Assembly (NCBI GenBank): GCA_963764165.1
Contig: CAVXRD010000001.1
Location: forward strand, 1,024,001 to 1,088,000
Origin: an uncultured Verrucomicrobiae bacterium
GTDB lineage: Bacteria > Verrucomicrobiota > Verrucomicrobiia > Limisphaerales > Palsa-1400
Length of the DNA stretch: 64,000 bases
Direction: 5' to 3'
Below the pieces are notes generated by a model that was not told the DNA's origin, ran no database searches, and saw only the letters and a program-made list of their open reading frames with translations. The position numbers and the translations under genes are program-made. This document shows, piece by piece, positions 1 through 64,000 of this stretch. Every line of letters starts with the position of its first letter. Position 1 is the first letter of the stretch.

Positions 1-499
1 CGAGCCGCACCCCTCGCAATTCCGCCACGCGCAATCCCGAGGCGTAGGCCAATTCCAAAATCGCCTGGTCGCAAAGGGAGGCGGGCGTGGCGGGTTCCTC
101 GGGCTGAAGCAGGCGGTCGATTTCGGAATTGGAAAGGGACTTGGGCAATCGCTTCCAGCGCCGCGGCAGCGAAAGATTTTCGGCGATGTTGCGCGGGAGA
201 AGTTTCTCCGCCTCGGCAAAATTGTAGAAGGCGCGCAGCGCGGCAATTTGCAGATAAACGCTTTCGGAACTGAGTTTGCGGGCGGGATTTTCCGGCTCGT
301 CCTTGAGCGGGCGCGCGCGTTCGAATTCGAGGAACGCCATCAAATCGGGAAGCTTGATGTCCGCCCAATTTGTGAAGCCGCGCTGCTCCGCCCATGCGAC
401 AAAGTTACGCAGAAGGAATTCGTAAGTCTTTTGAGTTTCCTCAGATTGCCCGCGCTCATGGCGCAGATAAACCAGAAAATCGCCGACTAGATTACGCAT
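1..499 (-). CDS. xerD: Site-specific tyrosine recombinase XerD, N-terminal part (runs off the window start)
   Basis: Manual translation from ATG at 499: MRNLVGDFLVYLRHERGQSEETQKTY...IAALRAFYNF...LPKSLS..EIDRLL...DQAILELAYASGLRVAEL (catalytic Arg box). Not in the ORF track because it is truncated. Confidence 0.88.
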   Translation of the reverse strand, partial: MRNLVGDFLVYLRHERGQSEETQKTYEFLLRNFVAWAEQRGFTNWADIKLPDLMAFLEFERARPLKDEPENPARKLSSESVYLQIAALRAFYNFAEAEKLLPRNIAENLSLPRRWKRLPKSLSNSEIDRLLQPEEPATPASLCDQAILELAYASGLRVAELRGVRL

Positions 500-505
500 T
501 TGACA

Positions 506-1040
506 GGCAGGGACGCCTCGCCGAGGCGTCCGGGGTGGGAATTCCCCAAACGAAATTCGTGCATTGAACCCATGAACTCGGCAGGGCGAGGCTCCCGCCG
601 AGCCATGCCTTGCTTAATCTTTGCACGCATCTGAGCCGGAGCGCGGCTGTGTCGAAGACCAGCCGCAGCCGTGTTAATACCGAGAGGCGCGCCGGTTCAC
701 TCGAACGCTGCTGCGGCTGGTCTTCGACACAGCCGCGCTCCGGCTTGGGGTTTGCGCAATCTCCGGCGGAGAGGAGCGCAAGACATGCCAAGAGCATGGC
801 TCGGCCGGAGCCTCGCCCCACCGTCTGCCTTGGTAAGTTCATGGGGAGGCATGATTGACGCGCAAACCCGGACGCCTCGGCGGAGATTGTCTCAAAACTA
901 CAAAATCCTCAAAGTGTGTCAATACTACGACTCTCTCATTTGCGATATGGCGCATTTTTATTTTCGGCGAGGGTGTTTTTGTGGTGCTTTTTAAAGCCAT
1001 TTTTGAGTTTTGAGACAGTCTCCGGCGAGGCGTCCCTACC
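506..1040. repeat. Composite nested REP-like palindromic element
   Basis: Perfect 36-bp inverted repeat 634-669/710-745. It is enclosed by near-perfect IR 579-608/794-823, then 569-578/836-845, then REP hairpins GGACGCCTCG(C/G)CGAGGCGTCC at 511-531 and 870-1040 (the latter interrupted). Confidence 0.9.
883..1022. mobile_element. 140-bp MITE (non-autonomous IS derivative) inserted in a REP hairpin
   Basis: 17-bp terminal inverted repeats GAGATTGTCTCAAAACT (883-899) / AGTTTTGAGACAGTCTC (1006-1022) with 1 mismatch; 5-bp direct repeat CGGCG at 878-882 and 1023-1027; AT-rich interior. Confidence 0.85.
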
Positions 1041-1060
1041 TGCTGGCGCGGGATTCATGA

Positions 1061-1951
1061 TTAAAGAGTTTTTCCCGTCAATCGCGCATACGCATCCAAA
1101 TATTTCTCGGTCGTGCGGGCGACGATGTCGGCGGGAAGCGCGGGAGCGGGCGGTTGTTTGTTCCACGAGAGCGTCTCCAGATAATCGCGGACGTATTGCT
1201 TGTCGAAACTCGGCTGGCTGCGGCCGACTTCATATTTGTCGGCGGGCCAGAAGCGCGACGAATCGGGAGTGACCACTTCGTCGATCAAAACAAGTTTGCC
1301 GTCAATGATGCCGAATTCGAATTTGGTGTCGGCGATGATGATGCCGCGCTGCAGGGCGTAATCGGCGGCGAAGGAATAAATCTTCAAGCTCAGCTCGCGC
1401 GCTTTTTCGGCGATGTCGCGGCCCGTCAATTCGCACGCCTGCTCGAAAGAGATGTTTTCGTCGTGGCCCGTTTCGGCTTTGGTGGCCGGGGTGAAAACGG
1501 GCTCCGGCAAACGAGACGAATCGCGCAAGCCCGCTGGAAGTTTGATGCCGCAGACCGCGCCGGTCTTCTGGTAATCTTTCCAGCCCGATCCCGTGAGATA
1601 ACCGCGCACGACGCATTCGATGGCGAGCGGCCTGGCTTTCTTGACGATCATGCTGCGGCGCCCGACCTGCGCGGCGAATGGCTGGAGCGCGGCGGGAAGC
1701 GGATCGCCCGCTTTGGCGGCTAGATGATTGGGGACGAGATGTTCGGTGCGGTCGAACCAGAAATAGGAAATCTGCGTGAGCACTTCGCCTTTGCGCGGGA
1801 TGCCGTTGGGCATGACGCAATCAAAGGCGGAAATTCGGTCGGAGGCGACGAACAAGAGATGTTCGCCCAGGTCAAAAATCTCGCGGACTTTGCCGCTCTT
1901 GATTTTTTTGATGCCGGGTATTTCGAGTGTGAGCAACGGTTCGTTTGTCAT
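1061..1951 (-). CDS. purC: Phosphoribosylaminoimidazolesuccinocarboxamide (SAICAR) synthase
   Basis: Motifs [58 protein letters not shown]. Confidence 0.97.
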
Positions 1952-2005
1952 GGCTGGGAAAAAATACCGGCCACAATGGAAGATGAAAGAATAATTTTTT
2001 CAGGA

Positions 2006-2098
2006 GGTAGCGCCTCGCCGAGGCGTCTGAGGCCGTGGCGTTTTTCGAACGCGTTCGGACTTGCGAGAGTCCCCGGACGCCGCGGCGAGGCGCTACCA
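2006..2098. repeat. REP-like inverted pair
   Basis: GGTAGCGCCTCGCCGAGGCGTC ... GGACGCCGCGGCGAGGCGCTACC; GTAG-flanked hairpins related to those at 511 and 870-1040. Confidence 0.75.
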
Positions 2099-2103
2099 TC
2101 TTG

Positions 2104-2919
2104 TCATGTGCTTGCGGCGTTTCGGTTTGAGCGTGCCGCCATGACGAACAACGGAAGGTGCAGCGCTGTCAATACCAACATCGGAAGAGTCGCCTTCATC
2201 CCAAATCCAGCCCAAAACCACGCTGCGCTGACAAAAAGATTTCCAGCCACCGAAATCATCATGCGGAACCGTTCATTCGCTTGGAAAAGTCTTTGCGTGG
2301 CGACCATCGCGGTGAACCACGCCAGCAAGATTAGAAACCCGATTTCCTTCGCATCCCCTTGCCAATACACTCCAAAATATTCCCGGCTCACGAAGAAACC
2401 CGAGATCATTCCCGCCGCCATCATCGCAAATCCAACCGTCGAAAACTGGGCGACGGCTCGGCTCAGGGAGGATTCGCGGCGGACGGAAAGCACATCGCGT
2501 TTTGCCAGGAATACCCAGCAGATTCCCCATGCTCCGAGCAGAAATCCCGTAAAACAGGCCGCCGTGACGGTGAAGATGTGGAAGCTAACGAGAGCGGTGT
2601 GCTTCGATGCAATCATGTCCACTGCCATCCCAATCGCGCAGAATGCCCACAGCGCCAGCCCGATTCGCACCGGCAGGATGTGCTGGGTTGAAAGTTTCTT
2701 GAATTCGTTTCGCACAAGCGCGGCACTGCCAACTTCAGCCACCGCCAGCCGGAAACTCTCCAGCGGCGATTTGCCTGACGCAATGCGCGCCGCAAAATCT
2801 TCGCGCAGATGGCTCTCTAGTTCCACCAGCGCGGACGCGTTTTTCAGGCCCGCCTTGCGCAATTGCTCGCGCCATTCAGCCACCGATTTTTCCAAATTGA
2901 AGTTCGTCTCGTTCGTCAT
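2104..2919 (-). CDS. Membrane protein with N-terminal 'permease prefix' domain and CcsA/CcmC-like TM region
   Basis: N-terminus FNLEKSVAEWR...ELESHLRE...AVAEVG...EFKK, then several TM helices, a His in FHIF and a degenerate WWD-like motif GVYWQGDAKE. Confidence 0.65.
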   Translation of the reverse strand: MTNETNFNLEKSVAEWREQLRKAGLKNASALVELESHLREDFAARIASGKSPLESFRLAVAEVGSAALVRNEFKKLSTQHILPVRIGLALWAFCAIGMAVDMIASKHTALVSFHIFTVTAACFTGFLLGAWGICWVFLAKRDVLSVRRESSLSRAVAQFSTVGFAMMAAGMISGFFVSREYFGVYWQGDAKEIGFLILLAWFTAMVATQRLFQANERFRMMISVAGNLFVSAAWFWAGFGMKATLPMLVLTALHLPLFVMAARSNRNAAST

Positions 2920-2927
2920 GACTCAAG

Positions 2928-2956
2928 ACAATACATTGTGACGCTATGTATGTCAA
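2928..2956 (-). promoter_or_regulatory. Sigma70-type promoter with a palindromic operator in the spacer; leaderless transcript
   Basis: Minus strand TTGACA-17 nt-TATTGT, with ATG 8 nt downstream of the -10. The spacer carries the imperfect palindrome ATACATAGcgtcaCAATGTAT (2931-2951). Confidence 0.7.
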
Positions 2957-3007
2957 CACCTTTGAATTTTGTCGTCAAATTCGCGGCATATTGGTAACCT
3001 CGCGGCC

Positions 3008-3739
3008 ATGGAAACGCTGTTATCCGCCAAGTCTATTCCGCCCCGCGAACGGCTCATCGTCGCACTCGACGTCGCCACCGGGGATATTGCCAAGAAGCTC
3101 GTCACCGAGCTGGGTGATTCCGTTTCATTCTACAAAGTCGGCCTGGAAATGCTGATGTCCGGCGACTTCTTTGATCTGGTCAAATGGCTGCGCGAACGCA
3201 ACAAGCTCGTGTTCGCTGACATCAAATTTTTCGACGTCCCGGAGACTGTCAAAAAGGCCGTGGCGCAAATGACGAAGCTCGGCGTGACCTTCGCGACCGC
3301 GCATGGCAATGACGACATCCTGCGCGCGGTGGTGGAAGTCAAAGGCGATCTCAAAGTGCTGGCCGTCACAGTGCTGACCAGCCTCGACCGCAACGACATG
3401 ACCGACCTCGGTTTCACCTGCGACATCGAGGCGCTGGTGCTTTCGCGTGCGAAGCGCGCGCTTGCGCTTGGTTGCGATGGCGTGATTTCCTCCGGCTTGG
3501 AAGTCTCGAAGCTGCGCCAATCGGTGGACAAAAAATTGATTATTGTCACGCCGGGCATTCGCGCGTTTTCGAATTTCGCCAGCAAGGATGATCAGAAGCG
3601 CACGGTTACGGCGGAGGACGCGTTTTCGTTCGGGGCGGATTATATCGTGGTGGGACGCCCGATCACCAAGGCTGAACAGCCGCGCGCCCAAGCTGAGCAG
3701 ATTCAGGAATCCATCGCGAAAATCTTTGGGGCGAAATAG
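3008..3739 (+). CDS. pyrF: Orotidine-5'-phosphate decarboxylase
   Basis: RLIVALD, FYKVGLE, FADIKFFDVPETV (DxKxxD), AVTVLTS, IVTPGIR, DDQKR, YIVVGRPI. Confidence 0.97.
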   Translation: METLLSAKSIPPRERLIVALDVATGDIAKKLVTELGDSVSFYKVGLEMLMSGDFFDLVKWLRERNKLVFADIKFFDVPETVKKAVAQMTKLGVTFATAHGNDDILRAVVEVKGDLKVLAVTVLTSLDRNDMTDLGFTCDIEALVLSRAKRALALGCDGVISSGLEVSKLRQSVDKKLIIVTPGIRAFSNFASKDDQKRTVTAEDAFSFGADYIVVGRPITKAEQPRAQAEQIQESIAKIFGAK

Positions 3740-3749
3740 CACGCGGACT

Positions 3750-4493
3750 TCAATTCAAGGACGCGGTTGAACCGCCCTTCACTTTGTTGGCGATCCACCG
3801 ATCGTAGCCGTAGGTGAACATCTCGAATAGAAAGAGATTGGTCTGTTCGGGAGCGCTTGAAGTCGATTGCCCGCAATAACGAACCATCCACGCCTCCATG
3901 AATCGGCCCGCCTTGGTGTGAACGGGCACCTGGCAGGCTAGTTTCATCGCCATAAGCGTGCGGCGTTCCTTGTCCGCGAGAAACAAAATCGCCCTGCGCA
4001 ATTTATCCACGGTATCCGCGGAATCGGCCAGATTCGGCGCGCCGCCCACTTGCGCAAACGCGCGTCCCACATCGTCCGCCGAGAATCGAAGCGGCGCAAA
4101 ACACTCGTCGGCAAAGACCTGTTTTGCCAATCCAGTCGCCGCCTTTTCGTCGGCCAGCACTTTCGAGAATTCCTCCGCATGCGATTCGAGCGCGGCGGTG
4201 GCGGCATCGATTTCGCTCTGCTGCTCGATAAAATCCGCGATGGCTTCCGTCCGGAAGACAAGTTTTTTTGCTTCCGGCGCGCCACTGTCGCGCAGCTTCC
4301 TGGCCATCTCGCGGAGCGCGGCCGGATTCAAGTTTTCGGGAGGCGGCGAAGAATCCGCAGCAGGCGCGGACAAGGGAGTCGAAACCGGAGTGGGCGCGGG
4401 GTTCTCGTGGTGCTCCAATGGCAAGTGGCAGTTCTTGTATTTCTTGCCGCTGCCGCAGTGGCAGGGATCGTTGCGGCCTGGTTTGGTGCTCAT
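3750..4493 (-). CDS. SEC-C metal-binding motif protein
   Basis: Begins MSTKPGRNDPCHCGSGKKYKNCH; start reassigned to the ATG at 4493. Confidence 0.8.
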   Translation of the reverse strand: MSTKPGRNDPCHCGSGKKYKNCHLPLEHHENPAPTPVSTPLSAPAADSSPPPENLNPAALREMARKLRDSGAPEAKKLVFRTEAIADFIEQQSEIDAATAALESHAEEFSKVLADEKAATGLAKQVFADECFAPLRFSADDVGRAFAQVGGAPNLADSADTVDKLRRAILFLADKERRTLMAMKLACQVPVHTKAGRFMEAWMVRYCGQSTSSAPEQTNLFLFEMFTYGYDRWIANKVKGGSTASLN

Positions 4494-4519
4494 ATCAGTT
4501 TTGAATTGTGATGCGCTCA

Positions 4520-5269
4520 TCAGGCAACTCCAGCCGACGGTTTTCCCGGCCGGGGGGAGCGGCGCATCCCGTTTTGGAACCAGAGCCGCCAGACCATCCC
4601 CAGGGCTTCCCAAACTATTTTGCGCGACATGTTGGAGGTTCCGAGGACGCGGTCGGTGAAGATGATCGGGATTTCCACCACCTTCAGGCCCTGACGCCAG
4701 ATTTTGTGGGTCAATTCGATTTGGAAACTGTAGCCGTTGGAACGCACCGCATCCAGTTGAATCGAGGCCAGGGCCGCGCGGCGAAAGCATTTATAGCCAC
4801 CGGTCGGATCCGTAAACGGCATGCCGGTGATGATCGCCACATAACGGGCCGCGCTCGTGCTCAGCAGGAGCCGGTTCAAGGGCCAGTTGATCACGCGGAT
4901 GCCGTTGCAATAGCGCGATCCCAAAACCAGGTCGGCGGTTTTTGCGGCCTCAACGAAGCGCGGGATGTCGCCCGGATCGTGGGAAAAATCGCAATCCATC
5001 TCCATGATGGTTTCGTAACTGCGCTCCAGCGCCCACTTGAATCCGGCGCAATAGGCCCGGCCCAAGCCGTCCTTCTCCGAGCGATGCAGCACTTTGACGA
5101 AAGGAAATTTTGTGGCGAGTTCGTCCGCCAGCTTGCCCGTGCCATCGGGCGAATTGTCATCAACCACGAGCACATCCACGGCAACGGGCAATTGTGCCAG
5201 CCGATAAATCATGGCTGGCAGGTTCTCCCGCTCATTGTAGGTCGGGACAATAACCAATGTGCTGTTCAT
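4520..5269 (-). CDS. Polyprenol monophosphomannose synthase (DPM1-like GT2)
   Basis: VIVPTYNERENL, VVDDNSPDGTG, GLGRAY, EMDCDFSHDP, VLGSRY, SNGYSFQIE. Confidence 0.93.
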   Translation of the reverse strand: MNSTLVIVPTYNERENLPAMIYRLAQLPVAVDVLVVDDNSPDGTGKLADELATKFPFVKVLHRSEKDGLGRAYCAGFKWALERSYETIMEMDCDFSHDPGDIPRFVEAAKTADLVLGSRYCNGIRVINWPLNRLLLSTSAARYVAIITGMPFTDPTGGYKCFRRAALASIQLDAVRSNGYSFQIELTHKIWRQGLKVVEIPIIFTDRVLGTSNMSRKIVWEALGMVWRLWFQNGMRRSPRPGKPSAGVA

Positions 5270-5506
5270 CTAAAATTTGCGTTTTTTAACGCGCCCGTTG
5301 CAAAGCCACGGCAAACGAAAGTCATCCTCGTCTGCCTGTACGGGCGCCCTAAAAATCATCCCGCGGCCAGCGCGGAAAACTAAGCTGAATTCGTGCCAAA
5401 ATTCAAGGCGCAAAAATCTGCGGCTATTGACGAATCGAACTCTTTGGGCCAATTTCCCGCATTCGACGGTGGGACGGCGATGATTGCCTTTCACCACAAA
5501 ATTTGC

Positions 5507-8302
5507 ATGGGAAAATCGCTTATCATAGCCGAAAAACCCTCCGTTGCCGCGGATATTGCCAAGGCGCTGGGAGGCTTTTCGAAGGCAAACGACTGCTTCG
5601 AAAGTGACAAATTCGTCCTTTCGTCGGCGGTCGGCCATTTGCTTGAGCTTTGCCTGCCCGAGGGGGCGGAAGTCAAAAAGGGCAAATGGAGTTTTGCCAA
5701 TCTGCCGGTCGTGCCGGATCATTTTGACCTGCGGCCCATCGAAAAGACCGAGAGCCGGCTGAAAGAGCTGCTTCGCCTCATCAAGCGAAAAGATGTCGAT
5801 GGCTTGATCAACGCTTGCGACGCCGGGCGCGAAGGCGAACTTATTTTCCGCTACATTGTCCAACACGCCAAGGCGAAGCAGCCGATCCAACGGCTCTGGC
5901 TGCAATCGATGACGCCCGCCTCCATCCGGCAGGGCTTCGCCTCGCTGCGGGACGATCGTTCCATGAAACCGCTGGCGGACGCGGCGGTTTGCCGGTCGGA
6001 ATCCGATTGGCTGGTGGGCATCAACGGCACCCGGGCCATGACCGCATTCAATTCCAAAACCGGCGGATTTCATCTGACGACGGTTGGACGGGTGCAGACG
6101 CCGACGCTGGCCATCGTGGTGGAACGCGAAGAGAAAATTCGCAAGTTCGTGCCGCGGGATTATTGCGAATTGCACGCCACCTTTGCCGCAAAAGCTGGCG
6201 AATATCTCGGCCGATGGATCGACGAAAAGTTCACGCGCGACCCAAAAAATCCGGATCCTGACCTGCGGCCCGAACGCATCCTGGATCGCGCCAAGGCCGA
6301 GGCGATTCGGGCCAAATGCATTGGCCAGCCCGGCATTGTCACCGAGGAAAGCAAGCCAGCCACCCAGCTTTCCCCGCTGTTGTTCGACTTGACAAGCTTG
6401 CAGCGGGAGGCCAACGGTCGATTCGGTTTTTCGGCCAAGAACACCCTTGGACTGGCCCAGGCCCTTTACGAGCGGCACAAGGTGCTGACCTATCCGCGAA
6501 CCGATTCGCGCTGCCTGCCCGAGGATTATCTGGCGACCGTGCGCGAGACATTGCAGATGATGGGCGGGACGAATTACGGGACGTTTGCGGGCGAAATTTT
6601 GCGCCAGCAATGGGTGCGGCCCAACAAGCGCATTTTCAACAACGCCAAAATCTCCGACCACTTTGCCATCGTCCCCACCGCGCTTGAGCCGAAAGGCCTG
6701 AGCGAGCCCGAGCAGAAATTGTACGACATGGTGGCCAAGCGGTTCCTCGCGGTGTTTTATCCGGCGGCGGAATTTCTCGTCACCACGCGCATCACCCGGG
6801 TGAAGGAAGAGCCGTACAAATCTGAAGGCAAAGTGATGTTGAACGCGGGATGGATGGCCATCTACGGACGCGAAGCGGAAGGTGATGATTCGACGCCGCG
6901 CCTTTCCCCGGTGCAAGCAGGCGAAACAGTGCAGACGACCAAAATCGATCTCATCGCCACACAGACCAAACCGCCCGCGCGCTACACGGAAGCGACGCTG
7001 CTTTCCGCGATGGAAGGCGCCGGCAAATTGGTCGAGGACGAGGAATTGCGCGAAGCCATGAGCGAGAAGGGGCTTGGCACGCCCGCAACCCGCGCCTCGA
7101 TTATCGAAGGTTTGATTTACGAGAAGTATATTCTGCGCGAAGCCCGCGAATTGCAGCCTACGGCGAAAGCGTTTTCGCTCATCACGCTGCTGCGCGGATT
7201 GAATATTCCCGAACTTTCCTCGCCGGAATTGACCGGCAATTGGGAATTCAAGCTCAAGCAAATGGAGCGCGGCGAACTGGATCGGGCGGAATTCATGCGG
7301 CAGATCGAGGAGATGACGCGCCAAATCGTGGCCAAAACAAAGAACCACGAGAGCGACACCGTTCCCGGCGATTTCGGCGAATTGAAAACGCCGTGCCCGA
7401 AATGCGGCGGCGTGATCCGCGAAAATTACAAAAAATACCAGTGCCAGAAGTGCGACTTCGCCCTCTGGAAAATCGTGGCTGGCCGCCAGTTTGAGATCAG
7501 CGAGATCGAAGAATTGATCTCGAAGCGCGAGGTGGGACCGCTGCAGGGATTCCGCAGCAAAGCCGGCTGGCCCTTCGCGGCCATCGTCAAATTGACGCCG
7601 GAATTGAAACCGGAATTTGACTTTGGCCAGCAGCAAAACGGCGAAGGCAAGGAAGGCGACGCGGTCGATTTGACAGGGAAGGAAAAGATTGGAACATGCC
7701 CTATCTGCGGCACGGATGTCTACGATCTCGGCATGAATTATTCGTGCGAAAAAGCCGCGCACCGCAAAGGCTGCAAATTCCGTGTGAGCAAAATCATTTT
7801 GCAGCAGCCGGTGGAAAAAGAGCAGGTGCAGAAAATCCTCACGCAGGGGAAAACGGATTTGCTGACGAAGTTCATTTCCAAAAAAGGCCGGCCCTTCAAG
7901 GCCTTCCTCGTTTTGGACAAGGAAAAGCAATCCGTCGGATTCGAATTCGAGCCCCGGGCCAAAAAAGGCACAGGTCCCGCCAAAGCCAAAACCCCCGCGC
8001 CCAAATTGGATCTCACCAACGCTGAGGAGGTCGCCAAATGCCCCGTCTGCGGCGGCCGCGTGCTTGATGCGGGCAGCGATTACATTTGCGAAAAATCGCA
8101 GGCGGAAAAGAAGCGCTGCAAATTCAAAATGGGCAAGGTGATTTTGCAGCAGCCTATCGACCGCGAGCAGGTGCAGAAATTGGCCACCAAAGGCCGCACC
8201 GATTTGCTGACCAACTTTATTTCCAAAGCCGGCCGCCCGTTCTCGGCCTTCCTCGTTCTCGGCGACGACCAGAAGGTCACTTTCGAATTTCAGCAGAAGT
8301 AA
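5507..8302 (+). CDS. topB: DNA topoisomerase III (type IA) with C-terminal Zn-ribbon/repeat domains
   Basis: LIIAEKPSVA, NACDAGREGELIF, GRVQTPTL, TYPRTDS (catalytic Tyr), GLGTPATRA, repeated KTDLL..FISK.GRPF.AFL units. Confidence 0.93.
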   Translation: MGKSLIIAEKPSVAADIAKALGGFSKANDCFESDKFVLSSAVGHLLELCLPEGAEVKKGKWSFANLPVVPDHFDLRPIEKTESRLKELLRLIKRKDVDGLINACDAGREGELIFRYIVQHAKAKQPIQRLWLQSMTPASIRQGFASLRDDRSMKPLADAAVCRSESDWLVGINGTRAMTAFNSKTGGFHLTTVGRVQTPTLAIVVEREEKIRKFVPRDYCELHATFAAKAGEYLGRWIDEKFTRDPKNPDPDLRPERILDRAKAEAIRAKCIGQPGIVTEESKPATQLSPLLFDLTSLQREANGRFGFSAKNTLGLAQALYERHKVLTYPRTDSRCLPEDYLATVRETLQMMGGTNYGTFAGEILRQQWVRPNKRIFNNAKISDHFAIVPTALEPKGLSEPEQKLYDMVAKRFLAVFYPAAEFLVTTRITRVKEEPYKSEGKVMLNAGWMAIYGREAEGDDSTPRLSPVQAGETVQTTKIDLIATQTKPPARYTEATLLSAMEGAGKLVEDEELREAMSEKGLGTPATRASIIEGLIYEKYILREARELQPTAKAFSLITLLRGLNIPELSSPELTGNWEFKLKQMERGELDRAEFMRQIEEMTRQIVAKTKNHESDTVPGDFGELKTPCPKCGGVIRENYKKYQCQKCDFALWKIVAGRQFEISEIEELISKREVGPLQGFRSKAGWPFAAIVKLTPELKPEFDFGQQQNGEGKEGDAVDLTGKEKIGTCPICGTDVYDLGMNYSCEKAAHRKGCKFRVSKIILQQPVEKEQVQKILTQGKTDLLTKFISKKGRPFKAFLVLDKEKQSVGFEFEPRAKKGTGPAKAKTPAPKLDLTNAEEVAKCPVCGGRVLDAGSDYICEKSQAEKKRCKFKMGKVILQQPIDREQVQKLATKGRTDLLTNFISKAGRPFSAFLVLGDDQKVTFEFQQK

Positions 8303-8649
8303 TGGGTTCATTTTACCAGGGCGAATCAAGGGCGATATCACACGCATCGTCCCCAGGCTGCCGGAGGGAAAAGAACTTTCGCGAAGAGAAGGACGAGTGC
8401 GCGGAGGAACACAAAGACAAGTCCGCGCTCCACTGAAAAACACGGAGGATGCTGCGTGCTGACCCAAGAAAAACGCCGACGCGTCCAATCACGCCAGATT
8501 TTCATGAAAAGGCGGAGCGGATGTGAATGGAGGGCCGTCTGCGGCGGCAAGAGACGCCTCGGCGCGGCCTCTGCCGTCGAACGGGCTGCGCGTGCACTTC
8601 CGTCCCGAAAAAGATTGCTGGGGCGCATCGCGCCTTCTAAGGTCATGAC

Positions 8650-9432
8650 GTGGCGGTTCAACTGACCATTCTGGGGAGCGGTTCGGCGGGCAATTGCGCT
8701 TATCTTGAAACAAATGAGGCGCGCCTCCTCGTGGACGCCGGGCTGACGGGACGCCAAATTCGTGCGCGCATGGCGACGATTGCGCGCGCCCCCGAGACGC
8801 TGACCGGCATCCTCATCACCCACGAGCATTCCGACCACATTTCGGGACTTGCGGGCTTGGCGGCGAAATTGGATGTGCCCATTTACTGCAACCGCGAAAC
8901 AAAAAGCGCCATCGAGGCGCAATTAAAAACCCAGATCAAGGCGCATGTGTTCGCCACGGGCGATTCCTTTGAAGTGGGCGATGTCACGGTTGAAACGTTC
9001 TCCATCCCGCACGACGCCATTGATCCGGTCGGATACATGGTGCGCACCGTTTCGGGAAATATTGGGTTCCTTACCGACCTCGGGCATGCGACGAAAATGG
9101 TGGTGGAACGGGTGCGTTGCGCGAACGTGCTTTTGCTGGAGGCGAACCACGACGTGAAGATGCTGCAGGACTGTCCGCGCCGCCCGTGGAGTCTCAAGCA
9201 GCGCATCTTGAGCCGCCACGGTCATCTTTCCAACGAGAGCGCCGCCGAGGTCGCCGCTCAGATCCTTTCGGCGGATTTGCGCCGGTTGTATCTCGGCCAT
9301 TTGAGCCGCGATTGCAACCGGCCGGAGCTGGCCCATAAAGCGGTGAGTTCGCGATTGGCCCAAATGGGCGCCACGCATGTGTGGATTGAAGCTGCCTCGC
9401 AAGATATTCCCTGTACAACATTCACTCTTTGA
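8650..9432 (+). CDS. MBL-fold metallo-hydrolase (YycJ/WalJ-like)
   Basis: LGSGSAGN, THEHSDH, PHDA, TDLG, EANHD, GHLSN, GHLSRDCN. Confidence 0.9.
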   Translation: MAVQLTILGSGSAGNCAYLETNEARLLVDAGLTGRQIRARMATIARAPETLTGILITHEHSDHISGLAGLAAKLDVPIYCNRETKSAIEAQLKTQIKAHVFATGDSFEVGDVTVETFSIPHDAIDPVGYMVRTVSGNIGFLTDLGHATKMVVERVRCANVLLLEANHDVKMLQDCPRRPWSLKQRILSRHGHLSNESAAEVAAQILSADLRRLYLGHLSRDCNRPELAHKAVSSRLAQMGATHVWIEAASQDIPCTTFTL

Positions 9433-10117
9433 TTTTGGGTTCGTCGACAATTTCCGTGGAATAGCAATGTCAAATCTGACTCATATCGGCAAGGAAACTC
9501 AGTGCAGCAGAGGAATCAGACCAGCATAATCGCATTTTTCGGCTTCACGGTTCTGAATTCGAAGACGGGTTGCCCACGTAGCGCATATTTGAAGTTGCCC
9601 GATCGCAAGCGAGGCCCCGTCTTTGGGGCATGGTTCCCGGCAACCTGCTCTGAAAATGGATCACGTGAAGGAAATTCCAATATGTCATTATGTTGATCTG
9701 ACCCGTCTGGTGGACCGCAAGCACTGCAATGCTTCTATTACCGGCTGTTCACCGATTTAAATGGGCATTTATGACAAGGCAAAATTTGGATTTTGTTATA
9801 CACTTGCGTGTTTAACAATAATTGTTGGGTGTAATGAGAAAACGCTGACGACTGGAGAGAAAATGGTTTCGTCGTTTTCAAATTCTATGTCCTACGATCA
9901 GGTGAAGGTGCTCTTAGCCAGTAACTCATATCAGTCTCAGATTATAGACAAGGAGTTATCTAAAGGTGCGTCTTTATTGGTTATATCCGTCACTAACTAT
10001 CGACTTTATGAGATCAATGGCACCCTTGATTGCAGCTTCTTCAAAGATCGATTATGGTCCGTCAATTTTACTCCAGCCCATGAGCAGGATATGAAAACAC
10101 TTCAAATGCAAGTCTTT

Positions 10118-11619
10118 GGGCGCATCTCAGTTTTTAGACAGGTCGAAGTGACGACTATGGGGAAAGAGGAGATGCCAGCGGTCGTTTCGCCAGAATGTTT
10201 CTAAACACAGCAAGGCCTCGTCTCCTTGCCGGCTCCAGTATTGTCCGGGGCGCTTGAAGCGGCATTGAGTCTGCCGGCAGGTTGATTCCACCGCTCCGCT
10301 GCCGATAGGTTCTCCCCGTCGCGCCCCAGCCCGATAGTCCATTCGCTCTTGGTGTTCTCGCAGATAGTTGACTTCTTTTTGGATCCCTTCGGCGTCCGCG
10401 CCCGCTGGCATGGCTCGCAGTATTTCCTCCAACTGGCTGATGACTTTAAGCGCGGATTGATTCTTGAGTTGTTTGACCAAGGGCCGCAGCCATTGCTTAA
10501 GCCGGTCTTTATTCTCGCCAAAAAGGGCTCGCCCCACCGCAGCCAAATGCTGCACCGCGTGATAAAAATCCAAACGCTGGCGCGCCTCGGGAAAACGGTC
10601 GTCGGCCAGCCGCCAGATCCAAGCCGCTCCATCGGCGATGACCAGCGCTCCGGCCGCCTGTCCCAATCCACGGCGCATGGCTTCGGCATGCAATGGCTGG
10701 CGCAATCCGTCTATTCCCTCCCGCGTGGCCACAAAGCCCCGCTGGCTGATAATGGGGCGCCCGCCATCGGTTTTTCCGCAATGATCAAGCCGGAAGCAGG
10801 TGCCCGTATAAACCCAATGCCAGCGTTCGGGCTCCTGCCCGGCTTTGCGCAGGCGCTGGGTTTGCCCCCACTGGTCCCGCTCGCGGATGTTCCATGCATC
10901 CATCTGGATAATCATTTGGTAAGGCTCCAAGACCATTTCCGCCTGCGCCGCCGCCGGGGCGCTCCGGCAGGCTTGCTCGTCTAATTTGCGCCGCACCTCC
11001 CGGGCTCGCTCCCCCTGCCGGCGCGCTTCCCGGTCCAGCGTCGGACGCGGCATCTTCACTCCGGTAAGATGCTCCATCACTTGGCTGGCCTCGCCCACCG
11101 GCATCTTGCTGGCCAGCAAAGCAGCCATCTCCTGCACGCGGGGCGAGTAGCCCGCCGTCTCCTCCAGGCCCAGCAGCGTATCAGCAGGAAAGCGCCACTT
11201 CTTGCACCGCTTGCAGAATCCCCGATCCCGCCGAATCGTCACCGGCCCGAATCGTGTCTGGAATGTCCGCTCGTGCCCGTGGCCGATTCGGCTCAAGGGC
11301 TGCTGGCAAACTGGACACCGGGGCGCAGCCAAGTCGGCTTTCTTTTGAGCGGCCTTTTGGGTGGCCAAGCGCAGCAGGTCTTGGCTCTGCCGCTCCACTT
11401 CCATCTCGATGTCTCCAAGGTTTTGATCTGACGCGACTAGAAAATCACGCACGCTCTGCTCCAGAGCATCGCTCAACCGCGCGGCTTTGACCGCCAGCGA
11501 CTCCGATGCCTCCGGGCAATGTCGACTAACAGAAGATTTTTCCTCACAGCAAATTGCACTCATCCACTCCTTTTATCCCATTCCTCACGACTTGACTGCT
11601 CAAAAACTGAGATGCGCCC
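10118..11619 (-). mobile_element. Complete insertion sequence, ISKra4/ISLre2-type (1502 bp)
   Basis: Perfect 18-bp TIRs GGGCGCATCTCAGTTTTT (10118-10135) / AAAAACTGAGATGCGCCC (11602-11619); 9-bp TSD CAAGTCTTT at 10109-10117 and 11620-11628. Confidence 0.95.
10127..11563 (-). CDS. DDE transposase, ISKra4/ISLre2-like
   Basis: CPVC..CKRC zinc finger, IADGAAWIW, LDFYHAVQHL, PIGSGAVES, RFK motifs. Confidence 0.92.
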   Translation of the reverse strand: MSAICCEEKSSVSRHCPEASESLAVKAARLSDALEQSVRDFLVASDQNLGDIEMEVERQSQDLLRLATQKAAQKKADLAAPRCPVCQQPLSRIGHGHERTFQTRFGPVTIRRDRGFCKRCKKWRFPADTLLGLEETAGYSPRVQEMAALLASKMPVGEASQVMEHLTGVKMPRPTLDREARRQGERAREVRRKLDEQACRSAPAAAQAEMVLEPYQMIIQMDAWNIRERDQWGQTQRLRKAGQEPERWHWVYTGTCFRLDHCGKTDGGRPIISQRGFVATREGIDGLRQPLHAEAMRRGLGQAAGALVIADGAAWIWRLADDRFPEARQRLDFYHAVQHLAAVGRALFGENKDRLKQWLRPLVKQLKNQSALKVISQLEEILRAMPAGADAEGIQKEVNYLREHQERMDYRAGARRGEPIGSGAVESTCRQTQCRFKRPGQYWSRQGDEALLCLETFWRNDRWHLLFPHSRHFDLSKN

Positions 11620-11937
11620 CAAGTCTTTGGCGGCATGACAAACGTATCGACAAGAATCCAAGGCCATATTAAAATTGAGATCCATCCGTCTTATAAAGGG
11701 TTGGCAGTGTCTTGGGTCGACGAGCGGATGTGGGACGAAGTTGCGGCTTGGGCTTCACCCTGATAGCGTGGGACCGTTGGAAATGGGGTTACCCGTTTGG
11801 ACGTTGCGTCAACAGTTAAAACGCGACCATCCTCAATTTTCTTATTGAGCTTTTCCTTAGCCGCAAAAGTCTTCTTTACAGGCCGCATCCGATCCCTTCA
11901 TTTCGTTCGTGTGATTCTTAGAGCCGATCACCGATCA

Positions 11938-12771
11938 TCATCTCCCTAGGCGTTCCAATTTTTCAAGCGTGATGCCATCTTCCGTTTTCCAGATAAGCCA
12001 GCCATTGGCCGACATTCCCAAAACAGCAGCGGCGGCCTGGCTTGGGGTGGAAAAAACGTGGTCTTGCTCGAAGATGATCCGGCTGCCCTGCTTGCGCAAA
12101 ACTCCAGACTCGATCAGCGTGGCGCACACTGCTTCGGAGGCTTTGCTCAAAGGCGACGAGGCGCCGCGCTCAGCGCCGATCGAGCCTTTGAGAACCATAA
12201 ATCCCTCCTCCACACAGCGCCCCTGGGCATTTGCCCCGCAGCAGTTGCACGTTAGAATCGCTTCCGACTTGGCCGGCAGGACCGCCTCCGGCTCAACCAC
12301 AGGGGCAGGCCCCAAATAAGGCGCAAGCCGCGGCGGATCTTTCGAGCCGGACATTTCTGCCGTGGAACCGCGGTTGAGGCGGTAGCGAACTCCCACCAAT
12401 CCAAGCAACAGCGCCGCAAACGGGAGCACCGTGTGCGGCCAATCGCCCAGTCCCTCGATGTTTTCCTCAGAGTAGGAGCGGGGCTGAGTGACGACGACTC
12501 GCTGCCTGGCCTGAAGCTGGGCCGCCATGCCCTCGATGACTTTGGCGCGATTGGCCTGCTTTTGCTCGTAACGCTCGCGGCCAACCCTGAGCTTTTGTTG
12601 AAAAGAATATTCCGCGTCAAAGAACTGCAGTCTTCGCCTCTCCTCGGCGGCGGCGGAGTTGGTTGGCTGTGGCCCAGTGGAAACGCCGGCCTTCGCCGGC
12701 CAGACGGAAGCCAGCAGAAGCGTTAAGGCAACGATGGCGGCCAGATTGGCTCGTGGGACGCAACGGTTCAT
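11938..12771 (-). CDS. Signal peptide + TM protein with C-terminal DUF4357-like domain
   Basis: N-terminal signal (..LLLASVWPAKA), internal TM (LPFAALLLGLVGV), C-terminal GFMVLKGS...DHVFSTPSQAAAAVLGMSANGWLIWKTEDG. Confidence 0.7.
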   Translation of the reverse strand: MNRCVPRANLAAIVALTLLLASVWPAKAGVSTGPQPTNSAAAEERRRLQFFDAEYSFQQKLRVGRERYEQKQANRAKVIEGMAAQLQARQRVVVTQPRSYSEENIEGLGDWPHTVLPFAALLLGLVGVRYRLNRGSTAEMSGSKDPPRLAPYLGPAPVVEPEAVLPAKSEAILTCNCCGANAQGRCVEEGFMVLKGSIGAERGASSPLSKASEAVCATLIESGVLRKQGSRIIFEQDHVFSTPSQAAAAVLGMSANGWLIWKTEDGITLEKLERLGR

Positions 12772-14480
12772 TGAGTCAAGGCAAGGCCCGCCGAATTTGG
12801 CGCAATTTCAGCATATGCGTTTATCTGAATCGGCTGGCCCCAGGGCAGTCCCAAGTTAATGTATTGGTTCGGATTGTTATGATAGCGGCTATTGACCCGC
12901 GAGTCGTAAATGAGGCCGAGAGTATTTTGAAATACGATTTGTTCATTTCGTGAAACAATGACTCCGTTAAAAACGGCGGCGCTCTGCGCCAGCCTCATGG
13001 CGGCGGCGTGATCCGTATAAAAAATCCCCTGCAGCGTTCCCATGTTGTCAGTCGCCACGGAACTATACGGCAATGGCACACCCAAGACTTTTGGATAGTT
13101 TAAGATGTAAGATGCGCGCGTGGCAGTCATATTAATATCCGTGTTGTAATTGTAATTGGCTTCCACAATGCCGTCGCCATCGGCATCATACCAGGTGCCC
13201 GTCACCCCATTGGCCTGAAGGTAGGGAATGTCATCATCAGGTGTATTGGCAATGCCGTCGGCGCCGAGATGGGATTCATCGCCGACGACTTGCAATCCGC
13301 TCCCGGGATAATTGTAGCACCAGCTAACCCAATCGGGATCCGTCACGTCCCCAGCCAGAATGGACCCTCGCACGGCGTAGGCGACCAAATCATTGCTCAT
13401 GGACGATGCCACCCACGCGTCACGGGCGGCGACGCTTTGAGTCTCCGGGGGCGTGCCGAAATTCGGACTGTTTGCATAGGTGAGATTGCTGGCAATGTAA
13501 AGATTTCCGCCGACATAAAGCGTTCCTTGTCCGGTCACAGTTCCCTGAATGACAAGATCACCCTGAATGACCACTGTGCCCTTGATGGTAATCGGAGCGG
13601 CCGGTGTCCCTGCAACATACAAACCAGTTTGCGGAGTCACATTGCCGCCGTTCCCGCCCGGGTTCGGCGTGTAGGCATTCGTCAAGACGCCGGCCACGAT
13701 TTGGTTGGTGCCAATCCACAGCCCGTTGGTGGCCGTGTTGTTCGTGGCCGCGGCGACGTAATTGCTGAAATTCAAAAGATTGGGCATCGTCACCCGGGGA
13801 GAACCCTGGTGAACGAGGTTGGTTTCATCCGTGGCAGCCAGCCCGGCGAACGGAGGCGATGCGTAATTCTGAACCGGCACTTCGTTTTCATCGACTTGGT
13901 CCGCGGCGTAGATGGCTCCATTGACGGTTGGGCTGTCTCGGAAATCAAAATCCCAGTTGGCCCGCTGGCCGCCATTGCCAGTGATGGTGCTGCCCCACCA
14001 CCAGCCCCAATTATTCAGAAAATACTCGTAATCGAACACCTGGCTGGCCGGACGAATCGTCACCGTCGCCTGGATGGTCCTGACTTTGTTTTTATAGCAC
14101 GCTGAAGAAGTGATCTGGAGGACGTTGTTGGGGGACACCGGCGATTGCACGACCGAGACCCAGGCGCCGCCAAAGTTGGGATCCGGGCTGGCGGTGGAAA
14201 TGACTTCACCTACCGGAAGGGTTCCAAGCGCCGTGGAATAGTAGTTGCTGGAACCGGGCGTTGGCAGAGTGTCAAAGGCGGCTTGCGCGGCCCAGACTGC
14301 GGCATTTTCCGAGGCATAATACGCCTTGCCCCACGCGACACGCCCATAAGCGCTGTTAAGCGAAAAACTGCTTAGAACCAATGTGGCGCTGGCAATCAGG
14401 CAAACGACTGCGCCCACCGCCACGACAATCAGCAAGGTCGATCCACTCTGGCGCAGGCGTTTTATTCGGGAAATATCCAT
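12768..14480 (-). CDS. PilX/GspK-like large minor pilin
   Basis: Prepilin-like RQSG|STLLIVVAV lacking Glu5, KAYYASE motif, beta-rich C-terminus with a DADGDG Ca-binding-like motif. Confidence 0.75.
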   Translation of the reverse strand: MDISRIKRLRQSGSTLLIVVAVGAVVCLIASATLVLSSFSLNSAYGRVAWGKAYYASENAAVWAAQAAFDTLPTPGSSNYYSTALGTLPVGEVISTASPDPNFGGAWVSVVQSPVSPNNVLQITSSACYKNKVRTIQATVTIRPASQVFDYEYFLNNWGWWWGSTITGNGGQRANWDFDFRDSPTVNGAIYAADQVDENEVPVQNYASPPFAGLAATDETNLVHQGSPRVTMPNLLNFSNYVAAATNNTATNGLWIGTNQIVAGVLTNAYTPNPGGNGGNVTPQTGLYVAGTPAAPITIKGTVVIQGDLVIQGTVTGQGTLYVGGNLYIASNLTYANSPNFGTPPETQSVAARDAWVASSMSNDLVAYAVRGSILAGDVTDPDWVSWCYNYPGSGLQVVGDESHLGADGIANTPDDDIPYLQANGVTGTWYDADGDGIVEANYNYNTDINMTATRASYILNYPKVLGVPLPYSSVATDNMGTLQGIFYTDHAAAMRLAQSAAVFNGVIVSRNEQIVFQNTLGLIYDSRVNSRYHNNPNQYINLGLPWGQPIQINAYAEIAPNSAGLALTQ

Positions 14481-14497
14481 AACGAGACGGACGCTTG

Positions 14498-15106
14498 TCA
14501 GTCATTGCGCATTTGAACCGAGAAAGTGCGATATACATTCGCAGGGTTATTGGTTGGGTTGTGCTGCGAGAATCCGTTGTCTGTCATTTGAAAGGTCACG
14601 GTAATTAGGGAGTTATTCTGCGAGCCGTCCATATTCCAGGAAGTAGAGAAGTAAAGCTCCGTCAAGGAGGCGCTGACGTTATTGGTCATCCATATCACCT
14701 GGGCCGTTGGAATCCCGGTGTTTGGAGTGTAAATGGCCGTCCCATTCGACGCATTAAAACTGATCGACTCCTGGATATAGGCGCCGTTGGTCGGGTAAAA
14801 CAAAACCACTGAAGAATACCCGTTTGTGATCCCGTTGATAAGAACGGCGCTCGACCAAACGGGAGAAATGCCCTGGTTCGCGCTCATGCTGCGCAGGCAA
14901 CTGGTGATATTGGCTTCCAGCGTATAGGCCTGTTCCTCGACGGTGTTGGCGGCATACCCATTGCGCTGTTCGGTGGCGGACTGAACGAGCAGGAGGATCA
15001 CCGATCCCCCCAAGAGAACGCTTATTCCCGTGGATACCATCAACTCCACCAGCGTGAAGCCACGCCGGGAAACCCGTTCAATATCGCCGCGCAGGGGCAT
15101 CTTCAT
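14498..15106 (-). CDS. PilW/GspJ-like minor pilin with N-terminal methylation motif
   Basis: RRG|FTLVELMVSTGISVLLGG. Confidence 0.85.
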   Translation of the reverse strand: MKMPLRGDIERVSRRGFTLVELMVSTGISVLLGGSVILLLVQSATEQRNGYAANTVEEQAYTLEANITSCLRSMSANQGISPVWSSAVLINGITNGYSSVVLFYPTNGAYIQESISFNASNGTAIYTPNTGIPTAQVIWMTNNVSASLTELYFSTSWNMDGSQNNSLITVTFQMTDNGFSQHNPTNNPANVYRTFSVQMRND

Positions 15107-15633
15107 AGGTTTGGGGTGTTGGCTGTCCGCAGCGTATCGACCTCGACTTCGAGCTGCCCTCCCCTGGCCAGCGGCGCATTCCAATCCACTTTGATGTTCA
15201 TTTCGATGTCATGGAGCGTTCCGGCCACGCTGTTTTGCGTCAGGTTCACCGTCATCGTGGGGTTCAAATTCGTCAGCCACAGCAGATCAGGGTAAAAGGT
15301 CTGGAAGGCGAGGGTATTGAGTGAGACGGGCGTGTTGTTCGACGGGATGATGATCAAGGGCGCGCCACCAGTGCCGTTGTAAATGTAATTGATCGGCAAC
15401 CCGGGCCCCACAGAGGTGAAAGGGAGGGCTTTGATGTTCTCGACGTATTTCGTCAAGAAGTTCATGGCAATCGCCTCCTGCTTCGCCTTTCGATTGCTGA
15501 TTTGATCAAGCACGATGGACGAAAGCCCCGCCACAATGAAAACCCCAAAAAGCCCTACGGAAACGACGACCTCCGCCACTGTAAATGCGGCCGTGCCTCT
15601 TGTTTTATGGAATTCAGGAGCCAATTTCATCAT
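15103..15633 (-). CDS. PilV/GspI-like minor pilin
   Basis: AA|FTVAEVVVSVGLFGVFIVAGL, later ENIKA and V.W motifs; overlaps the next gene by 4 nt. Confidence 0.75.
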   Translation of the reverse strand: MMKLAPEFHKTRGTAAFTVAEVVVSVGLFGVFIVAGLSSIVLDQISNRKAKQEAIAMNFLTKYVENIKALPFTSVGPGLPINYIYNGTGGAPLIIIPSNNTPVSLNTLAFQTFYPDLLWLTNLNPTMTVNLTQNSVAGTLHDIEMNIKVDWNAPLARGGQLEVEVDTLRTANTPNL

Positions 15634-15952
15634 CGCATCCGCCAAGCAACCGCCGTAAATGTTTGGTTGAAAAGCGTTCTCACACCCGCCATAAGCAACA
15701 ACCATTCCACTCTTGACGGAATATTCTTCAACCGCTCGCTCAAAATAGCGGATTGACGGCCGCGATTGTCGCATTTACCCGCTGGCATGCAACTCTTTTC
15801 CCCACCCGCAGGCATCACCAGGAACCAGCCCGCCAGCCGTGCGTTGGCTTTAACGCAGGGCGCGCGGCTCCTGCTGCATTTCCCTCGAATGAGGATCCTG
15901 ATGCGGCCGGTTTGCCGGAAACCGCAAGGTGAAATCGAGCACGCGAAAACCA

Positions 15953-16010
15953 AGGGTGCAATAGGGTGCAATAGGGTGCAATAGGGTGCAATAGGGTGCA
16001 ATAGCGTGCA
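15953..16010 (+). repeat. 10-bp tandem repeat (ATAGGGTGCA)n
   Basis: Four perfect units at 15961-16000 plus a partial upstream unit and a one-mismatch downstream unit. Confidence 0.95.
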
Positions 16011-16162
16011 ACGCCCCGGTCACAATTTATTGAGTCGCCCTTCCCGCAGGCCGTTAAAAAGCAGCCTCTCCCTGGCGCGGGAATCCGCAAAATATCAAAG
16101 AACACGCCCGGGCGGCGACAGGGAGAAACATAAGGGCGAAATGCCCTTGGTGTCAATTAATA

Positions 16163-16190
16163 TTGCAATTACACGTTTGTGTGGTATTAT
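16163..16190 (+). promoter_or_regulatory. Putative sigma70 promoter for the large secreted protein gene
   Basis: TTGCAA-16 nt-TATTAT in an AT-rich patch about 200 bp upstream of the ATG at 16397. Confidence 0.4.
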
Positions 16191-16396
16191 GGATAGGATG
16201 ACAAGCCAAACATCAATTGTTCAGGCCGCGAGGGTCAGGAGCGTCGCGGGTGGAGGGCTCGTCCTTCACATCATTCCACGTCACTTAAATCCGACTATCA
16301 AATTTCACAACACAAACGTTTGCAGTCAAATTCTCTTTTGCGTATACTCAACACCGTCAAGACGGTTGGTGCGCTGACCGAATTTAAGCAAATCCC

Positions 16397-19300
16397 ATGA
16401 ATGCTCTTCGTTTCCATGGCAAACAACGTACACAGGCGGCGCTGTTGTCACTCATGTTGCTCGTTGTGGCGTCAGGAACCGCCCTTGCCCAAAGCGGGCC
16501 GCCCGAACTTCCTCCAATTCCCTTTAACGCGTGGAATTTTTACCCGCTGGAAAATCCGCCGTGGGCGGACTGGTTTGGAGATTTGCCGAGAGCCTCCACC
16601 AATCTCACGACCGCGCCAAGTTGGGATTATGACGGAACGGCCCTAAGCCTGGACACCAACGTCGCCTTTTTGCAGTTCGATTACTTTGAAGGCGGCGAAC
16701 CCGTCCTTTATTTCGACAACGGTTCACTTGCGTGCTGGGCGCAAATGAACTGGACATCTGTCACCGATGGCGGCACTGGCCCGAGCAATTGGGCAGTTTT
16801 AATTTCCATTGGCAATTGGACCTCCAACGCGGCTCAATCGGGCTGGACGATAGCGATCGATCCGGCGGGCACGAACCTTGTCATGGAAGCCCAAGCGTCC
16901 GGCTCGAATCAGATGGTGTTCAAAACGCCTATCGATTTTGACGAAGGCGACTGGCACTTCGTCACGATGACGTATTCACCGTCCAACAGTTGGCTGTATT
17001 TGGAGGGCCAGCCGGTGTGCAGCAATGGCCCGATTCTTTATCAGCCGTCACGTGCCGACTGCACGAACTACGGTTTTTTTGTTGGAAGCCTCTCCACGTC
17101 TGGAATTGATACCCTGCAAGGGCAAATGCAATGGCTGGCCACTTACGATTACCAGTTAAGCTCCAACGAAGTCTCTGACGCCTACGCTGCGCAATCGGCC
17201 TACATCACTTATTGGGGCGGAAGCTTGCCGCCCATTGGATTCGGCGGTGGTGGCTCTCATTTGGACGCTGATCCGCCTGCGCCGGGCGGCACCAATGTCA
17301 GCACCAATTATAGCGGCGGCGGTTATGGCGACACGAATGGGTTTACTCCACCTGCGCCAATTTCGACAACCAACTACGCCGATTACGCGATGTCTTATTT
17401 GACGATAACGAACAGTGGAGGATACGCCCACATCGCTGTCCAGAATTGCCTAAGCAATCTCATCTACGTGGTTTACACCAATTCGGATTTAGCCAACTCC
17501 AACGGCTGGGCGATCTGGCAGACCAACGTCGCCACAAACACCGCTATAATTTTACCCCCTATTGCAGATGCCACCAACGCTTTGTTCTTCACTTCCGCCC
17601 TCGTGCTGTTTACCGGCACAAACGGCTTGGCAGATTACTGGTGCATGGAATATTTTGGAACACTCAATGTAAATCCTTTTGCCGATCCCGACGGGGACGG
17701 CTTATGTAATCTCGACGAATTCACTTTAGGCCTAAACCCGACCAATGCTCACTCGATTTCCTCACTCCACAAAGACGCACAAGCACTTATCCTCGCATAC
17801 ACCAACGACTTGGCTGCCTCCAATCACCTATTTATCACGAACGCGACCGCGAACACGAACATCCTTTTAGTTACTTTCAGCCCGACCAAGATGGGAAGCA
17901 ATTATCAAATTTACAGCCAGGTGCAATCGGTGACGAACGGCCCTTGGATTGTGGAAACCAATTTCCTCGGCACAAATACATCGACCACGGTAGCCGTTTA
18001 TTTGAACGGGAGAAGCATTTCTTTGATAGGGGGTCTTGGTTGGGACACTGATGGAGATTCCCTGCCGGACGGATATGAAGTGCTCGCCACCCTTACCGAT
18101 CCGTATCTGCCTGATACCGGAATTACGGGAACCAGTGACGCCTACAAGGACCCGGACGCCGATGGGTATGTCAACATACAGGAGTATTACAACGGCACTG
18201 ATCCATTGGTGTTCAACTCACCCGCAGCACCGACGGGACTCTCCGTCACATTAAATAGCAATGGCTCCTGTGCGACGATTAGCTGGAGTTCGTCCGGGTC
18301 GGCCACAGGTTATACACTTCAACGCAATACCGGTTCAGGGTTCTCCACGATTGCCACTATCAGTGCGCCCGGCACTTTATACGAAGATTGTTCGCTGACT
18401 AGCGGTGTCAATGCAAGCTATCAATTGCTTGCCAATTATGCTCTGGGCACATCATCTCCGTCGGCTTTGGTGAACACACTGCTTAACAGCAATTACACTA
18501 CAAATGCGCTGATCGTACGTGGGCCGGGTGGAGCGCTCTACATAGTTGCCTCGGCGGTTTCGAGCCAAATAACCGCCTTTCGTGTCTTTCATACCAACGT
18601 GGCAGATTGTTATTATCCAATTGGTGAGGTGGATCCGGCTCCTTATTACTACGACGGCTCCTTTTCAAACGCTCCTACGCTCACCAATGGATATTTTGAC
18701 GTACCGATTACCGCCTTCACGAATGGCGTCTGCCAGCTAACCACAAATCAAGTGCCGCCGTACTGTGTGAACCAATTCAGTTTGCAGCCACGCGGCACCA
18801 ACGGAAGATATGGAGAAATAATACAACTCGGGCAAATAACGAGCGACACGGATCGAGCCGACTATGACATTCCGTTTTTTGACGGTCGCACCAACATCGC
18901 TCAGAATATCAAATTCCTCTTGCGGGTCTGTAATACGGAATCGCCATTTGTTATCAGCTACGACGGCTTTAATCTTTCGCAATACCCGGAATCCCCCTTC
19001 CCCAATTATGTGTTTGCGGGTTGGCACTTTATGAATGGCTACCAAAGTATTTCCGGCGCCGCCGAAATGGATGAGTTCTGGCCCTTCGAGGAAAACAACT
19101 ATTATTTAAACCTTTGCCCGTCTGTAATGACTTTCGACTCGTATGGAAACGCCACCTCAGGCGTCGATTGGAATGGAAATTTCGGGGATCCCGACGGTAC
19201 GTGGAACTTCGAGTACGAAACCGACGATGTGTTGAGCAAGTACTTCGATACGGTTGGACTGGTCTCTGGCAAGTCATCCCCTTCGCTGGCACCAGTATTG

Positions 19301-21670
19301 ACGGATTCCATATCGCAATGGATTTACACTTGGTGGGATGCTGATGCGTACAACGACGGCACTGGCACATTAACCGTGCCTACAGAGACAAATTTCTTTG
19401 GCCTGTCGTTAGATTCGCTTGAAGTGGGCAACCCCGGTCCGCTCACTGTCGTTTCCGCGGGAAGCTCAACAACCGCAACCGGAAATATTTTTGCCGACTT
19501 TGAGCAACCGACTCTCACATCCAACGGCTTTTACTTCGCCCGGCTGCACACTGAGCCTTTGCCCGGAGAGGATGGTTTCACCGGCACCAACCAGTTGCCT
19601 TCGCTGCTTCTCTTGCCCGTCGGCGGACAATTCTCAGTTACGGCCTGGGCGAGGCTGTTGTTGCAAAACGGACGCAGTAACATTAATGCCTATGCTGAAC
19701 AATATTTTGACAAAGCTTATCTTGCGGACACGAATGGGAGCCTCACCACCAATAAGACAGGCATTCTTTCAGAGTATGGTGAGTTTTTTGCGACTCAGCC
19801 GGGCGAGGTGCTGCTCACCACAAAGCCGGATGCAACGACCGGAGCGACCGGCCAATTGGCCGTTAATGTGATTAGGCTTTCGTTGGACGTTAACCATGAC
19901 GGCGTCATGGACGAAACATTTACAGGCCCCGATAATACTTCTGCGGGGAATCCCTTTGTGTTGTGGCTAAACAACAATTATGACCGCCTGACATACGACT
20001 CTGATGACAGTGCGTACTACGACGACGACGTCACTGCACAGGCGACAAATTCTGGCTGTCCATATGTTCCAAGCATATCCACGCCAGACTATGTTTACCG
20101 GGATATAGATGGTAACAGGATTATTCCCAACACGCGCGACCTTGAGGACTTCGCGCGTCTGTGGGTGTCTGGCGTCTCCAATACCTTGTCGCGGCTTCCA
20201 ACAGACAGTGCGGTCACTCTAAGCTGGGGCGACGTTGATGCTCCGAATACCGCGAATCCCACTATTGACATTTTTCAGGCTGCCGACGCTAATGGAGGCA
20301 TCGGTTATCTTACGAATGCGACTATCGCGAACCTACAGGCGAATAGCGCCTTTTACCATTATGTGGGCAGGCTGGCGCCCGGCGGCAGTCTCCAACTGAA
20401 CGGTTCAAGTTTTACCAATGGCTGGGCCGGCGACCATTACATTTTTTGTGGCGAGGCTACCGGGGTTGGACAGTTGTTCCTGACAATTTGCGATTCGAGC
20501 GGCGATATTTTGGCGCAGTCTTCTCAATACATCCAAATCACCGACATTAAGCAAATGTATGAACGGTGGACGGTCGGCGACACTCCCGCTGATCCCCCTT
20601 GGAACATCGCGCTTGTCGCGACGGACAACTACGGGCCGGGTGCCCCTACCAGTCAATTTACGTACACCTACAACCCGACGACCGACACAAATCTGCCGTA
20701 CATTCTCCTGGTGCATGGGTGGAATAATAGCATTCAGTCGAAGGATTACTTTGCAGAATGCGCCTTCAAACGATTATACTGGCAAGGTTTTCAGGGCCGC
20801 TTTGGCAGTTTCCGCTGGCCGACAGACTTCAATTTTAATGGCACTCTGATTGACGCAATGTTTCAACCACATAACTATGACAGCAGCGAACTCAGAGCTT
20901 GGCAATCGAGTGTTGGGCTTCTCAACAGGCTCACGGCACTTAATATTCAATACCCCGGTCACGTTTATCTTCTCGCTCACAGCATGGGAAATGTCGTTGC
21001 CGGCGAGGCGTTGCGACTGGCAGGAACCAATCAAGTTGTTAATACATATGTGGCAAGCCAAGCGGCGATACCAGCGCATGTGTATGACGGATCGGTGAGT
21101 GATCTAATCAATTTCGAGTATACGTCTTCGAAACTCCCGGATTGGCTCGTGGATTTGACATTGCCGTCTTATGGGCCGAGCACCCCAAACATTTACAGTA
21201 ACCGCTTGGCATCGAATAGTGCAGCGGTATCGCAGCGTATCAATTTCTATAATCCGAATGACTATGCACTGTCCTTAGATGCGTGGTGCTTCAATCAAGA
21301 GTTGAAGCCCGATTATTATCCTTATGGAATTTACGCTTATGCTGGAAGCACCAACGATCCGTCTCCTTGGAATCACTTTGAGTTTATCAAAATCCCAACC
21401 GGGGTTACGCTTTTTGACATTGTTTCCAATGTTAACGACCTCCACACGGTGATGGCCTTCGCGGCAGAGTCGCGGTCAATTCCTGTTGGCGCTGAGGGTG
21501 CCGTGGGCGGCTTGGACAATGTCAGTTTACCCACGATTTGGGGGAGCGACCCGTCTGGCCACAGCTTCAGCGACCACTTTTGGCATAGCGCACAGTTTCG
21601 GGGAGATTATTGGCAACAATACCCCTACTGGAATGCTCTTTTAAGTTCAGAGGGCTTTGGCCTAAAATGA
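16397..21670 (+). CDS. 1757-aa secreted multidomain protein: LamG-like, TSP3-like Ca-binding repeats, FN3-like, C-terminal alpha/beta hydrolase (DUF900-like)
   Basis: Signal peptide (..TALA|Q); WHFVTMTY..LYLEG (LamG-like); DPDGDGL.NLDE, DTDGDSLPDGYE, DPDADGY.NIQE repeats; PAAPTGLSV..ISWS (FN3); LVHGWN and LAHSMGN nucleophile elbow. Confidence 0.8.
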   Translation: MNALRFHGKQRTQAALLSLMLLVVASGTALAQSGPPELPPIPFNAWNFYPLENPPWADWFGDLPRASTNLTTAPSWDYDGTALSLDTNVAFLQFDYFEGGEPVLYFDNGSLACWAQMNWTSVTDGGTGPSNWAVLISIGNWTSNAAQSGWTIAIDPAGTNLVMEAQASGSNQMVFKTPIDFDEGDWHFVTMTYSPSNSWLYLEGQPVCSNGPILYQPSRADCTNYGFFVGSLSTSGIDTLQGQMQWLATYDYQLSSNEVSDAYAAQSAYITYWGGSLPPIGFGGGGSHLDADPPAPGGTNVSTNYSGGGYGDTNGFTPPAPISTTNYADYAMSYLTITNSGGYAHIAVQNCLSNLIYVVYTNSDLANSNGWAIWQTNVATNTAIILPPIADATNALFFTSALVLFTGTNGLADYWCMEYFGTLNVNPFADPDGDGLCNLDEFTLGLNPTNAHSISSLHKDAQALILAYTNDLAASNHLFITNATANTNILLVTFSPTKMGSNYQIYSQVQSVTNGPWIVETNFLGTNTSTTVAVYLNGRSISLIGGLGWDTDGDSLPDGYEVLATLTDPYLPDTGITGTSDAYKDPDADGYVNIQEYYNGTDPLVFNSPAAPTGLSVTLNSNGSCATISWSSSGSATGYTLQRNTGSGFSTIATISAPGTLYEDCSLTSGVNASYQLLANYALGTSSPSALVNTLLNSNYTTNALIVRGPGGALYIVASAVSSQITAFRVFHTNVADCYYPIGEVDPAPYYYDGSFSNAPTLTNGYFDVPITAFTNGVCQLTTNQVPPYCVNQFSLQPRGTNGRYGEIIQLGQITSDTDRADYDIPFFDGRTNIAQNIKFLLRVCNTESPFVISYDGFNLSQYPESPFPNYVFAGWHFMNGYQSISGAAEMDEFWPFEENNYYLNLCPSVMTFDSYGNATSGVDWNGNFGDPDGTWNFEYETDDVLSKYFDTVGLVSGKSSPSLAPVLTDSISQWIYTWWDADAYNDGTGTLTVPTETNFFGLSLDSLEVGNPGPLTVVSAGSSTTATGNIFADFEQPTLTSNGFYFARLHTEPLPGEDGFTGTNQLPSLLLLPVGGQFSVTAWARLLLQNGRSNINAYAEQYFDKAYLADTNGSLTTNKTGILSEYGEFFATQPGEVLLTTKPDATTGATGQLAVNVIRLSLDVNHDGVMDETFTGPDNTSAGNPFVLWLNNNYDRLTYDSDDSAYYDDDVTAQATNSGCPYVPSISTPDYVYRDIDGNRIIPNTRDLEDFARLWVSGVSNTLSRLPTDSAVTLSWGDVDAPNTANPTIDIFQAADANGGIGYLTNATIANLQANSAFYHYVGRLAPGGSLQLNGSSFTNGWAGDHYIFCGEATGVGQLFLTICDSSGDILAQSSQYIQITDIKQMYERWTVGDTPADPPWNIALVATDNYGPGAPTSQFTYTYNPTTDTNLPYILLVHGWNNSIQSKDYFAECAFKRLYWQGFQGRFGSFRWPTDFNFNGTLIDAMFQPHNYDSSELRAWQSSVGLLNRLTALNIQYPGHVYLLAHSMGNVVAGEALRLAGTNQVVNTYVASQAAIPAHVYDGSVSDLINFEYTSSKLPDWLVDLTLPSYGPSTPNIYSNRLASNSAAVSQRINFYNPNDYALSLDAWCFNQELKPDYYPYGIYAYAGSTNDPSPWNHFEFIKIPTGVTLFDIVSNVNDLHTVMAFAAESRSIPVGAEGAVGGLDNVSLPTIWGSDPSGHSFSDHFWHSAQFRGDYWQQYPYWNALLSSEGFGLK

Positions 21671-21673
21671 CTT

Positions 21674-22723
21674 GTGCATACGCGCCGATTCATGTCTGCG
21701 GCTCTCATGGCATTGCTATTCATTGCCTTGTTGATCTGGTTCTTCAGAATGCCTGTCGTCAAAACGCCGAATATGAGTCTTCCGACGGCTCAGGGTTCAA
21801 ACGCCGCGTTTTCTGCTAACACCAACGTGGTTGCTCATGGCCCTTCGACCGTAGCCACAGTTCGTTCTGTAGCCGTCTCTGTTCTCGACAAAACTTCGCA
21901 GGCTATGGGCGGTTTGGCCGCCATAAATGACGAAGAAATAAACTTTCGCGGCCAAGTGGTGGATCAATTCAACGCGCCTGTTGCCAATGCAACTATATTG
22001 GCGACAGTTCGCGTTAATAATGGAACACGCGTTGGAGCCGACCATTTCACTTTGACATCAGACAATAACGGATTGTTTTCAGTTACCGGACGCAGAGGCA
22101 AGGACTTGGAATTGATGATCAAGAAGGATGGGTATGTTCTCGGCACCGCACGGACTGTTTTCATTTATTCCCAAATGTGGCCAAAGTCCCAGCGATACGT
22201 GCCCGATCCAGACAAACCAACCGTGATCAAAATGTGGAAATTGCAAGGTGCTGGCCCTTTAGTGTCCATTAACCAAAATTACAAAGTTCCGTGCGTGACC
22301 ACGCCGATTGATTTTGATTTGGTCGCTGGTCAAGTTGTTCAGGCAGGTGGAGATATTAGGATTACCGTAGCCCGGCCTCAAGGAATTGTGTCACAGCAAT
22401 ATCCGCAAGACTGGGGCATTTCAGTTGCTGGTGTTGATGGAGGCTTAATCGAAACGACGTTTGAAGATGCAAACGTGACGTATAATCCCCCAACCGAAGG
22501 TTATCAGCCGAGCATTTCATTGCCCATGACGACCACAAACCATTGGTCAGGATCAATCGAGAAAACATTTTTCGTGAGCAGCAGAAATGGGCAGGTTCAC
22601 AGCAAAATTCATATTCTGTTTCACATTAACAGGAAAGCAGAGGACCCAATGGTCATTTCTTTCAAAGGTGTTGCGAGCACCAATGGCTCCGGTAATTGGG
22701 AAGCGAGCGCTCAAGCACAATGA
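21674..22723 (+). CDS. Membrane-anchored exported protein with carboxypeptidase-regulatory-like beta domain; partner of the upstream giant protein
   Basis: N-terminal TM, FRGQVVDQFNAPVANATI...TSDNNGLF...IKKDGY; begins 3 nt after the upstream stop. Confidence 0.75.
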   Translation: MHTRRFMSAALMALLFIALLIWFFRMPVVKTPNMSLPTAQGSNAAFSANTNVVAHGPSTVATVRSVAVSVLDKTSQAMGGLAAINDEEINFRGQVVDQFNAPVANATILATVRVNNGTRVGADHFTLTSDNNGLFSVTGRRGKDLELMIKKDGYVLGTARTVFIYSQMWPKSQRYVPDPDKPTVIKMWKLQGAGPLVSINQNYKVPCVTTPIDFDLVAGQVVQAGGDIRITVARPQGIVSQQYPQDWGISVAGVDGGLIETTFEDANVTYNPPTEGYQPSISLPMTTTNHWSGSIEKTFFVSSRNGQVHSKIHILFHINRKAEDPMVISFKGVASTNGSGNWEASAQAQ

Positions 22724-22842
22724 CTAAAGTCATCCATTAACTCGCGCATCGATTTCCTCACCGTCATGATTCTCATTCATGTAAACTCGAACGCCTCAAG
22801 TCGTCGGAAGCGAACAAATTGACTTTTCTGCCTCGCGTGACC

Positions 22843-23079
22843 TCAAATCCCGCGAAAAAATTCTGCCACAGGTACCCCGACTTCCCTGGCAATCCGCATC
22901 AACGCCTCAATGGAGATGATTTTCTCTCCGCGCTCCACTTCTCCGATGTATTTCCAGTTGAGATCAACTTTTTCGGCGAGCATCTCTTGGGTCAGCTTCG
23001 CTTCCTTCCGGTAGCGGCGAATCGCTGCACCAATTATTTTCCGATGCGGTAAAATGGTCTTCGGTTTGGTTTTGCCCGC
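22843..23079 (-). pseudogene. XRE-family HTH regulator lacking a canonical start codon
   Basis: Manual translation (A)GKTKPKTILPHRKIIGAAIRRYRKEAKLTQEMLAEKVDLNWKYIGEVERGEKIISIEALMRIAREVGVPVAEFFRGI*. GCG sits where a start is expected, with an in-frame TAA 5 codons upstream. Confidence 0.75.
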
Positions 23080-23441
23080 GGTGAGCCGTAGTTAGGCAAA
23101 ATCCTCCTCATCGGAAGGGTTCAGACCCACATAATCACATATTTATTCCGCTGCTGGTTCAATCGTTGCGGGCTGAATCGGAACCATGTTCGATCCGGCC
23201 CCGTTTGAGGATTTCCATCAGCGCCAGTCCGAATTAACGATGCGCGTGAAGCCCACTTCAGTCTCTTTTCCTGAGTTCGGTTGTTCCAGATTAATTTGCA
23301 TCCCCAGCTTCCGGGCGCGTCTTTTCCTGATTTCGTGAGTTCCAGATTCAATGGATTCTCCACCCCGCTCTTCCACCGCCGTCATTTCCAGTTTGACGTT
23401 TGGGAAATCTCACCGCAAGGTCTTATGGCTTTGTCATTGGA

Positions 23442-25610
23442 ATGAAAACAGTCTTGTTTGTCTGCACTGGGAACATCTGCCGCAGCCCGATGGCCGAAGG
23501 GCTTTTCCGCCATGCAACTCGTGGACGGACGGATTGCCGCGTCATGTCGGCGGGCGTCGGCGCCATGGAGGGCCAACCGCCCAGCACCCACGCCGTCCGC
23601 GCGCTCAAGGAATTGGGCATCGATATTTCCCATCTCCGCAGCCGGATGCTGACTTCCGCCATTGTCGACGAGGCTGATTACATTTTCGGCATGACCCACA
23701 GCCATGTCGATTCGATCAATTTGCTCTTCCCCCAAGCGGCGGAAAAGACGTTCCTGCTCCGCGAATTTGACGAAACGCTGGATGAATTTGAAAAAGACAT
23801 CAGCGATCCCATTGGCGGCTCCTACGAGACGTACGCTTATTGCCGCGACCAGATCGAGCAGGGCATTTTCGCGATGCTGAATTTCATTGAGCAATCGGAG
23901 CAAAGGCACGAAGAAGCGGGCGCGGATGTCTCCTGCCGCATGGCGCTGGGCAGCGATCACGCCGGATTTCAATTGAAGGAGACGCTCAAGTCTTACCTCA
24001 TGGGCCATCATGCCGCCGTCACCGATGTCGGCACCAGCACGCCGGAGACGTGCGATTACACGGATTACGCCCAGGCGGTGGCGGAAGCGGTGTCTTCGGG
24101 GCGGGTGGAATTTGGCCTGCTGGTCTGCTCGACGGGCATCGGGATGAGCATGGCGGCGAACAAAATTCCGGGCGTCCGCGCGGCGCTGGTCACGGATGAG
24201 CGCACCGCCGCCCTTTCCCGCCAGCACAATGACGCCAATGTCCTCTGCCTCGGCGCGACAGTCGTCTCGCCGGAGGAGGCCAAAAAGATAGTGGACACTT
24301 TTCTTTCGGCCAAATTTGAAGGCGGGCGCCATGAGCGTCGCGTCGCGAAAATGGAATCATCCGTTTTCTCGGGCGGCCGCCACGTCCAGGCCGTCGATCC
24401 CGATATTGCCAACGCGATTTTTCTGGAAAGCCAGCGGCAGCAGGAAAACATCGAATTGATCGCCAGCGAGAATTTCACCAGCGCGGCGGTCATGGAAGCG
24501 CAAGGCTCCGTCCTGACAAATAAATACGCGGAAGGTTATCCTGGCAGGCGCTGGTACGGTGGCTGTGAATTTGTCGACGTGGTGGAGCGCCTGGCCATTG
24601 ACCGGGCGAAGCAGATTTTCGGAGCGGAACACGCCAACGTCCAGCCCCATTCCGGGAGCGGCGCGAACATGGCGGTCTATTTTTCCGTCCTCAAGCCGGG
24701 CGACAAAATGCTGACGATGGACCTGAGCCACGGCGGACATTTGACCCACGGCAACAAGGCGAATTTTTCGGGCCGCTTCTTCGAAATCGTCCATTACGGC
24801 GTGCGCAAGGAGGACGAGACGATTGATTACGATCAATTGCAGAAAATGGCCGAGGAGCACCGCCCGCGCATGATCACCGTCGGAGCCAGCGCGTATTCGC
24901 GGATCATCGATTTTCAGCGCATGGGCGAAATCGCGCGCTCCATCGGCGCGTATTTGCTGGCGGACATTGCGCACATCGCGGGCCTGGTGGCGGCGGGGTT
25001 GCATCCCAGCCCGATTGAGCACGCGGATTTTGTCACGACGACCACGCACAAGACGCTGCGCGGGCCGCGCGGCGGCTTGATTTTGTGCAAGGAGAAATAC
25101 GCCAAGGAAATCGATTCCCAGGCGTTCCCCGGAATTCAAGGCGGGCCGCTGATGCACGTCATCGCGGCCAAGGCGGTCTGCTTCCACGAGGCGCTGCAGC
25201 CCGGCTTCCGCGTCTATCAGCAGCAGATCATTGACAACGCCAAGGCGCTGGCGGCGGGTATGCTGGCAAATAAATTCCGCCTGGTCAGCGGCGGCACGGA
25301 CAACCATGTGATGATGGTGGATGTCGGCAGCCGCGGCTTGACAGGCAAGGAATGCCAGATCGCGCTGGACGAGGCCGGCATCACTGTCAATAAAAACACC
25401 ATTCCGTTCGAGACGCGCTCGCCCTTCCTGGCCAGCGGCATCCGCCTCGGCACGCCGGCGGTTACGACCCGCGGGATGAAAGAGGGCGAGATGGCCGCCA
25501 TTGCCGACATGATCAGCGAGGTTTTGCTTGATATTAAGAACCTTGACACGGCCCATCAGGTAAGACAACGTGTCAGAGAATTAACGGCAAGATACCCCTT
25601 GCCTTATTAG
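23442..25610 (+). CDS. glyA: Triple fusion: low-molecular-weight protein phosphatase + ribose-5-phosphate isomerase B + serine hydroxymethyltransferase
   Basis: [13 protein letters not shown]...DISDPIG (LMW-PTP); [35 protein letters not shown] (RpiB); [36 protein letters not shown] (GlyA), all in one frame. Confidence 0.95.
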
Positions 25611-25730
25611 CAGAGTTGGGCAAAATCCCCGAATTGGCCGCCGGTTTGAACGAAATCAATTCTTCCGCATCCAATGGGTTAGAAGAAACAGGGGCCGCTC
25701 AATCCTCAATTTAGAATTTACATACAAGTT

Positions 25731-27269
25731 ATGCCACCAAAAGCCGCGACTAAAAAAGCCGCCCGGAAAAGCGCGAGAGCATTCGCGCCCAAAGAGGCCG
25801 CGCTTGCTCCGGACGACGCCGGCGCTTTGTTAGCCGCAAGCCGCTCCGCGTCCCAGCCTCCCTTGCCCGACTTTATCGCCCCGGAAACTCCGTCCACGCC
25901 GGCCCCGCCCTCGGAAATGAAGCTGGAGCCGCCGACCAGCGCCGTCGAGACCCGCGAGGAGCATGAGCCGGCCCCCGCTTCACCCTCCGCCCGCGATGGC
26001 GGCGGCGGCGGCACGGTGAACATCGCTGAATTGCAGGCGATGGCCATGCCCGAGCTGAACGCCAAGGCCCGCGGCATGGGCATCGAGAATTTCGGCACCA
26101 TGCGCAAGCATGAGCTGATTTTCCAAATCCTGCAGAAAAATGCCGAACGCGCCGGGGTTTTGTTCTCGGAAGGCGTGCTGGAGATTTTGCCGGAGGGATT
26201 CGGATTCCTGCGTTCGCGCAGTTTCAATTACCTCCCCTGCCCCGAGGATATTTACGTTTCGCCGTCGCAAATCCGCCGTTTTGATCTGCAGACCGGCAAT
26301 TTGATCGCCGGGCAGATTCGCCCGCCCAAGGACAAGGAGCGTTTTTTCGCGCTGCTGAAAGTCGAAGCGGTCGATACCGAGGAGCCGGATCGCGCCAAGG
26401 ACAAGACGCATTTCGACAACCTGACGCCGCTCTTTCCGACGAAGCGCTTTCTGCTGGAAACGGCGAACGACGAACTTTCGACCCGTGTGCTTGACTTGGT
26501 CTGCCCGATTGGGAAAGGGACGCGCGGATTGATCGTGGCCCCGCCCCGCACCGGCAAAACGGTGCTGATGCAGAAGCTGGCCAACGCCATTCTCAAGAAC
26601 AACCCGGAGGCGTATCTTTTCATTCTTCTTATTGACGAACGCCCCGAGGAAGTCACCGACATGGAACGCACCTGCCGCGGGGCCGAGGTGATCAGCTCGA
26701 CCTTTGACGAACCGCCGGAACGGCACGTCCAGGTGGCGGAAATGGTGATCGAGAAGGCCAAGCGGATGATCGAGCACAAGCGCGACGTCGTAATTTTGCT
26801 TGACTCAATCACGCGCCTGGCCCGCGCCTACAACACAATCCAGCCGCACTCCGGCAAGATCCTCTCCGGCGGCGTCGATGCCAACGCGCTGCACAAGCCG
26901 AAGCGATTCTTCGGCGCGGCGCGCAACATCGAGGAAGGCGGCTCGCTGACCATCATCGCCACGGCGCTGGTTGACACCGGATCGCGCATGGACGAAGTCA
27001 TTTTCGAGGAGTTCAAAGGCACTGGCAATATGGAAGTTCATCTTGACAGACATCTGGTGGACCGCCGCATTTTCCCGTCCATCAACGTTGAGGTTTCCGG
27101 CACGCGCAAGGAGGAGCTCCTCTACCATCCTGACGAATACAACAAGGTCGTCATTCTGCGCCGCGCCCTCACGGGCGTGCCGCCGGTGGAAGCGATGGAA
27201 TTGCTGCTCGGCAAATTGAAAAAAACCCGCAGCAACATCGAATTCCTGCTCGGCATGGCCGTCGGCTGA
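25731..27269 (+). CDS. rho: Transcription termination factor Rho with Pro/Ala-rich N-terminal extension
   Basis: [60 protein letters not shown]. Confidence 0.98.
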
Positions 27270-27369
27270 GGCAAGGCGGGAAGGCGCGCGGGCAAGGCGC
27301 CCTTAAACGGGTGCGTCAGTGCTTTTTCCCGCCGAACCGGGCGCCCCGGCGAGGCGGCCCTGGCCCGCT

Positions 27370-28662
27370 TCACTCCGGCAGCGGCTGTCCTTTGGTCTCT
27401 GGCATCAGCCAGATAATCAGCAAGCCGAACGGGAACAAGCATCCAAGCAGCGTCACCGCGGTTCGAAGATCCGTTTCCGTTTTCAGCCAGGCGGAAAACA
27501 CCAGCACGAGCGCCGACAAAATTCGCCCGCCGTTGAAACAAAATCCGGTTCCGGTGGCGCGCAGATGCGTCGGAAAAAGCTCCGGAAAATAGACGGCATA
27601 GCCCGAGTGAATTCCACCCGTAAAAAATCCCAGCAGCGGGAGCACCCAAAGCAGTTGGGAATACGAATGCGGCAGATAACACGCCACCGGCACGATCACG
27701 AACGCTGCGGCGTGCATAAACGCAAAGGCGCGCCGCCTGCCCAGCCGCACGCAAAGCGGCCCCATGCAAACAAGGCCCGCTCCCATTCCCACAATCTCGA
27801 CAAAGCCATAGGCGAACTTGGCCTTCTCCGCGGCAATGTTCGCGGCCACGCCTTCGCGCAGCAAAAATTCCCGCGCCAAATCCTGGCCGGCGACGGTCAC
27901 GCCCCAAAACGTGCCAAGGCCAACCGTCGCCAGCAGCATCCCAAGCAGCGCGCGTTTTCGCCAGCGCGGCTCTCCCAGCAAATCCCGGAAACGGCCCAAT
28001 TTGGGGCCGGTGGCGGCGGCGGCTTTCTCGCCCGCTTCGCGCCAATTCTCCGGCTCCTTGATTTTCGCGAGCACCCAAAAAACGAGAACCGCAGGCACAA
28101 CCGCGATCAAATAGACAAGCCGCCAATTCGCGCCCGCGGCCAAACCGGCCAGCGCCGCCGCCCAGATTCCGATCACGCTCGAGGCGTGGAAAATCCCCGA
28201 GGCTTGCGCCCGCGCTTCGCTCGGAAAAACTTCCGCCACCATGCTGGCCGCGACGGCCCACTCGCCGCCGACTCCCACCGCCACCAAAAATCTCGCCAGC
28301 CCCACGTGCCACAGCGAGTGCGCGAAATACATCCAGCCGGAAAAAATCGAATACACCAGAATGCTGACCGCCATCATTGGGCGGCGGCCCCATCGATCCG
28401 CCAGCGAGCCAAACAGCATTCCGCCAAACGTTCCGCCGATCAGGAAGACGGCCAAAAACAAATCGCCGTAATGTTTGATGGCCAGATCGGTCGCGTTCGG
28501 TTTCAGAATGTCGGCCAGAAGCTGGCCGCGGGTGACATTGAAGATTTGCCCCTCGAACGCGTCGAAAATCCACCCTGCCGACGCGATGACCAAAACCAGC
28601 CATTGATAGCCGGTCACGCGCGCGTACCACTTGGGATTAACCGATCCTGAAATGCGATCCAT
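27370..28662 (-). CDS. MFS transporter
   Basis: GSLADRWGRRP (MFS motif A), GVGGEWA, PELFPTHLRATGTG; about 12 TM segments. Confidence 0.92.
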   Translation of the reverse strand: MDRISGSVNPKWYARVTGYQWLVLVIASAGWIFDAFEGQIFNVTRGQLLADILKPNATDLAIKHYGDLFLAVFLIGGTFGGMLFGSLADRWGRRPMMAVSILVYSIFSGWMYFAHSLWHVGLARFLVAVGVGGEWAVAASMVAEVFPSEARAQASGIFHASSVIGIWAAALAGLAAGANWRLVYLIAVVPAVLVFWVLAKIKEPENWREAGEKAAAATGPKLGRFRDLLGEPRWRKRALLGMLLATVGLGTFWGVTVAGQDLAREFLLREGVAANIAAEKAKFAYGFVEIVGMGAGLVCMGPLCVRLGRRRAFAFMHAAAFVIVPVACYLPHSYSQLLWVLPLLGFFTGGIHSGYAVYFPELFPTHLRATGTGFCFNGGRILSALVLVFSAWLKTETDLRTAVTLLGCLFPFGLLIIWLMPETKGQPLPE

Positions 28663-28717
28663 GCAAGGGATGTTGCATTTTCGCGAAGATACCTTCAAAT
28701 TGAAATGACATTCCATT

Positions 28718-29605
28718 ATGAAATCGTCTATTAGCCGCCGTTCGCTTCTGGCCGGTCTTGGAGCAGGCGCAGCCGCGTTGTCCGGGCTTTCGGCGCTGGC
28801 CAAATCGCCCGAGAGCGAATCGCTCCATCGCATCAAAAATGGCCGCATCCGCCAATCGGTCGTGTTGTGGTGTTTCGACCCGATGCCGGTCGAGGAACTC
28901 GCGACCCATGCCAAAGAGCTGGGGCTGCAATCGGTGGAGTTGGTCGCGCCCGAGCATTGGCCCAAGTTGAAACAGCTTGGCCTGAGTTGCGCCATCGCGC
29001 CGAGCCACGGCTTTGCGAAAGGTTTTGCCCACCGGGAGGAGCACGCGGAGTGCCTCGCGATTCTGCGCCAGCGCATCGACCAGTGCGCCGAAGCCGGGTT
29101 TCCAAGCGTGATCACGTTTTCCGGTTTCCGCCGCGGCCTCACCGATGAAGAGGGCCTGCGAAACATGGAGGAGGGGTTGAAACAGATTCTCCCCTACGCC
29201 GAACAAAAACGGGTCACGCTTTGCCTGGAGGTTCTGAATTCCCGCGTCGCAATTCCCATGCGCGGCCACCCGGATTATTTTTGCGACCGCCTGGAGCCCG
29301 CCGTCAATCTCTGCAAAAAGCTTGGCTCGGAGCGGATGAAAATTCTTTTTGACGTCTACCACATCCAGATCATGGAAGGCGATTTGATCCGCCGCATCCA
29401 GGAATCGCATCCCTACGTCGCCCATTATCACACCGCTGGAAATCCGGGGCGCAACGAGATCGACGCGGCGCAGGAAATCAACTATCCAGCGGTGATGAAG
29501 GCGATTTTGGACACCGGATATCAGGGATTCGTTGGCCAGGAATTCGTCCCCACCCGCGACAAGATCGCCTCGCTCAGCGAAGCGGCGCGCATCTGCGACG
29601 TGTAG
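28718..29605 (+). CDS. Hydroxypyruvate isomerase family TIM-barrel protein with Tat signal
   Basis: ISRRSLL Tat motif; LEVLNS, FDVYHIQIMEGD, HYHTAGNPGRNE, GQEF. Confidence 0.88.
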   Translation: MKSSISRRSLLAGLGAGAAALSGLSALAKSPESESLHRIKNGRIRQSVVLWCFDPMPVEELATHAKELGLQSVELVAPEHWPKLKQLGLSCAIAPSHGFAKGFAHREEHAECLAILRQRIDQCAEAGFPSVITFSGFRRGLTDEEGLRNMEEGLKQILPYAEQKRVTLCLEVLNSRVAIPMRGHPDYFCDRLEPAVNLCKKLGSERMKILFDVYHIQIMEGDLIRRIQESHPYVAHYHTAGNPGRNEIDAAQEINYPAVMKAILDTGYQGFVGQEFVPTRDKIASLSEAARICDV

Positions 29606-29613
29606 AGAGGACT

Positions 29614-29803
29614 AGGCGTCCAGGGTGAGAATTCCCCAAGACGAAATTTTCGGGCATTGAACCCATGCCTTGCTTAGTCTTTGCCCCCGTCTCCGCCGGA
29701 GCGCGGCTGTGTCGAAGACCAGCCGCAGCCGCGTGGAATTGACCGGCGCGCCCGGCGCTGCGGCGCGCTGCGGCTGGTCTTCGACACAGCCGCGCTCCGG
29801 CGG
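29614..29803. repeat. Second copy of the composite REP element seen at 524-745
   Basis: Perfect IR 29693-29729/29767-29803 (GGAGCGCGGCTGTGTCGAAGACCAGCCGCAGC core) plus a homologous left flank AGGCGTCC..GAATTCCCCAA..GCATTGAACCCATGCCTTGCTTA. Confidence 0.9.
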
Positions 29804-29901
29804 GGCTGCTTGCGGTTTCGCCCATTTGCCGCGTTTCGTCGGTTATTTCTGAGAAACTGAATTCCATTTCCTTTCGTGCTTGACGTTCCCGTCATTGGTG
29901 T

Positions 29902-30309
29902 TTGGATATGGACGACATGAGAATCAAAGTTTTATTTTCGCTCGCTCTTTCAACGATGGTGGTGCTTGGCTCCGGATGCGTCAGCCATCCGGACGGACAC
30001 AGCTCCCCTGGCGTCCCGGTAACCAAAGACACGATCCCCAGCAAGTATGAAAAACCTCTCTCCGCCGTCGTCAATGCCACGCGCGAGGTCCTTCAGCGCA
30101 ACGGCAAATTGCTTGTCGACAACGTGGTTGACCATACCTTTCAGGCCAAGGTGAATCAGAAAAACGTCTGGGTGAAAGTGAAGGATTTGGACGGCAAGAT
30201 CACTGAAGTGGACGTTCAAGCCCGAGGCGCGATGGCGGGAGATATTGAGCTCGCGGCCGAGCTTTCCAAGCAAATTGGAATGTTGCTGGTCGTTCAGACG
30301 ACTCAATAA
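29902..30309 (+). CDS. Lipoprotein, DUF3568-like
   Basis: Lipobox LGSGC; short alpha/beta domain ending ITEVDVQAR...GDIELA. Confidence 0.65.
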   Translation: MDMDDMRIKVLFSLALSTMVVLGSGCVSHPDGHSSPGVPVTKDTIPSKYEKPLSAVVNATREVLQRNGKLLVDNVVDHTFQAKVNQKNVWVKVKDLDGKITEVDVQARGAMAGDIELAAELSKQIGMLLVVQTTQ

Positions 30310-30555
30310 TCGCCGGCGTTTATTACATTCCGCGGCAACGGCACGCCGGCTGGAAACCAGCCGATACGGGCGAGGGAATTTTTCACATCACTTCGGTTTT
30401 TCCTCCGTCGCGCGGCGGCAAGCATCCACATTCAAAGGCAAGTGAGGCCGCTGCCTTGCTTTTCTTCGTGCCCGCTGCGCCCTTGTTGTTCAAACGTGTT
30501 TTTCACAACAAAGACACGAAGGACGCGAAGAAATTTGCCTCACATCTGGCCACGC

Positions 30556-30753
30556 TTATTCCACGTGGAAGCATCCCTGGGCTTTCTTGCTTTGAGTCTC
30601 GGTCGCCTTTTTCAAACATGCGGGGCAAAGGCAATCGATGCCCGCCTCGACCCTGCGCAACGCAGGCAGGCTGGCGCACCAACAATCCGCAGAGTTGAGG
30701 CATTCAAACCGCTCTCCGCAGCGTGGACAGATTTTTTCTTTCGACTGGCTCAT
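30556..30753 (-). CDS. Cysteine-rich CWC family protein
   Basis: CPRCGERFEC....CWC.......CLCPACL. Confidence 0.8.
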   Translation of the reverse strand: MSQSKEKICPRCGERFECLNSADCWCASLPALRRVEAGIDCLCPACLKKATETQSKKAQGCFHVE

Positions 30754-30828
30754 CGTGCCCTTCCATTTCGCACGCGCCCGGACGCCTCGGCCCGCCTTCG
30801 CTCAAGCTTCGGCGCGGCAAACAACGCG

Positions 30829-32949
30829 TTACCTTGGCGACTTGTAGTCTTTGATTTCCTTTTCCAAGGCTGCGGCAAGCGTCTCCATTTGTCCATTCCT
30901 GGCCAAGGCGAGCGCCTTTTGCGCGACTTCGGCGGCACGATTGAAATCCCCGTTTCCAGCGTGGGAAATGGCGAGCGAGCGCAGGACATTGGGATTGCGT
31001 TCGCCGCTCAATTTCGCCGCTTGCTGAAAACACGCAACCGCCTCCGCCCAGCGATTCTGCGCCTGAAACCCCTGGCCGATGCTCGCCCATTGCATCAGCG
31101 GATCGGGAGGAAGCGCGGTGGTCGCGGCAAAGCATTGCAGCGCGCCTTCGGCATCGCCTGCCAATAACAAGGCTCGCCCAAGATTGTTTCGCGCGCCGGT
31201 GTCGTTTGGATCCAGTTCCACGGCGGTGCGGAAATGAACGGCGGCTTCGGCGTCATTGCCCGTTTTCAGAAGCCGATTTCCCAAATTGAAATGCGCAGTC
31301 TCGTCCCCTGGCTGAAGCTCGACCGCTTTTCTATACTCGGCGATGGCGCCGGCGTCGTCGCCTTTGATGCCGAGGGCTTTTCCGAGATTGTTGTGATAAT
31401 CGGAGTTATTCGGTGCGATTTCAGACGCTTCGCGAAATTGGGCGATGGCCGCATCCACCTGATGACGCGCGAGCATGACGTTTCCGATATTAGCGTGCGT
31501 GTCGGCAAATTTCGGCTCAACCTTGAGGGCGCGCTCGAACAGGGCCAGCGCATTGGCCGTATCCCCTTTCATGCCGTAAACGTTGCCCAGAGCGTTCATG
31601 GTGCGAAAATTCTCCGGCTCGGCATCGAGAGCCTTTTGATATTCCGCAATCGCGCCATCAAGATTTCCGCCAAGCCGAAGCAAATCGGCAAAATTCTGGT
31701 GGGCGATGTAGTTGTCCGGAATAATGGCAAGCGTATGCGTCCAAAGCGCCTTCCCATCGCGCCAGCAGGCCGTTTGGCCATGCGCGCAAATTGAGAGCGT
31801 CATTACTACACCCGCCGTTATCGCGGCGGAGGCAATCTTTGGAATCCGCCAGCGTTCAACCAGGTCCGCCACGCCCCACGTCACGGCGAGGGCCAAACCA
31901 ATTCCCGGCAAGTAAGTGTAGCGATCCGCGCGCGAATAATACGAAATCTGCACCAACCCGCTGACGGGCACGAGCATGCCTAGAAACCAGAGCCATCCCA
32001 CAGCGAGCGCCGGCGATTTCTTTCGCCCCGCGAACACGAGGCATGTGGTTCCGGCCAGAAACGCGGCGCATGACGCCACTCGGGCGATTGGGATTCCGTG
32101 GACGGGGAACGGATACGGGTTGGCCAGATGATATGGGAAAAATGTTTGCCTCACGTAAATCGCATAAGAAACAATCCCGCTCTCAAGACGCAGCGAGAGC
32201 GGGTAAAGATTCGCCCCTTCCACCTTTTCCGAAACCAACGCGGTCGCGATGCATGAGCCGGCCGAAAGCAGAAAAAGCGGAATCTTCTCCGTCACAACTT
32301 TCCGCCCAAGCCGCCACCGCTGGAGCGGCCACCAGTCGAGCAGCAGCAGCACGAACGGCAGCGTGACAATCATATTTTTCGACAGCAGCCCCAGCGCGAA
32401 GACCGCCAGCATGAAAACGTATCGCCCCGCCGATGGCTGCCGGATGTGGCGAACATAGGCCCAAAGAGTCAAAACGAAAAACAGGCCGCTCAAGACGTCC
32501 TTGCGCTCGGAAATCCAGGCAACGGATTCCACCCGCAGCGGATGAAACGCAAACAGCGCCGCCACGATGGCGCTTCGCCAGACAAAACCCGTCATCGTTC
32601 GGAAAAGCAGAAACAGGAGCACGGTGGTGGCGGCATGGAGCGTCACATTTACGAGATGCGGCCCTCCGGCGGCGGTGCCGAAAAATTGGCAGTCAACCAT
32701 ATGGCTGATCCATGTCAGCGGATGCCAGTGGCCGATTTCGCCATACGTGAAAGCCCATTTTATTCCCTCCCAGGTGATTCCCTTTTGCACAACTGCATTC
32801 TCGTAGACGTATTTATTGTCGTCGTAATTGACGAATAAAAACTTTCCCGTCTGGCTGTAGATTGCAAAGACGCCGAGCGCCAAAAAGAAACAAATCGCGA
32901 CGACGGTGGAACTCTGAGAATCGTCGGTTGGTGGTTTTCTTGGAGCCAT
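30829..32949 (-). CDS. TMTC-like membrane protein (GT-C-like N-terminus) with C-terminal TPR repeats
   Basis: FVNYDD, WHPLTWISH, HPLRVESVAWISERKDVL, ADRYTYLP, then multiple TPRs. Confidence 0.88.
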   Translation of the reverse strand: MAPRKPPTDDSQSSTVVAICFFLALGVFAIYSQTGKFLFVNYDDNKYVYENAVVQKGITWEGIKWAFTYGEIGHWHPLTWISHMVDCQFFGTAAGGPHLVNVTLHAATTVLLFLLFRTMTGFVWRSAIVAALFAFHPLRVESVAWISERKDVLSGLFFVLTLWAYVRHIRQPSAGRYVFMLAVFALGLLSKNMIVTLPFVLLLLDWWPLQRWRLGRKVVTEKIPLFLLSAGSCIATALVSEKVEGANLYPLSLRLESGIVSYAIYVRQTFFPYHLANPYPFPVHGIPIARVASCAAFLAGTTCLVFAGRKKSPALAVGWLWFLGMLVPVSGLVQISYYSRADRYTYLPGIGLALAVTWGVADLVERWRIPKIASAAITAGVVMTLSICAHGQTACWRDGKALWTHTLAIIPDNYIAHQNFADLLRLGGNLDGAIAEYQKALDAEPENFRTMNALGNVYGMKGDTANALALFERALKVEPKFADTHANIGNVMLARHQVDAAIAQFREASEIAPNNSDYHNNLGKALGIKGDDAGAIAEYRKAVELQPGDETAHFNLGNRLLKTGNDAEAAVHFRTAVELDPNDTGARNNLGRALLLAGDAEGALQCFAATTALPPDPLMQWASIGQGFQAQNRWAEAVACFQQAAKLSGERNPNVLRSLAISHAGNGDFNRAAEVAQKALALARNGQMETLAAALEKEIKDYKSPR

Positions 32950-32982
32950 GAAGAATTATATGGGGCTCGACGGAGTCTCGCC

Positions 32983-34071
32983 CTACCGGGATTTTTGAGG
33001 TGGATTTTCTCGGTAGACGAATGGCGCGCGGGCGCTGGCTTGGGCAGACTCAACGAAGGCCGTCAGCTTGGAACGGTAAGGCGACAAACCGCACGCAGGG
33101 TCGGTTGCCGCGGCATCGCCTGTCAACAACGCAGCCTGGCAGCGGCAGCCGCCAAAATCCACTTCGCGCATGTCGCATTTTGAGCACGGTTCCGGCATCC
33201 AATCCGTTCCGCGAAACCGATTGAAGGCGGGCGATTCATTCCAAATCCATTGCAGCGAATGATCGCGGACATTGTCGAATTTCAGTTCTTTGATTTCCCC
33301 TGCGGTCGGGCACGGCAGGACATCACCCACGGGATTGACAGTGAGATACCGGCTGCCCCAGCCGTTCATGCAAGGCTTCGGGCGGTCGCTGTAATAATCG
33401 GGCGCAACAAACAAAATTCGCATCCGCCCTTCCAAACGCTTCCGTTCGCGGGCCGTGACTTCCACAGCGGCGGCAATTTGCTCGCGCGTCGGCAGCAGCG
33501 CGCCGCGATTAAGAAATCCCCAGCCGTCGTACTGCACGTTGGCAAGTTCCAGCCGTTCGGCTTCCAGCGACTCCGCCAGGGCAATGATTTGCGGCAGGCG
33601 CTCGATGTTGCCGCGATGAATCACGACATTCACGGTAAGCGGAAATCCCGCCGCGCGCGCCATTCGGGCCGCCGCGATTTTTACCTTATGCAGAGAGGTT
33701 CCGGCGATTTCGTTGGCCAGTGTTTCCTCATCAGCTTGAAAACTGATTTGAACACTGTCCAAACCCGCGGATTTCAAACGTTCGAGGCGCGACTCGCTCA
33801 GTCCGGCGGCGCTGGTAATCAAATTTGTGTAAAGCCCGGCCTCGCGCGCCGCGGAAATTAGCTCCGCCAAGTCGGGCCGTTGCAATGGTTCGCCGCCTGA
33901 AATTCCCGCGTGCAGCGCGCCCAATTCCGCCGCTTCCCGGAAAACACGCTGCCACTCCGCCGTTTCGAGTTCGCGGCCATTCGGATATTTTGTTGGATTC
34001 GAGCAATAAGGGCAATGCAGCGGACAGCGGTGCGTCAGCTCGGCCAGCAATAGGAATGGTCGCGGCGTCAT
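32983..34071 (-). CDS. pqqE: Radical SAM/SPASM PqqA peptide cyclase
   Basis: LLAELTHRCPLHCPYCSNP, PKPCMNGWG, FNRFRGTDWMPEPC, DFGGCRCQA. Confidence 0.96.
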   Translation of the reverse strand: MTPRPFLLLAELTHRCPLHCPYCSNPTKYPNGRELETAEWQRVFREAAELGALHAGISGGEPLQRPDLAELISAAREAGLYTNLITSAAGLSESRLERLKSAGLDSVQISFQADEETLANEIAGTSLHKVKIAAARMARAAGFPLTVNVVIHRGNIERLPQIIALAESLEAERLELANVQYDGWGFLNRGALLPTREQIAAAVEVTARERKRLEGRMRILFVAPDYYSDRPKPCMNGWGSRYLTVNPVGDVLPCPTAGEIKELKFDNVRDHSLQWIWNESPAFNRFRGTDWMPEPCSKCDMREVDFGGCRCQAALLTGDAAATDPACGLSPYRSKLTAFVESAQASARAPFVYRENPPQKSR

Positions 34072-34072
34072 G

Positions 34073-34360
34073 TCAAAAAGAAATCAACATTTCTCCCCGC
34101 AGGTGCGACAAACATTCCACGATGTCCGAGGCAATGGCCTCCGCTTCGCAATCGTATTCCTCGCTCAGCGCTTCCGAGATTTCCGCGATGGTCGCCGCGC
34201 CGTCGCAGCGCGAAAGGATCTCGTGCGTCGATTCGTCCAGCGGCAGCACGCCTTCGGGATAGAGCAGCAGCGATTCGCCGGTCAGCGGATCGGGCCGCAT
34301 GCGGACGCCCCGTGCGAGTGCCGGACGCGAGCCGGACGTTATGGGTTCGAGCGGCGGCAT
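34073..34360 (-). CDS. pqqD: PqqA-binding chaperone (RRE)
   Basis: RP.LARGVRMR.D....LLLYPEG...EIL.RCDG; start reassigned to 34360; lies between pqqC and pqqE. Confidence 0.9.
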   Translation of the reverse strand: MPPLEPITSGSRPALARGVRMRPDPLTGESLLLYPEGVLPLDESTHEILSRCDGAATIAEISEALSEEYDCEAEAIASDIVECLSHLRGEMLISF

Positions 34361-35043
34361 GAAAGATCGATGGCGTCGAGCATCGCCCAGAGAAGGTCGC
34401 ATTTGAATTGCAAGGCGCGGAGGGCGGCCTCTTGCATTTCGCGCGAGGCGCAATATTTCAAGGTAAGCTCCAGGCCTTCGCGGGAATCGCGCGGGGCCTG
34501 TCCAAGGCGGTTGGCGAAATAATCGAGCCCTTCCGGCTTCACCCATTTGTAGTATTGACGGAAGGCAGCCAGCCGCGTCGCCATCAAATCCGGCGCGAAA
34601 AGTTCCGTCAGCGATGAAGCGACGGCGATGGGCCAGGGTTCGCGCCGCGTGAAGTTGACATAGGCATCCACCGCAAATCGAACGCCCGGGACGACAAGTT
34701 CCTGCGCGATCATCTTCTCGCGGCCAAGCCCGGCGGCCATTCCGAGCCTCAGCCACGCTTCAATGCCTCCCTCGTTGTCGCCGATTCCGTCGTGGTCTGT
34801 GATGCGATGAAGCCACAGGCGGCGCACTTCCCGATTTGGGCAGTTGGACAGGATCGCGGCGTCCTTGATCGGAATATTGACCTGGTAATAAAAGCGATTG
34901 GCAATCCATATTTTGATTTCGTCGCGGTTGAGTTTGCCCTCATTCATCCGCAGGTGGAACGGATGCTTGCTGTGATAAGACGAGCCGCCGATGGCGCGAA
35001 GTTTCGCCGCAAAGGCGGCTGGTTTCCAAGTGGTCTGGGTCAT
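34339..35043 (-). CDS. pqqC: Pyrroloquinoline-quinone synthase
   Basis: YHSKHPFH, NRFYYQVNIPIKDAAIL, RITDHDG, FAVDAYV, SSLTELFAP, FKCDLLWAMLDA. Confidence 0.97.
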   Translation of the reverse strand: MTQTTWKPAAFAAKLRAIGGSSYHSKHPFHLRMNEGKLNRDEIKIWIANRFYYQVNIPIKDAAILSNCPNREVRRLWLHRITDHDGIGDNEGGIEAWLRLGMAAGLGREKMIAQELVVPGVRFAVDAYVNFTRREPWPIAVASSLTELFAPDLMATRLAAFRQYYKWVKPEGLDYFANRLGQAPRDSREGLELTLKYCASREMQEAALRALQFKCDLLWAMLDAIDLSCRRSNP

Positions 35044-35951
35044 ATATCAAACATCATCCCGTCCGCGCCCACTGTCACGCCGGCGGCTTCGACCGTTTTT
35101 CTTTCCACCGAATTGGCATCAAAGATCGGATTTGTATTGTTGATGTGAATATAGACACGATGGCGCGCCGAAAGGCCACTTAAATAAGGCAGGGTGCCGT
35201 CGGAGATTGGCAAATGGGACATGCCGCGAGCAGTGGCCGCCTCGGGCTTGTAGTGCTGCAATTCGCCGTCGGACCAAAATGTGCCATCCACGAAAACGGC
35301 GTCGGACGACTCCGCCCCTCCGCGAAATTCCGCGGTTAATTCGCCCAGCCCGGGTGCGATAAGCGCTTTGCCGCCCGTGCGCGGATCGAGAAATTGATAG
35401 GCGACCGTGTGTGTTCCATGGGAAACCATGCCAGCATAGCGGGGCGCTTTGCCGGTGAGCGGAATGGCCCGAACTTGGAGATGGCTAAGTTTTCCGCCGA
35501 TTCCTTTAAGTGGGATGAATGGGGCAAATGGGTCTAATGGGATCTCCTGCCATTCGACACCGCCGAAGGCTCCCAAAACCTGGTCCACGCCCAGCATTGA
35601 GGCCGAGGCACGAATAGCCGGCGGCGCGTAGATTCGCATGGCACCCCCTTCGCGAAGTGAAATCAATCCGAGAACATGATCGACATCGGCGCTGGTCAGA
35701 AGAATCGCCGCGAGGGGCGTTTGACGGGGAGATTCTGACGCCGGCGCAAGGCATGAATAAGACCGCAACTGCGTTGCGATATCTGGCGATGCATTCACCA
35801 GAAACCAATTGCCAGCGCCATCACCAACAGCAATAGAAGACTGAGTCTGCGGCGATACCGCGCCCAAACGCGCCCGATAACAATTCGGGCAACTGCAATT
35901 CCACTGTGGCAGTCCACCGCCTGCGGCGACACCTAACAGCAGAACACGAAT
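35040..35951 (-). CDS. pqqB: PQQ biosynthesis protein B (MBL-fold hydroxylase), probable ATT start
   Basis: The frame extends upstream of the called ORF to (I)RVLLLGVAAGGGLPQWNCSCPNC; also NASPD, DGTFW, HINNTNP. GAGGAGG is followed by CTC ATT ATT, with no ATG/GTG/TTG before the conserved N-terminus. Confidence 0.92.
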   Translation of the reverse strand: MRVLLLGVAAGGGLPQWNCSCPNCYRARLGAVSPQTQSSIAVGDGAGNWFLVNASPDIATQLRSYSCLAPASESPRQTPLAAILLTSADVDHVLGLISLREGGAMRIYAPPAIRASASMLGVDQVLGAFGGVEWQEIPLDPFAPFIPLKGIGGKLSHLQVRAIPLTGKAPRYAGMVSHGTHTVAYQFLDPRTGGKALIAPGLGELTAEFRGGAESSDAVFVDGTFWSDGELQHYKPEAATARGMSHLPISDGTLPYLSGLSARHRVYIHINNTNPIFDANSVERKTVEAAGVTVGADGMMFDI

Positions 35952-35978
35952 AATGAGCCTCCTCTGGGGAAGCGGAAG

Positions 35979-36074
35979 TTATTCCGCCCCCACGTAAGCC
36001 GTGCATTCACAGCAAAGCTGAACCGCTTTGACTGAGGGCTTCTTCCATTGCTTGCGAGCTTTGATAGTTTTCAT
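35979..36074 (-). CDS. pqqA: PQQ precursor peptide (31 aa)
   Basis: MKTIKARKQWKKPSVKAVQLCCECTAYVGAE*: W-K-K-P leader and E-x-x-x-Y core, directly upstream of pqqB. Confidence 0.9.
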   Translation of the reverse strand: MKTIKARKQWKKPSVKAVQLCCECTAYVGAE

Positions 36075-36354
36075 AATAAATGCCTACGGAAAGAACTGTG
36101 GCAAATTCCACAGAAAAGTCAAGCCACTGATTATTGCGGCTTTGGCGCGGTGTGCTGGACAAAATTCTTCACGAAAAGAGCGGCAGCGCCATCCCGCCGC
36201 TGAACCAGCCCGTCAGAGGCGGGACGCCTTTGCCACTCTTAACGAGCACGGCGTCAAAAGAATTTTGTCCTTACCCTTTGGCGCGCGGGCATGCGACAGA
36301 ATTCTTCAGAAAACCTCCCGCGCTCTGAGGACGTGCGGCAATGAGTCTCGCCAA

Positions 36355-37011
36355 TCAGAGATCGTTGGCGTCATCGCTTTGTCCATTTCGCCTTCTTTGC
36401 GCGGCGAATTCATCGGCAAACGCTCTTAGCGTAATCGAAATTCGGCGCCCAGTATGGCGGGCTGAGGCAGGCACTTCATGAGTGAACCGCAAGTTGGTAT
36501 CCCAAGGCATCACAAACACAGTTCCGTGTCGCGCCGGAAAGTCTATCGGAAGCCCCTTCAACTTCGCAGGCCAGGGACGCAACCGGAACGTCCGCTCGTC
36601 TCCGAGGGAGATAGTCACAATCGGAGCGCCGGGAATAAGATTTTTTGTGCTGTCTCGATGGCGGCCAATGTAATGACCGAGCGTTCCGTCATACCAATTG
36701 AGCAACAGTCCATTTAACCGTCTGTCGATGGTCTCTTGTGACCAGGCGAGAAACGCATTCAGAAGGAGAGGTATTGATTCTCCACGATTGACCTGTCCAC
36801 TATATTGATAATCGACACCGTATGCTTGCTGCCATCGCGGCGTCTTTACCAGGCGTCCGTGCATTTTGATCTCGTGAAAATGGTTCGGGTGCAATTGCCA
36901 AATGATTTCAAAATCAACGGTTGCCTGAAGCCTCTCCGGCAATCGACCTATTCGAAAGTCGCTGACGTCGTCCAAGCGGCAACAATCGAATTGTTCAGAA
37001 GCCTCTTGCAT
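36355..37011 (-). CDS. AlkB-family 2OG-Fe(II) dioxygenase
   Basis: TPRWQQAYG, LLNWY, HRD (HxD), HEVP, RISITLR. Confidence 0.9.
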   Translation of the reverse strand: MQEASEQFDCCRLDDVSDFRIGRLPERLQATVDFEIIWQLHPNHFHEIKMHGRLVKTPRWQQAYGVDYQYSGQVNRGESIPLLLNAFLAWSQETIDRRLNGLLLNWYDGTLGHYIGRHRDSTKNLIPGAPIVTISLGDERTFRLRPWPAKLKGLPIDFPARHGTVFVMPWDTNLRFTHEVPASARHTGRRISITLRAFADEFAAQRRRNGQSDDANDL

Positions 37012-37023
37012 TGCGGTATTAGT

Positions 37024-38811
37024 CTAGCCTGATATCGCTCGTCGGCGATATCCAATGGCGAGAATTAAAAGGGGGGCGAGGAAGGAAATCCCCAACACCG
37101 CCGAGAAAAACCATGGGCCTCTCATTAACGGAATAACATGGGACTCCAACCATTCTGCGGCGCGGAAGAACCATGTGGCAGTAATGAATTCGACGGAGGC
37201 AGGATTGTTCGCATTGCGTGCGATGGCTTGGCCGCCGACAGCGAAATGATGCGCGCACGCCAGGCCCCCTTTCGCCGCCTGCCATCCAAGCGCCGCGCCG
37301 CCAAAGGCCAGCCAGCCCACCGCGAGGCCGCCCATGGCCCACACACCCAGAGCCGCCCCGCCCCACGCGATGGGGCCAATGGCTAAACCACCCAGCGACG
37401 CCACGCCGATGGCGGCGCCTCCAACACTAACAACCCCCGCGCTTGCGCCACCGAGCGCCATGATCCCGAGACTCACTCCCCCGAGGGCCACTCCTCCCAC
37501 AGCCACATTGCCGCACGCGAACAAGATGCCATAGGCTCGATCACCGAACGCGAACCATCCCTTCGCCACCGGGCCCGCGGAGACCGAACACCCAGACATC
37601 GTGGCGCTCTTAACCAGGGATCCGTGACGGGAGCTGAACGCGATATCAATGAGCGGGAGTCCAAACAGGGACAGGCGACTGCGCCATTGGCGCCCTTCCC
37701 ATTGAGCGGCCCAACCGGATAAACGGCGCATGGCAGGAGGTTCAGGCAGTTGCGCGGTACCAGCCGCCAGTTCTTCAATTTGAATTCGCTGGAGAGTGTG
37801 CGCGACTCGAAGTGACCAGGCCAGCGTCAGCCCTACGTAGCTAAAAATCCATACGGCGAGTGAGATTCCATAAGCAGCCGGATGCCTGGCGGCAAGATGG
37901 AAACGCGAAGCCCCGAGCGCAGCCAAGCCGCCCAAAAACACGAGGGTCGTGAGGCCGAGAAAAATGAAACGCTTCAGCAGCATGTCGCGTTGCCGCTGGT
38001 AACGTGAAGTTTGCCAGCTTGCCCAGCCTCCAACGGCGCCGCCGAGAATCCCGCCCAGTCCGCCGAGAAGCCCTCCCCACGCACCCACTCCCAGCAATGT
38101 CTTGGCCACAGGCACGGCGATCTTGCCGCCGGCAACACCGAGGCTCGCGGCCTTTGCGGAAGAAACAGCAACCGCTGGCAACGCTGCCATCACCGCCAGG
38201 GTAAACGCCTTGCCTGGGGTCGTTCGCTCCAGCGTGACCTCGACAAATGCCATTACCTGCTCCTGCAACAACTTGCGCCCTCTCGACAAGCGCTGTCTCA
38301 CCAAATCTTCGCCGAGGTCCAAATCGCGCGCGACGCATTCAACGGACTTCTGTCGGCGATAAAAAAGAACCAGCGGTTCACGATAAATTTCGGGAATCTG
38401 CTCGATTGAGCGCCAGAGAATCGCCTCTTCTTCGCGCCTAATGGCCCCTTCGGAAGGCAGAGGTTCGGGCCCGGGTTTGTCATGCGCATTTTCCAATGGT
38501 TCCGCGGCATGACTCGGCTCGCGAACCTGGCGGCGAAAAACATCCTGAATGCGATGCCGGGCGATGCTGCACAGCCACGCGCGCAATTTGGCCGGTTCGC
38601 GCAGGTCCCGCAGCGTTCTCCAGGCGGCGAGAAAAGTTTCCTGCGCCAAATCTTCGCTTTGGCTGACACTGCCAGTTGCGTTATAAGCCAGCGAGCAAAC
38701 GAGCGATTGGTAACGCTCGACAATTTGTCCAAATGCTTCGCGGTCGCCAGCGACGCTCCGGGCGACAAGATCGACATCGGTGACTTCCGCGCCTGACATT
38801 GATTTATCCAT
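37024..38811 (-). CDS. ECF sigma factor fused to TM helices and a Gly-rich C-terminal domain
   Basis: AFGQIVERYQ, EDLAQETFLAAW, AWLCSIAR, YREPLVLFY, RQRLSRGRKLL; then TMs and GxxAxG repeats. Confidence 0.88.
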   Translation of the reverse strand: MDKSMSGAEVTDVDLVARSVAGDREAFGQIVERYQSLVCSLAYNATGSVSQSEDLAQETFLAAWRTLRDLREPAKLRAWLCSIARHRIQDVFRRQVREPSHAAEPLENAHDKPGPEPLPSEGAIRREEEAILWRSIEQIPEIYREPLVLFYRRQKSVECVARDLDLGEDLVRQRLSRGRKLLQEQVMAFVEVTLERTTPGKAFTLAVMAALPAVAVSSAKAASLGVAGGKIAVPVAKTLLGVGAWGGLLGGLGGILGGAVGGWASWQTSRYQRQRDMLLKRFIFLGLTTLVFLGGLAALGASRFHLAARHPAAYGISLAVWIFSYVGLTLAWSLRVAHTLQRIQIEELAAGTAQLPEPPAMRRLSGWAAQWEGRQWRSRLSLFGLPLIDIAFSSRHGSLVKSATMSGCSVSAGPVAKGWFAFGDRAYGILFACGNVAVGGVALGGVSLGIMALGGASAGVVSVGGAAIGVASLGGLAIGPIAWGGAALGVWAMGGLAVGWLAFGGAALGWQAAKGGLACAHHFAVGGQAIARNANNPASVEFITATWFFRAAEWLESHVIPLMRGPWFFSAVLGISFLAPLLILAIGYRRRAISG

Positions 38812-38921
38812 TATCATATGTGCAGTAGGCGCAAACGGTCGGAAAAGGTGACAGGAATTTTGGCATTGAGCGCGGCAAAGCCCAGTTGTTGATGCGGAGT
38901 CGATGTGTTCCCGCACGTCCG

Positions 38922-41900
38922 CTACGGACAGCGGATAATATAAAAGCACTGGTTCTCGGTCGCTGGCGAGTCAATGAACCGAAGAATACCAGGTGAACTG
39001 CCGGAGACCGTTCCTCGCACGGTCCATTGAGGCATGGGCAACGATAAATTTGTGGAGGCAAGAATGGTGAATGGCAGAGGATTAGCGTTGTTGTTGGTAA
39101 AATCGACCTCAAACGCCCCGTTCGCGTGGACGGTGGAATTGATAAATAGAGGAGGGATCACCTCCGTGACTTGTGAAACGGGGACTGATACCCCAAGAAG
39201 CGAGATGTGCGCGGTGCGATTGGAGGTCGTGGCGGAAAAACGGAAGCTGACAACGCCGTTCGTGACTCCGGTAAGGGATAACCAAGCTTGGTCGCTGGTT
39301 GGCGCAAACGGAGCGGATAGGTTTTCGTTGAGCGGGATAACGGGCGGCAGCGCGCCAGCGCCAGCAGCCGCTCCTTCGTATATGGGTGTCATGTCGACGA
39401 ATGCCCGAGGCGCCTCGAAAATCGTCTGGCTTGTGGCGGAGCCGTAATAGATGTTTCCCAAAGCGTCCACTGACACTCCGAATGGATGCCCCGCGTTGGC
39501 AATCACGGTCGTTACAGCATTATCAGCCGCAGTCCAAATCTTGATCGAGTTATTTCCTGTATCAGCAAGATAAACATTGCCTGCGCCATCAACGGCCAAT
39601 CCAGACGGGGAATTCAAGTTTGATCCGGTGATCGCCGCCGCGTCGCTCCTTATGGGAACATTATTGGTGGCGACATTTACGGCAAGGCAGTTGTTTGCGT
39701 CATCCGAATAGTAGACGTCGCCCGCAACATCAACTGCAAGGCCGCCCGCAACAACGCCAAAAAGCAGATTGCTGAAGTTAGTGGCCGCATCAAGCTCGGC
39801 AATGAGACAAGTGCCCGCGCTCGTGGCTTCCGCATAGTAGACATCGCCGAGAGAATTTACTGCTATCGCGGCAGGGGTCAGTGAACCAGTTGAAGCGAGC
39901 GTGATGAGCTGATTGCTGGACCATTCTTCGACGGCTTGGTTGACAATGTCCGCGATGTAGACATTTCCGGCCCCATCGGTTGCCAGCGCCCCCGGGAAAC
40001 CCAAGCCGGAGGATTCGCCCGCGACAAGAGTGACCGTATTGTTGACTGCCAGCCATTCACAAAGATTTCCTTGCTCGCCATAATTGGAAATCCAAATGTT
40101 CCCACACTTGTCCACCGCGAAGCCGTAGGGATACTGCAATCCTGAAACAATGGCCACGGCCGGAGTCTGAGACGGGACATATGAAGACGCGGCTTGGGTG
40201 ACCGTCAGCACTTGGCCGGCAATGCAAATGGTCCCAGTGCGGGTCGGACCCGAATTGGTGTCGAATGAATAGCCGATCACCGAATTGCCAATGCCGCTGG
40301 CAGCACCCGCGGTCAAATGCAGCCACGGCGCATTGGCGGTTGCGTTCCAAGTGCCACTTGTCGCCAGCATAACTGAGCTGGCGCCAGGGGCTGGTCCTTG
40401 GTAAGAATTCGTGGCGCTCAGCGCAGTCCCCGTCTGAACGACGACAAAACTCTGCCCGTTAATTGTCACGACGGCGCTCCGTGGCGGGCCGCTATTGGAC
40501 TGAAAAGCAAAAGCCACCGGAGAACTGCCCGAGCCGCTGTTATTCGCAAAGGAGAGCCAGGGCGCGTTGCATGACACGGACCAGGATGGATCCACACTTG
40601 GGCTGACGATGAAAAATACGCTATCGCCACCCGCTTCCGCCGGTTCGGACAGTGTGGTCACATTTACAAAATAGTCCGCCTGAGAAACGGGGACAGCCAG
40701 TCCAAGCACGAAGATATTGCCAGTGCGATTTGAAGTGGAGGAAGAGAACGAATAACTGATGACGCCGTTGGACACGCTTGAAACGGCCAGCCAAGGCTGA
40801 TCGGCCCCCGGAGCAAACGGCGCCACCAAATCGGCATTGGTCGGCAAAATTGGCGGAAGCGTGGCACCCCCTGCGGTGATGGGTTCCGTGATCGGGGCCA
40901 TATTTGCAAAAGCGCGGGGAATCTCCACAACTCCTCCGATCGGATAGCCAAGCACGCCGTACGATTCCGGTGTGGCAAAAATATTTCCCGCGCCATCCAC
41001 CGAAGGTTTGCCACTGTAAATTACCGAATTAAAGGCGTTGGCGGTTGATGAGGAAGAATTCACAAGTGTGATTGCGCCCGTCGCAGCAGACCATTCGCTG
41101 ATGTCAATAACATGAAAAGTGCCGAACTCGGTCCAGCCCTGGGTCATCGGGTAAACATTGCCGCGCCCGTCGACCGCCAAACCAGTCAGCAAAAGGCCCG
41201 AAGACGGCATCGAAAACAACGGCGCCATCACCCCGCTGGAAGGCGACCACTTGAAAACCGCGTTCAGCCCGGCGTCGGCCAGGTAAAGATTCCCCGCAAC
41301 GTCGGCAGCAATGCCGACAAGATCGGTCAGGCCCGGCGAATTTACCGCCGTCAGCGCGTTGCTCTCGGCGTTCCACTCCTCGACGCTATTCCCGGAGGAG
41401 ACAAAGACATTTCCGGCGCCGTCAACAGTCAAATCGGTTGGCGTTCCAATCCCCGATTCAAATAACAAGGTCGGCGAAGAGTCACCCTGGTTCCATTTGT
41501 TGACAACGATCGCATCCGCCTGATCCCACTCCTGCGAAGTAAAATAGAGAGTGTTGGATGGGCCGATGGCAAAAGCCAGCGGACCCCAGACTTCAAAAAG
41601 GTAGGCGGGCGAATTTGTGGCGGATTCATTGTTCATGACGCTAATCTCCGCGCCATCGTTGATATAGAGATTGCCGTTGCCGGCCGACACCACCTCGGCG
41701 ATGCCACCAAGCGAACCGGAAACTCCCCAACAAAGCTGAATGGGATGGCTGGGCGCCCGAACGTAGTTTTTGCCACCCTGTGTGACGACCACGGTAAGAT
41801 CGTCAATCGTCAACGTTCCGACGCGAGTGTCTCCAGGGTTGTCATCGAAAGCAAACACCACATTGCCGCTGCCAGTGCCAGCAACGTTGGTTGTGGAAAT

Positions 41901-42233
41901 ATGCAGCCACGACGCATTGGCACTGGCCGTCCATGACGGCGAGTCGGACGCGACCACCAGCACCACGCTGTCGCTTCCAGCGGCTGGCCCCTCCACGACA
42001 TTGGTTACTCCCAAGAATTGAGCCTGCAAAAACAGCGGGAAGCCAAGTATGAAAAGCGCAGCACATAGCCAGCGCGCCAGCCTGGACCCATTGTCGGGCG
42101 CGCGACGATTTCCCGACAAATCTGCTCTGAGATTTAAAAATTGGGACCGCCGCTCCGTTGACTGCTCTTGAAAAATTATCATCGGAAAAGCCACTTTGGC
42201 GCGGCTTGCTTCAAATATTAAGTTGCCTATCAC
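38922..42233 (-). CDS. Secreted protein with duplicated BACON + NHL beta-propeller modules (start uncertain)
   Basis: WTASANASWLH..GTGSG..F..N.G..R.GT (BACON) several times; AVDGAGNVY.AD NHL repeats; C-terminal ASTNLSLP..W...FY domain. Confidence 0.8.
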   Translation of the reverse strand: MIGNLIFEASRAKVAFPMIIFQEQSTERRSQFLNLRADLSGNRRAPDNGSRLARWLCAALFILGFPLFLQAQFLGVTNVVEGPAAGSDSVVLVVASDSPSWTASANASWLHISTTNVAGTGSGNVVFAFDDNPGDTRVGTLTIDDLTVVVTQGGKNYVRAPSHPIQLCWGVSGSLGGIAEVVSAGNGNLYINDGAEISVMNNESATNSPAYLFEVWGPLAFAIGPSNTLYFTSQEWDQADAIVVNKWNQGDSSPTLLFESGIGTPTDLTVDGAGNVFVSSGNSVEEWNAESNALTAVNSPGLTDLVGIAADVAGNLYLADAGLNAVFKWSPSSGVMAPLFSMPSSGLLLTGLAVDGRGNVYPMTQGWTEFGTFHVIDISEWSAATGAITLVNSSSSTANAFNSVIYSGKPSVDGAGNIFATPESYGVLGYPIGGVVEIPRAFANMAPITEPITAGGATLPPILPTNADLVAPFAPGADQPWLAVSSVSNGVISYSFSSSTSNRTGNIFVLGLAVPVSQADYFVNVTTLSEPAEAGGDSVFFIVSPSVDPSWSVSCNAPWLSFANNSGSGSSPVAFAFQSNSGPPRSAVVTINGQSFVVVQTGTALSATNSYQGPAPGASSVMLATSGTWNATANAPWLHLTAGAASGIGNSVIGYSFDTNSGPTRTGTICIAGQVLTVTQAASSYVPSQTPAVAIVSGLQYPYGFAVDKCGNIWISNYGEQGNLCEWLAVNNTVTLVAGESSGLGFPGALATDGAGNVYIADIVNQAVEEWSSNQLITLASTGSLTPAAIAVNSLGDVYYAEATSAGTCLIAELDAATNFSNLLFGVVAGGLAVDVAGDVYYSDDANNCLAVNVATNNVPIRSDAAAITGSNLNSPSGLAVDGAGNVYLADTGNNSIKIWTAADNAVTTVIANAGHPFGVSVDALGNIYYGSATSQTIFEAPRAFVDMTPIYEGAAAGAGALPPVIPLNENLSAPFAPTSDQAWLSLTGVTNGVVSFRFSATTSNRTAHISLLGVSVPVSQVTEVIPPLFINSTVHANGAFEVDFTNNNANPLPFTILASTNLSLPMPQWTVRGTVSGSSPGILRFIDSPATENQCFYIIRCP

Positions 42234-43999
42234 TTCTTCAATTGCGCTGGAACAAATTCCTCCATGACCGCTTTGCGGAGAAGTTTCGGCGGGACCAGAC
42301 CTTGGGCGAGCACGAAATCATTGAACGCCATGCGATCGAATTTCCCCCGCAACGCCACTTGGGCGGCCTGGCGGGTTTCCATGATGCGCTGATAGCCGTA
42401 GAAATAAGAAGTCGCCTGGCCCGGTCCGCGAAAGATGTAACGCTGCATTTCCTGCGTCGACATTCCTTCGGACAAACCAACCTCTTCCATCAGGAACGAC
42501 TTGACCTCCTCGGGTGTGATTTGACCGAGGTTGACCATCGGATCAAGGAAGGCGCGGGCCGCGCGCTGCATGCGCGCTTGCAAGGCGAAAAGCTGGCCAT
42601 CGAGCGGTTCGTAAACTTGCATTTCGGCCTCCGCATACAGCGCCCATCCCTCGACGTTGACGCTGTTGAACGCAAAAATCGCCCGCGCCGTGGAAACGCC
42701 GGCTTCCATCATCTTCGCAAATTGAAGCTCGTGGCCGGGTCGCGCCTCATGCGCCGTCAAGGTCCAGGTCATGCCCGAATGCGAGAAATCATCGAACATC
42801 AACGCCTTTCCGGTCGGATCCGGCGGCATGCCGGTGGTCAGGACGAATTCGCCATACTCGCCCGTGTTGCCAATCAGGCGGGGCGGATTCATGTGCGGCG
42901 CCGGCTGCTGGGCATTCTCGGCCTCGGAAGCCAGGCGGATCACCGCTTTTCGATCCGGCAGGGTAACGACACGGTTGACTCGAATCGCCTCTTCAATTTT
43001 CCCAAGCCGTTCGCGGTAAAGCGCCATCACCTCGTCCTTGGGAATCTGCTGTTTCTTCAACTCTTTAATAACCGCGAGATAGCCGGGGTCGGGCAGTCCG
43101 CGTTCTTTCGCAATCAATCCAGCCGTGATATTCATCTGGTTCCGAATTTCCGCGAATGAGGTCAGAGCCTTCGAAATCAGCTCCTCGGGGGAAATATCAA
43201 CGCCGAATTGATGCAGATTATCGGCATAGACTTCCGGTGGCAGCCGGTGGTCGGTTCGCGCGCGCGGAAGGATTTCCGTTTTCACCCACGCGTTGTAATT
43301 TGTGAGCTGCTGTTCCAGCGCGCCATAGGATTTCTCCCAGCCTTTGACTTCGCTCTTGGCCAGCAACTCCTTGATGCCCTTGAGCAGCGTCGGCCCGTCG
43401 TTCAATGCTTGCTCCACTTCGCCCTTGAACGGGGCAATCAGGCCAGGATTGGATTTAATGCGCTCCATGGTGCGGTCTTTGGCCAGGTCGGCAATTGGAT
43501 GGAAGCCGTTGGTCAAGCCCGCGTATTTTTCCAGCCGCGCCACCAGTAGCTGCTGGCGATCCTTCGGAATGCGCGGGTCGAGCGTTTGCTGCGCGACGTT
43601 GTAAATCATCGAAATGACGTTCACGAACGGAATGAAATATTTCCGGTCCAACGCGCGGGAGCGAAGGTCGTCCTGGGCGGCGGTGATCAGAATTTCCATA
43701 TCTTGTTTCACCCTCGGATCGGTTTCGACGGCCAACCGCTTTTGCAGTTCCACAATGGCCGCCTCCGCGTCCGCCTTTTGAAATTCAAACTGGTCGCGTG
43801 ATAGGTCCGTGATCTGGTCGTCAAAGCCATCGACGCCGAGCTGGCTGGCGCCTTCGGGAGCGTATTTGGCCATAATCTGGAGCAACATTTGGGCGTTCGT
43901 GTTGCTCAGTGAAACCCAGGCGGGTTCGGCCCCTGCTGCGGAAGATAGAAACGAGCACAGCCAGACGGCCCACAGCCCTGCAATGGTTTTGCATTTCAT
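42230..43999 (-). CDS. DUF885 family exported protein (putative metallopeptidase)
   Basis: Signal peptide; AHEARPGHELQ, VEGWALYAE, PGQATSYFYG. Confidence 0.9.
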   Translation of the reverse strand: MKCKTIAGLWAVWLCSFLSSAAGAEPAWVSLSNTNAQMLLQIMAKYAPEGASQLGVDGFDDQITDLSRDQFEFQKADAEAAIVELQKRLAVETDPRVKQDMEILITAAQDDLRSRALDRKYFIPFVNVISMIYNVAQQTLDPRIPKDRQQLLVARLEKYAGLTNGFHPIADLAKDRTMERIKSNPGLIAPFKGEVEQALNDGPTLLKGIKELLAKSEVKGWEKSYGALEQQLTNYNAWVKTEILPRARTDHRLPPEVYADNLHQFGVDISPEELISKALTSFAEIRNQMNITAGLIAKERGLPDPGYLAVIKELKKQQIPKDEVMALYRERLGKIEEAIRVNRVVTLPDRKAVIRLASEAENAQQPAPHMNPPRLIGNTGEYGEFVLTTGMPPDPTGKALMFDDFSHSGMTWTLTAHEARPGHELQFAKMMEAGVSTARAIFAFNSVNVEGWALYAEAEMQVYEPLDGQLFALQARMQRAARAFLDPMVNLGQITPEEVKSFLMEEVGLSEGMSTQEMQRYIFRGPGQATSYFYGYQRIMETRQAAQVALRGKFDRMAFNDFVLAQGLVPPKLLRKAVMEEFVPAQLKK

Positions 44000-44117
44000 G
44001 GGCGAATACTGCCCATAAGCCCGCCCATGCAAAAGAAAAATTGAGAGCTGCGATGACGTCGCCAAAATGCGATTGCAAATCAACGCCGGTCAGCGGATAA
44101 ACTCATCACAGAGAACA

Positions 44118-44606
44118 ATGAGCAGCTTTGAGAGCGTCACAATTAGGGAAGTCGAGCCTTCCGATCTTGAAATTTTCTATGAGCATCAACTCGACCCGGA
44201 AGCGATTAGGATGGCCGCATTCGTCTCTAAAGACCGAAAGAACAAGGCAGCTTTCGACGCCCATTGGGATAAAATTTTGAATTTGCCGCGAGTCACAAAC
44301 CGGACGATTGTCGCCGAGGGGCAAGTCGCTGGCTACATAGCGTGCTATCCGCATGGAGAAAACATGGAAGTCACCTATTGGCTTGGACGCGAGTTCTGGG
44401 GAAAAGGATTAGCGACTCTAGCGCTCGCCCAAATGCTCCACCTTATTCCAGATCGGCCGATAACCGCCCGGGCAGCGACCGACAACATCGGGTCGATAAG
44501 AGTTCTGCAGAAATGCGGTTTTAAAATAATCGGCACGGACACCGGTTTCGCCGATGGCAGAGGCGAAGAGACGGAAGAATACCTGCTGCGCTTGGATCAC
44601 AGTTAA
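44118..44606 (+). CDS. GNAT N-acetyltransferase (RimJ/RimL-like)
   Basis: EVTYWLGREFWGKGLAT, DNIGSIRVLQKCGF. Confidence 0.9.
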   Translation: MSSFESVTIREVEPSDLEIFYEHQLDPEAIRMAAFVSKDRKNKAAFDAHWDKILNLPRVTNRTIVAEGQVAGYIACYPHGENMEVTYWLGREFWGKGLATLALAQMLHLIPDRPITARAATDNIGSIRVLQKCGFKIIGTDTGFADGRGEETEEYLLRLDHS

Positions 44607-44729
44607 AGATACTTCGGGATCCATTGGCCAATGGCATAGCGTAGGAAATCACGCAGAATGGCGGGCCTGTGCGTTGCTTGGCGACACTGCGAACGGAAGC
44701 GGGACGCTTCCGCCACTTCTTGGCGCTGG

Positions 44730-45312
44730 CGTCGTTTCTGGGATTGGCAACACTCGATTCAAATGTTCCCACCCTTGTCGTGCCAAACGGGCTTGAAGCG
44801 CGGGAGGGCACCGGCTCCTCCGGCATTTTAAACCAGGCCGGCCGCGGGCAAACCGTGTGTATGCCTCGACTAATTATCCCAGCCGACGAATTGGCCGAAC
44901 GCGCAGCAACTCGTGATAGATGCTGTTTTTGAATCCCTCATGCCGCTTTATTGCGCACTGCCGGAAAATTCAGGAGTCGGGTGCGTGACAACCAATGTTC
45001 AATGGAACATTGATGCTTATGACACCAATGGAAATCCGAAAATCTCCGGCTGCGCCGCCAGCGGCTGCCAGGATCATTCCTGTGGTGAAACCAAACCCGG
45101 AATGACACCGCCCCCCTTTGACGATTACGCCTTCAACCACCAACGTCGGCCTTTCCTGGCCCAGCGATGCTTCGGGTTTCATTCTGGAGGCCAGTTCTAA
45201 TTTGGCGAATTGGTACGCCATTACGCCTCCGGCCACCACGAACGGAGGCCAGATATCCGTCCAAATACCAGCGTCCGCCGAGCGTCCTTTTTACCGGCTT
45301 CACCACAACTAG
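44730..45312 (+). pseudogene. Fragmented remnant of a secreted protein gene
   Basis: Pieces in different frames (TLVVPNGLEAREG..; TNVQWNIDAYDTNG..TPPP; LTITPSTTNVGLSWPSDASGFILEASSNLANW...PFYRLHHN*), with a frameshift near the C-run at ~45108-45117. Confidence 0.55.
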
Positions 45313-45388
45313 TCGCCGCGCGGTCAGACAATTCCCCGACCCCTCTTTACAAGAGCACGCCTGAAAAAAGCGGTGTATCGTGAGTCAT

Positions 45389-45568
45389 ATGAAAGAAAGC
45401 ACAAAAGATCAGGCGGCTGGCAAAGCCCACGAAATCAAAGGCGGCTTCAAAAAAGAAGTCGGCAAAGCGATGAATCGCCCCGACATCGCCAACGAAGGCG
45501 CTGACGAACAAGCAGCCGGCAAAGTCCGCCGCAAGGTGGGCGAGGTCGAAAAAGTTTTCGGCCAATAG
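45389..45568 (+). CDS. CsbD family stress protein
   Basis: MKESTKDQAAGKAHEIKG..KKEVGKA......EG..EQ.AGKV. Confidence 0.9.
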   Translation: MKESTKDQAAGKAHEIKGGFKKEVGKAMNRPDIANEGADEQAAGKVRRKVGEVEKVFGQ

Positions 45569-45725
45569 CCGAGCTACGCGGATCCTGAGTTGGTCGCATC
45601 CCATCTCAGGAGTCAGCTGTTGGATGATCGAAGACTTGCATGGCGCAGGCAGAAGCGTAGCGGGTGGATAATGCCAACCGCGAAATCAGCGGAGCGGAGA
45701 AAGAGACCGATCCGCGGCGCCTGCA

Positions 45726-45947
45726 TGGATAGCGATTCTCGCGAACGAAGCTTTGAAGCTCCCTCCAATGGAGCGGGCGCAGATTATTGACGCGTTGTGG
45801 AGGAGCCTTGACCCTGTCGAACAGAATGCCATTGACAAGGCTTGGCTGCTCGAATCACAAAATCGTCTCGCTGCCTTTCGCGCGGGGCAAGTTACGGCCG
45901 TCGAAGGCGAAGAGGCGTTACGGGACATGGAAGACGAATTAAGCTAA
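45726..45947 (+). pseudogene. Addiction-module antitoxin, probably frameshifted at the 5' end
   Basis: ILANEALKLPPMERAQIIDALWRSLD....IDKAW..E...R...FRAG; the ATG at 45726 is out of frame. Confidence 0.7.
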
Positions 45948-46030
45948 TAGAAGGTCCGGCTTTTGCGGCCGGCGTGGCAGGAATTGCGGGAAGCCATGAA
46001 GTATTACGAAGACAGTGTTCCGGGCTGCTA
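45947..46030 (+). pseudogene. RelE/ParE-like toxin N-terminal remnant
   Basis: KVRLLRPAWQELREAMKYYEDSVPG right after the antitoxin stop. The start is damaged (ATAGAAG) and similarity is lost where REP-like repeats begin (~46040). Confidence 0.6.
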
Positions 46031-46349
46031 TCCAAGCCAAACTCTGCGTCCTCCGCGCCTCTGCGCGCGATGGCGTTGAATGGCGCGATGAAACCAAATG
46101 CCAGAGGGAAAAAGCTTTCGCGCAGAGAAGAAGAGGGCGCAGAGAACACAGATACAAATCCGCGCTCCGCTGAAAAACAGCCCGGACTCACATTCTTTTG
46201 GTTGCGGCTCTGCCGCGCTGTGCCTTCGCGTCTTTGCGTTGAATTCCTGCTTCCTTGTTATGGTGAGTCGGTGGGTGGATGATTCAACAAATACGCAGTG
46301 AAGCGCTAAGTGTGGAATCCGCCTTCGTCAAGACTGCGGCGCGGCAAGA

Positions 46350-46426
46350 TGGTCGGAGCGACAGGATTTGAACCTGCGACGTCTTGGTCCCAAACCAAGT
46401 GCTCTACCAGGCTGAGCTACGCTCCG
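46350..46426 (-). tRNA. tRNA-Pro (TGG)
   Basis: CGGAGCGTAGCTCAGCCTGGTAGAGCACTTGGTTTGGGACCAAGACGTCGCAGGTTCAAATCCTGTCGCTCCGACCA; cloverleaf with encoded CCA. Confidence 0.97.
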
Positions 46427-46525
46427 ATTTGTTGATGTTCAAGCACTTGCACAACATTTCGCGGGTGCCACAAAGTAACTTGTAACCCGCACTTGTCACC
46501 CGGCAATTTTCTGCTATGTTGTTGT

Positions 46526-48016
46526 ATGAATGCAACAACGCATGAGAATGCCCAGACGAATGGGCATCCTGTCTTCCACAATGTGGGCGAAAATCTGTAC
46601 CGGCTCGAATCATCGGGAGGATACTACGCACTAATTAAGAAGGGGGGCAAGCAGTTTCGCCGCTCGCTCAAAACAAAGGACCGAAAGCTGGCGGAACGGA
46701 AGTTGAAGGAACTCAAAGAAAAAATGGGTGTGTTGCGCGTGACACAAGACCCGCACGGTGATTTCAATAGCATGGCCCATCGTTGGCTTGACTCACGTAT
46801 GCACAGGCTGGCGGAAAGCACGGCGGAGTGGTACGGATACCTCATCAAGAACCTCGCCGAGTTTTTTGGGGCGACTTCGATTCGGAACATCACCGCTGAC
46901 GATTGCGAGGGGTGGGCCAAAGCGCGAAGGGGCACCGCCGGCACCAAAGCCTTCGTCAGCGAACTCGACACAATGAACGCCGTTTTCCAATACGCCATTC
47001 GCCACGGGATCATTCTTACGAATCCCGCAGCCCACATTGAACGCCCCACGGTTCGCCAGCCAAAAATACAAGTTCCAAGTTTGGGCGAATTCCAAAAAAT
47101 CGTCGCAACGATTCGTCAGGCTGATGATCGCAAGGACAGCCAGAAGAAAACAAAAGCTGGCGCCGACCTCATTGAGATTCTCGCCTATTCCGGCGCTCGC
47201 GTCGCTGAAATCACCGGTGGAAGGAAAAAGAAAAATCCCTTAATTTGGTCGCATGTGAATTTTGAAAACAACACAGTTTATCTTCCGGGAACCAAGACAG
47301 AATCAAGCCCTCGCTGGATTCCGATGCCCCACGAACTGCGGGCGTTTTTGGAGAAATTGAAAGCGGAACAAAACCCTGAGCCGAGTGCCGCGCTCATCCC
47401 TATTTCCAGCGCGCGAAAGTGCTTGGAAACTGCCTGCCGCAAACTCGGTTTCCCTCAATACACGCACCACGACTTCAGGCACTTCTTTGCGACGACCTGT
47501 ATCGAATCCGGCGTGGACATTCCGACCATCAGCCGTTGGCTCGGACATTGTGACGGTGGCGCGTTGGCGATGAAACGATATGGGCATCTCCGCCAGGAAC
47601 ACAGCCTCGCCATGAGCAAACGCGTCAGCTTCGACAAACCTGCCAATGTTATCCCAATGCCGGAAACTGCGAACAAACACGCCCAGGCGCAAACATCTGC
47701 AACTCCTGACGGAAGACGCGTCGTAGCCAAAGCCAAAGCGAAATATGGCTATGCTTGGTGGGTGTCACAGAATCCGCTTGAAGTGTTTTGGGGGCAAATC
47801 CATGAAGAAGTCTGGCTTGTGCCGCTTGAAAGATTGCTTGAGGCCGCGAAACAGGCAATGGGCCGTGAAGTGTTCCGTCAGGAAATCAATGACCGGGATG
47901 CCCTTATTGATGAATTCGTGGAAAGAGTCCCCGAATCGTCGCTCAACGAAGTTCTTGCTAAAATTTCTGCCCGTGACGAAAGCGGCCACGGAAAGGACCG
48001 CGAAGCAACCAAATGA
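46526..48016 (+). CDS. Tyrosine integrase with C-terminal extension
   Basis: YSGARVAEI (R), GTKT (K), HDFRH (HxxR), WLGH, KRYGH (Y); N-terminal RRSLKTKDRKLA arm region. Confidence 0.93.
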   Translation: MNATTHENAQTNGHPVFHNVGENLYRLESSGGYYALIKKGGKQFRRSLKTKDRKLAERKLKELKEKMGVLRVTQDPHGDFNSMAHRWLDSRMHRLAESTAEWYGYLIKNLAEFFGATSIRNITADDCEGWAKARRGTAGTKAFVSELDTMNAVFQYAIRHGIILTNPAAHIERPTVRQPKIQVPSLGEFQKIVATIRQADDRKDSQKKTKAGADLIEILAYSGARVAEITGGRKKKNPLIWSHVNFENNTVYLPGTKTESSPRWIPMPHELRAFLEKLKAEQNPEPSAALIPISSARKCLETACRKLGFPQYTHHDFRHFFATTCIESGVDIPTISRWLGHCDGGALAMKRYGHLRQEHSLAMSKRVSFDKPANVIPMPETANKHAQAQTSATPDGRRVVAKAKAKYGYAWWVSQNPLEVFWGQIHEEVWLVPLERLLEAAKQAMGREVFRQEINDRDALIDEFVERVPESSLNEVLAKISARDESGHGKDREATK

Positions 48017-48038
48017 TTTATCCGCATTGGCCGAACGG

Positions 48039-48287
48039 CTATGATGTCTCGCGCAAGAATCGGTCGAGATCATCTCTGGAATAGATTGGGTGGCGTAGTG
48101 CGCGGGAAGGATGGAGGAGGCCCCGCTTTGCCAATCGGTCAATCGTCACTGGGTTCACCCCCAAATACGTCGCGGCCTCGGCACGTTTGAATCCCTTTTT
48201 CTCGACAGAAACATTCGTTTCCGCGCCGTTGGTCTGACAATGGTGGGGGGCCTGTGGTTTAGTCAACTGTTCGTTTTGTTTGAGCAT
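48039..48287 (-). CDS. Excisionase-like helix-turn-helix protein
   Basis: AEAATYLGVNPVTIDRL..RGLL.P......YSRDDLDRFL; convergent with the integrase. Confidence 0.85.
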   Translation of the reverse strand: MLKQNEQLTKPQAPHHCQTNGAETNVSVEKKGFKRAEAATYLGVNPVTIDRLAKRGLLHPSRALRHPIYSRDDLDRFLRETS

Positions 48288-48640
48288 AAATCCTCCGATT
48301 TTTCAATCTCGATTGACTGAATCATGCCCTGCACGCCTTCCCACGCATCACCGTATTTTTCCGGCACCGGCATGACCCACTCGACGGCGCGTTCCTGAAA
48401 GCCAATGGCCAGAGAGCGCAGATTCCGGCCTGCAATCTTCACCTTATGATTGACGAACGAGAGCGCAATCGTGTCGCTTTCGTGGGCCGAGTCGAACTTG
48501 GCGACTTCCAAGTGGTGGTAAGGCAGCAGATAAAAACAAGTGGGCGTTACTTCCAACCGCAGGTTGTCCAGGGGGACGTGGTTGCCCATCACTTGACGGC
48601 TTAGGTGGTAACACTCTGGGCGTTCTTTGAATTCTCTCAT
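48263..48640 (-). CDS. Hypothetical protein translationally coupled to the relaxase
   Basis: 125-aa ORF overlapping the relaxase stop (4 nt) and the HTH start. Confidence 0.65.
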   Translation of the reverse strand: MREFKERPECYHLSRQVMGNHVPLDNLRLEVTPTCFYLLPYHHLEVAKFDSAHESDTIALSFVNHKVKIAGRNLRSLAIGFQERAVEWVMPVPEKYGDAWEGVQGMIQSIEIEKSEDLCSNKTNS

Positions 48641-51561
48641 ACTCCAATGCCTCCTCCATATCTTTGTTTGTGCTGATGACTGTGGGTGATTTTCCGCGCC
48701 GTCCGAATCGCTGGCGATTGCCGCACCAACTCCGATTGTTTCTGTGTTTCCGATTGCTGCGCCACCTCGAACACTTTAGCGGCTTCCGCCTGCCCAAATA
48801 ATTCAGCCCGGCGCTGCGCGGTTTGACGTTGTGAATGCTGGACGCTGAGGACGTAGCCAATATCACGGCCCCAAGCTTTCGCCAGCGCATGGATGGCGGA
48901 TTCTTTGACAATGTCCAAGGCCAATTCGCGGCCCCCGGAACGGACGACGTTTTGCCGAAGCTGGATTTTATCGGCGGTGAAAATCTGGACGCCCTTCCGT
49001 CCCCGCGAAATGGTCACATACCATTGCTGGTCGTTGGTTGCGGCCTGCACAGCGGAATCGGAGAACAGGACATAATCCACGGTTTTGCCCTGGGCGGCGT
49101 AGGACGTGACCGCGTAGCCGCGCACGAACTGGCGGTAGTACTTGCCCAACGTCCGGCCATCCGCCAGGGCGATGCGTCCATCCGGGTGAACGTGGTTGAC
49201 CGTGACCAGTTCGCCATTGACCACCTTGCTCCCGTCCGTGGCGTTGCCATTGGCCTTCAATTGCAGCCGGTCGCCGCTGGCCAAGGGCAATTCCTTGGGC
49301 TGGCAAACCGTGAGCCGGTCGAGGTCTTTGAAGGGAACCGGGCGTATGCGCTGGTTGGCCTCAATCAGCAGATGTTTGTCGGTGACGGCGAGCAAGCGGC
49401 CAGTGTCGCCGGGCTTGTAGCCACTGACGGGCCGGTTAAAGACCACTACGGAATCAGGAGCGTAAGATCGCGCATCCCGTTTTTGGGCATCCGTCAAATC
49501 CAGCCGTTCCAGCGCGGTCACGGTGATTTCCTCCTGACCGACCAGTCCTTGAGCTTTCAATCCGTGCCGCACCTGTTCATTGACCTTGTGGATCTCCGAC
49601 CAGCTTTGCGAAACGACCACAGTAGAGTGGCTTGCCTTCACCAGTTCCAAAAAGCGTTCTGCGAGCTTTTGCTGCTGGTTGGCAATGGTGCAGGCGACGA
49701 TGGCGTCCTGCTGGTCCAGGCGGTCAAAGGATTGAGCCAGCTTCCCGGCCTGCGCTTCGCCGACCGCCAGCCGGTATTGTTCCAGCCACTTCCGTTCCGC
49801 CTGAGTTTTCGCCTCGTCGGGATTCTGACGGCGAATGCTGGTCAATTCGGCATATTCCAACCCGGAGTATTTTTCGATTGCCCGGAGTGCGTCGGTAGCT
49901 TCCACGGCCCCGTGCTGGTGCGTGTCGCCGGAGAGAATCACCCGGCCCTCGTTTTCCCTCACCAGCCGGAGCAGTTCCAGCATTTGCTTGCCGCCGATCT
50001 GCCCGGCCTCGTCCACCATGACCACCGCGCCGCGAGGCAGCGAACCACGAGCCAGAAATGCGCTGAGTGTCCGTGCGCCGATGAACCCGTCCCGCTCCAA
50101 ATCCATCACTTGCTGGCGTTGTGGGGCGAGGACTTGGACTGTCTGGCCACTTCGCTTGAGCGCCAAATCAACCTCCCGGAGCGTGTAACTTTTGCCCGTG
50201 CCAGCCCCGCCGCGAAACAGGGTGACAAAATCCCGCGAGGTCAGGATGTGATTGACCGCCTGACGCTGCTCTTTGTCCAGGGCGGTGTTAAGCACGGGCG
50301 GACGAGCGCAAAGCGGCCTGTAACTGCGGATGCCATCTCGCGCCAAACAGACAATTTCCCATTCCCGGCCCAAGACCTCCCGCGTTGTCACCCTGCCAGG
50401 GGAAACTTCGTCCCGCACGTAGCCACGATCTTTTGTGACCGCCTGAATGTCAGCCAATGACACATCCCGCCCGCGAGCATGTTCGAGTGCATGACGCCAA
50501 AGTTCCTGCTCGCGGACGACGGAACGGCGGTCAAACAAGTGATCTTCCGCCCACGTCACGGTTTCGGCGGCGGTCATTTTTGGGGCATCAGGTTGCAATG
50601 GTGAGTTTCGATCAAGCCGGGTCAACTGAATGCGTTCGTCGGACGAAAGCTGCCCATTCCACAACGATTGCAGCCGGGCAATTCCCACGTCCTTGATCTT
50701 TCGCGCCCGTTCCTTGTGGGCGATATGATCCCGGATGGCGTTGATGTTGCGACCGGCCTTCTCCGGTTCTCTGGCCAGCAATTCCCGCGTTTTCCGGTCA
50801 ATCTCCTGATGCCGCTTGGAAAACCGCCCAATCAACTCCTGGGAGACGCCCCGAATTTCAAAATCCCCGCGCGGATTGTTCTCAATGCCGTAACCAAAAC
50901 GCACCAGCGCCTTGGTCAGTTCATCGTAATAGACCTGAATCGTGAATTTTTTGGCCATCAGCATTTCGCAAGTTTCCAATGCCTTCCAACGGTTCTCGAC
51001 TGAATCCCTCGTGGCATTGAACAGAATGCAATGGGTGTGCAAATGCGGGTCCAACTCTCTTGACGTATCATGCCGGAAAACTGCGCCAACCAGATTGCCG
51101 GTCAGACGATATGATGTCTCCCCCTGCTTCCGAACTCGTGTGGCCGCGTACATTTCCAGTTGCCGCATAGCCACCTGCACAGCCTCATCATGCGCTTCCA
51201 GAATTCGCCGGTCATCTCCCACCAACGCCGCAATGGACACCGATTTGGGCGGCGAAAATGTGAAATCATAGAACACCCGGCGATTGGCAACCTCATGTAA
51301 ATTGCCGTCCTTCCCTGCTTCCATCCGTGTTCCATTATGCCGTTGAGTCAATCGTTCGTCCGTACTTGGATTAAGGTTCCGGCACAGTTTCAGGAACTCA
51401 TCCGTATGCGTCACTCCTGCAAGCCCCAATGATACCGCGCCCTGTCCAATCCATTGTCCCATCACCCGACGACCTTCCATATAATAGTCGCCGACCTGCA
51501 AATGCTCATTAAAGTATTCCTCCGCATTCGACAAACTGTATTGGGCCTTCGTCGCCAGCAT
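48637..51561 (-). CDS. MOBF (TrwC/TraI-type) relaxase-helicase
   Basis: N-terminal Tyr (GDYY), YDFTFSPPKSVS, HDTSRELDPHLHTH (HUH), Walker A GGAGTGKS, VDEAG, YAVTSYAAQGKTVD, YVTISRGR. Confidence 0.95.
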   Translation of the reverse strand: MLATKAQYSLSNAEEYFNEHLQVGDYYMEGRRVMGQWIGQGAVSLGLAGVTHTDEFLKLCRNLNPSTDERLTQRHNGTRMEAGKDGNLHEVANRRVFYDFTFSPPKSVSIAALVGDDRRILEAHDEAVQVAMRQLEMYAATRVRKQGETSYRLTGNLVGAVFRHDTSRELDPHLHTHCILFNATRDSVENRWKALETCEMLMAKKFTIQVYYDELTKALVRFGYGIENNPRGDFEIRGVSQELIGRFSKRHQEIDRKTRELLAREPEKAGRNINAIRDHIAHKERARKIKDVGIARLQSLWNGQLSSDERIQLTRLDRNSPLQPDAPKMTAAETVTWAEDHLFDRRSVVREQELWRHALEHARGRDVSLADIQAVTKDRGYVRDEVSPGRVTTREVLGREWEIVCLARDGIRSYRPLCARPPVLNTALDKEQRQAVNHILTSRDFVTLFRGGAGTGKSYTLREVDLALKRSGQTVQVLAPQRQQVMDLERDGFIGARTLSAFLARGSLPRGAVVMVDEAGQIGGKQMLELLRLVRENEGRVILSGDTHQHGAVEATDALRAIEKYSGLEYAELTSIRRQNPDEAKTQAERKWLEQYRLAVGEAQAGKLAQSFDRLDQQDAIVACTIANQQQKLAERFLELVKASHSTVVVSQSWSEIHKVNEQVRHGLKAQGLVGQEEITVTALERLDLTDAQKRDARSYAPDSVVVFNRPVSGYKPGDTGRLLAVTDKHLLIEANQRIRPVPFKDLDRLTVCQPKELPLASGDRLQLKANGNATDGSKVVNGELVTVNHVHPDGRIALADGRTLGKYYRQFVRGYAVTSYAAQGKTVDYVLFSDSAVQAATNDQQWYVTISRGRKGVQIFTADKIQLRQNVVRSGGRELALDIVKESAIHALAKAWGRDIGYVLSVQHSQRQTAQRRAELFGQAEAAKVFEVAQQSETQKQSELVRQSPAIRTARKITHSHQHKQRYGGGIGV

Positions 51562-51743
51562 GTCTCAAAACTATCATCGAGCGGGTAAAATTTTGCTCCC
51601 AGGTGTGCGCAAAAAATCTGGTCGGTGATGCTACCTATAATGTGAATTGGTTATGGGACGCTTGTCTCCTTGCTGGAGCAAGGGGGCGGATGGAAACCGT
51701 TTTCCGAAGCGATTTTCCAAACCAGTTCGGAAACAAGTTCCGA
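51562..51743. promoter_or_regulatory. Candidate oriT / divergent promoter region
   Basis: Intergenic gap between the relaxase and the divergent StbA/StbB-like pair, with short inverted repeats (GAGC..AAAATTTT.GCTC; CCAG..CTGG); the evidence is mostly positional. Confidence 0.45.
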
Positions 51744-52109
51744 ATGAACATTCCAAACGAGTCAGCGGCGGAATTGATCGCGCGTTTCAGCCCGAAGCGG
51801 CCCAAACGCTACGCCGGACTTCATCCGCACGCTGAGTTCATTCGGGAACTCCGGCGCAATCGCGCCTCGTACGACACCATCGTCGCCATTTTGCGCGAGC
51901 GGCACGGCCTTCAAGTCACCGACACCACCGTCCGGCATTTCTGCCGCGACATCTTGCAGGAGCGGACCGCCAGGCGGCGGGCAAAGACGGCTCAGACACC
52001 GGCAACTCCCATCCGCCAAGCGGCTCAAATCCTTTCGCTTCGACCTGCCCGAAACCCAAATGCGGACGGGCCGCAAATCGCCGAGGTGGAATTCATCAAA
52101 GAACCATAA
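51744..52109 (+). CDS. Small DNA-binding protein (StbA/TraK-like)
   Basis: IRELRRNRASYDTIVAILRERHGLQVTDTTVRHF HTH-like segment; divergent from the relaxase. Confidence 0.65.
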   Translation: MNIPNESAAELIARFSPKRPKRYAGLHPHAEFIRELRRNRASYDTIVAILRERHGLQVTDTTVRHFCRDILQERTARRRAKTAQTPATPIRQAAQILSLRPARNPNADGPQIAEVEFIKEP

Positions 52110-52114
52110 ACGAT

Positions 52115-52852
52115 ATGAACAAAATGAAAAAACGACTCGTACTCATCCTCAATGGCAAAGGCGGCGTGGGCAAAAGCTTCTTTGCCGTGAACTTCATTCA
52201 ATACCTCAAGGACCGCGATATTGCCCACGCGGCCTTCGACAGCGACGACGAGAATTCGACCTTGAAACGCTTCCATTCGGAAGTCGGTTTCATTGACCCT
52301 AACACGCCAACGGACATGGACCGCATGGTGGAACCTTTGGAAGACAAAGATGTGGTGGTGGTGGATTGCCGCGCCGCTTCAACCCGCATTTTCCTCAAGT
52401 ATTTCGAGGAGACAGGGTTGCATACCATACTTGAAGGCATTGGCACTGCCCTGACCATCGCCAGCCCGGTCAATCATGAACTGGACAGTATTCACCAGCT
52501 TCAACGCCTCGTTGGCGGGATTGCCGGAAAGCCGGATTTCCTTATCGTTCGCAACGAAGTCCATGGCGAGGGCTTTGATTTGTTCGACAAATCGAAAATC
52601 CGCCAAAAGCTGTTGAATGACTTGGGCGCGCGCGAAATCCATGTGAAGCAGATGTATAAATGGCTGGTGGAAGGATTGCAGCGGAGCAAGGCCACACCCA
52701 CGCTCGCGCTGAAGGATTCAGACTTCACCATAATGGACCGCCAACGCCTGATCAATTGGCAGCGCCACTTTTATGAACAACTTGATTCGGTGAAAGATTT
52801 GCTTCTGCCTGCAACCGATGAGAAAGGAAAACCCGCCCATGCAGCCGCGTAA
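52115..52852 (+). CDS. ParA/MinD-like P-loop ATPase (StbB/TraL-like)
   Basis: Deviant Walker A NGKGGVGKS, FDSDDEN, VVVDC. Confidence 0.8.
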   Translation: MNKMKKRLVLILNGKGGVGKSFFAVNFIQYLKDRDIAHAAFDSDDENSTLKRFHSEVGFIDPNTPTDMDRMVEPLEDKDVVVVDCRAASTRIFLKYFEETGLHTILEGIGTALTIASPVNHELDSIHQLQRLVGGIAGKPDFLIVRNEVHGEGFDLFDKSKIRQKLLNDLGAREIHVKQMYKWLVEGLQRSKATPTLALKDSDFTIMDRQRLINWQRHFYEQLDSVKDLLLPATDEKGKPAHAAA

Positions 52853-53384
52853 TGTCGAGGACGGCAGACGCCGCCTCAATTCTCCCCGCCGCGACCAACG
52901 CACATTTCGGCTCCTTCCACAGACAGCGGGCGTCCCTCACCCCGCCCGCCCCTGTCCGCTCCAGTCGCCAAAATGTGCGTTCGTCACGGCTTCCCTTTGG
53001 CTTCCGTCTGGACTTGCGTCGCGGCGTTCCGCTACGGATTCCACCCCTGACGCCCTGTTCCATTCCTTCGCTTCACTCTCCGCGCCGCAAGGCCAGACCG
53101 AAGCTAAGATGTCAGCCCATTCGGGTCGGCTTGTCCATGCGGACGACCTCGCATTCACGAACCCCGATTCGAGCCTCATGCAGATGCACTTGAATCGAAT
53201 GAATATCCTTCCATTCGTGACAACGCAGCCAAGGCTGTGGTATTTGCGTAGAGTCGGATGGCAATTGATAAGTGAACTCAAAAAGAATACCGCAAATGTC
53301 CGTGCGAACGCGACGAGCAATCGACGTTTATCTTACGATGAACGTCGGCCAGAGCATTGCCGTCTATGAATACGGAGGGCGCAC

Positions 53385-54929
53385 ATGAGCAAGCTCCGAA
53401 TCTTTATCAGTTCCGTTCAAAAGGAATTGGAGAACGAACGCCTCGCCGTTCTGTCGCTCATTTCGACCGACGCATTTCTTCAAGTCCACTGCGAGCCAGT
53501 GCTCTACGAATTTGAGCCAGCTTCCCCAAAGGACGCCGCTCAAGAATGCCTCGCGCTCCTTAGCGGGTGCGAGATTTGTTTGACCATCATTTGGAAAGAA
53601 TATGGCCACGCCGTTGACGGCGTTTCCATCACGCGGCAGGAGTATCGCCTAGCGAGAAACAAGGGCCTGCCGGTGCTGGCGTTCATCAAGGGTGACGCAA
53701 CACTCCAGCGCGAGCCGGGAACAGCCGACTTTCTCAAGGAAATCGGCAAAGGCGGGCTAAAATACAAACGCTTTGGCAATTTGCTCGAATTGCTCCGGGA
53801 GGTCCGTGCTTCGCTGTTGAAAATCCTGAAGGAGCGGTTCGCCATTGAACCAACGTCCGACGAAAACGAAATCGCAGAGCAGACTATCACGGCAACATCC
53901 AATTTCGAGCTTCAGGCCCTCAAGCGTCTCCGCTGGGAAGACCTCGACCACGAAACCGCACGGCGGTTGGTTGCAAGCGCCGAACAAAAGGAAGCACGGG
54001 GCATTTCAGCAGAAGACCTGCTTCACGATCTGCTTGCGCGCGGCCTGGTCTGGAACGACCCGGAGACTGGCGGCCATTACCCCACCGCTGCGGGCATCGT
54101 TCTGCTGGCTCGCGATCCGTCTGTCGTTTTTCCACATTGCAGGATATTGGCCGACGCCTATCGCGGTATCGAGCCGGATGGAGATCCGTCCGACCACACA
54201 GATTTACGTGCCCCGATGCCGGTTGCCATCGAGCAAGCGATTGCCTTTGTCGAACGCAACACCCGACACCCCATCCGCATCGTTGGGCTTGATCGCGTCC
54301 GACTTGACGAATATCCCGCTGAGGCTTTGCGCGAAGCCTTGGTCAATGCTGTCGCTCATCGGGATTACGAGGACGGCTCCCGCAAAATCATGTTGGAAGT
54401 TTTTCCCGACCGAGTTGTCATTTCCAGTCCCGGACTGCCGCCGCCGCCAATCACATTACAAAAACTGCGGTCCAGGAAATATCGTCCGTGTTCCCGCAAC
54501 CCGATTCTCGCTCAGTGCCTCTCCTTCTTTCATCGCATTGAGGAACGCGGCAGTGGTTTCCGACGAATGCACGACCAGATGGTTGACCACGGGCTTGAAC
54601 AGCCACGACTCGCAACAGATACCGGCTATTTCCAAATCATTTTTGCAGGGCCTGGGAACAATTTGAGGCGGCTACGTGTTCCCGCCGGTCGTGCCAGGAA
54701 AACCGTGCCGCCATCGGTGGAGCAACAACTAACTGAGCGACAGAAGGAAATGGCTACGCTACTTGTGGCTGGGGAAGAATTGACCAGCCGTCAGTGTGAG
54801 GCCAAGTTTGGAATCACCCGTCCAATAACCTCCAAAGATTTTGCGGCTTTGGTTCGATTGGGTTTGGCAGAAAAAATCGGCTCCGGTCGCTCCACCCGAT
54901 ACCGGCTCAAATCCCCAAGTGAATCGTAA
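53385..54929 (+). CDS. DUF4062 + HATPase_c-like (RecG C-terminal-like) + winged-HTH protein
   Basis: RIFISSVQKELENER..G.SITRQEY (DUF4062); YPAEALREALVNAVAHRDY, ISSPG, RNP, IEERGSG; LTERQ...GSGRSTRY wHTH. Confidence 0.85.
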   Translation: MSKLRIFISSVQKELENERLAVLSLISTDAFLQVHCEPVLYEFEPASPKDAAQECLALLSGCEICLTIIWKEYGHAVDGVSITRQEYRLARNKGLPVLAFIKGDATLQREPGTADFLKEIGKGGLKYKRFGNLLELLREVRASLLKILKERFAIEPTSDENEIAEQTITATSNFELQALKRLRWEDLDHETARRLVASAEQKEARGISAEDLLHDLLARGLVWNDPETGGHYPTAAGIVLLARDPSVVFPHCRILADAYRGIEPDGDPSDHTDLRAPMPVAIEQAIAFVERNTRHPIRIVGLDRVRLDEYPAEALREALVNAVAHRDYEDGSRKIMLEVFPDRVVISSPGLPPPPITLQKLRSRKYRPCSRNPILAQCLSFFHRIEERGSGFRRMHDQMVDHGLEQPRLATDTGYFQIIFAGPGNNLRRLRVPAGRARKTVPPSVEQQLTERQKEMATLLVAGEELTSRQCEAKFGITRPITSKDFAALVRLGLAEKIGSGRSTRYRLKSPSES

Positions 54930-55634
54930 ACTAATCGTTAAGCATTTTTCGGTAATCGTAAAGTTGGCTCATGCAGGAACTCACAAGCCACCGTGCTCCG
55001 GCGACTGAAATGAGACGGCAGCAAATCGCCAAATAATCGTCAGGTGTTTTTCCAGAACCGTCAGATGGCTCCTACCCATATCCCGCCGGGGAGGTGCGCA
55101 CGATGTTTTCAAACGGAAATAAGACTTTTATGGGACTTTTGAACCAGAACCCTGTGGGCGGAAGGAGACAATATTGGGACATTGCATCTTGGAGCATCAG
55201 GGGATTGGACGCGGAGGCATCCACATCCTTCGGCGGAATCGTTTCATAAAATTGACAATCGTGCCATCGGCCACCGGCCACCCCGATAATTCCGCACAAT
55301 GGAGTTGGGCCGGTGCCAGGAAAAGCCCGTCCCAAACCCGCCAAACAGGTGTGGTTTAATCGTCAACGTATTTTCCAGAATCGTCAACTTGTCCTCTAAA
55401 GAAAGGGCTTGCCCCGCTCAGGCGCGCAAGTCCCACCGATTCTAAATCGAACGGGAGAAATTGCCCGCAATCGTCAGATAATCGTCAGGTATTTTCCCAG
55501 AATCGTCAGATGGCTTCTGCCCATATCCCGCCATGTGCCCAAATTCCATCCTGCCGGGCAGGAGCGAACTCGCTTGTCGCCGAAGGGTCGTTATGGATAA
55601 ACTCCCCTGCATTCAGAGATTTAAAATGACGATT
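54922..55634 (+). repeat. Array of phased AATCGT(CA) boxes
   Basis: Exact AATCGT at 54922, 54933, 54954, 55035, 55237, 55257, 55358, 55379, 55469, 55480, 55501; variants at 55024 and 55056; inverted copy at 55627-55634; ~64-bp imperfect direct repeat 55024-55087/55469-55532. Confidence 0.85.
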
Positions 55635-55881
55635 AACTAATTTTATAAAAATACATTTCGCGTAGCTTCGGCTGCTGTTCCCCTCGAAACCTAGGAAATT
55701 TCGCACGAAAGACAGCGCTTGATGCACGCCCCGCCTGGGGCGTGCTGAAAGCGTTCTTTCGTGGGCCCCCTAGGTGCCTGAGGAGAGACGTAAGTAAGTA
55801 CGTCCCTCTTTTATTTCAGTCACCAGGGTTCCCACAAAGGACAGTCAAAAACAGGGCTGATTCGCACGCGAGCGAACAGCC

Positions 55882-58800
55882 ATGCCCCGAATCTTCGACA
55901 ACATCGAAGCCGATTTGCTTCCCGCGCTGGCGCAAACACTTTGCGTCTCCGAACGGGCCGACTTTTGCGTCGGCTATTTCAATTTGCGCGGCTGGAAAGC
56001 CATAGATACCTTGATCGACCAATGGGTCGGAGGCGAAGGAGCACAATGCCGTCTCATCGTTGGTATGCAGCGACTCGCTCAGGACGAACTTCGCCAGGCG
56101 TACAGCCTTTTGCCGGAGGAGGAAGAAATCAGCCAAAAGGCGGTCATCCGCTTAAAACGCCGTCTTGCCGAGGAGTTCCGCGCTCAACTCACGTTTGGCG
56201 CACCCACCGACGCGGACGAAGCCGGACTTCGCCGTCTCTCCGCCCAACTCAAAGCGGGCAAAGTGGTGGTAAAATTATTTCTCCGCCACACGCTTCACGC
56301 CAAGCTATACCTTTGCTTTCGCCCCGACCCCAACAATCCCATCACTGGCTTTCTCGGTTCCAGCAATCTCACACTTTCGGGCCTGTCCCATCAAGGCGAA
56401 TTGAACGTGGACGTGCTTGACCAGGACGCCACCGATAAACTTGCTAAATGGTTTAAGGATCGGTGGGATGATCGTTGGTGCGTGGACATCACCCAGGAAC
56501 TGATTCAGGTGATTGACGAGAGTTGGGCGCGGCCAGAATGTCCGCCGCCCTATCAGATTTATGTCAAAATGGCCTACCATTTGGCCGAAGAAGCCCGCGC
56601 CGGCCTGTCAGAATTTTCCATCCCCTCGGACATGCGTGGCACCTTGCTGGAATTTCAATCCGCCGCCGTCCGCATCGCCGCCCGCCATTTGGAAAAACGC
56701 GGCGGCGTCATTCTTGGCGACGTTGTTGGCCTTGGCAAAACCCTCATGGCTACCGCGCTGGCCCGCGTTTTTCAAGACCCGCCGCGCTCTCTCGAAACCC
56801 TCATTCTCTGCCCCAAAAATCTTGTCGGCATGTGGAAGGACTACGCCCACCGCTACCGCTTGATCGCCGAGGTTGTCTCCGTCACTCAGGCGCAAAACAG
56901 TCTCCCCGATCTTCGCCGTTACCGCGTTGTCATCATTGACGAAAGCCACAATTTGCGAAATCGCGAGGGCCGACGCTGGGCCGCTGTCCGCGATTATCTG
57001 GCCCGCAACGCCAGCAAAGTCATTCTTCTTTCCGCCACGCCCTACAACAAAGCCTACCTTGATCTCGCCAACCAACTTCGTCTGTTTATCAATCCAGACG
57101 ATGCAGTCGGCATCCGGCCCGAAGAATACTTGCGGCGTGATTGCGACGGACGGCCCGACGAATTTACCCGCCGCCATCAGTGTGCCGTCAATTGCCTTTC
57201 CGCCTTCGAGAAAAGCGGCCATGCCGACGACTGGCGTGAGTTAATGCGCTTGTTCATGGTCCGCCGCACTCGCAGCTTTGTCGAACGCAACTACGCCTTC
57301 ACCGAATGTCCCAAGTGTTTCACCGTCCTCTTGCCCACTCAGGAAAAGTGTCCCAAGTGCGACCGCGCCAAGGTGAAGGAGGACCGCCGCTTTCTCATCC
57401 TTGAAGGCGGCAGCCGTTTCCATTTCCCCAAACGCCAGCCCAAGACTCTGGCGTTCAAGATTCGCGACAGCGACCAGGCCGACCAATACGCCCGGCTTTA
57501 TTCCGATAAAGTGGTGGACACCGTGCGGATGTTGCACCTTCCACGCTACGGCCTCGCCAATTATTTAAAGCCCACCCTCGACGTGCCGCCGTCCCAGGAC
57601 GAAGCCGAAATGATGGACAACCTCTCCCGCGCTGGCAAACGGCTCATCGGTTTTTGCCGCACCAACCTTTTCAAGCGGCTGGAAAGCAGCGGCCATGCCT
57701 TCCTGCTTTCCGTCCGCCGCCACATTCTGCGCAATTATATTTTTCTGCACGCACTGGAGAAAGGTTTACACCTGCCCATCGGCACCCAGGATTCTGCGCT
57801 GTTCGACACCCGCACCGAAGATCACGACAGCGATAGCAATATGTTTGGCGCGGACGATGCCGCCGCCGCCAAGCCAACCGAAATCACCGCCCAAAACCTC
57901 GCCGAGTTCGCCCAAGCCGGAGCCGCAGGCTATCAAACGCTAAAAACCGACCACGCCCGCAATTTCGATTGGTTGCGCTCCGATGTTTTTGTCGAAGACC
58001 TTTCCCAGCACCTTCAGCAGGACGCCCAGCGGCTTTTCTCCATCCTTGAACTCGCTGGCCAATGGCAACCAGATCAGGATAATAAACTGGCCGAACTCCA
58101 TAAACTTCTGACCAAAAAACATCCCAGCCAGAAAATTCTCATCTTCTCCCAATTCGCCGATACCGTCTCCTACCTTGCCGAGCAGTTGCAGGAACGCGGA
58201 ATTAAGCACATGGCGGGCGTCACCGGCGACACCGAATCGCCATCCAACTATGCCCGCCGTTTCAGTCCCGAAAGCAACAAGGCGCGGGACAAAGGCTCGC
58301 CCCACTACGTTTCGCCCGCTGAAGAACTCCGCGTGTTGGTCGCCACCGATGTTCTCAGCGAGGGCCAAAACCTCCAGGACGCCGCCATCGTTGTGAACTT
58401 CGATTTGCCATGGGCCATCATTCGCCTCATCCAGCGGGCCGGTCGCGTGGACCGTATCGGCCAAAAGGCGGAGGAAATTCTCTGCTACTCCTTTGTCCCC
58501 GCCGAAGGCGTCGAACGCCTCATCCGTCTGCGTATGCGCGTCCGCCAGCGCCTCCAGGAAAACGCCGAAGTCGTTGGCACCGATGAAACCTTTTTCGAGG
58601 ACGAAAAACACGACACTGTCATCCGCGACCTTTTCACCGAGAAATCCGGCGTCCTGGACGACCCGACGGACGACGAAGTGGATCTTGCCTCACTGGCCTA
58701 CCAGATTTGGAAAAACGCTTGTGACACCGATCCGACATTGAAAAAAATCATCCCCGATCTGCCAGGCGTTGTCTTTTCCACCAAAGCCCTGTCCGCCATT

Positions 58801-59364
58801 CCCGCCAAACCCGCCGCCGCCTCTGGCCCCCAGCCCGTCCCCGGCGTCATGGTTTACGTCCGCACCGCCGACGGCAACGATGCGCTCGCTTGGGCGGACG
58901 ATGAAGGCCGCACCGTCACCGAAAGCCAGCACGAAATCTTGCGTGCCGCCGCGTGCGAACCGGCCACCCCGGCGCTCCCGCGCCTAATCAATCACCATCC
59001 GCTCGTCCAAAAAGCCGTCAGCACCATCCAAACCGAACACATCACCACCGGCGGCCAGCTTGGCAAACCTTCCAGCGCCCGCCGCCGGGTCTATGAGCGG
59101 CTTAAAGATTATGCCGCCCAGGTCAAAGACAGCCTGTTTGACATCAAACCGCTTCATCAGGCCATTGATGAAATTTACGAGGCCCCGCTCACCGAATCCG
59201 CCCGCGATCTCCTTAACCGCGAACTCCGCACTGGCGTCAGCGATGAAAAACTTTTTGAACTCGTCCTTTCGCTCCATGAGGAAGACCGGCTTTGCATCCC
59301 GAAAGACGATGCCGAAGCCCGCGAACCCAAAATCATTTGCTCCCTTGGCATCCGTAAAGATTAA
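55882..59364 (+). CDS. PLD-family nuclease domain fused to an SNF2-type SF2 helicase
   Basis: VGYF, LHAKLY...GSSNLT..GL..QGELN (PLD); GDVVGLGKT, IIDESH, LSATP, IFSQFADT, TDVLSEGQNLQ, QRAGRVDRIG; CPKC-x10-CPKC insertion. Confidence 0.9.
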   Translation: MPRIFDNIEADLLPALAQTLCVSERADFCVGYFNLRGWKAIDTLIDQWVGGEGAQCRLIVGMQRLAQDELRQAYSLLPEEEEISQKAVIRLKRRLAEEFRAQLTFGAPTDADEAGLRRLSAQLKAGKVVVKLFLRHTLHAKLYLCFRPDPNNPITGFLGSSNLTLSGLSHQGELNVDVLDQDATDKLAKWFKDRWDDRWCVDITQELIQVIDESWARPECPPPYQIYVKMAYHLAEEARAGLSEFSIPSDMRGTLLEFQSAAVRIAARHLEKRGGVILGDVVGLGKTLMATALARVFQDPPRSLETLILCPKNLVGMWKDYAHRYRLIAEVVSVTQAQNSLPDLRRYRVVIIDESHNLRNREGRRWAAVRDYLARNASKVILLSATPYNKAYLDLANQLRLFINPDDAVGIRPEEYLRRDCDGRPDEFTRRHQCAVNCLSAFEKSGHADDWRELMRLFMVRRTRSFVERNYAFTECPKCFTVLLPTQEKCPKCDRAKVKEDRRFLILEGGSRFHFPKRQPKTLAFKIRDSDQADQYARLYSDKVVDTVRMLHLPRYGLANYLKPTLDVPPSQDEAEMMDNLSRAGKRLIGFCRTNLFKRLESSGHAFLLSVRRHILRNYIFLHALEKGLHLPIGTQDSALFDTRTEDHDSDSNMFGADDAAAAKPTEITAQNLAEFAQAGAAGYQTLKTDHARNFDWLRSDVFVEDLSQHLQQDAQRLFSILELAGQWQPDQDNKLAELHKLLTKKHPSQKILIFSQFADTVSYLAEQLQERGIKHMAGVTGDTESPSNYARRFSPESNKARDKGSPHYVSPAEELRVLVATDVLSEGQNLQDAAIVVNFDLPWAIIRLIQRAGRVDRIGQKAEEILCYSFVPAEGVERLIRLRMRVRQRLQENAEVVGTDETFFEDEKHDTVIRDLFTEKSGVLDDPTDDEVDLASLAYQIWKNACDTDPTLKKIIPDLPGVVFSTKALSAIPAKPAAASGPQPVPGVMVYVRTADGNDALAWADDEGRTVTESQHEILRAAACEPATPALPRLINHHPLVQKAVSTIQTEHITTGGQLGKPSSARRRVYERLKDYAAQVKDSLFDIKPLHQAIDEIYEAPLTESARDLLNRELRTGVSDEKLFELVLSLHEEDRLCIPKDDAEAREPKIICSLGIRKD

Positions 59365-59367
59365 CCT

Positions 59368-62300
59368 ATGCCCCTCGACTTCCAACGCGCCCGCCCCCTC
59401 CTGCAAAACGGGAATCTCAGCAAGTTGTTTGTCGAGGAACTCGGCTGGGAACCCTGTCGTCAAAAACTCACGCTCCGGGCCGGTGAAACTGATTACGCTT
59501 TTACTGCCATCGCCGAAAAACGCGGCTTCACCGCCTGGCTATGCGCCAACGCCGACGGTAAATTGCCAGACCACACCACGCGGTTGAAACTTGACCGCGC
59601 CCTGACTCAGACCAGCTTTGAACATCTCATCGTTTTTCCCACCCGCGACGGCACCCAGCAATCGTGGATGTGGGTGCGCCGCAAAACAGGCAAGCCGCTC
59701 GCCGCCCGCACCCATGAGTTCAATCGCACGCAGCCCGGCGACTCGCTGCTCCAGAAGCTCCAGCACCTCTATATTTCACTCGAAGACGAAGAACGGGGCG
59801 ATGTTCATACCCTCACTCTTTCCGCCGGAGCACAGGCCGCGTTCGACATCGAGCGCGTCACAAAAAAATTCTACAAGGACTTCGATGCGCACCGCATCGC
59901 GTTCCTTAAATTCATTGACGGCATCGGCGAAGTGGCCGACCGCGAATGGTATGCCTCCGTCATGCTGAATCGCCTGATGTTCGTCTATTTCATCCAGCGC
60001 AAGGGCTTCCTCGATGGCGACCACGATTACCTTCGCAACCGTTTGGACCGTTGCAAAAGGGAACAGGGCAAAGACCAGTTCTACACCTTCTACCGTTATT
60101 TCTTGCTCCGGTTGTTCCGTGAAGGCTTCGGCAAACGCCGCAAGGACCGCGCACCTGACCTTGAAAAACTCATCGGCAACATCCCGTATCTCAATGGTGG
60201 CTTGTTCGACGTGCATGAGCTTGAGAAGCCGGAACGCTACGGCAAGGTCATCCAGATTCCCGACAAAGCTTTCGAGCGCATCTTTAATTATTTTGATCAA
60301 TACCAATGGCACTTGGATGAGCGCCCGCTCCGCGACGACAACGAGATCAATCCCGATGTTCTTGGCTACATCTTCGAGAAATACATCAACCAGAAACAAA
60401 TGGGAGCCTATTACAGCAAGGAGGACATCACCGAATACATCAGCAAAAATACCGTACTGCCTTTCCTCTTTGACGCCGCCCGCGCCAAGTGCAAGGTGGC
60501 TTTTGAAAATCCCAACGGCCCAACCGTCTGGGATTTGTTGCGCGAAAATCCTGATCGCTTCATTTATCCCGCCGTGCGCCATGGTACCGATAAAAAACTT
60601 CCGCCGGAAATCGCCGCCGGACTCGATACCACCAAGCCAAACCTGATCGAACGCCGCAAAGTGTGGAATAGACCCGCGCCCAGCGACTACGCCTTGCCTA
60701 CCGAAATCTGGCGTGAAGTCGTCGCCCGCCGACAGCGTTACGGGGAAGTCAGGCAGAAACTCGCCACCGGCCAAGTCCTGGAAGTGAACGACTTCATCAC
60801 CCTGAATCTTGATCTCCGCCAGTTCGCGCAGGATGTCATCCAGAATTGCGAAGGCCCGGATTTACTCATGGCCCTGTGGCAGCCCATCACCACCATCACC
60901 GTCCTTGACCCTACTGGCGGATCAGGCGCGTTCATCTTTGCCGCCCTCAATATACTTGAACCCCTTTACGAAGCCTGTCTGGACCGCATGGAGGCGTTTC
61001 TGGCGGAGTGGGGTGAGAACGGCAAAAAGACCCATCCAAATTATCACAAAAAATTTACCGAAGTCCTCGCCCGCGTTGACGCGCACCCCAACCGGCGCTA
61101 CTTCGTCCTCAAATCCATCATCATCAATAATCTCTACGCCGTGGACATCATGGAAGAGGCGGTGGAAATCTGCAAACTGCGCCTGTTCCTCAAGCTCGCC
61201 GCTCAGGTCGAGCCGGACGTTGGACGCGATAACCTCGGCATCGAACCGCTCCCGGACATTGACTTCAACATCCGCGCCGGCAACACACTCGTCGGTTATG
61301 CCACGGCGCAGGAAGTGCGCAAGTGCCTCACCTCGGAGAAGACGTCCGGCCACGACCAAATGCGCCTTGGTGTGCTGGGGGAAAAAGACGCCTACGCCAC
61401 CTTCGAGGACAAACTACAGATCGCCGACGCGGCATATCGCAGCTTCCGTCAGCAGCAGACCGAACTCGGTGGCATCGTCACGGCCCAGGATAAAGCCGAC
61501 TTAAAAACCAAACTCAAGACACTCGAAGACGAATTAAACTGCTATCTGGCGCGCGAATATGGTGTCAAAGTGAGCGACAAGCCCGCTTACTCCAACTGGC
61601 TGAAGTCCCACCAGCCGTTCCACTGGTTCATCCAGTTCTACAGCATTATCGCTCGCGGCGGCTTCGATGTCACCATCGGCAACCCACCGTACGTCGAATA
61701 CGGCACGAAGTTACAAAGCCAGTACCAGGTCAGGAACTACGCAACGCTGTCATGCGGCAACCTCCACGCTTTTTGCGCCGAAAGGAGCCTCTCGTTGACC
61801 TCACCGTCTGGTTGCGTCGGCCTCATTGTTCCACTCCCGTCCATCAACACAGATCGAATGGCTGCGCTACAGTCGCTCGTGAAACCAAACACGGGGGCCA
61901 AGGGAAGAAGTCTCTGGGTGTCCGCTTTCGACGAGCGTCCAAGCAATCTATTCAGCGGCGTGGACCAAAGACTGGTCATCGAGATCTTCGGTGCGGAAGC
62001 GCAACCACCCACCCTCGCCACAACTGGGATAAATCGGTGGGCCTCCAAGACCCGCGACAATCTCTTCCCGACCATCGCCTACTCACTTCAAGACAACGAG
62101 TCCATAGGCCGAACACGTACCATCCTCAAACTCAAGAACGTAGCCATCGAAACCTCCCTTCTCAGGAAACTCTACTCAAATGACCCCATCGAACACTTCC
62201 GCTCCACGCTGCCCACCAAGAACCTAGTCGCATACCGCACAGCAGGTGGAAGATACTGGAAAGTCGCACTGGACACTCCCTTCGACTCTGAGGCTGTTAG

Positions 62301-62718
62301 CGGCAAGGTGGCATATCTACAGGGTATTTCTGGCAGACAAGCTGTTGCCCTAATCAGCAGCTCCACGTTCTGGTGGTACTACTCCTCCCACTTCGACATG
62401 TACAACCTCAAGGACTACATGATATTTGGTTTTCGATTCTCAAGCGCCTCCCAAAGCATCCTCGCCGACCTGGACAAGATTGCTGGGAAACTCGTGAAAT
62501 CCATCGAACATAACGCGGAGGTTCAAACAATGCAGTCGCAAACCCGCGGGGCCGTTGAGCAGAAGATATATAAAGCCGGTAAGTCCAAGCCCATAATCGA
62601 CGAAATCGACACAGTGCTTGCGGAGCACTATGGGTTCACAGAGGAGGAATTGGACTTCATCGTGAATTACGACATCAAATACCGCCTTGGCCGCGACACC
62701 GAAACCGAGGAGGAGTGA
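59368..62718 (+). CDS. Large N6-adenine DNA methyltransferase (Eco57I/type IIG-like) with target-recognition region
   Basis: IPYLNGGLF, LGYIFEK, GAYYS, LDPTGGSGAF (motif I), GNTLVG, GFDVTIGNPPY (motif IV), IDEID...YGFTEEE C-terminus. Confidence 0.92.
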   Translation: MPLDFQRARPLLQNGNLSKLFVEELGWEPCRQKLTLRAGETDYAFTAIAEKRGFTAWLCANADGKLPDHTTRLKLDRALTQTSFEHLIVFPTRDGTQQSWMWVRRKTGKPLAARTHEFNRTQPGDSLLQKLQHLYISLEDEERGDVHTLTLSAGAQAAFDIERVTKKFYKDFDAHRIAFLKFIDGIGEVADREWYASVMLNRLMFVYFIQRKGFLDGDHDYLRNRLDRCKREQGKDQFYTFYRYFLLRLFREGFGKRRKDRAPDLEKLIGNIPYLNGGLFDVHELEKPERYGKVIQIPDKAFERIFNYFDQYQWHLDERPLRDDNEINPDVLGYIFEKYINQKQMGAYYSKEDITEYISKNTVLPFLFDAARAKCKVAFENPNGPTVWDLLRENPDRFIYPAVRHGTDKKLPPEIAAGLDTTKPNLIERRKVWNRPAPSDYALPTEIWREVVARRQRYGEVRQKLATGQVLEVNDFITLNLDLRQFAQDVIQNCEGPDLLMALWQPITTITVLDPTGGSGAFIFAALNILEPLYEACLDRMEAFLAEWGENGKKTHPNYHKKFTEVLARVDAHPNRRYFVLKSIIINNLYAVDIMEEAVEICKLRLFLKLAAQVEPDVGRDNLGIEPLPDIDFNIRAGNTLVGYATAQEVRKCLTSEKTSGHDQMRLGVLGEKDAYATFEDKLQIADAAYRSFRQQQTELGGIVTAQDKADLKTKLKTLEDELNCYLAREYGVKVSDKPAYSNWLKSHQPFHWFIQFYSIIARGGFDVTIGNPPYVEYGTKLQSQYQVRNYATLSCGNLHAFCAERSLSLTSPSGCVGLIVPLPSINTDRMAALQSLVKPNTGAKGRSLWVSAFDERPSNLFSGVDQRLVIEIFGAEAQPPTLATTGINRWASKTRDNLFPTIAYSLQDNESIGRTRTILKLKNVAIETSLLRKLYSNDPIEHFRSTLPTKNLVAYRTAGGRYWKVALDTPFDSEAVSGKVAYLQGISGRQAVALISSSTFWWYYSSHFDMYNLKDYMIFGFRFSSASQSILADLDKIAGKLVKSIEHNAEVQTMQSQTRGAVEQKIYKAGKSKPIIDEIDTVLAEHYGFTEEELDFIVNYDIKYRLGRDTETEEE

Positions 62719-63260
62719 TCGGAATCACCATGACCCCAACGGTCCTCCATGCCAGCAGCCCGCTTTACCCGGCGCGTTTGCGCGGGAAGCTGGGCGATGA
62801 TGCTCCACCGCAACTGTCTGCCTTTGGAAATCTGGATTTGCTCGCCCTGCCCAAAACCGCGCTGTTCTGTTCCGCCCGCTGCCCCGGCAAAGCCATCCTC
62901 ACCACCTACGACCAAGCTGCCCGGTGGCGCGACTTTGGCCGCTGCGTCATCAGCGGTTTTCATTCGCCGGTGGAAAAGGAGTGTCTCAGCATCCTTTTGC
63001 GCGGAAGCCAGCCGGTCATTATCTGTCCGGCCCGCAGTCTTGAGAACATGCGCCTTCCTCCCGACTGGAAGCAGCCGCTCTCCGACGGTCGGCTCTTGAT
63101 TCTCTCCTGTTTCGTCGAACGCAACCGCCGTGTTACCGCAAGTCTCGCCGTCCGCCGAAACGAGTTCGTCGCCGCTCTGGCGGATGAAGTCTGGTTTGCT
63201 CACATCGCACCCGGCGGCGAAATGCAATGCCTGGCTCATAAAATTGCTGCGCAAGATTGA
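62715..63260 (+). CDS. Short DprA/SLOG-like protein
   Basis: YPARL...GNLDLL, ALFCS, VISGFHSPVEK, RRN...ALAD; overlaps the MTase stop (GTGA). Confidence 0.8.
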   Translation: MIGITMTPTVLHASSPLYPARLRGKLGDDAPPQLSAFGNLDLLALPKTALFCSARCPGKAILTTYDQAARWRDFGRCVISGFHSPVEKECLSILLRGSQPVIICPARSLENMRLPPDWKQPLSDGRLLILSCFVERNRRVTASLAVRRNEFVAALADEVWFAHIAPGGEMQCLAHKIAAQD

Positions 63261-63270
63261 TTTGACTGTC

Positions 63271-63831
63271 ATGCAGATCATTCGCGCAGTGCCGGTGAGC
63301 GCCGATGATTACGTGGGCACAAGCTTCCATCAGGGTGTCGAGCCGCCATGTAAGTGCCCTCACTGTGACACGACGAATGCCCTCAAGGCGTTGGGGTATT
63401 ATTCCCGAAATGTCACCAGTCCAAAACGTGGCGTTCTGCGCATTTGTGTGCGGAGGTTTCGATGTTGTGAATGCGGTAAAACGGTCAGCATCCTTCCCTC
63501 ATTCGTCCAACCCTATCGGTTGGTTTTAAATCTCACAATAAACGAGTATTTTGGCGGAACACTCAACACCAACGCACTTTCATGGCTACCGCTTTTGAAA
63601 CGGTCCTGGAATCGCTTTTCAAACTGGCATCCACGGATTGACCGCATCATCAGGTCCGTCGTCTCGCGCTCGCCGCCTCATTCGGACGCTTCTGGATGGT
63701 GGAAGGTCATGGCCGCAACTTTGGGCGACCTTGAAAAAATTACAACGGTGCTTGTGGACCGATTTGGCGTCACCCTGTTCGGTCGCTATCGTTGCCACTC
63801 GCCGTTCTCCAACGGCCCGCCACCGAACTGA
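63271..63831 (+). CDS. DUF6431-like zinc-ribbon protein
   Basis: CPHC.....GYYSR.......RRFRCCECGKTVSILPSFVQPY. Confidence 0.7.
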   Translation: MQIIRAVPVSADDYVGTSFHQGVEPPCKCPHCDTTNALKALGYYSRNVTSPKRGVLRICVRRFRCCECGKTVSILPSFVQPYRLVLNLTINEYFGGTLNTNALSWLPLLKRSWNRFSNWHPRIDRIIRSVVSRSPPHSDASGWWKVMAATLGDLEKITTVLVDRFGVTLFGRYRCHSPFSNGPPPN

Positions 63832-64000
63832 CGTGGCTCCACACAACTTATGTATTTCACTGAAAGCCAACGCGTGGAAATCTTTGCGCGCAAATGAAAA
63901 TGGTCTCTGAATTAGCTTTGAGCGATAAACGGCGCACCTCCAAGGACGTCGATCTTAATTTCAAGTCACGGGAAATCCGCAATTGTGCAGTCCGCACTTG

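Follow-up and report, generated by a model that had tools for sequence, protein, structure and literature searches.

A PLD–SNF2 helicase-nuclease paired with a type IIG-like adenine methyltransferase: a predicted two-gene restriction-modification system and its linked DprA-like gene

MANTIS (formerly Gao_RL), a type-2 DUF499-centred system related to BREX and composed of MtsA–D, hemimethylates asymmetric 6-bp sites (bioRxiv 10.64898/2026.09.23.753747). Its component MtsD showed neither cleavage in vitro nor interaction with MtsA–C in SEC (bioRxiv 10.64898/2026.09.23.753747), so analogies drawn from MANTIS are themselves models. The methyltransferase (MTase) slr6050 (M.Ssp6803IV), carried by plasmid pSYSX of Synechocystis PCC 6803, was tentatively assigned GAm6AGGC methylation by elimination and without recombinant activity; its deletion would not segregate, and a weak HSDR_N similarity was reported (PMC6105098). 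The same study treated slr6050 just as a MTase, and the word "helicase" occurs 0 times in its text (PMC6105098). In CP083813.1, a type II RM gene showing inversions of its target-recognition domain (TRD) lies behind a PLD–SNF gene (PMC9881135). In the openly accessible literature, we did not find the gene pair or trio analysed here described as a system.

The window, that is, the whole 64-kb stretch of DNA analysed, contains three intact ORFs in a row on the + strand: gene 1 (55882–59364, 1160 aa), gene 2 (59368–62718, 1116 aa) and gene 3 (62715–63260). A preliminary description saw them as a tight cluster carried by a mobilizable island, and both observations hold. The 3-nt gap between genes 1 and 2 reads TAA-CCT-ATG, and the GTGA overlap between genes 2 and 3 is present in the sequence, yet gene 3 more likely begins at ATG 62730 than at GTG 62715 (62730–63260, 176 aa), 11 nt past the MTase stop. 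This start is preferred because the eight best homologues, each 176 aa long, give full cover of the MTP-start query and because an SD-like GGAG-TGATC sits 9 nt ahead of it. The island is 32.8 kb long and integrated at a tRNA-Pro(TGG) gene that forms its left end (46350–46426, − strand); the tRNA is matched by an imperfect 45-bp repeat at a distance of 32.8 kb, beyond the window. It carries a tyrosine integrase (46493–48016, +; domain and profile matches), an HTH_17 excisionase-like protein (48039–48287, −; domain match), a MobF/TrwC relaxase-helicase (48637–51561, −; NF041492 over cut-off) and a TraL-like/ParA-type ATPase of the mobilisation module (52115–52852, +; PRK13886, below cut-off), as well as Qat-like and ubiquitin-like cassettes. 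Two neighbouring genes were dropped as candidate members of the module: the DUF6431 gene after gene 3, seen in just 2 of 65 loci, and the upstream DUF4062–ATPase–HTH gene, with a single weak match.

Gene 1 is predicted from its ORF, domains and motif alignment to encode a PLD nuclease with a single HxK motif fused to an SNF2-type SF2 ATPase. A Pfam-type profile search found PLDc_2/NgoFVII-N, SNF2 and Helicase_C domains, while the C-terminal domain is conserved and matches no Pfam family. The HAK, DVVGLGKT, DESH and QRAGRVDR motifs are present and near-invariant: K141, E173, Walker A, D353/E354/H356 and the motif VI arginines are kept in 47/47 aligned homologues and H139 in 46/47, and all 47 share the PLD–helicase fusion that had been remarked on before. 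Sequence searches of the PDB with gene 1 gave generic SF2 motors only. For the C-terminal domain, an atlas search returned nothing beyond clusters without a name and a RapA_C lead at 22%; the region has at least 4,605 matching clusters at 90% identity.

The PLD–SNF2 gene stood upstream of the MTase in 49/49 testable homologous loci, meaning MTase-seeded loci with the MTase start present and at least 600 nt upstream. Nuclease-motor and MTase occupy two separate ORFs here and in homologous loci, and plasmids of cyanobacteria, actinobacteria and Pelobacter carry the pairing too; a near-complete helicase was present on 22 plasmid records. There was no fourth large conserved gene, as 117 flanking ORFs of at least 330 aa from 62 loci fell into 113 clusters. 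Many bacterial phyla contain the three genes together, and their linkage is far above chance: in a suggested co-occurrence check, the gene-3 clade was found in 18 of 23 genomes with the helicase and 10 of 377 without it, numbers that come from 400 genomes of one phylum, compared by hand from two lists, in which kin are not independent. The idea of a three-gene system keeps its conserved linkage but loses one obligatory member. Judged by locus comparison, the obligatory core is the pair of PLD–SNF2 and MTase, and gene 3 is a frequent, dispensable accessory, present in 21 and missing from 7 of the 28 loci whose sequence extends at least 7 kb downstream; one of the 7 (L057) has it ~15 kb away.

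Gene 2 is an N6-adenine MTase of type IIG/PglX-like kind, as judged from profile match, motif alignment and fold search. It has an Eco57I MTase domain with near-invariant DPxxGSG and NPPY motifs (D514, GSG and NPP kept in 98/98 aligned sequences) and combines a gamma-class m6A MTase and a TRD in one large polypeptide, as type IIG asks. In the PADLOC check called for earlier, the MTase alone matched a type IIG model (REase_MTase_IIG, PDLC03628; 1051 bits, residues 9–1112). The best Foldseek match of residues 163–1116 was BREX PglX (E 1.9e-15; Z 19.3, rmsd 4.5, 620 aligned); the same MTase–TRD part superposes on MmeI (Z 18.8) and on type ISP LlaGI (Z 20.4), and PDB sequence searches gave no useful relative. 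Residues 1–162 (59368–59853, +) were barely covered by the whole-protein fold search. In a structure atlas they resemble MmeI_N (score 0.86, a lead only), while Pfam gave no credible family for 32 MTase N-termini and a PDB search with the N-terminal profile gave nothing. As suspected beforehand, the PD-(D/E)xK triad is missing: at the sequence level, alignments of 98 and 32 N-termini contain no invariant D/E-D/E-x-K set. The best-kept charged positions are E85 (86/98), K51 (82/98) and R72 (82/98), and the invariants of the 32 sequences are F21, G26, W27, H86, W100, Q129, L131 and E141. The atlas lead, the predicted secondary structure and the motif reading make this domain likely a catalytically dead restriction-endonuclease fold serving as a dock.

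The divergence of the helicase C-terminal domain co-varies with that of the MTase N-terminus (rho 0.80). The predicted complex of MTase residues 1–325 and helicase residues 894–1160 scored 0.32, against 0.01 for the best of three controls, and its runs had contact agreement of at least 54% and partner pLDDT of at least 57. The complex-score mark was reached by 116/157 solved complexes and 2/215 mismatched pairs, though at ≤0.60 by only 18/157 solved complexes and by both mismatches; a score of 0.32 falls within a range in which wrong passes outnumber correct ones, save for guesses likely beforehand. The model lends weak support to binding between the MTase N-terminal region and the helicase C-terminal domain.

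The TRD (approximately residues 780–1060; 61705–62547, +) behaves differently from the rest. Across 18 loci, its mean identity was 28% versus 74% for the helicase, and its divergence was uncorrelated with that of other parts (rho −0.20 to 0.06), whereas divergences of helicase, MTase N-terminus, MTase core and gene 3 inter-correlate at 0.60–0.83. The TRD in the window is 88/81% identical to that of locus L037, although the L037 helicase is just 50% identical; relatives with 88–89% identical helicases have TRDs of 20–37% identity to the window's. These identity patterns indicate that the recognition domain is swapped between lineages.

We read the pair as an ATP-dependent restriction-modification system whose linked DprA-like gene would limit host self-damage, and we put the probability of this reading at about 0.68. 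The proposal of a restriction-like unit in which the MTase marks or reads DNA and the PLD-helicase cuts is supported, as a prediction, by motifs and pairing. In the proposed mechanism, the MTase would methylate a single adenine, on just one of the strands, within a short asymmetric site of ~6 bp, like the GAm6AGGC tentatively assigned to slr6050. At an unmethylated site it would give restriction specificity, its dead endonuclease-like N-terminal region docking the C-terminal domain of PLD–SNF2. The latter would dimerise, a step proposed because one HxK motif is half an active site, and would then move along dsDNA with ATP and cut, probably best between two head-to-head unmethylated sites, a mode already proposed for MtsD of MANTIS. 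In the last and weakest step, which we hold at somewhat under even odds, the DprA-like protein would bind ssDNA or DNA ends and shield or help repair self DNA, for instance on arrival of the island in an unmethylated host or after a change of recognition domain. By analogy, the likely mode is MANTIS or type III/ISP-like restriction minus the AAA+ loader.

Gene 3 encodes a stand-alone DprA/ShosA-like Rossmann (SLOG) domain. It matches DNA_processg_A just under cut-off (E 1e-6) and scores 15.5 bits with TIGR00732 (DprA; threshold 191); its best profile match is the antitoxin PsyrA (E 5.7e-20) and its best fold match ShosA (Z 21.1, rmsd 2.4, 172 aligned), followed by DprA at Z 18.3. A PDB search with the gene-3 profile gave nothing, and comparison with the profile of the separate canonical DprA that the host genome keeps gave no significant match, the kinship being visible by fold alone. 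The model spans residues 70–241 of 283 in SpDprA and 93–267 of 308 in ShosA, and lacks the SAM domain of DprA and ~40 residues at the C-terminal end of the DprA/ShosA core. R50 is kept in 51/58 homologues and R143/N144 in 58/58; by an approximate alignment offset, R50/R143 correspond to ShosA R139/R234, putative ssDNA-binding arginines. A LOG/ThsA-type SLOG sensor was rejected, those folds reaching only Z 6.3–9.1, and the structural model favours a truncated DprA/ShosA-type fold instead. Of the two roles suggested earlier, ssDNA binding is therefore the likelier and nucleotide sensing unlikely. A canonical transformation DprA was rejected also: the fold and arginines agree, but the SAM domain and C-terminal dimerisation region are lacking and the TIGR00732 score is below threshold. 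ShosA binds ssDNA and RecA, countering self-DNA damage; its RecA binding is ssDNA-sensitive and its dimer stability depends on the C-terminal helix (PMC12961424). Since gene 3 lacks the corresponding ~40 residues, RecA loading may, by analogy, be lost. The DprA of H. pylori is reported to block REases and to stimulate MTases (PMC3597690).

The distribution of gene 3 bears on whether it has any mechanistic part. That it is a functional hitch-hiker of R-M operons, the system being the two large genes, is an unlikely but serious alternative: it is missing in many copies, none was detected on any plasmid copy, including the 22 records with a near-complete helicase, and its history on the helicase tree involves at least 7 gains or losses. 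Distant relatives occur as fusions within type I R-M operons (L201, L206), where other passengers, DUF3644, ORF6N, Bro-N and DUF1016, also occur. On the other hand, gene 3 is spread over most of the helicase tree, its divergence tracks that of the helicase (rho 0.66, Mantel p 0.001; kin not independent), its surface residues are strongly conserved, and, of the 18 metagenome loci seeded with gene 3 that reach at least 6 kb upstream, 17 contain the MTase or the helicase. It also stays the distal boundary while cargo turns over: a variable slot between MTase and gene 3, empty in the window copy, was seen in 28 of 35 loci and elsewhere holds unrelated, swappable defence genes.

Considerably less probable is a mainly selfish pair, acting in addiction by post-segregational killing or in plasmid or island exclusion and not against phages. 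The pair is common on plasmids and lies here on a mobilizable island, and slr6050 could not be deleted; against this, TRD swapping and defence cargo suggest an arms race against invaders. One module may serve addiction and defence alike. slr6050 is 46% identical to the MTase over its full length and is preceded by an intact helicase-nuclease 49% identical to PLD–SNF2; it shares the MTase family and upstream gene with the window copy and differs in its TRD, in a VapBC-like pair between the two genes and in the absence of gene 3 from pSYSX. Its deletion construct removes codons 386–696, motif I included, and non-segregation could come from polarity or from plasmid copy number. It is also awkward for the mechanism proposed above if recruitment depends strictly on the MTase, since MTase loss should then do no harm, except if the 385 N-terminal residues left by the deletion wrongly activate the nuclease.

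A role of gene 3 as sensor or antitoxin, partly anticipated in the preliminary description and restraining the nuclease until phage ssDNA or host-expression shut-off in PsyrTA/ShosTA-like abortive infection, is improbable: the PsyrA and ShosA matches and the ssDNA-sensitive RecA binding of ShosA speak for it, but the Synechocystis system has intact nuclease motifs and lives without gene 3, which an obligatory antitoxin would forbid, no PRTase toxin is linked among island, cargo and recurrent flanking genes, and the fold is far from nucleotide-sensing SLOG domains. Least probable of all is an ordinary stand-alone type IIG enzyme cutting with its own N-terminal domain beside a separate, co-located SauUSI-like type IV modification-dependent nuclease, for although the full-length PADLOC match, the MmeI_N and HSDR_N resemblances and the autonomy of PLD-helicases such as SauUSI favour it, the N-terminus has no invariant acidic/lysine set, the MTase never occurs without the helicase where testable, the two co-vary, and a domain search detected no SRA-type reader domain in the PLD–SNF2 protein.

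If the restriction-modification reading is right, a large family auto-annotated as "type IIG" and "helicase-related protein" is a minimal MANTIS/BREX-like system, and its two genes without an AAA+ loader offer a simpler test bed for coupling of site recognition to a motor-nuclease in hemimethylating systems. It would explain the apparent essentiality of slr6050, which helicase loss should make dispensable, and may affect transformation of the Synechocystis strain. A wider claim, doubtful as a whole, would be that of an unnamed, phylum-spanning R-M class: a two-subunit machine that works without a loader, the dead nuclease domain of a type IIG enzyme docking PLD–SNF2, together with the first R-M-dedicated DprA paralogue, found in type I operons too, as a built-in restriction-alleviation factor allowing host entry and specificity swaps without killing, and a minable defence hotspot in the gap ahead of it. 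Such a paralogue would be relevant to the long-standing problem of how hemimethylating systems establish themselves in naive hosts without suicide, and the cargo slot is a fixed address to mine for new defence genes.

Of the known systems, DISARM class I, taken at first as the closest model, shares an SNF2 helicase ahead of a large m6A MTase, and also a PLD nuclease; MANTIS/Gao_RL and type III/ISP are closer. DISARM was rejected, as PLD is fused to SNF2 instead of forming a separate DrmC, matches to DrmD (NF038317, 123.6 bits versus cut-off 610, motor portion alone) and DrmMI are partial and sub-threshold, and DrmA/DrmB are absent as stated earlier, a search of the genome (97% complete) for DrmB PF09369 having found nothing and the large flanking genes of 62 loci including no conserved one. 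A stand-alone type IIG enzyme was rejected since, at the sequence level, an active PD-(D/E)xK endonuclease set is not conserved in the 98 and 32 aligned N-termini. Type 1 BREX PglX/BrxX is the best fold match, and the MTase here has an extra 162-residue N-terminal domain; BREX itself was rejected, PglZ (PF08665) not being found in the genome and no BrxC/BrxL or conserved flanking ATPase being linked. ShosA, PsyrA and DprA share with gene 3 the Rossmann core and likely ssDNA-binding arginines; gene 3 differs from DprA in its missing parts and in having GFHSPVE in place of GARGID, and from ShosTA/PsyrTA in having no PRTase toxin beside it. MANTIS membership was rejected because gene 1 scores 155.7 bits with NF042964 (MANTIS/Gao_RL helicase family; cut-off 1100) and neither the DUF499 AAA+ loader (MtsA) nor DUF3780 (MtsB) is linked; the genome's only DUF499 gene lies on another contig in a helicase–MTase locus of its own, and none is conserved beside homologues. 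MANTIS has a DUF1156-type MTase, whereas here it is Eco57I/PglX-like with a dead REase-like N-terminus, and the DprA-like gene and the cargo slot come in addition. Type III Mod differs from a gamma-class MTase. Type ISP enzymes (LlaGI, LlaBIII) and type III resemble the pair in nuclease, SF2 motor, m6A MTase, TRD and asymmetric sites, but they use an Mrr/PD-(D/E)xK nuclease instead of PLD with an SNF2-type motor, and the single type ISP polypeptide is here split in two at the motor/MTase boundary. With MANTIS, the pair shares its architecture: an N-terminal single-motif PLD fused to an SF2/SNF2 motor and paired with an adenine MTase.

Three plus-strand reading frames were found where the preliminary description had placed them, and a domain search assigned PLD, SNF2 and helicase-C domains to gene 1 (55882-59364), an Eco57I-type methyltransferase (MTase) to gene 2 (59368-62718), and a weak DprA match to gene 3. 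The 3-nt gap described between genes 1 and 2 is present in the sequence. As for the GTGA overlap, the overlapping GTG exists, but the ATG at 62730 is probably the start of gene 3 instead, because each of its top eight homologues has 176 aa and aligns with the ATG-start protein from end to end.

The locus had also been described as cargo of a mobilizable element, and the island holding it indeed encodes an integrase, an excisionase-like gene, a MobF relaxase and a TraL-like ATPase. Its left end is a tRNA-Pro, its right end an imperfect tRNA-Pro repeat 32.8 kb away, beyond the window, and its GC content, 53.7%, is below that of the two flanks (56.0 and 58.5%). The part beyond the window (G000:C1:1087983-1103276 of the host genome, locus L207) carries a serine recombinase pair, two ParB/RepB genes, an SbcB-like exonuclease, and a cassette of multiubiquitin, a 193-aa gene and ThiF next to an IrrE peptidase; QatA, a 269-aa gene and QatC homologues are present there, and no TatD gene was seen in this interval. 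The island holding genes 1-3 is a mobile defence island. A similar ThiF/E2/multiubiquitin/HTH/IrrE cassette follows the helicase-MTase pair on Synechocystis plasmid pSYSX (L063, 12793-16469), and the ThiF/multiubiquitin cassette is possibly a recurrent neighbour of the pair. Upstream of gene 1, a stretch at 55000-55640 holds a near-duplication (~55031-55090 / 55479-55533, 'aatcgtcagg...cagatggct...cccatatcccgcc') and several AATCGTCA motifs, and may be an oriT or regulatory repeat. Further upstream lies a gene for a DUF4062, ATP-binding/HATPase_c_4 and HTH protein (53385-54929), which has a 47% identical paralogue on host contig C4 and is not conserved next to homologous modules. The DUF6431 zinc-ribbon gene directly after gene 3 (63271-63831) has counterparts close to the module in just two of 65 loci (L030, L040). 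Outside the island are two large reading frames, one of 1103 aa (38922-42233) with BACON/NHL-like repeats as judged by eye and one of 1757 aa (16397-21670).

The aligned full-length gene 1 proteins (n = 47: the window, 43 genome loci and 3 plasmids) share K141, E173, the DVVGLGKT motif, D353-E354-H356 and the motif VI arginines without exception, and H139 in all but one (46/47). The PLD part has a single HxK motif, with F mostly occupying the canonical HKD aspartate position; dimerisation as a need of single-motif PLD nucleases is established for BfiI and was shown for MtsD of the DUF499-centred MANTIS system (10.64898/2026.09.23.753747, from excerpts). No defence profile covers gene 1 at full length: it scores 155.7 bits with NF042964 (cut-off 1100) and 123.6 bits with DrmD (cut-off 610), and its best PADLOC score, 149 bits, spans part of the motor only. 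The last 260 residues form a conserved region that carries no domain name. The motor carries a CxxC...CxxC zinc-ribbon insert (residues 475-493, ~57304-57360), found in 27 of the 47 homologues. The nearest relatives on the helicase tree are mostly from Verrucomicrobiota.

All 98 aligned gene 2 proteins (that of the window and 97 near-full-length picks from 150 representatives) have D514, G518-S519-G520 and N772-P773-P774. From residue 163 onward the predicted structure of gene 2 (pLDDT 91) superposes on the MTase-TRD units of PglX/BrxX, MmeI and type ISP enzymes, CamA giving the top score for the catalytic core. Residues 1-162 form an alpha/beta domain resembling MmeI_N (score 0.86, a lead only). 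The aligned N-termini contain no invariant catalytic acid/lysine set, which agrees with the earlier remark that no clear PD-(D/E)xK motif is seen in this region, and we infer that it is a dead nuclease fold. The target-recognition domain (TRD) is swapped between loci. Across the 18 loci with all three genes, TRDs average 28% identity and are uncorrelated with the other module parts, which intercorrelate at 0.60-0.83. The window TRD shares 88/81% identity with its counterpart in locus L037, though the helicase there is only 50% identical, and only 20-37% identity with TRDs of loci whose helicases are 88-89% identical. A second MTase subtype accompanies the same helicase in four loci (L185, L193, L194, L202) and plasmid hits H7-H11; it lacks an insert of ~130 residues (profile positions 373-499), and its C-terminal part is unrelated.

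The linkage proposed for all three genes holds for the first two but is not obligatory for the third. Among 62 MTase-seeded genome loci, gene 1 lies upstream in 49 of 49 with the MTase start and at least 600 nt of upstream sequence; gene 3 is found downstream in 21 of the 28 that offer 7 kb or more of sequence (31/46 for 1 kb or more). A genome- or record-wide gene-3 profile search in ten gene-3-negative cases located the gene ~15 kb downstream in L057 and gave only a weak 372-aa hit in one and none in eight, genome completeness not being given. Conversely, of the metagenome loci seeded with gene 3 that extend at least 6 kb upstream, 17 of 18 carry gene 1 or gene 2 in the same orientation, 62 of 80 being too short to count; in a phylum sample the figure is 10 of 17 (9/12 for close-clade hits), some with C-terminal MTase fragments only. 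In a sample of 400 genomes, compared by hand, the gene-3 clade occurs in 18 of 23 helicase-positive versus 10 of 377 helicase-negative genomes. Near-complete gene 1 is on 22 plasmid records, and a gene-3 query of the whole plasmid set returned only one distant DprA, which argues against obligatory membership; the seven plasmid loci viewed have no annotated DprA-like gene. On the helicase tree (72 rows, 47 with gene 3, 12 without and 13 unknown, biased by gene-3-seeded loci) presence switches at least seven times. Seven of 35 loci have gene 3 directly next to the MTase, and gaps of 0.3-5.7 kb in the other 28 hold DarTG, GmrSD-HNH, DUF3644 (the commonest passenger, in seven loci), DUF488, YhcG, AAA_21/OLD-like ATPases, peptidase U49, dynamin-PLD, DUF3800 and others. 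The 117 large reading frames in the flanks fell into 113 clusters, so no large neighbour recurs. Two loci are rearranged, with gene 3 immediately upstream of the helicase (L197, G250:C30) or immediately behind a 190-aa helicase N-terminal fragment (L112).

The predicted structure of gene 3 (pLDDT 94.6) is closest to ShosA (Z 21.1, rmsd 2.4, 172 aligned) and DprA (Z 14.5-18.3); SLOG folds of LOG, MCP or ThsA type score far lower (Z 6-9). The model spans only ShosA 93-267 and SpDprA 70-241, so the SAM domain and C-terminal part are missing. R50 is conserved in 51 of 58 and R143-N144 in 58 of 58 sequences; by alignment offset the two arginines map near ShosA R139 and R234, reported to bind ssDNA (excerpts of PMC12961424). 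The wider family comprises at least 2851 clusters. Fused members sit behind Y1_Tnp, four-helix IVP or DUF3293 domains (L201 11681-12688; L206 12119-13135; L192 12360-13523; L004 7308-8210; L048 14224-15201), and distant ones in L201 and L206 lie within type I R-M operons, so association with R-M looks like a general trait of the family. The host genome has a canonical DprA of its own, and RecA, on a different contig. By analogy, a protective role would have precedents in H. pylori DprA, which shields DNA from restriction endonucleases and stimulates MTases (excerpts of PMC3597690), and in ShosA, which counters self-DNA damage via ssDNA and RecA binding (excerpts of PMC12961424 and PMC11961720).

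The gene 2 orthologue slr6050 of Synechocystis pSYSX (46% identity, full length) lies downstream of an intact gene 1 orthologue, SGL_RS01585, with a VapBC-like pair in between. It was assigned the motif GAm6AGGC by elimination, an expression attempt failed, its deletion would not segregate, and the upstream helicase goes unmentioned in that report (PMC6105098). The ClaI fragment removed corresponds to codons 386-696, including motif I. The failure to segregate fits, without proving, a lethal partner nuclease.

A complex prediction for MTase 1-325 with helicase 894-1160 scored 0.32 versus 0.01 for the best of three controls; at least 54% of contacts agreed between runs, with partner pLDDT of at least 57. 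Of 157 solved complexes, 116 passed the mark used, as did 2 of 215 mismatches; at scores of 0.60 or below, passes came from only 18 of the 157 plus both mismatches. The prediction thus gives weak support to docking of the MTase N-terminus on the helicase C-terminus, and the odds that its geometry is right are about even. That genes 1 and 2 form one restriction-like unit we put at roughly 0.8. The likeliest reading of the whole is an ATP-dependent R-M system of hemimethylating type, in which the MTase would mark self and read non-self DNA and recruit a dimeric PLD-SNF2 protein that would translocate and then cut. Gene 3 would lower self-damage, a tentative assignment at somewhat below even odds.

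From gene 2 alone, existing tools would call the locus type IIG, since it matches PADLOC model PDLC03628 with 1051 bits over residues 9-1112. The PADLOC comparison proposed in the preliminary description gave this match for gene 2 and no profile covering full-length gene 1, and type IIG enzymes differ in having an active nuclease, which gene 2 lacks at the sequence level. Excerpts of PMC9881135 list type II RM genes that neighbour PLD-SNF genes and show TRD inversions; the two-gene architecture has therefore been seen in passing, in what are only candidate relatives of this family. The excerpts of 10.64898/2025.12.08.692795 and PMC12707154 do not describe the module, and we found no system-level description in the literature, a scope exclusive of REBASE, DefenseFinder and bioRxiv supplements. 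A full match to a defined system, which would have spoken against novelty, was not found, and membership of MANTIS, DISARM, BREX or ISP was rejected. The same genome has a second, unrelated locus of SNF2 helicase, MTase and DUF499, BREX-related or MANTIS-type (G000:C2:2376163-2387357). Genes 1 and 2 are similar to MANTIS in proposed action (excerpts of 10.64898/2026.09.23.753747), and the definition of MANTIS includes DUF499 (excerpts of PMC12839542). The module in the window is real, intact and minimal, in that it carries no cargo; it is one copy of a restriction-like module that is widespread and so far undescribed. Its first two genes would act much like type III and ISP enzymes.
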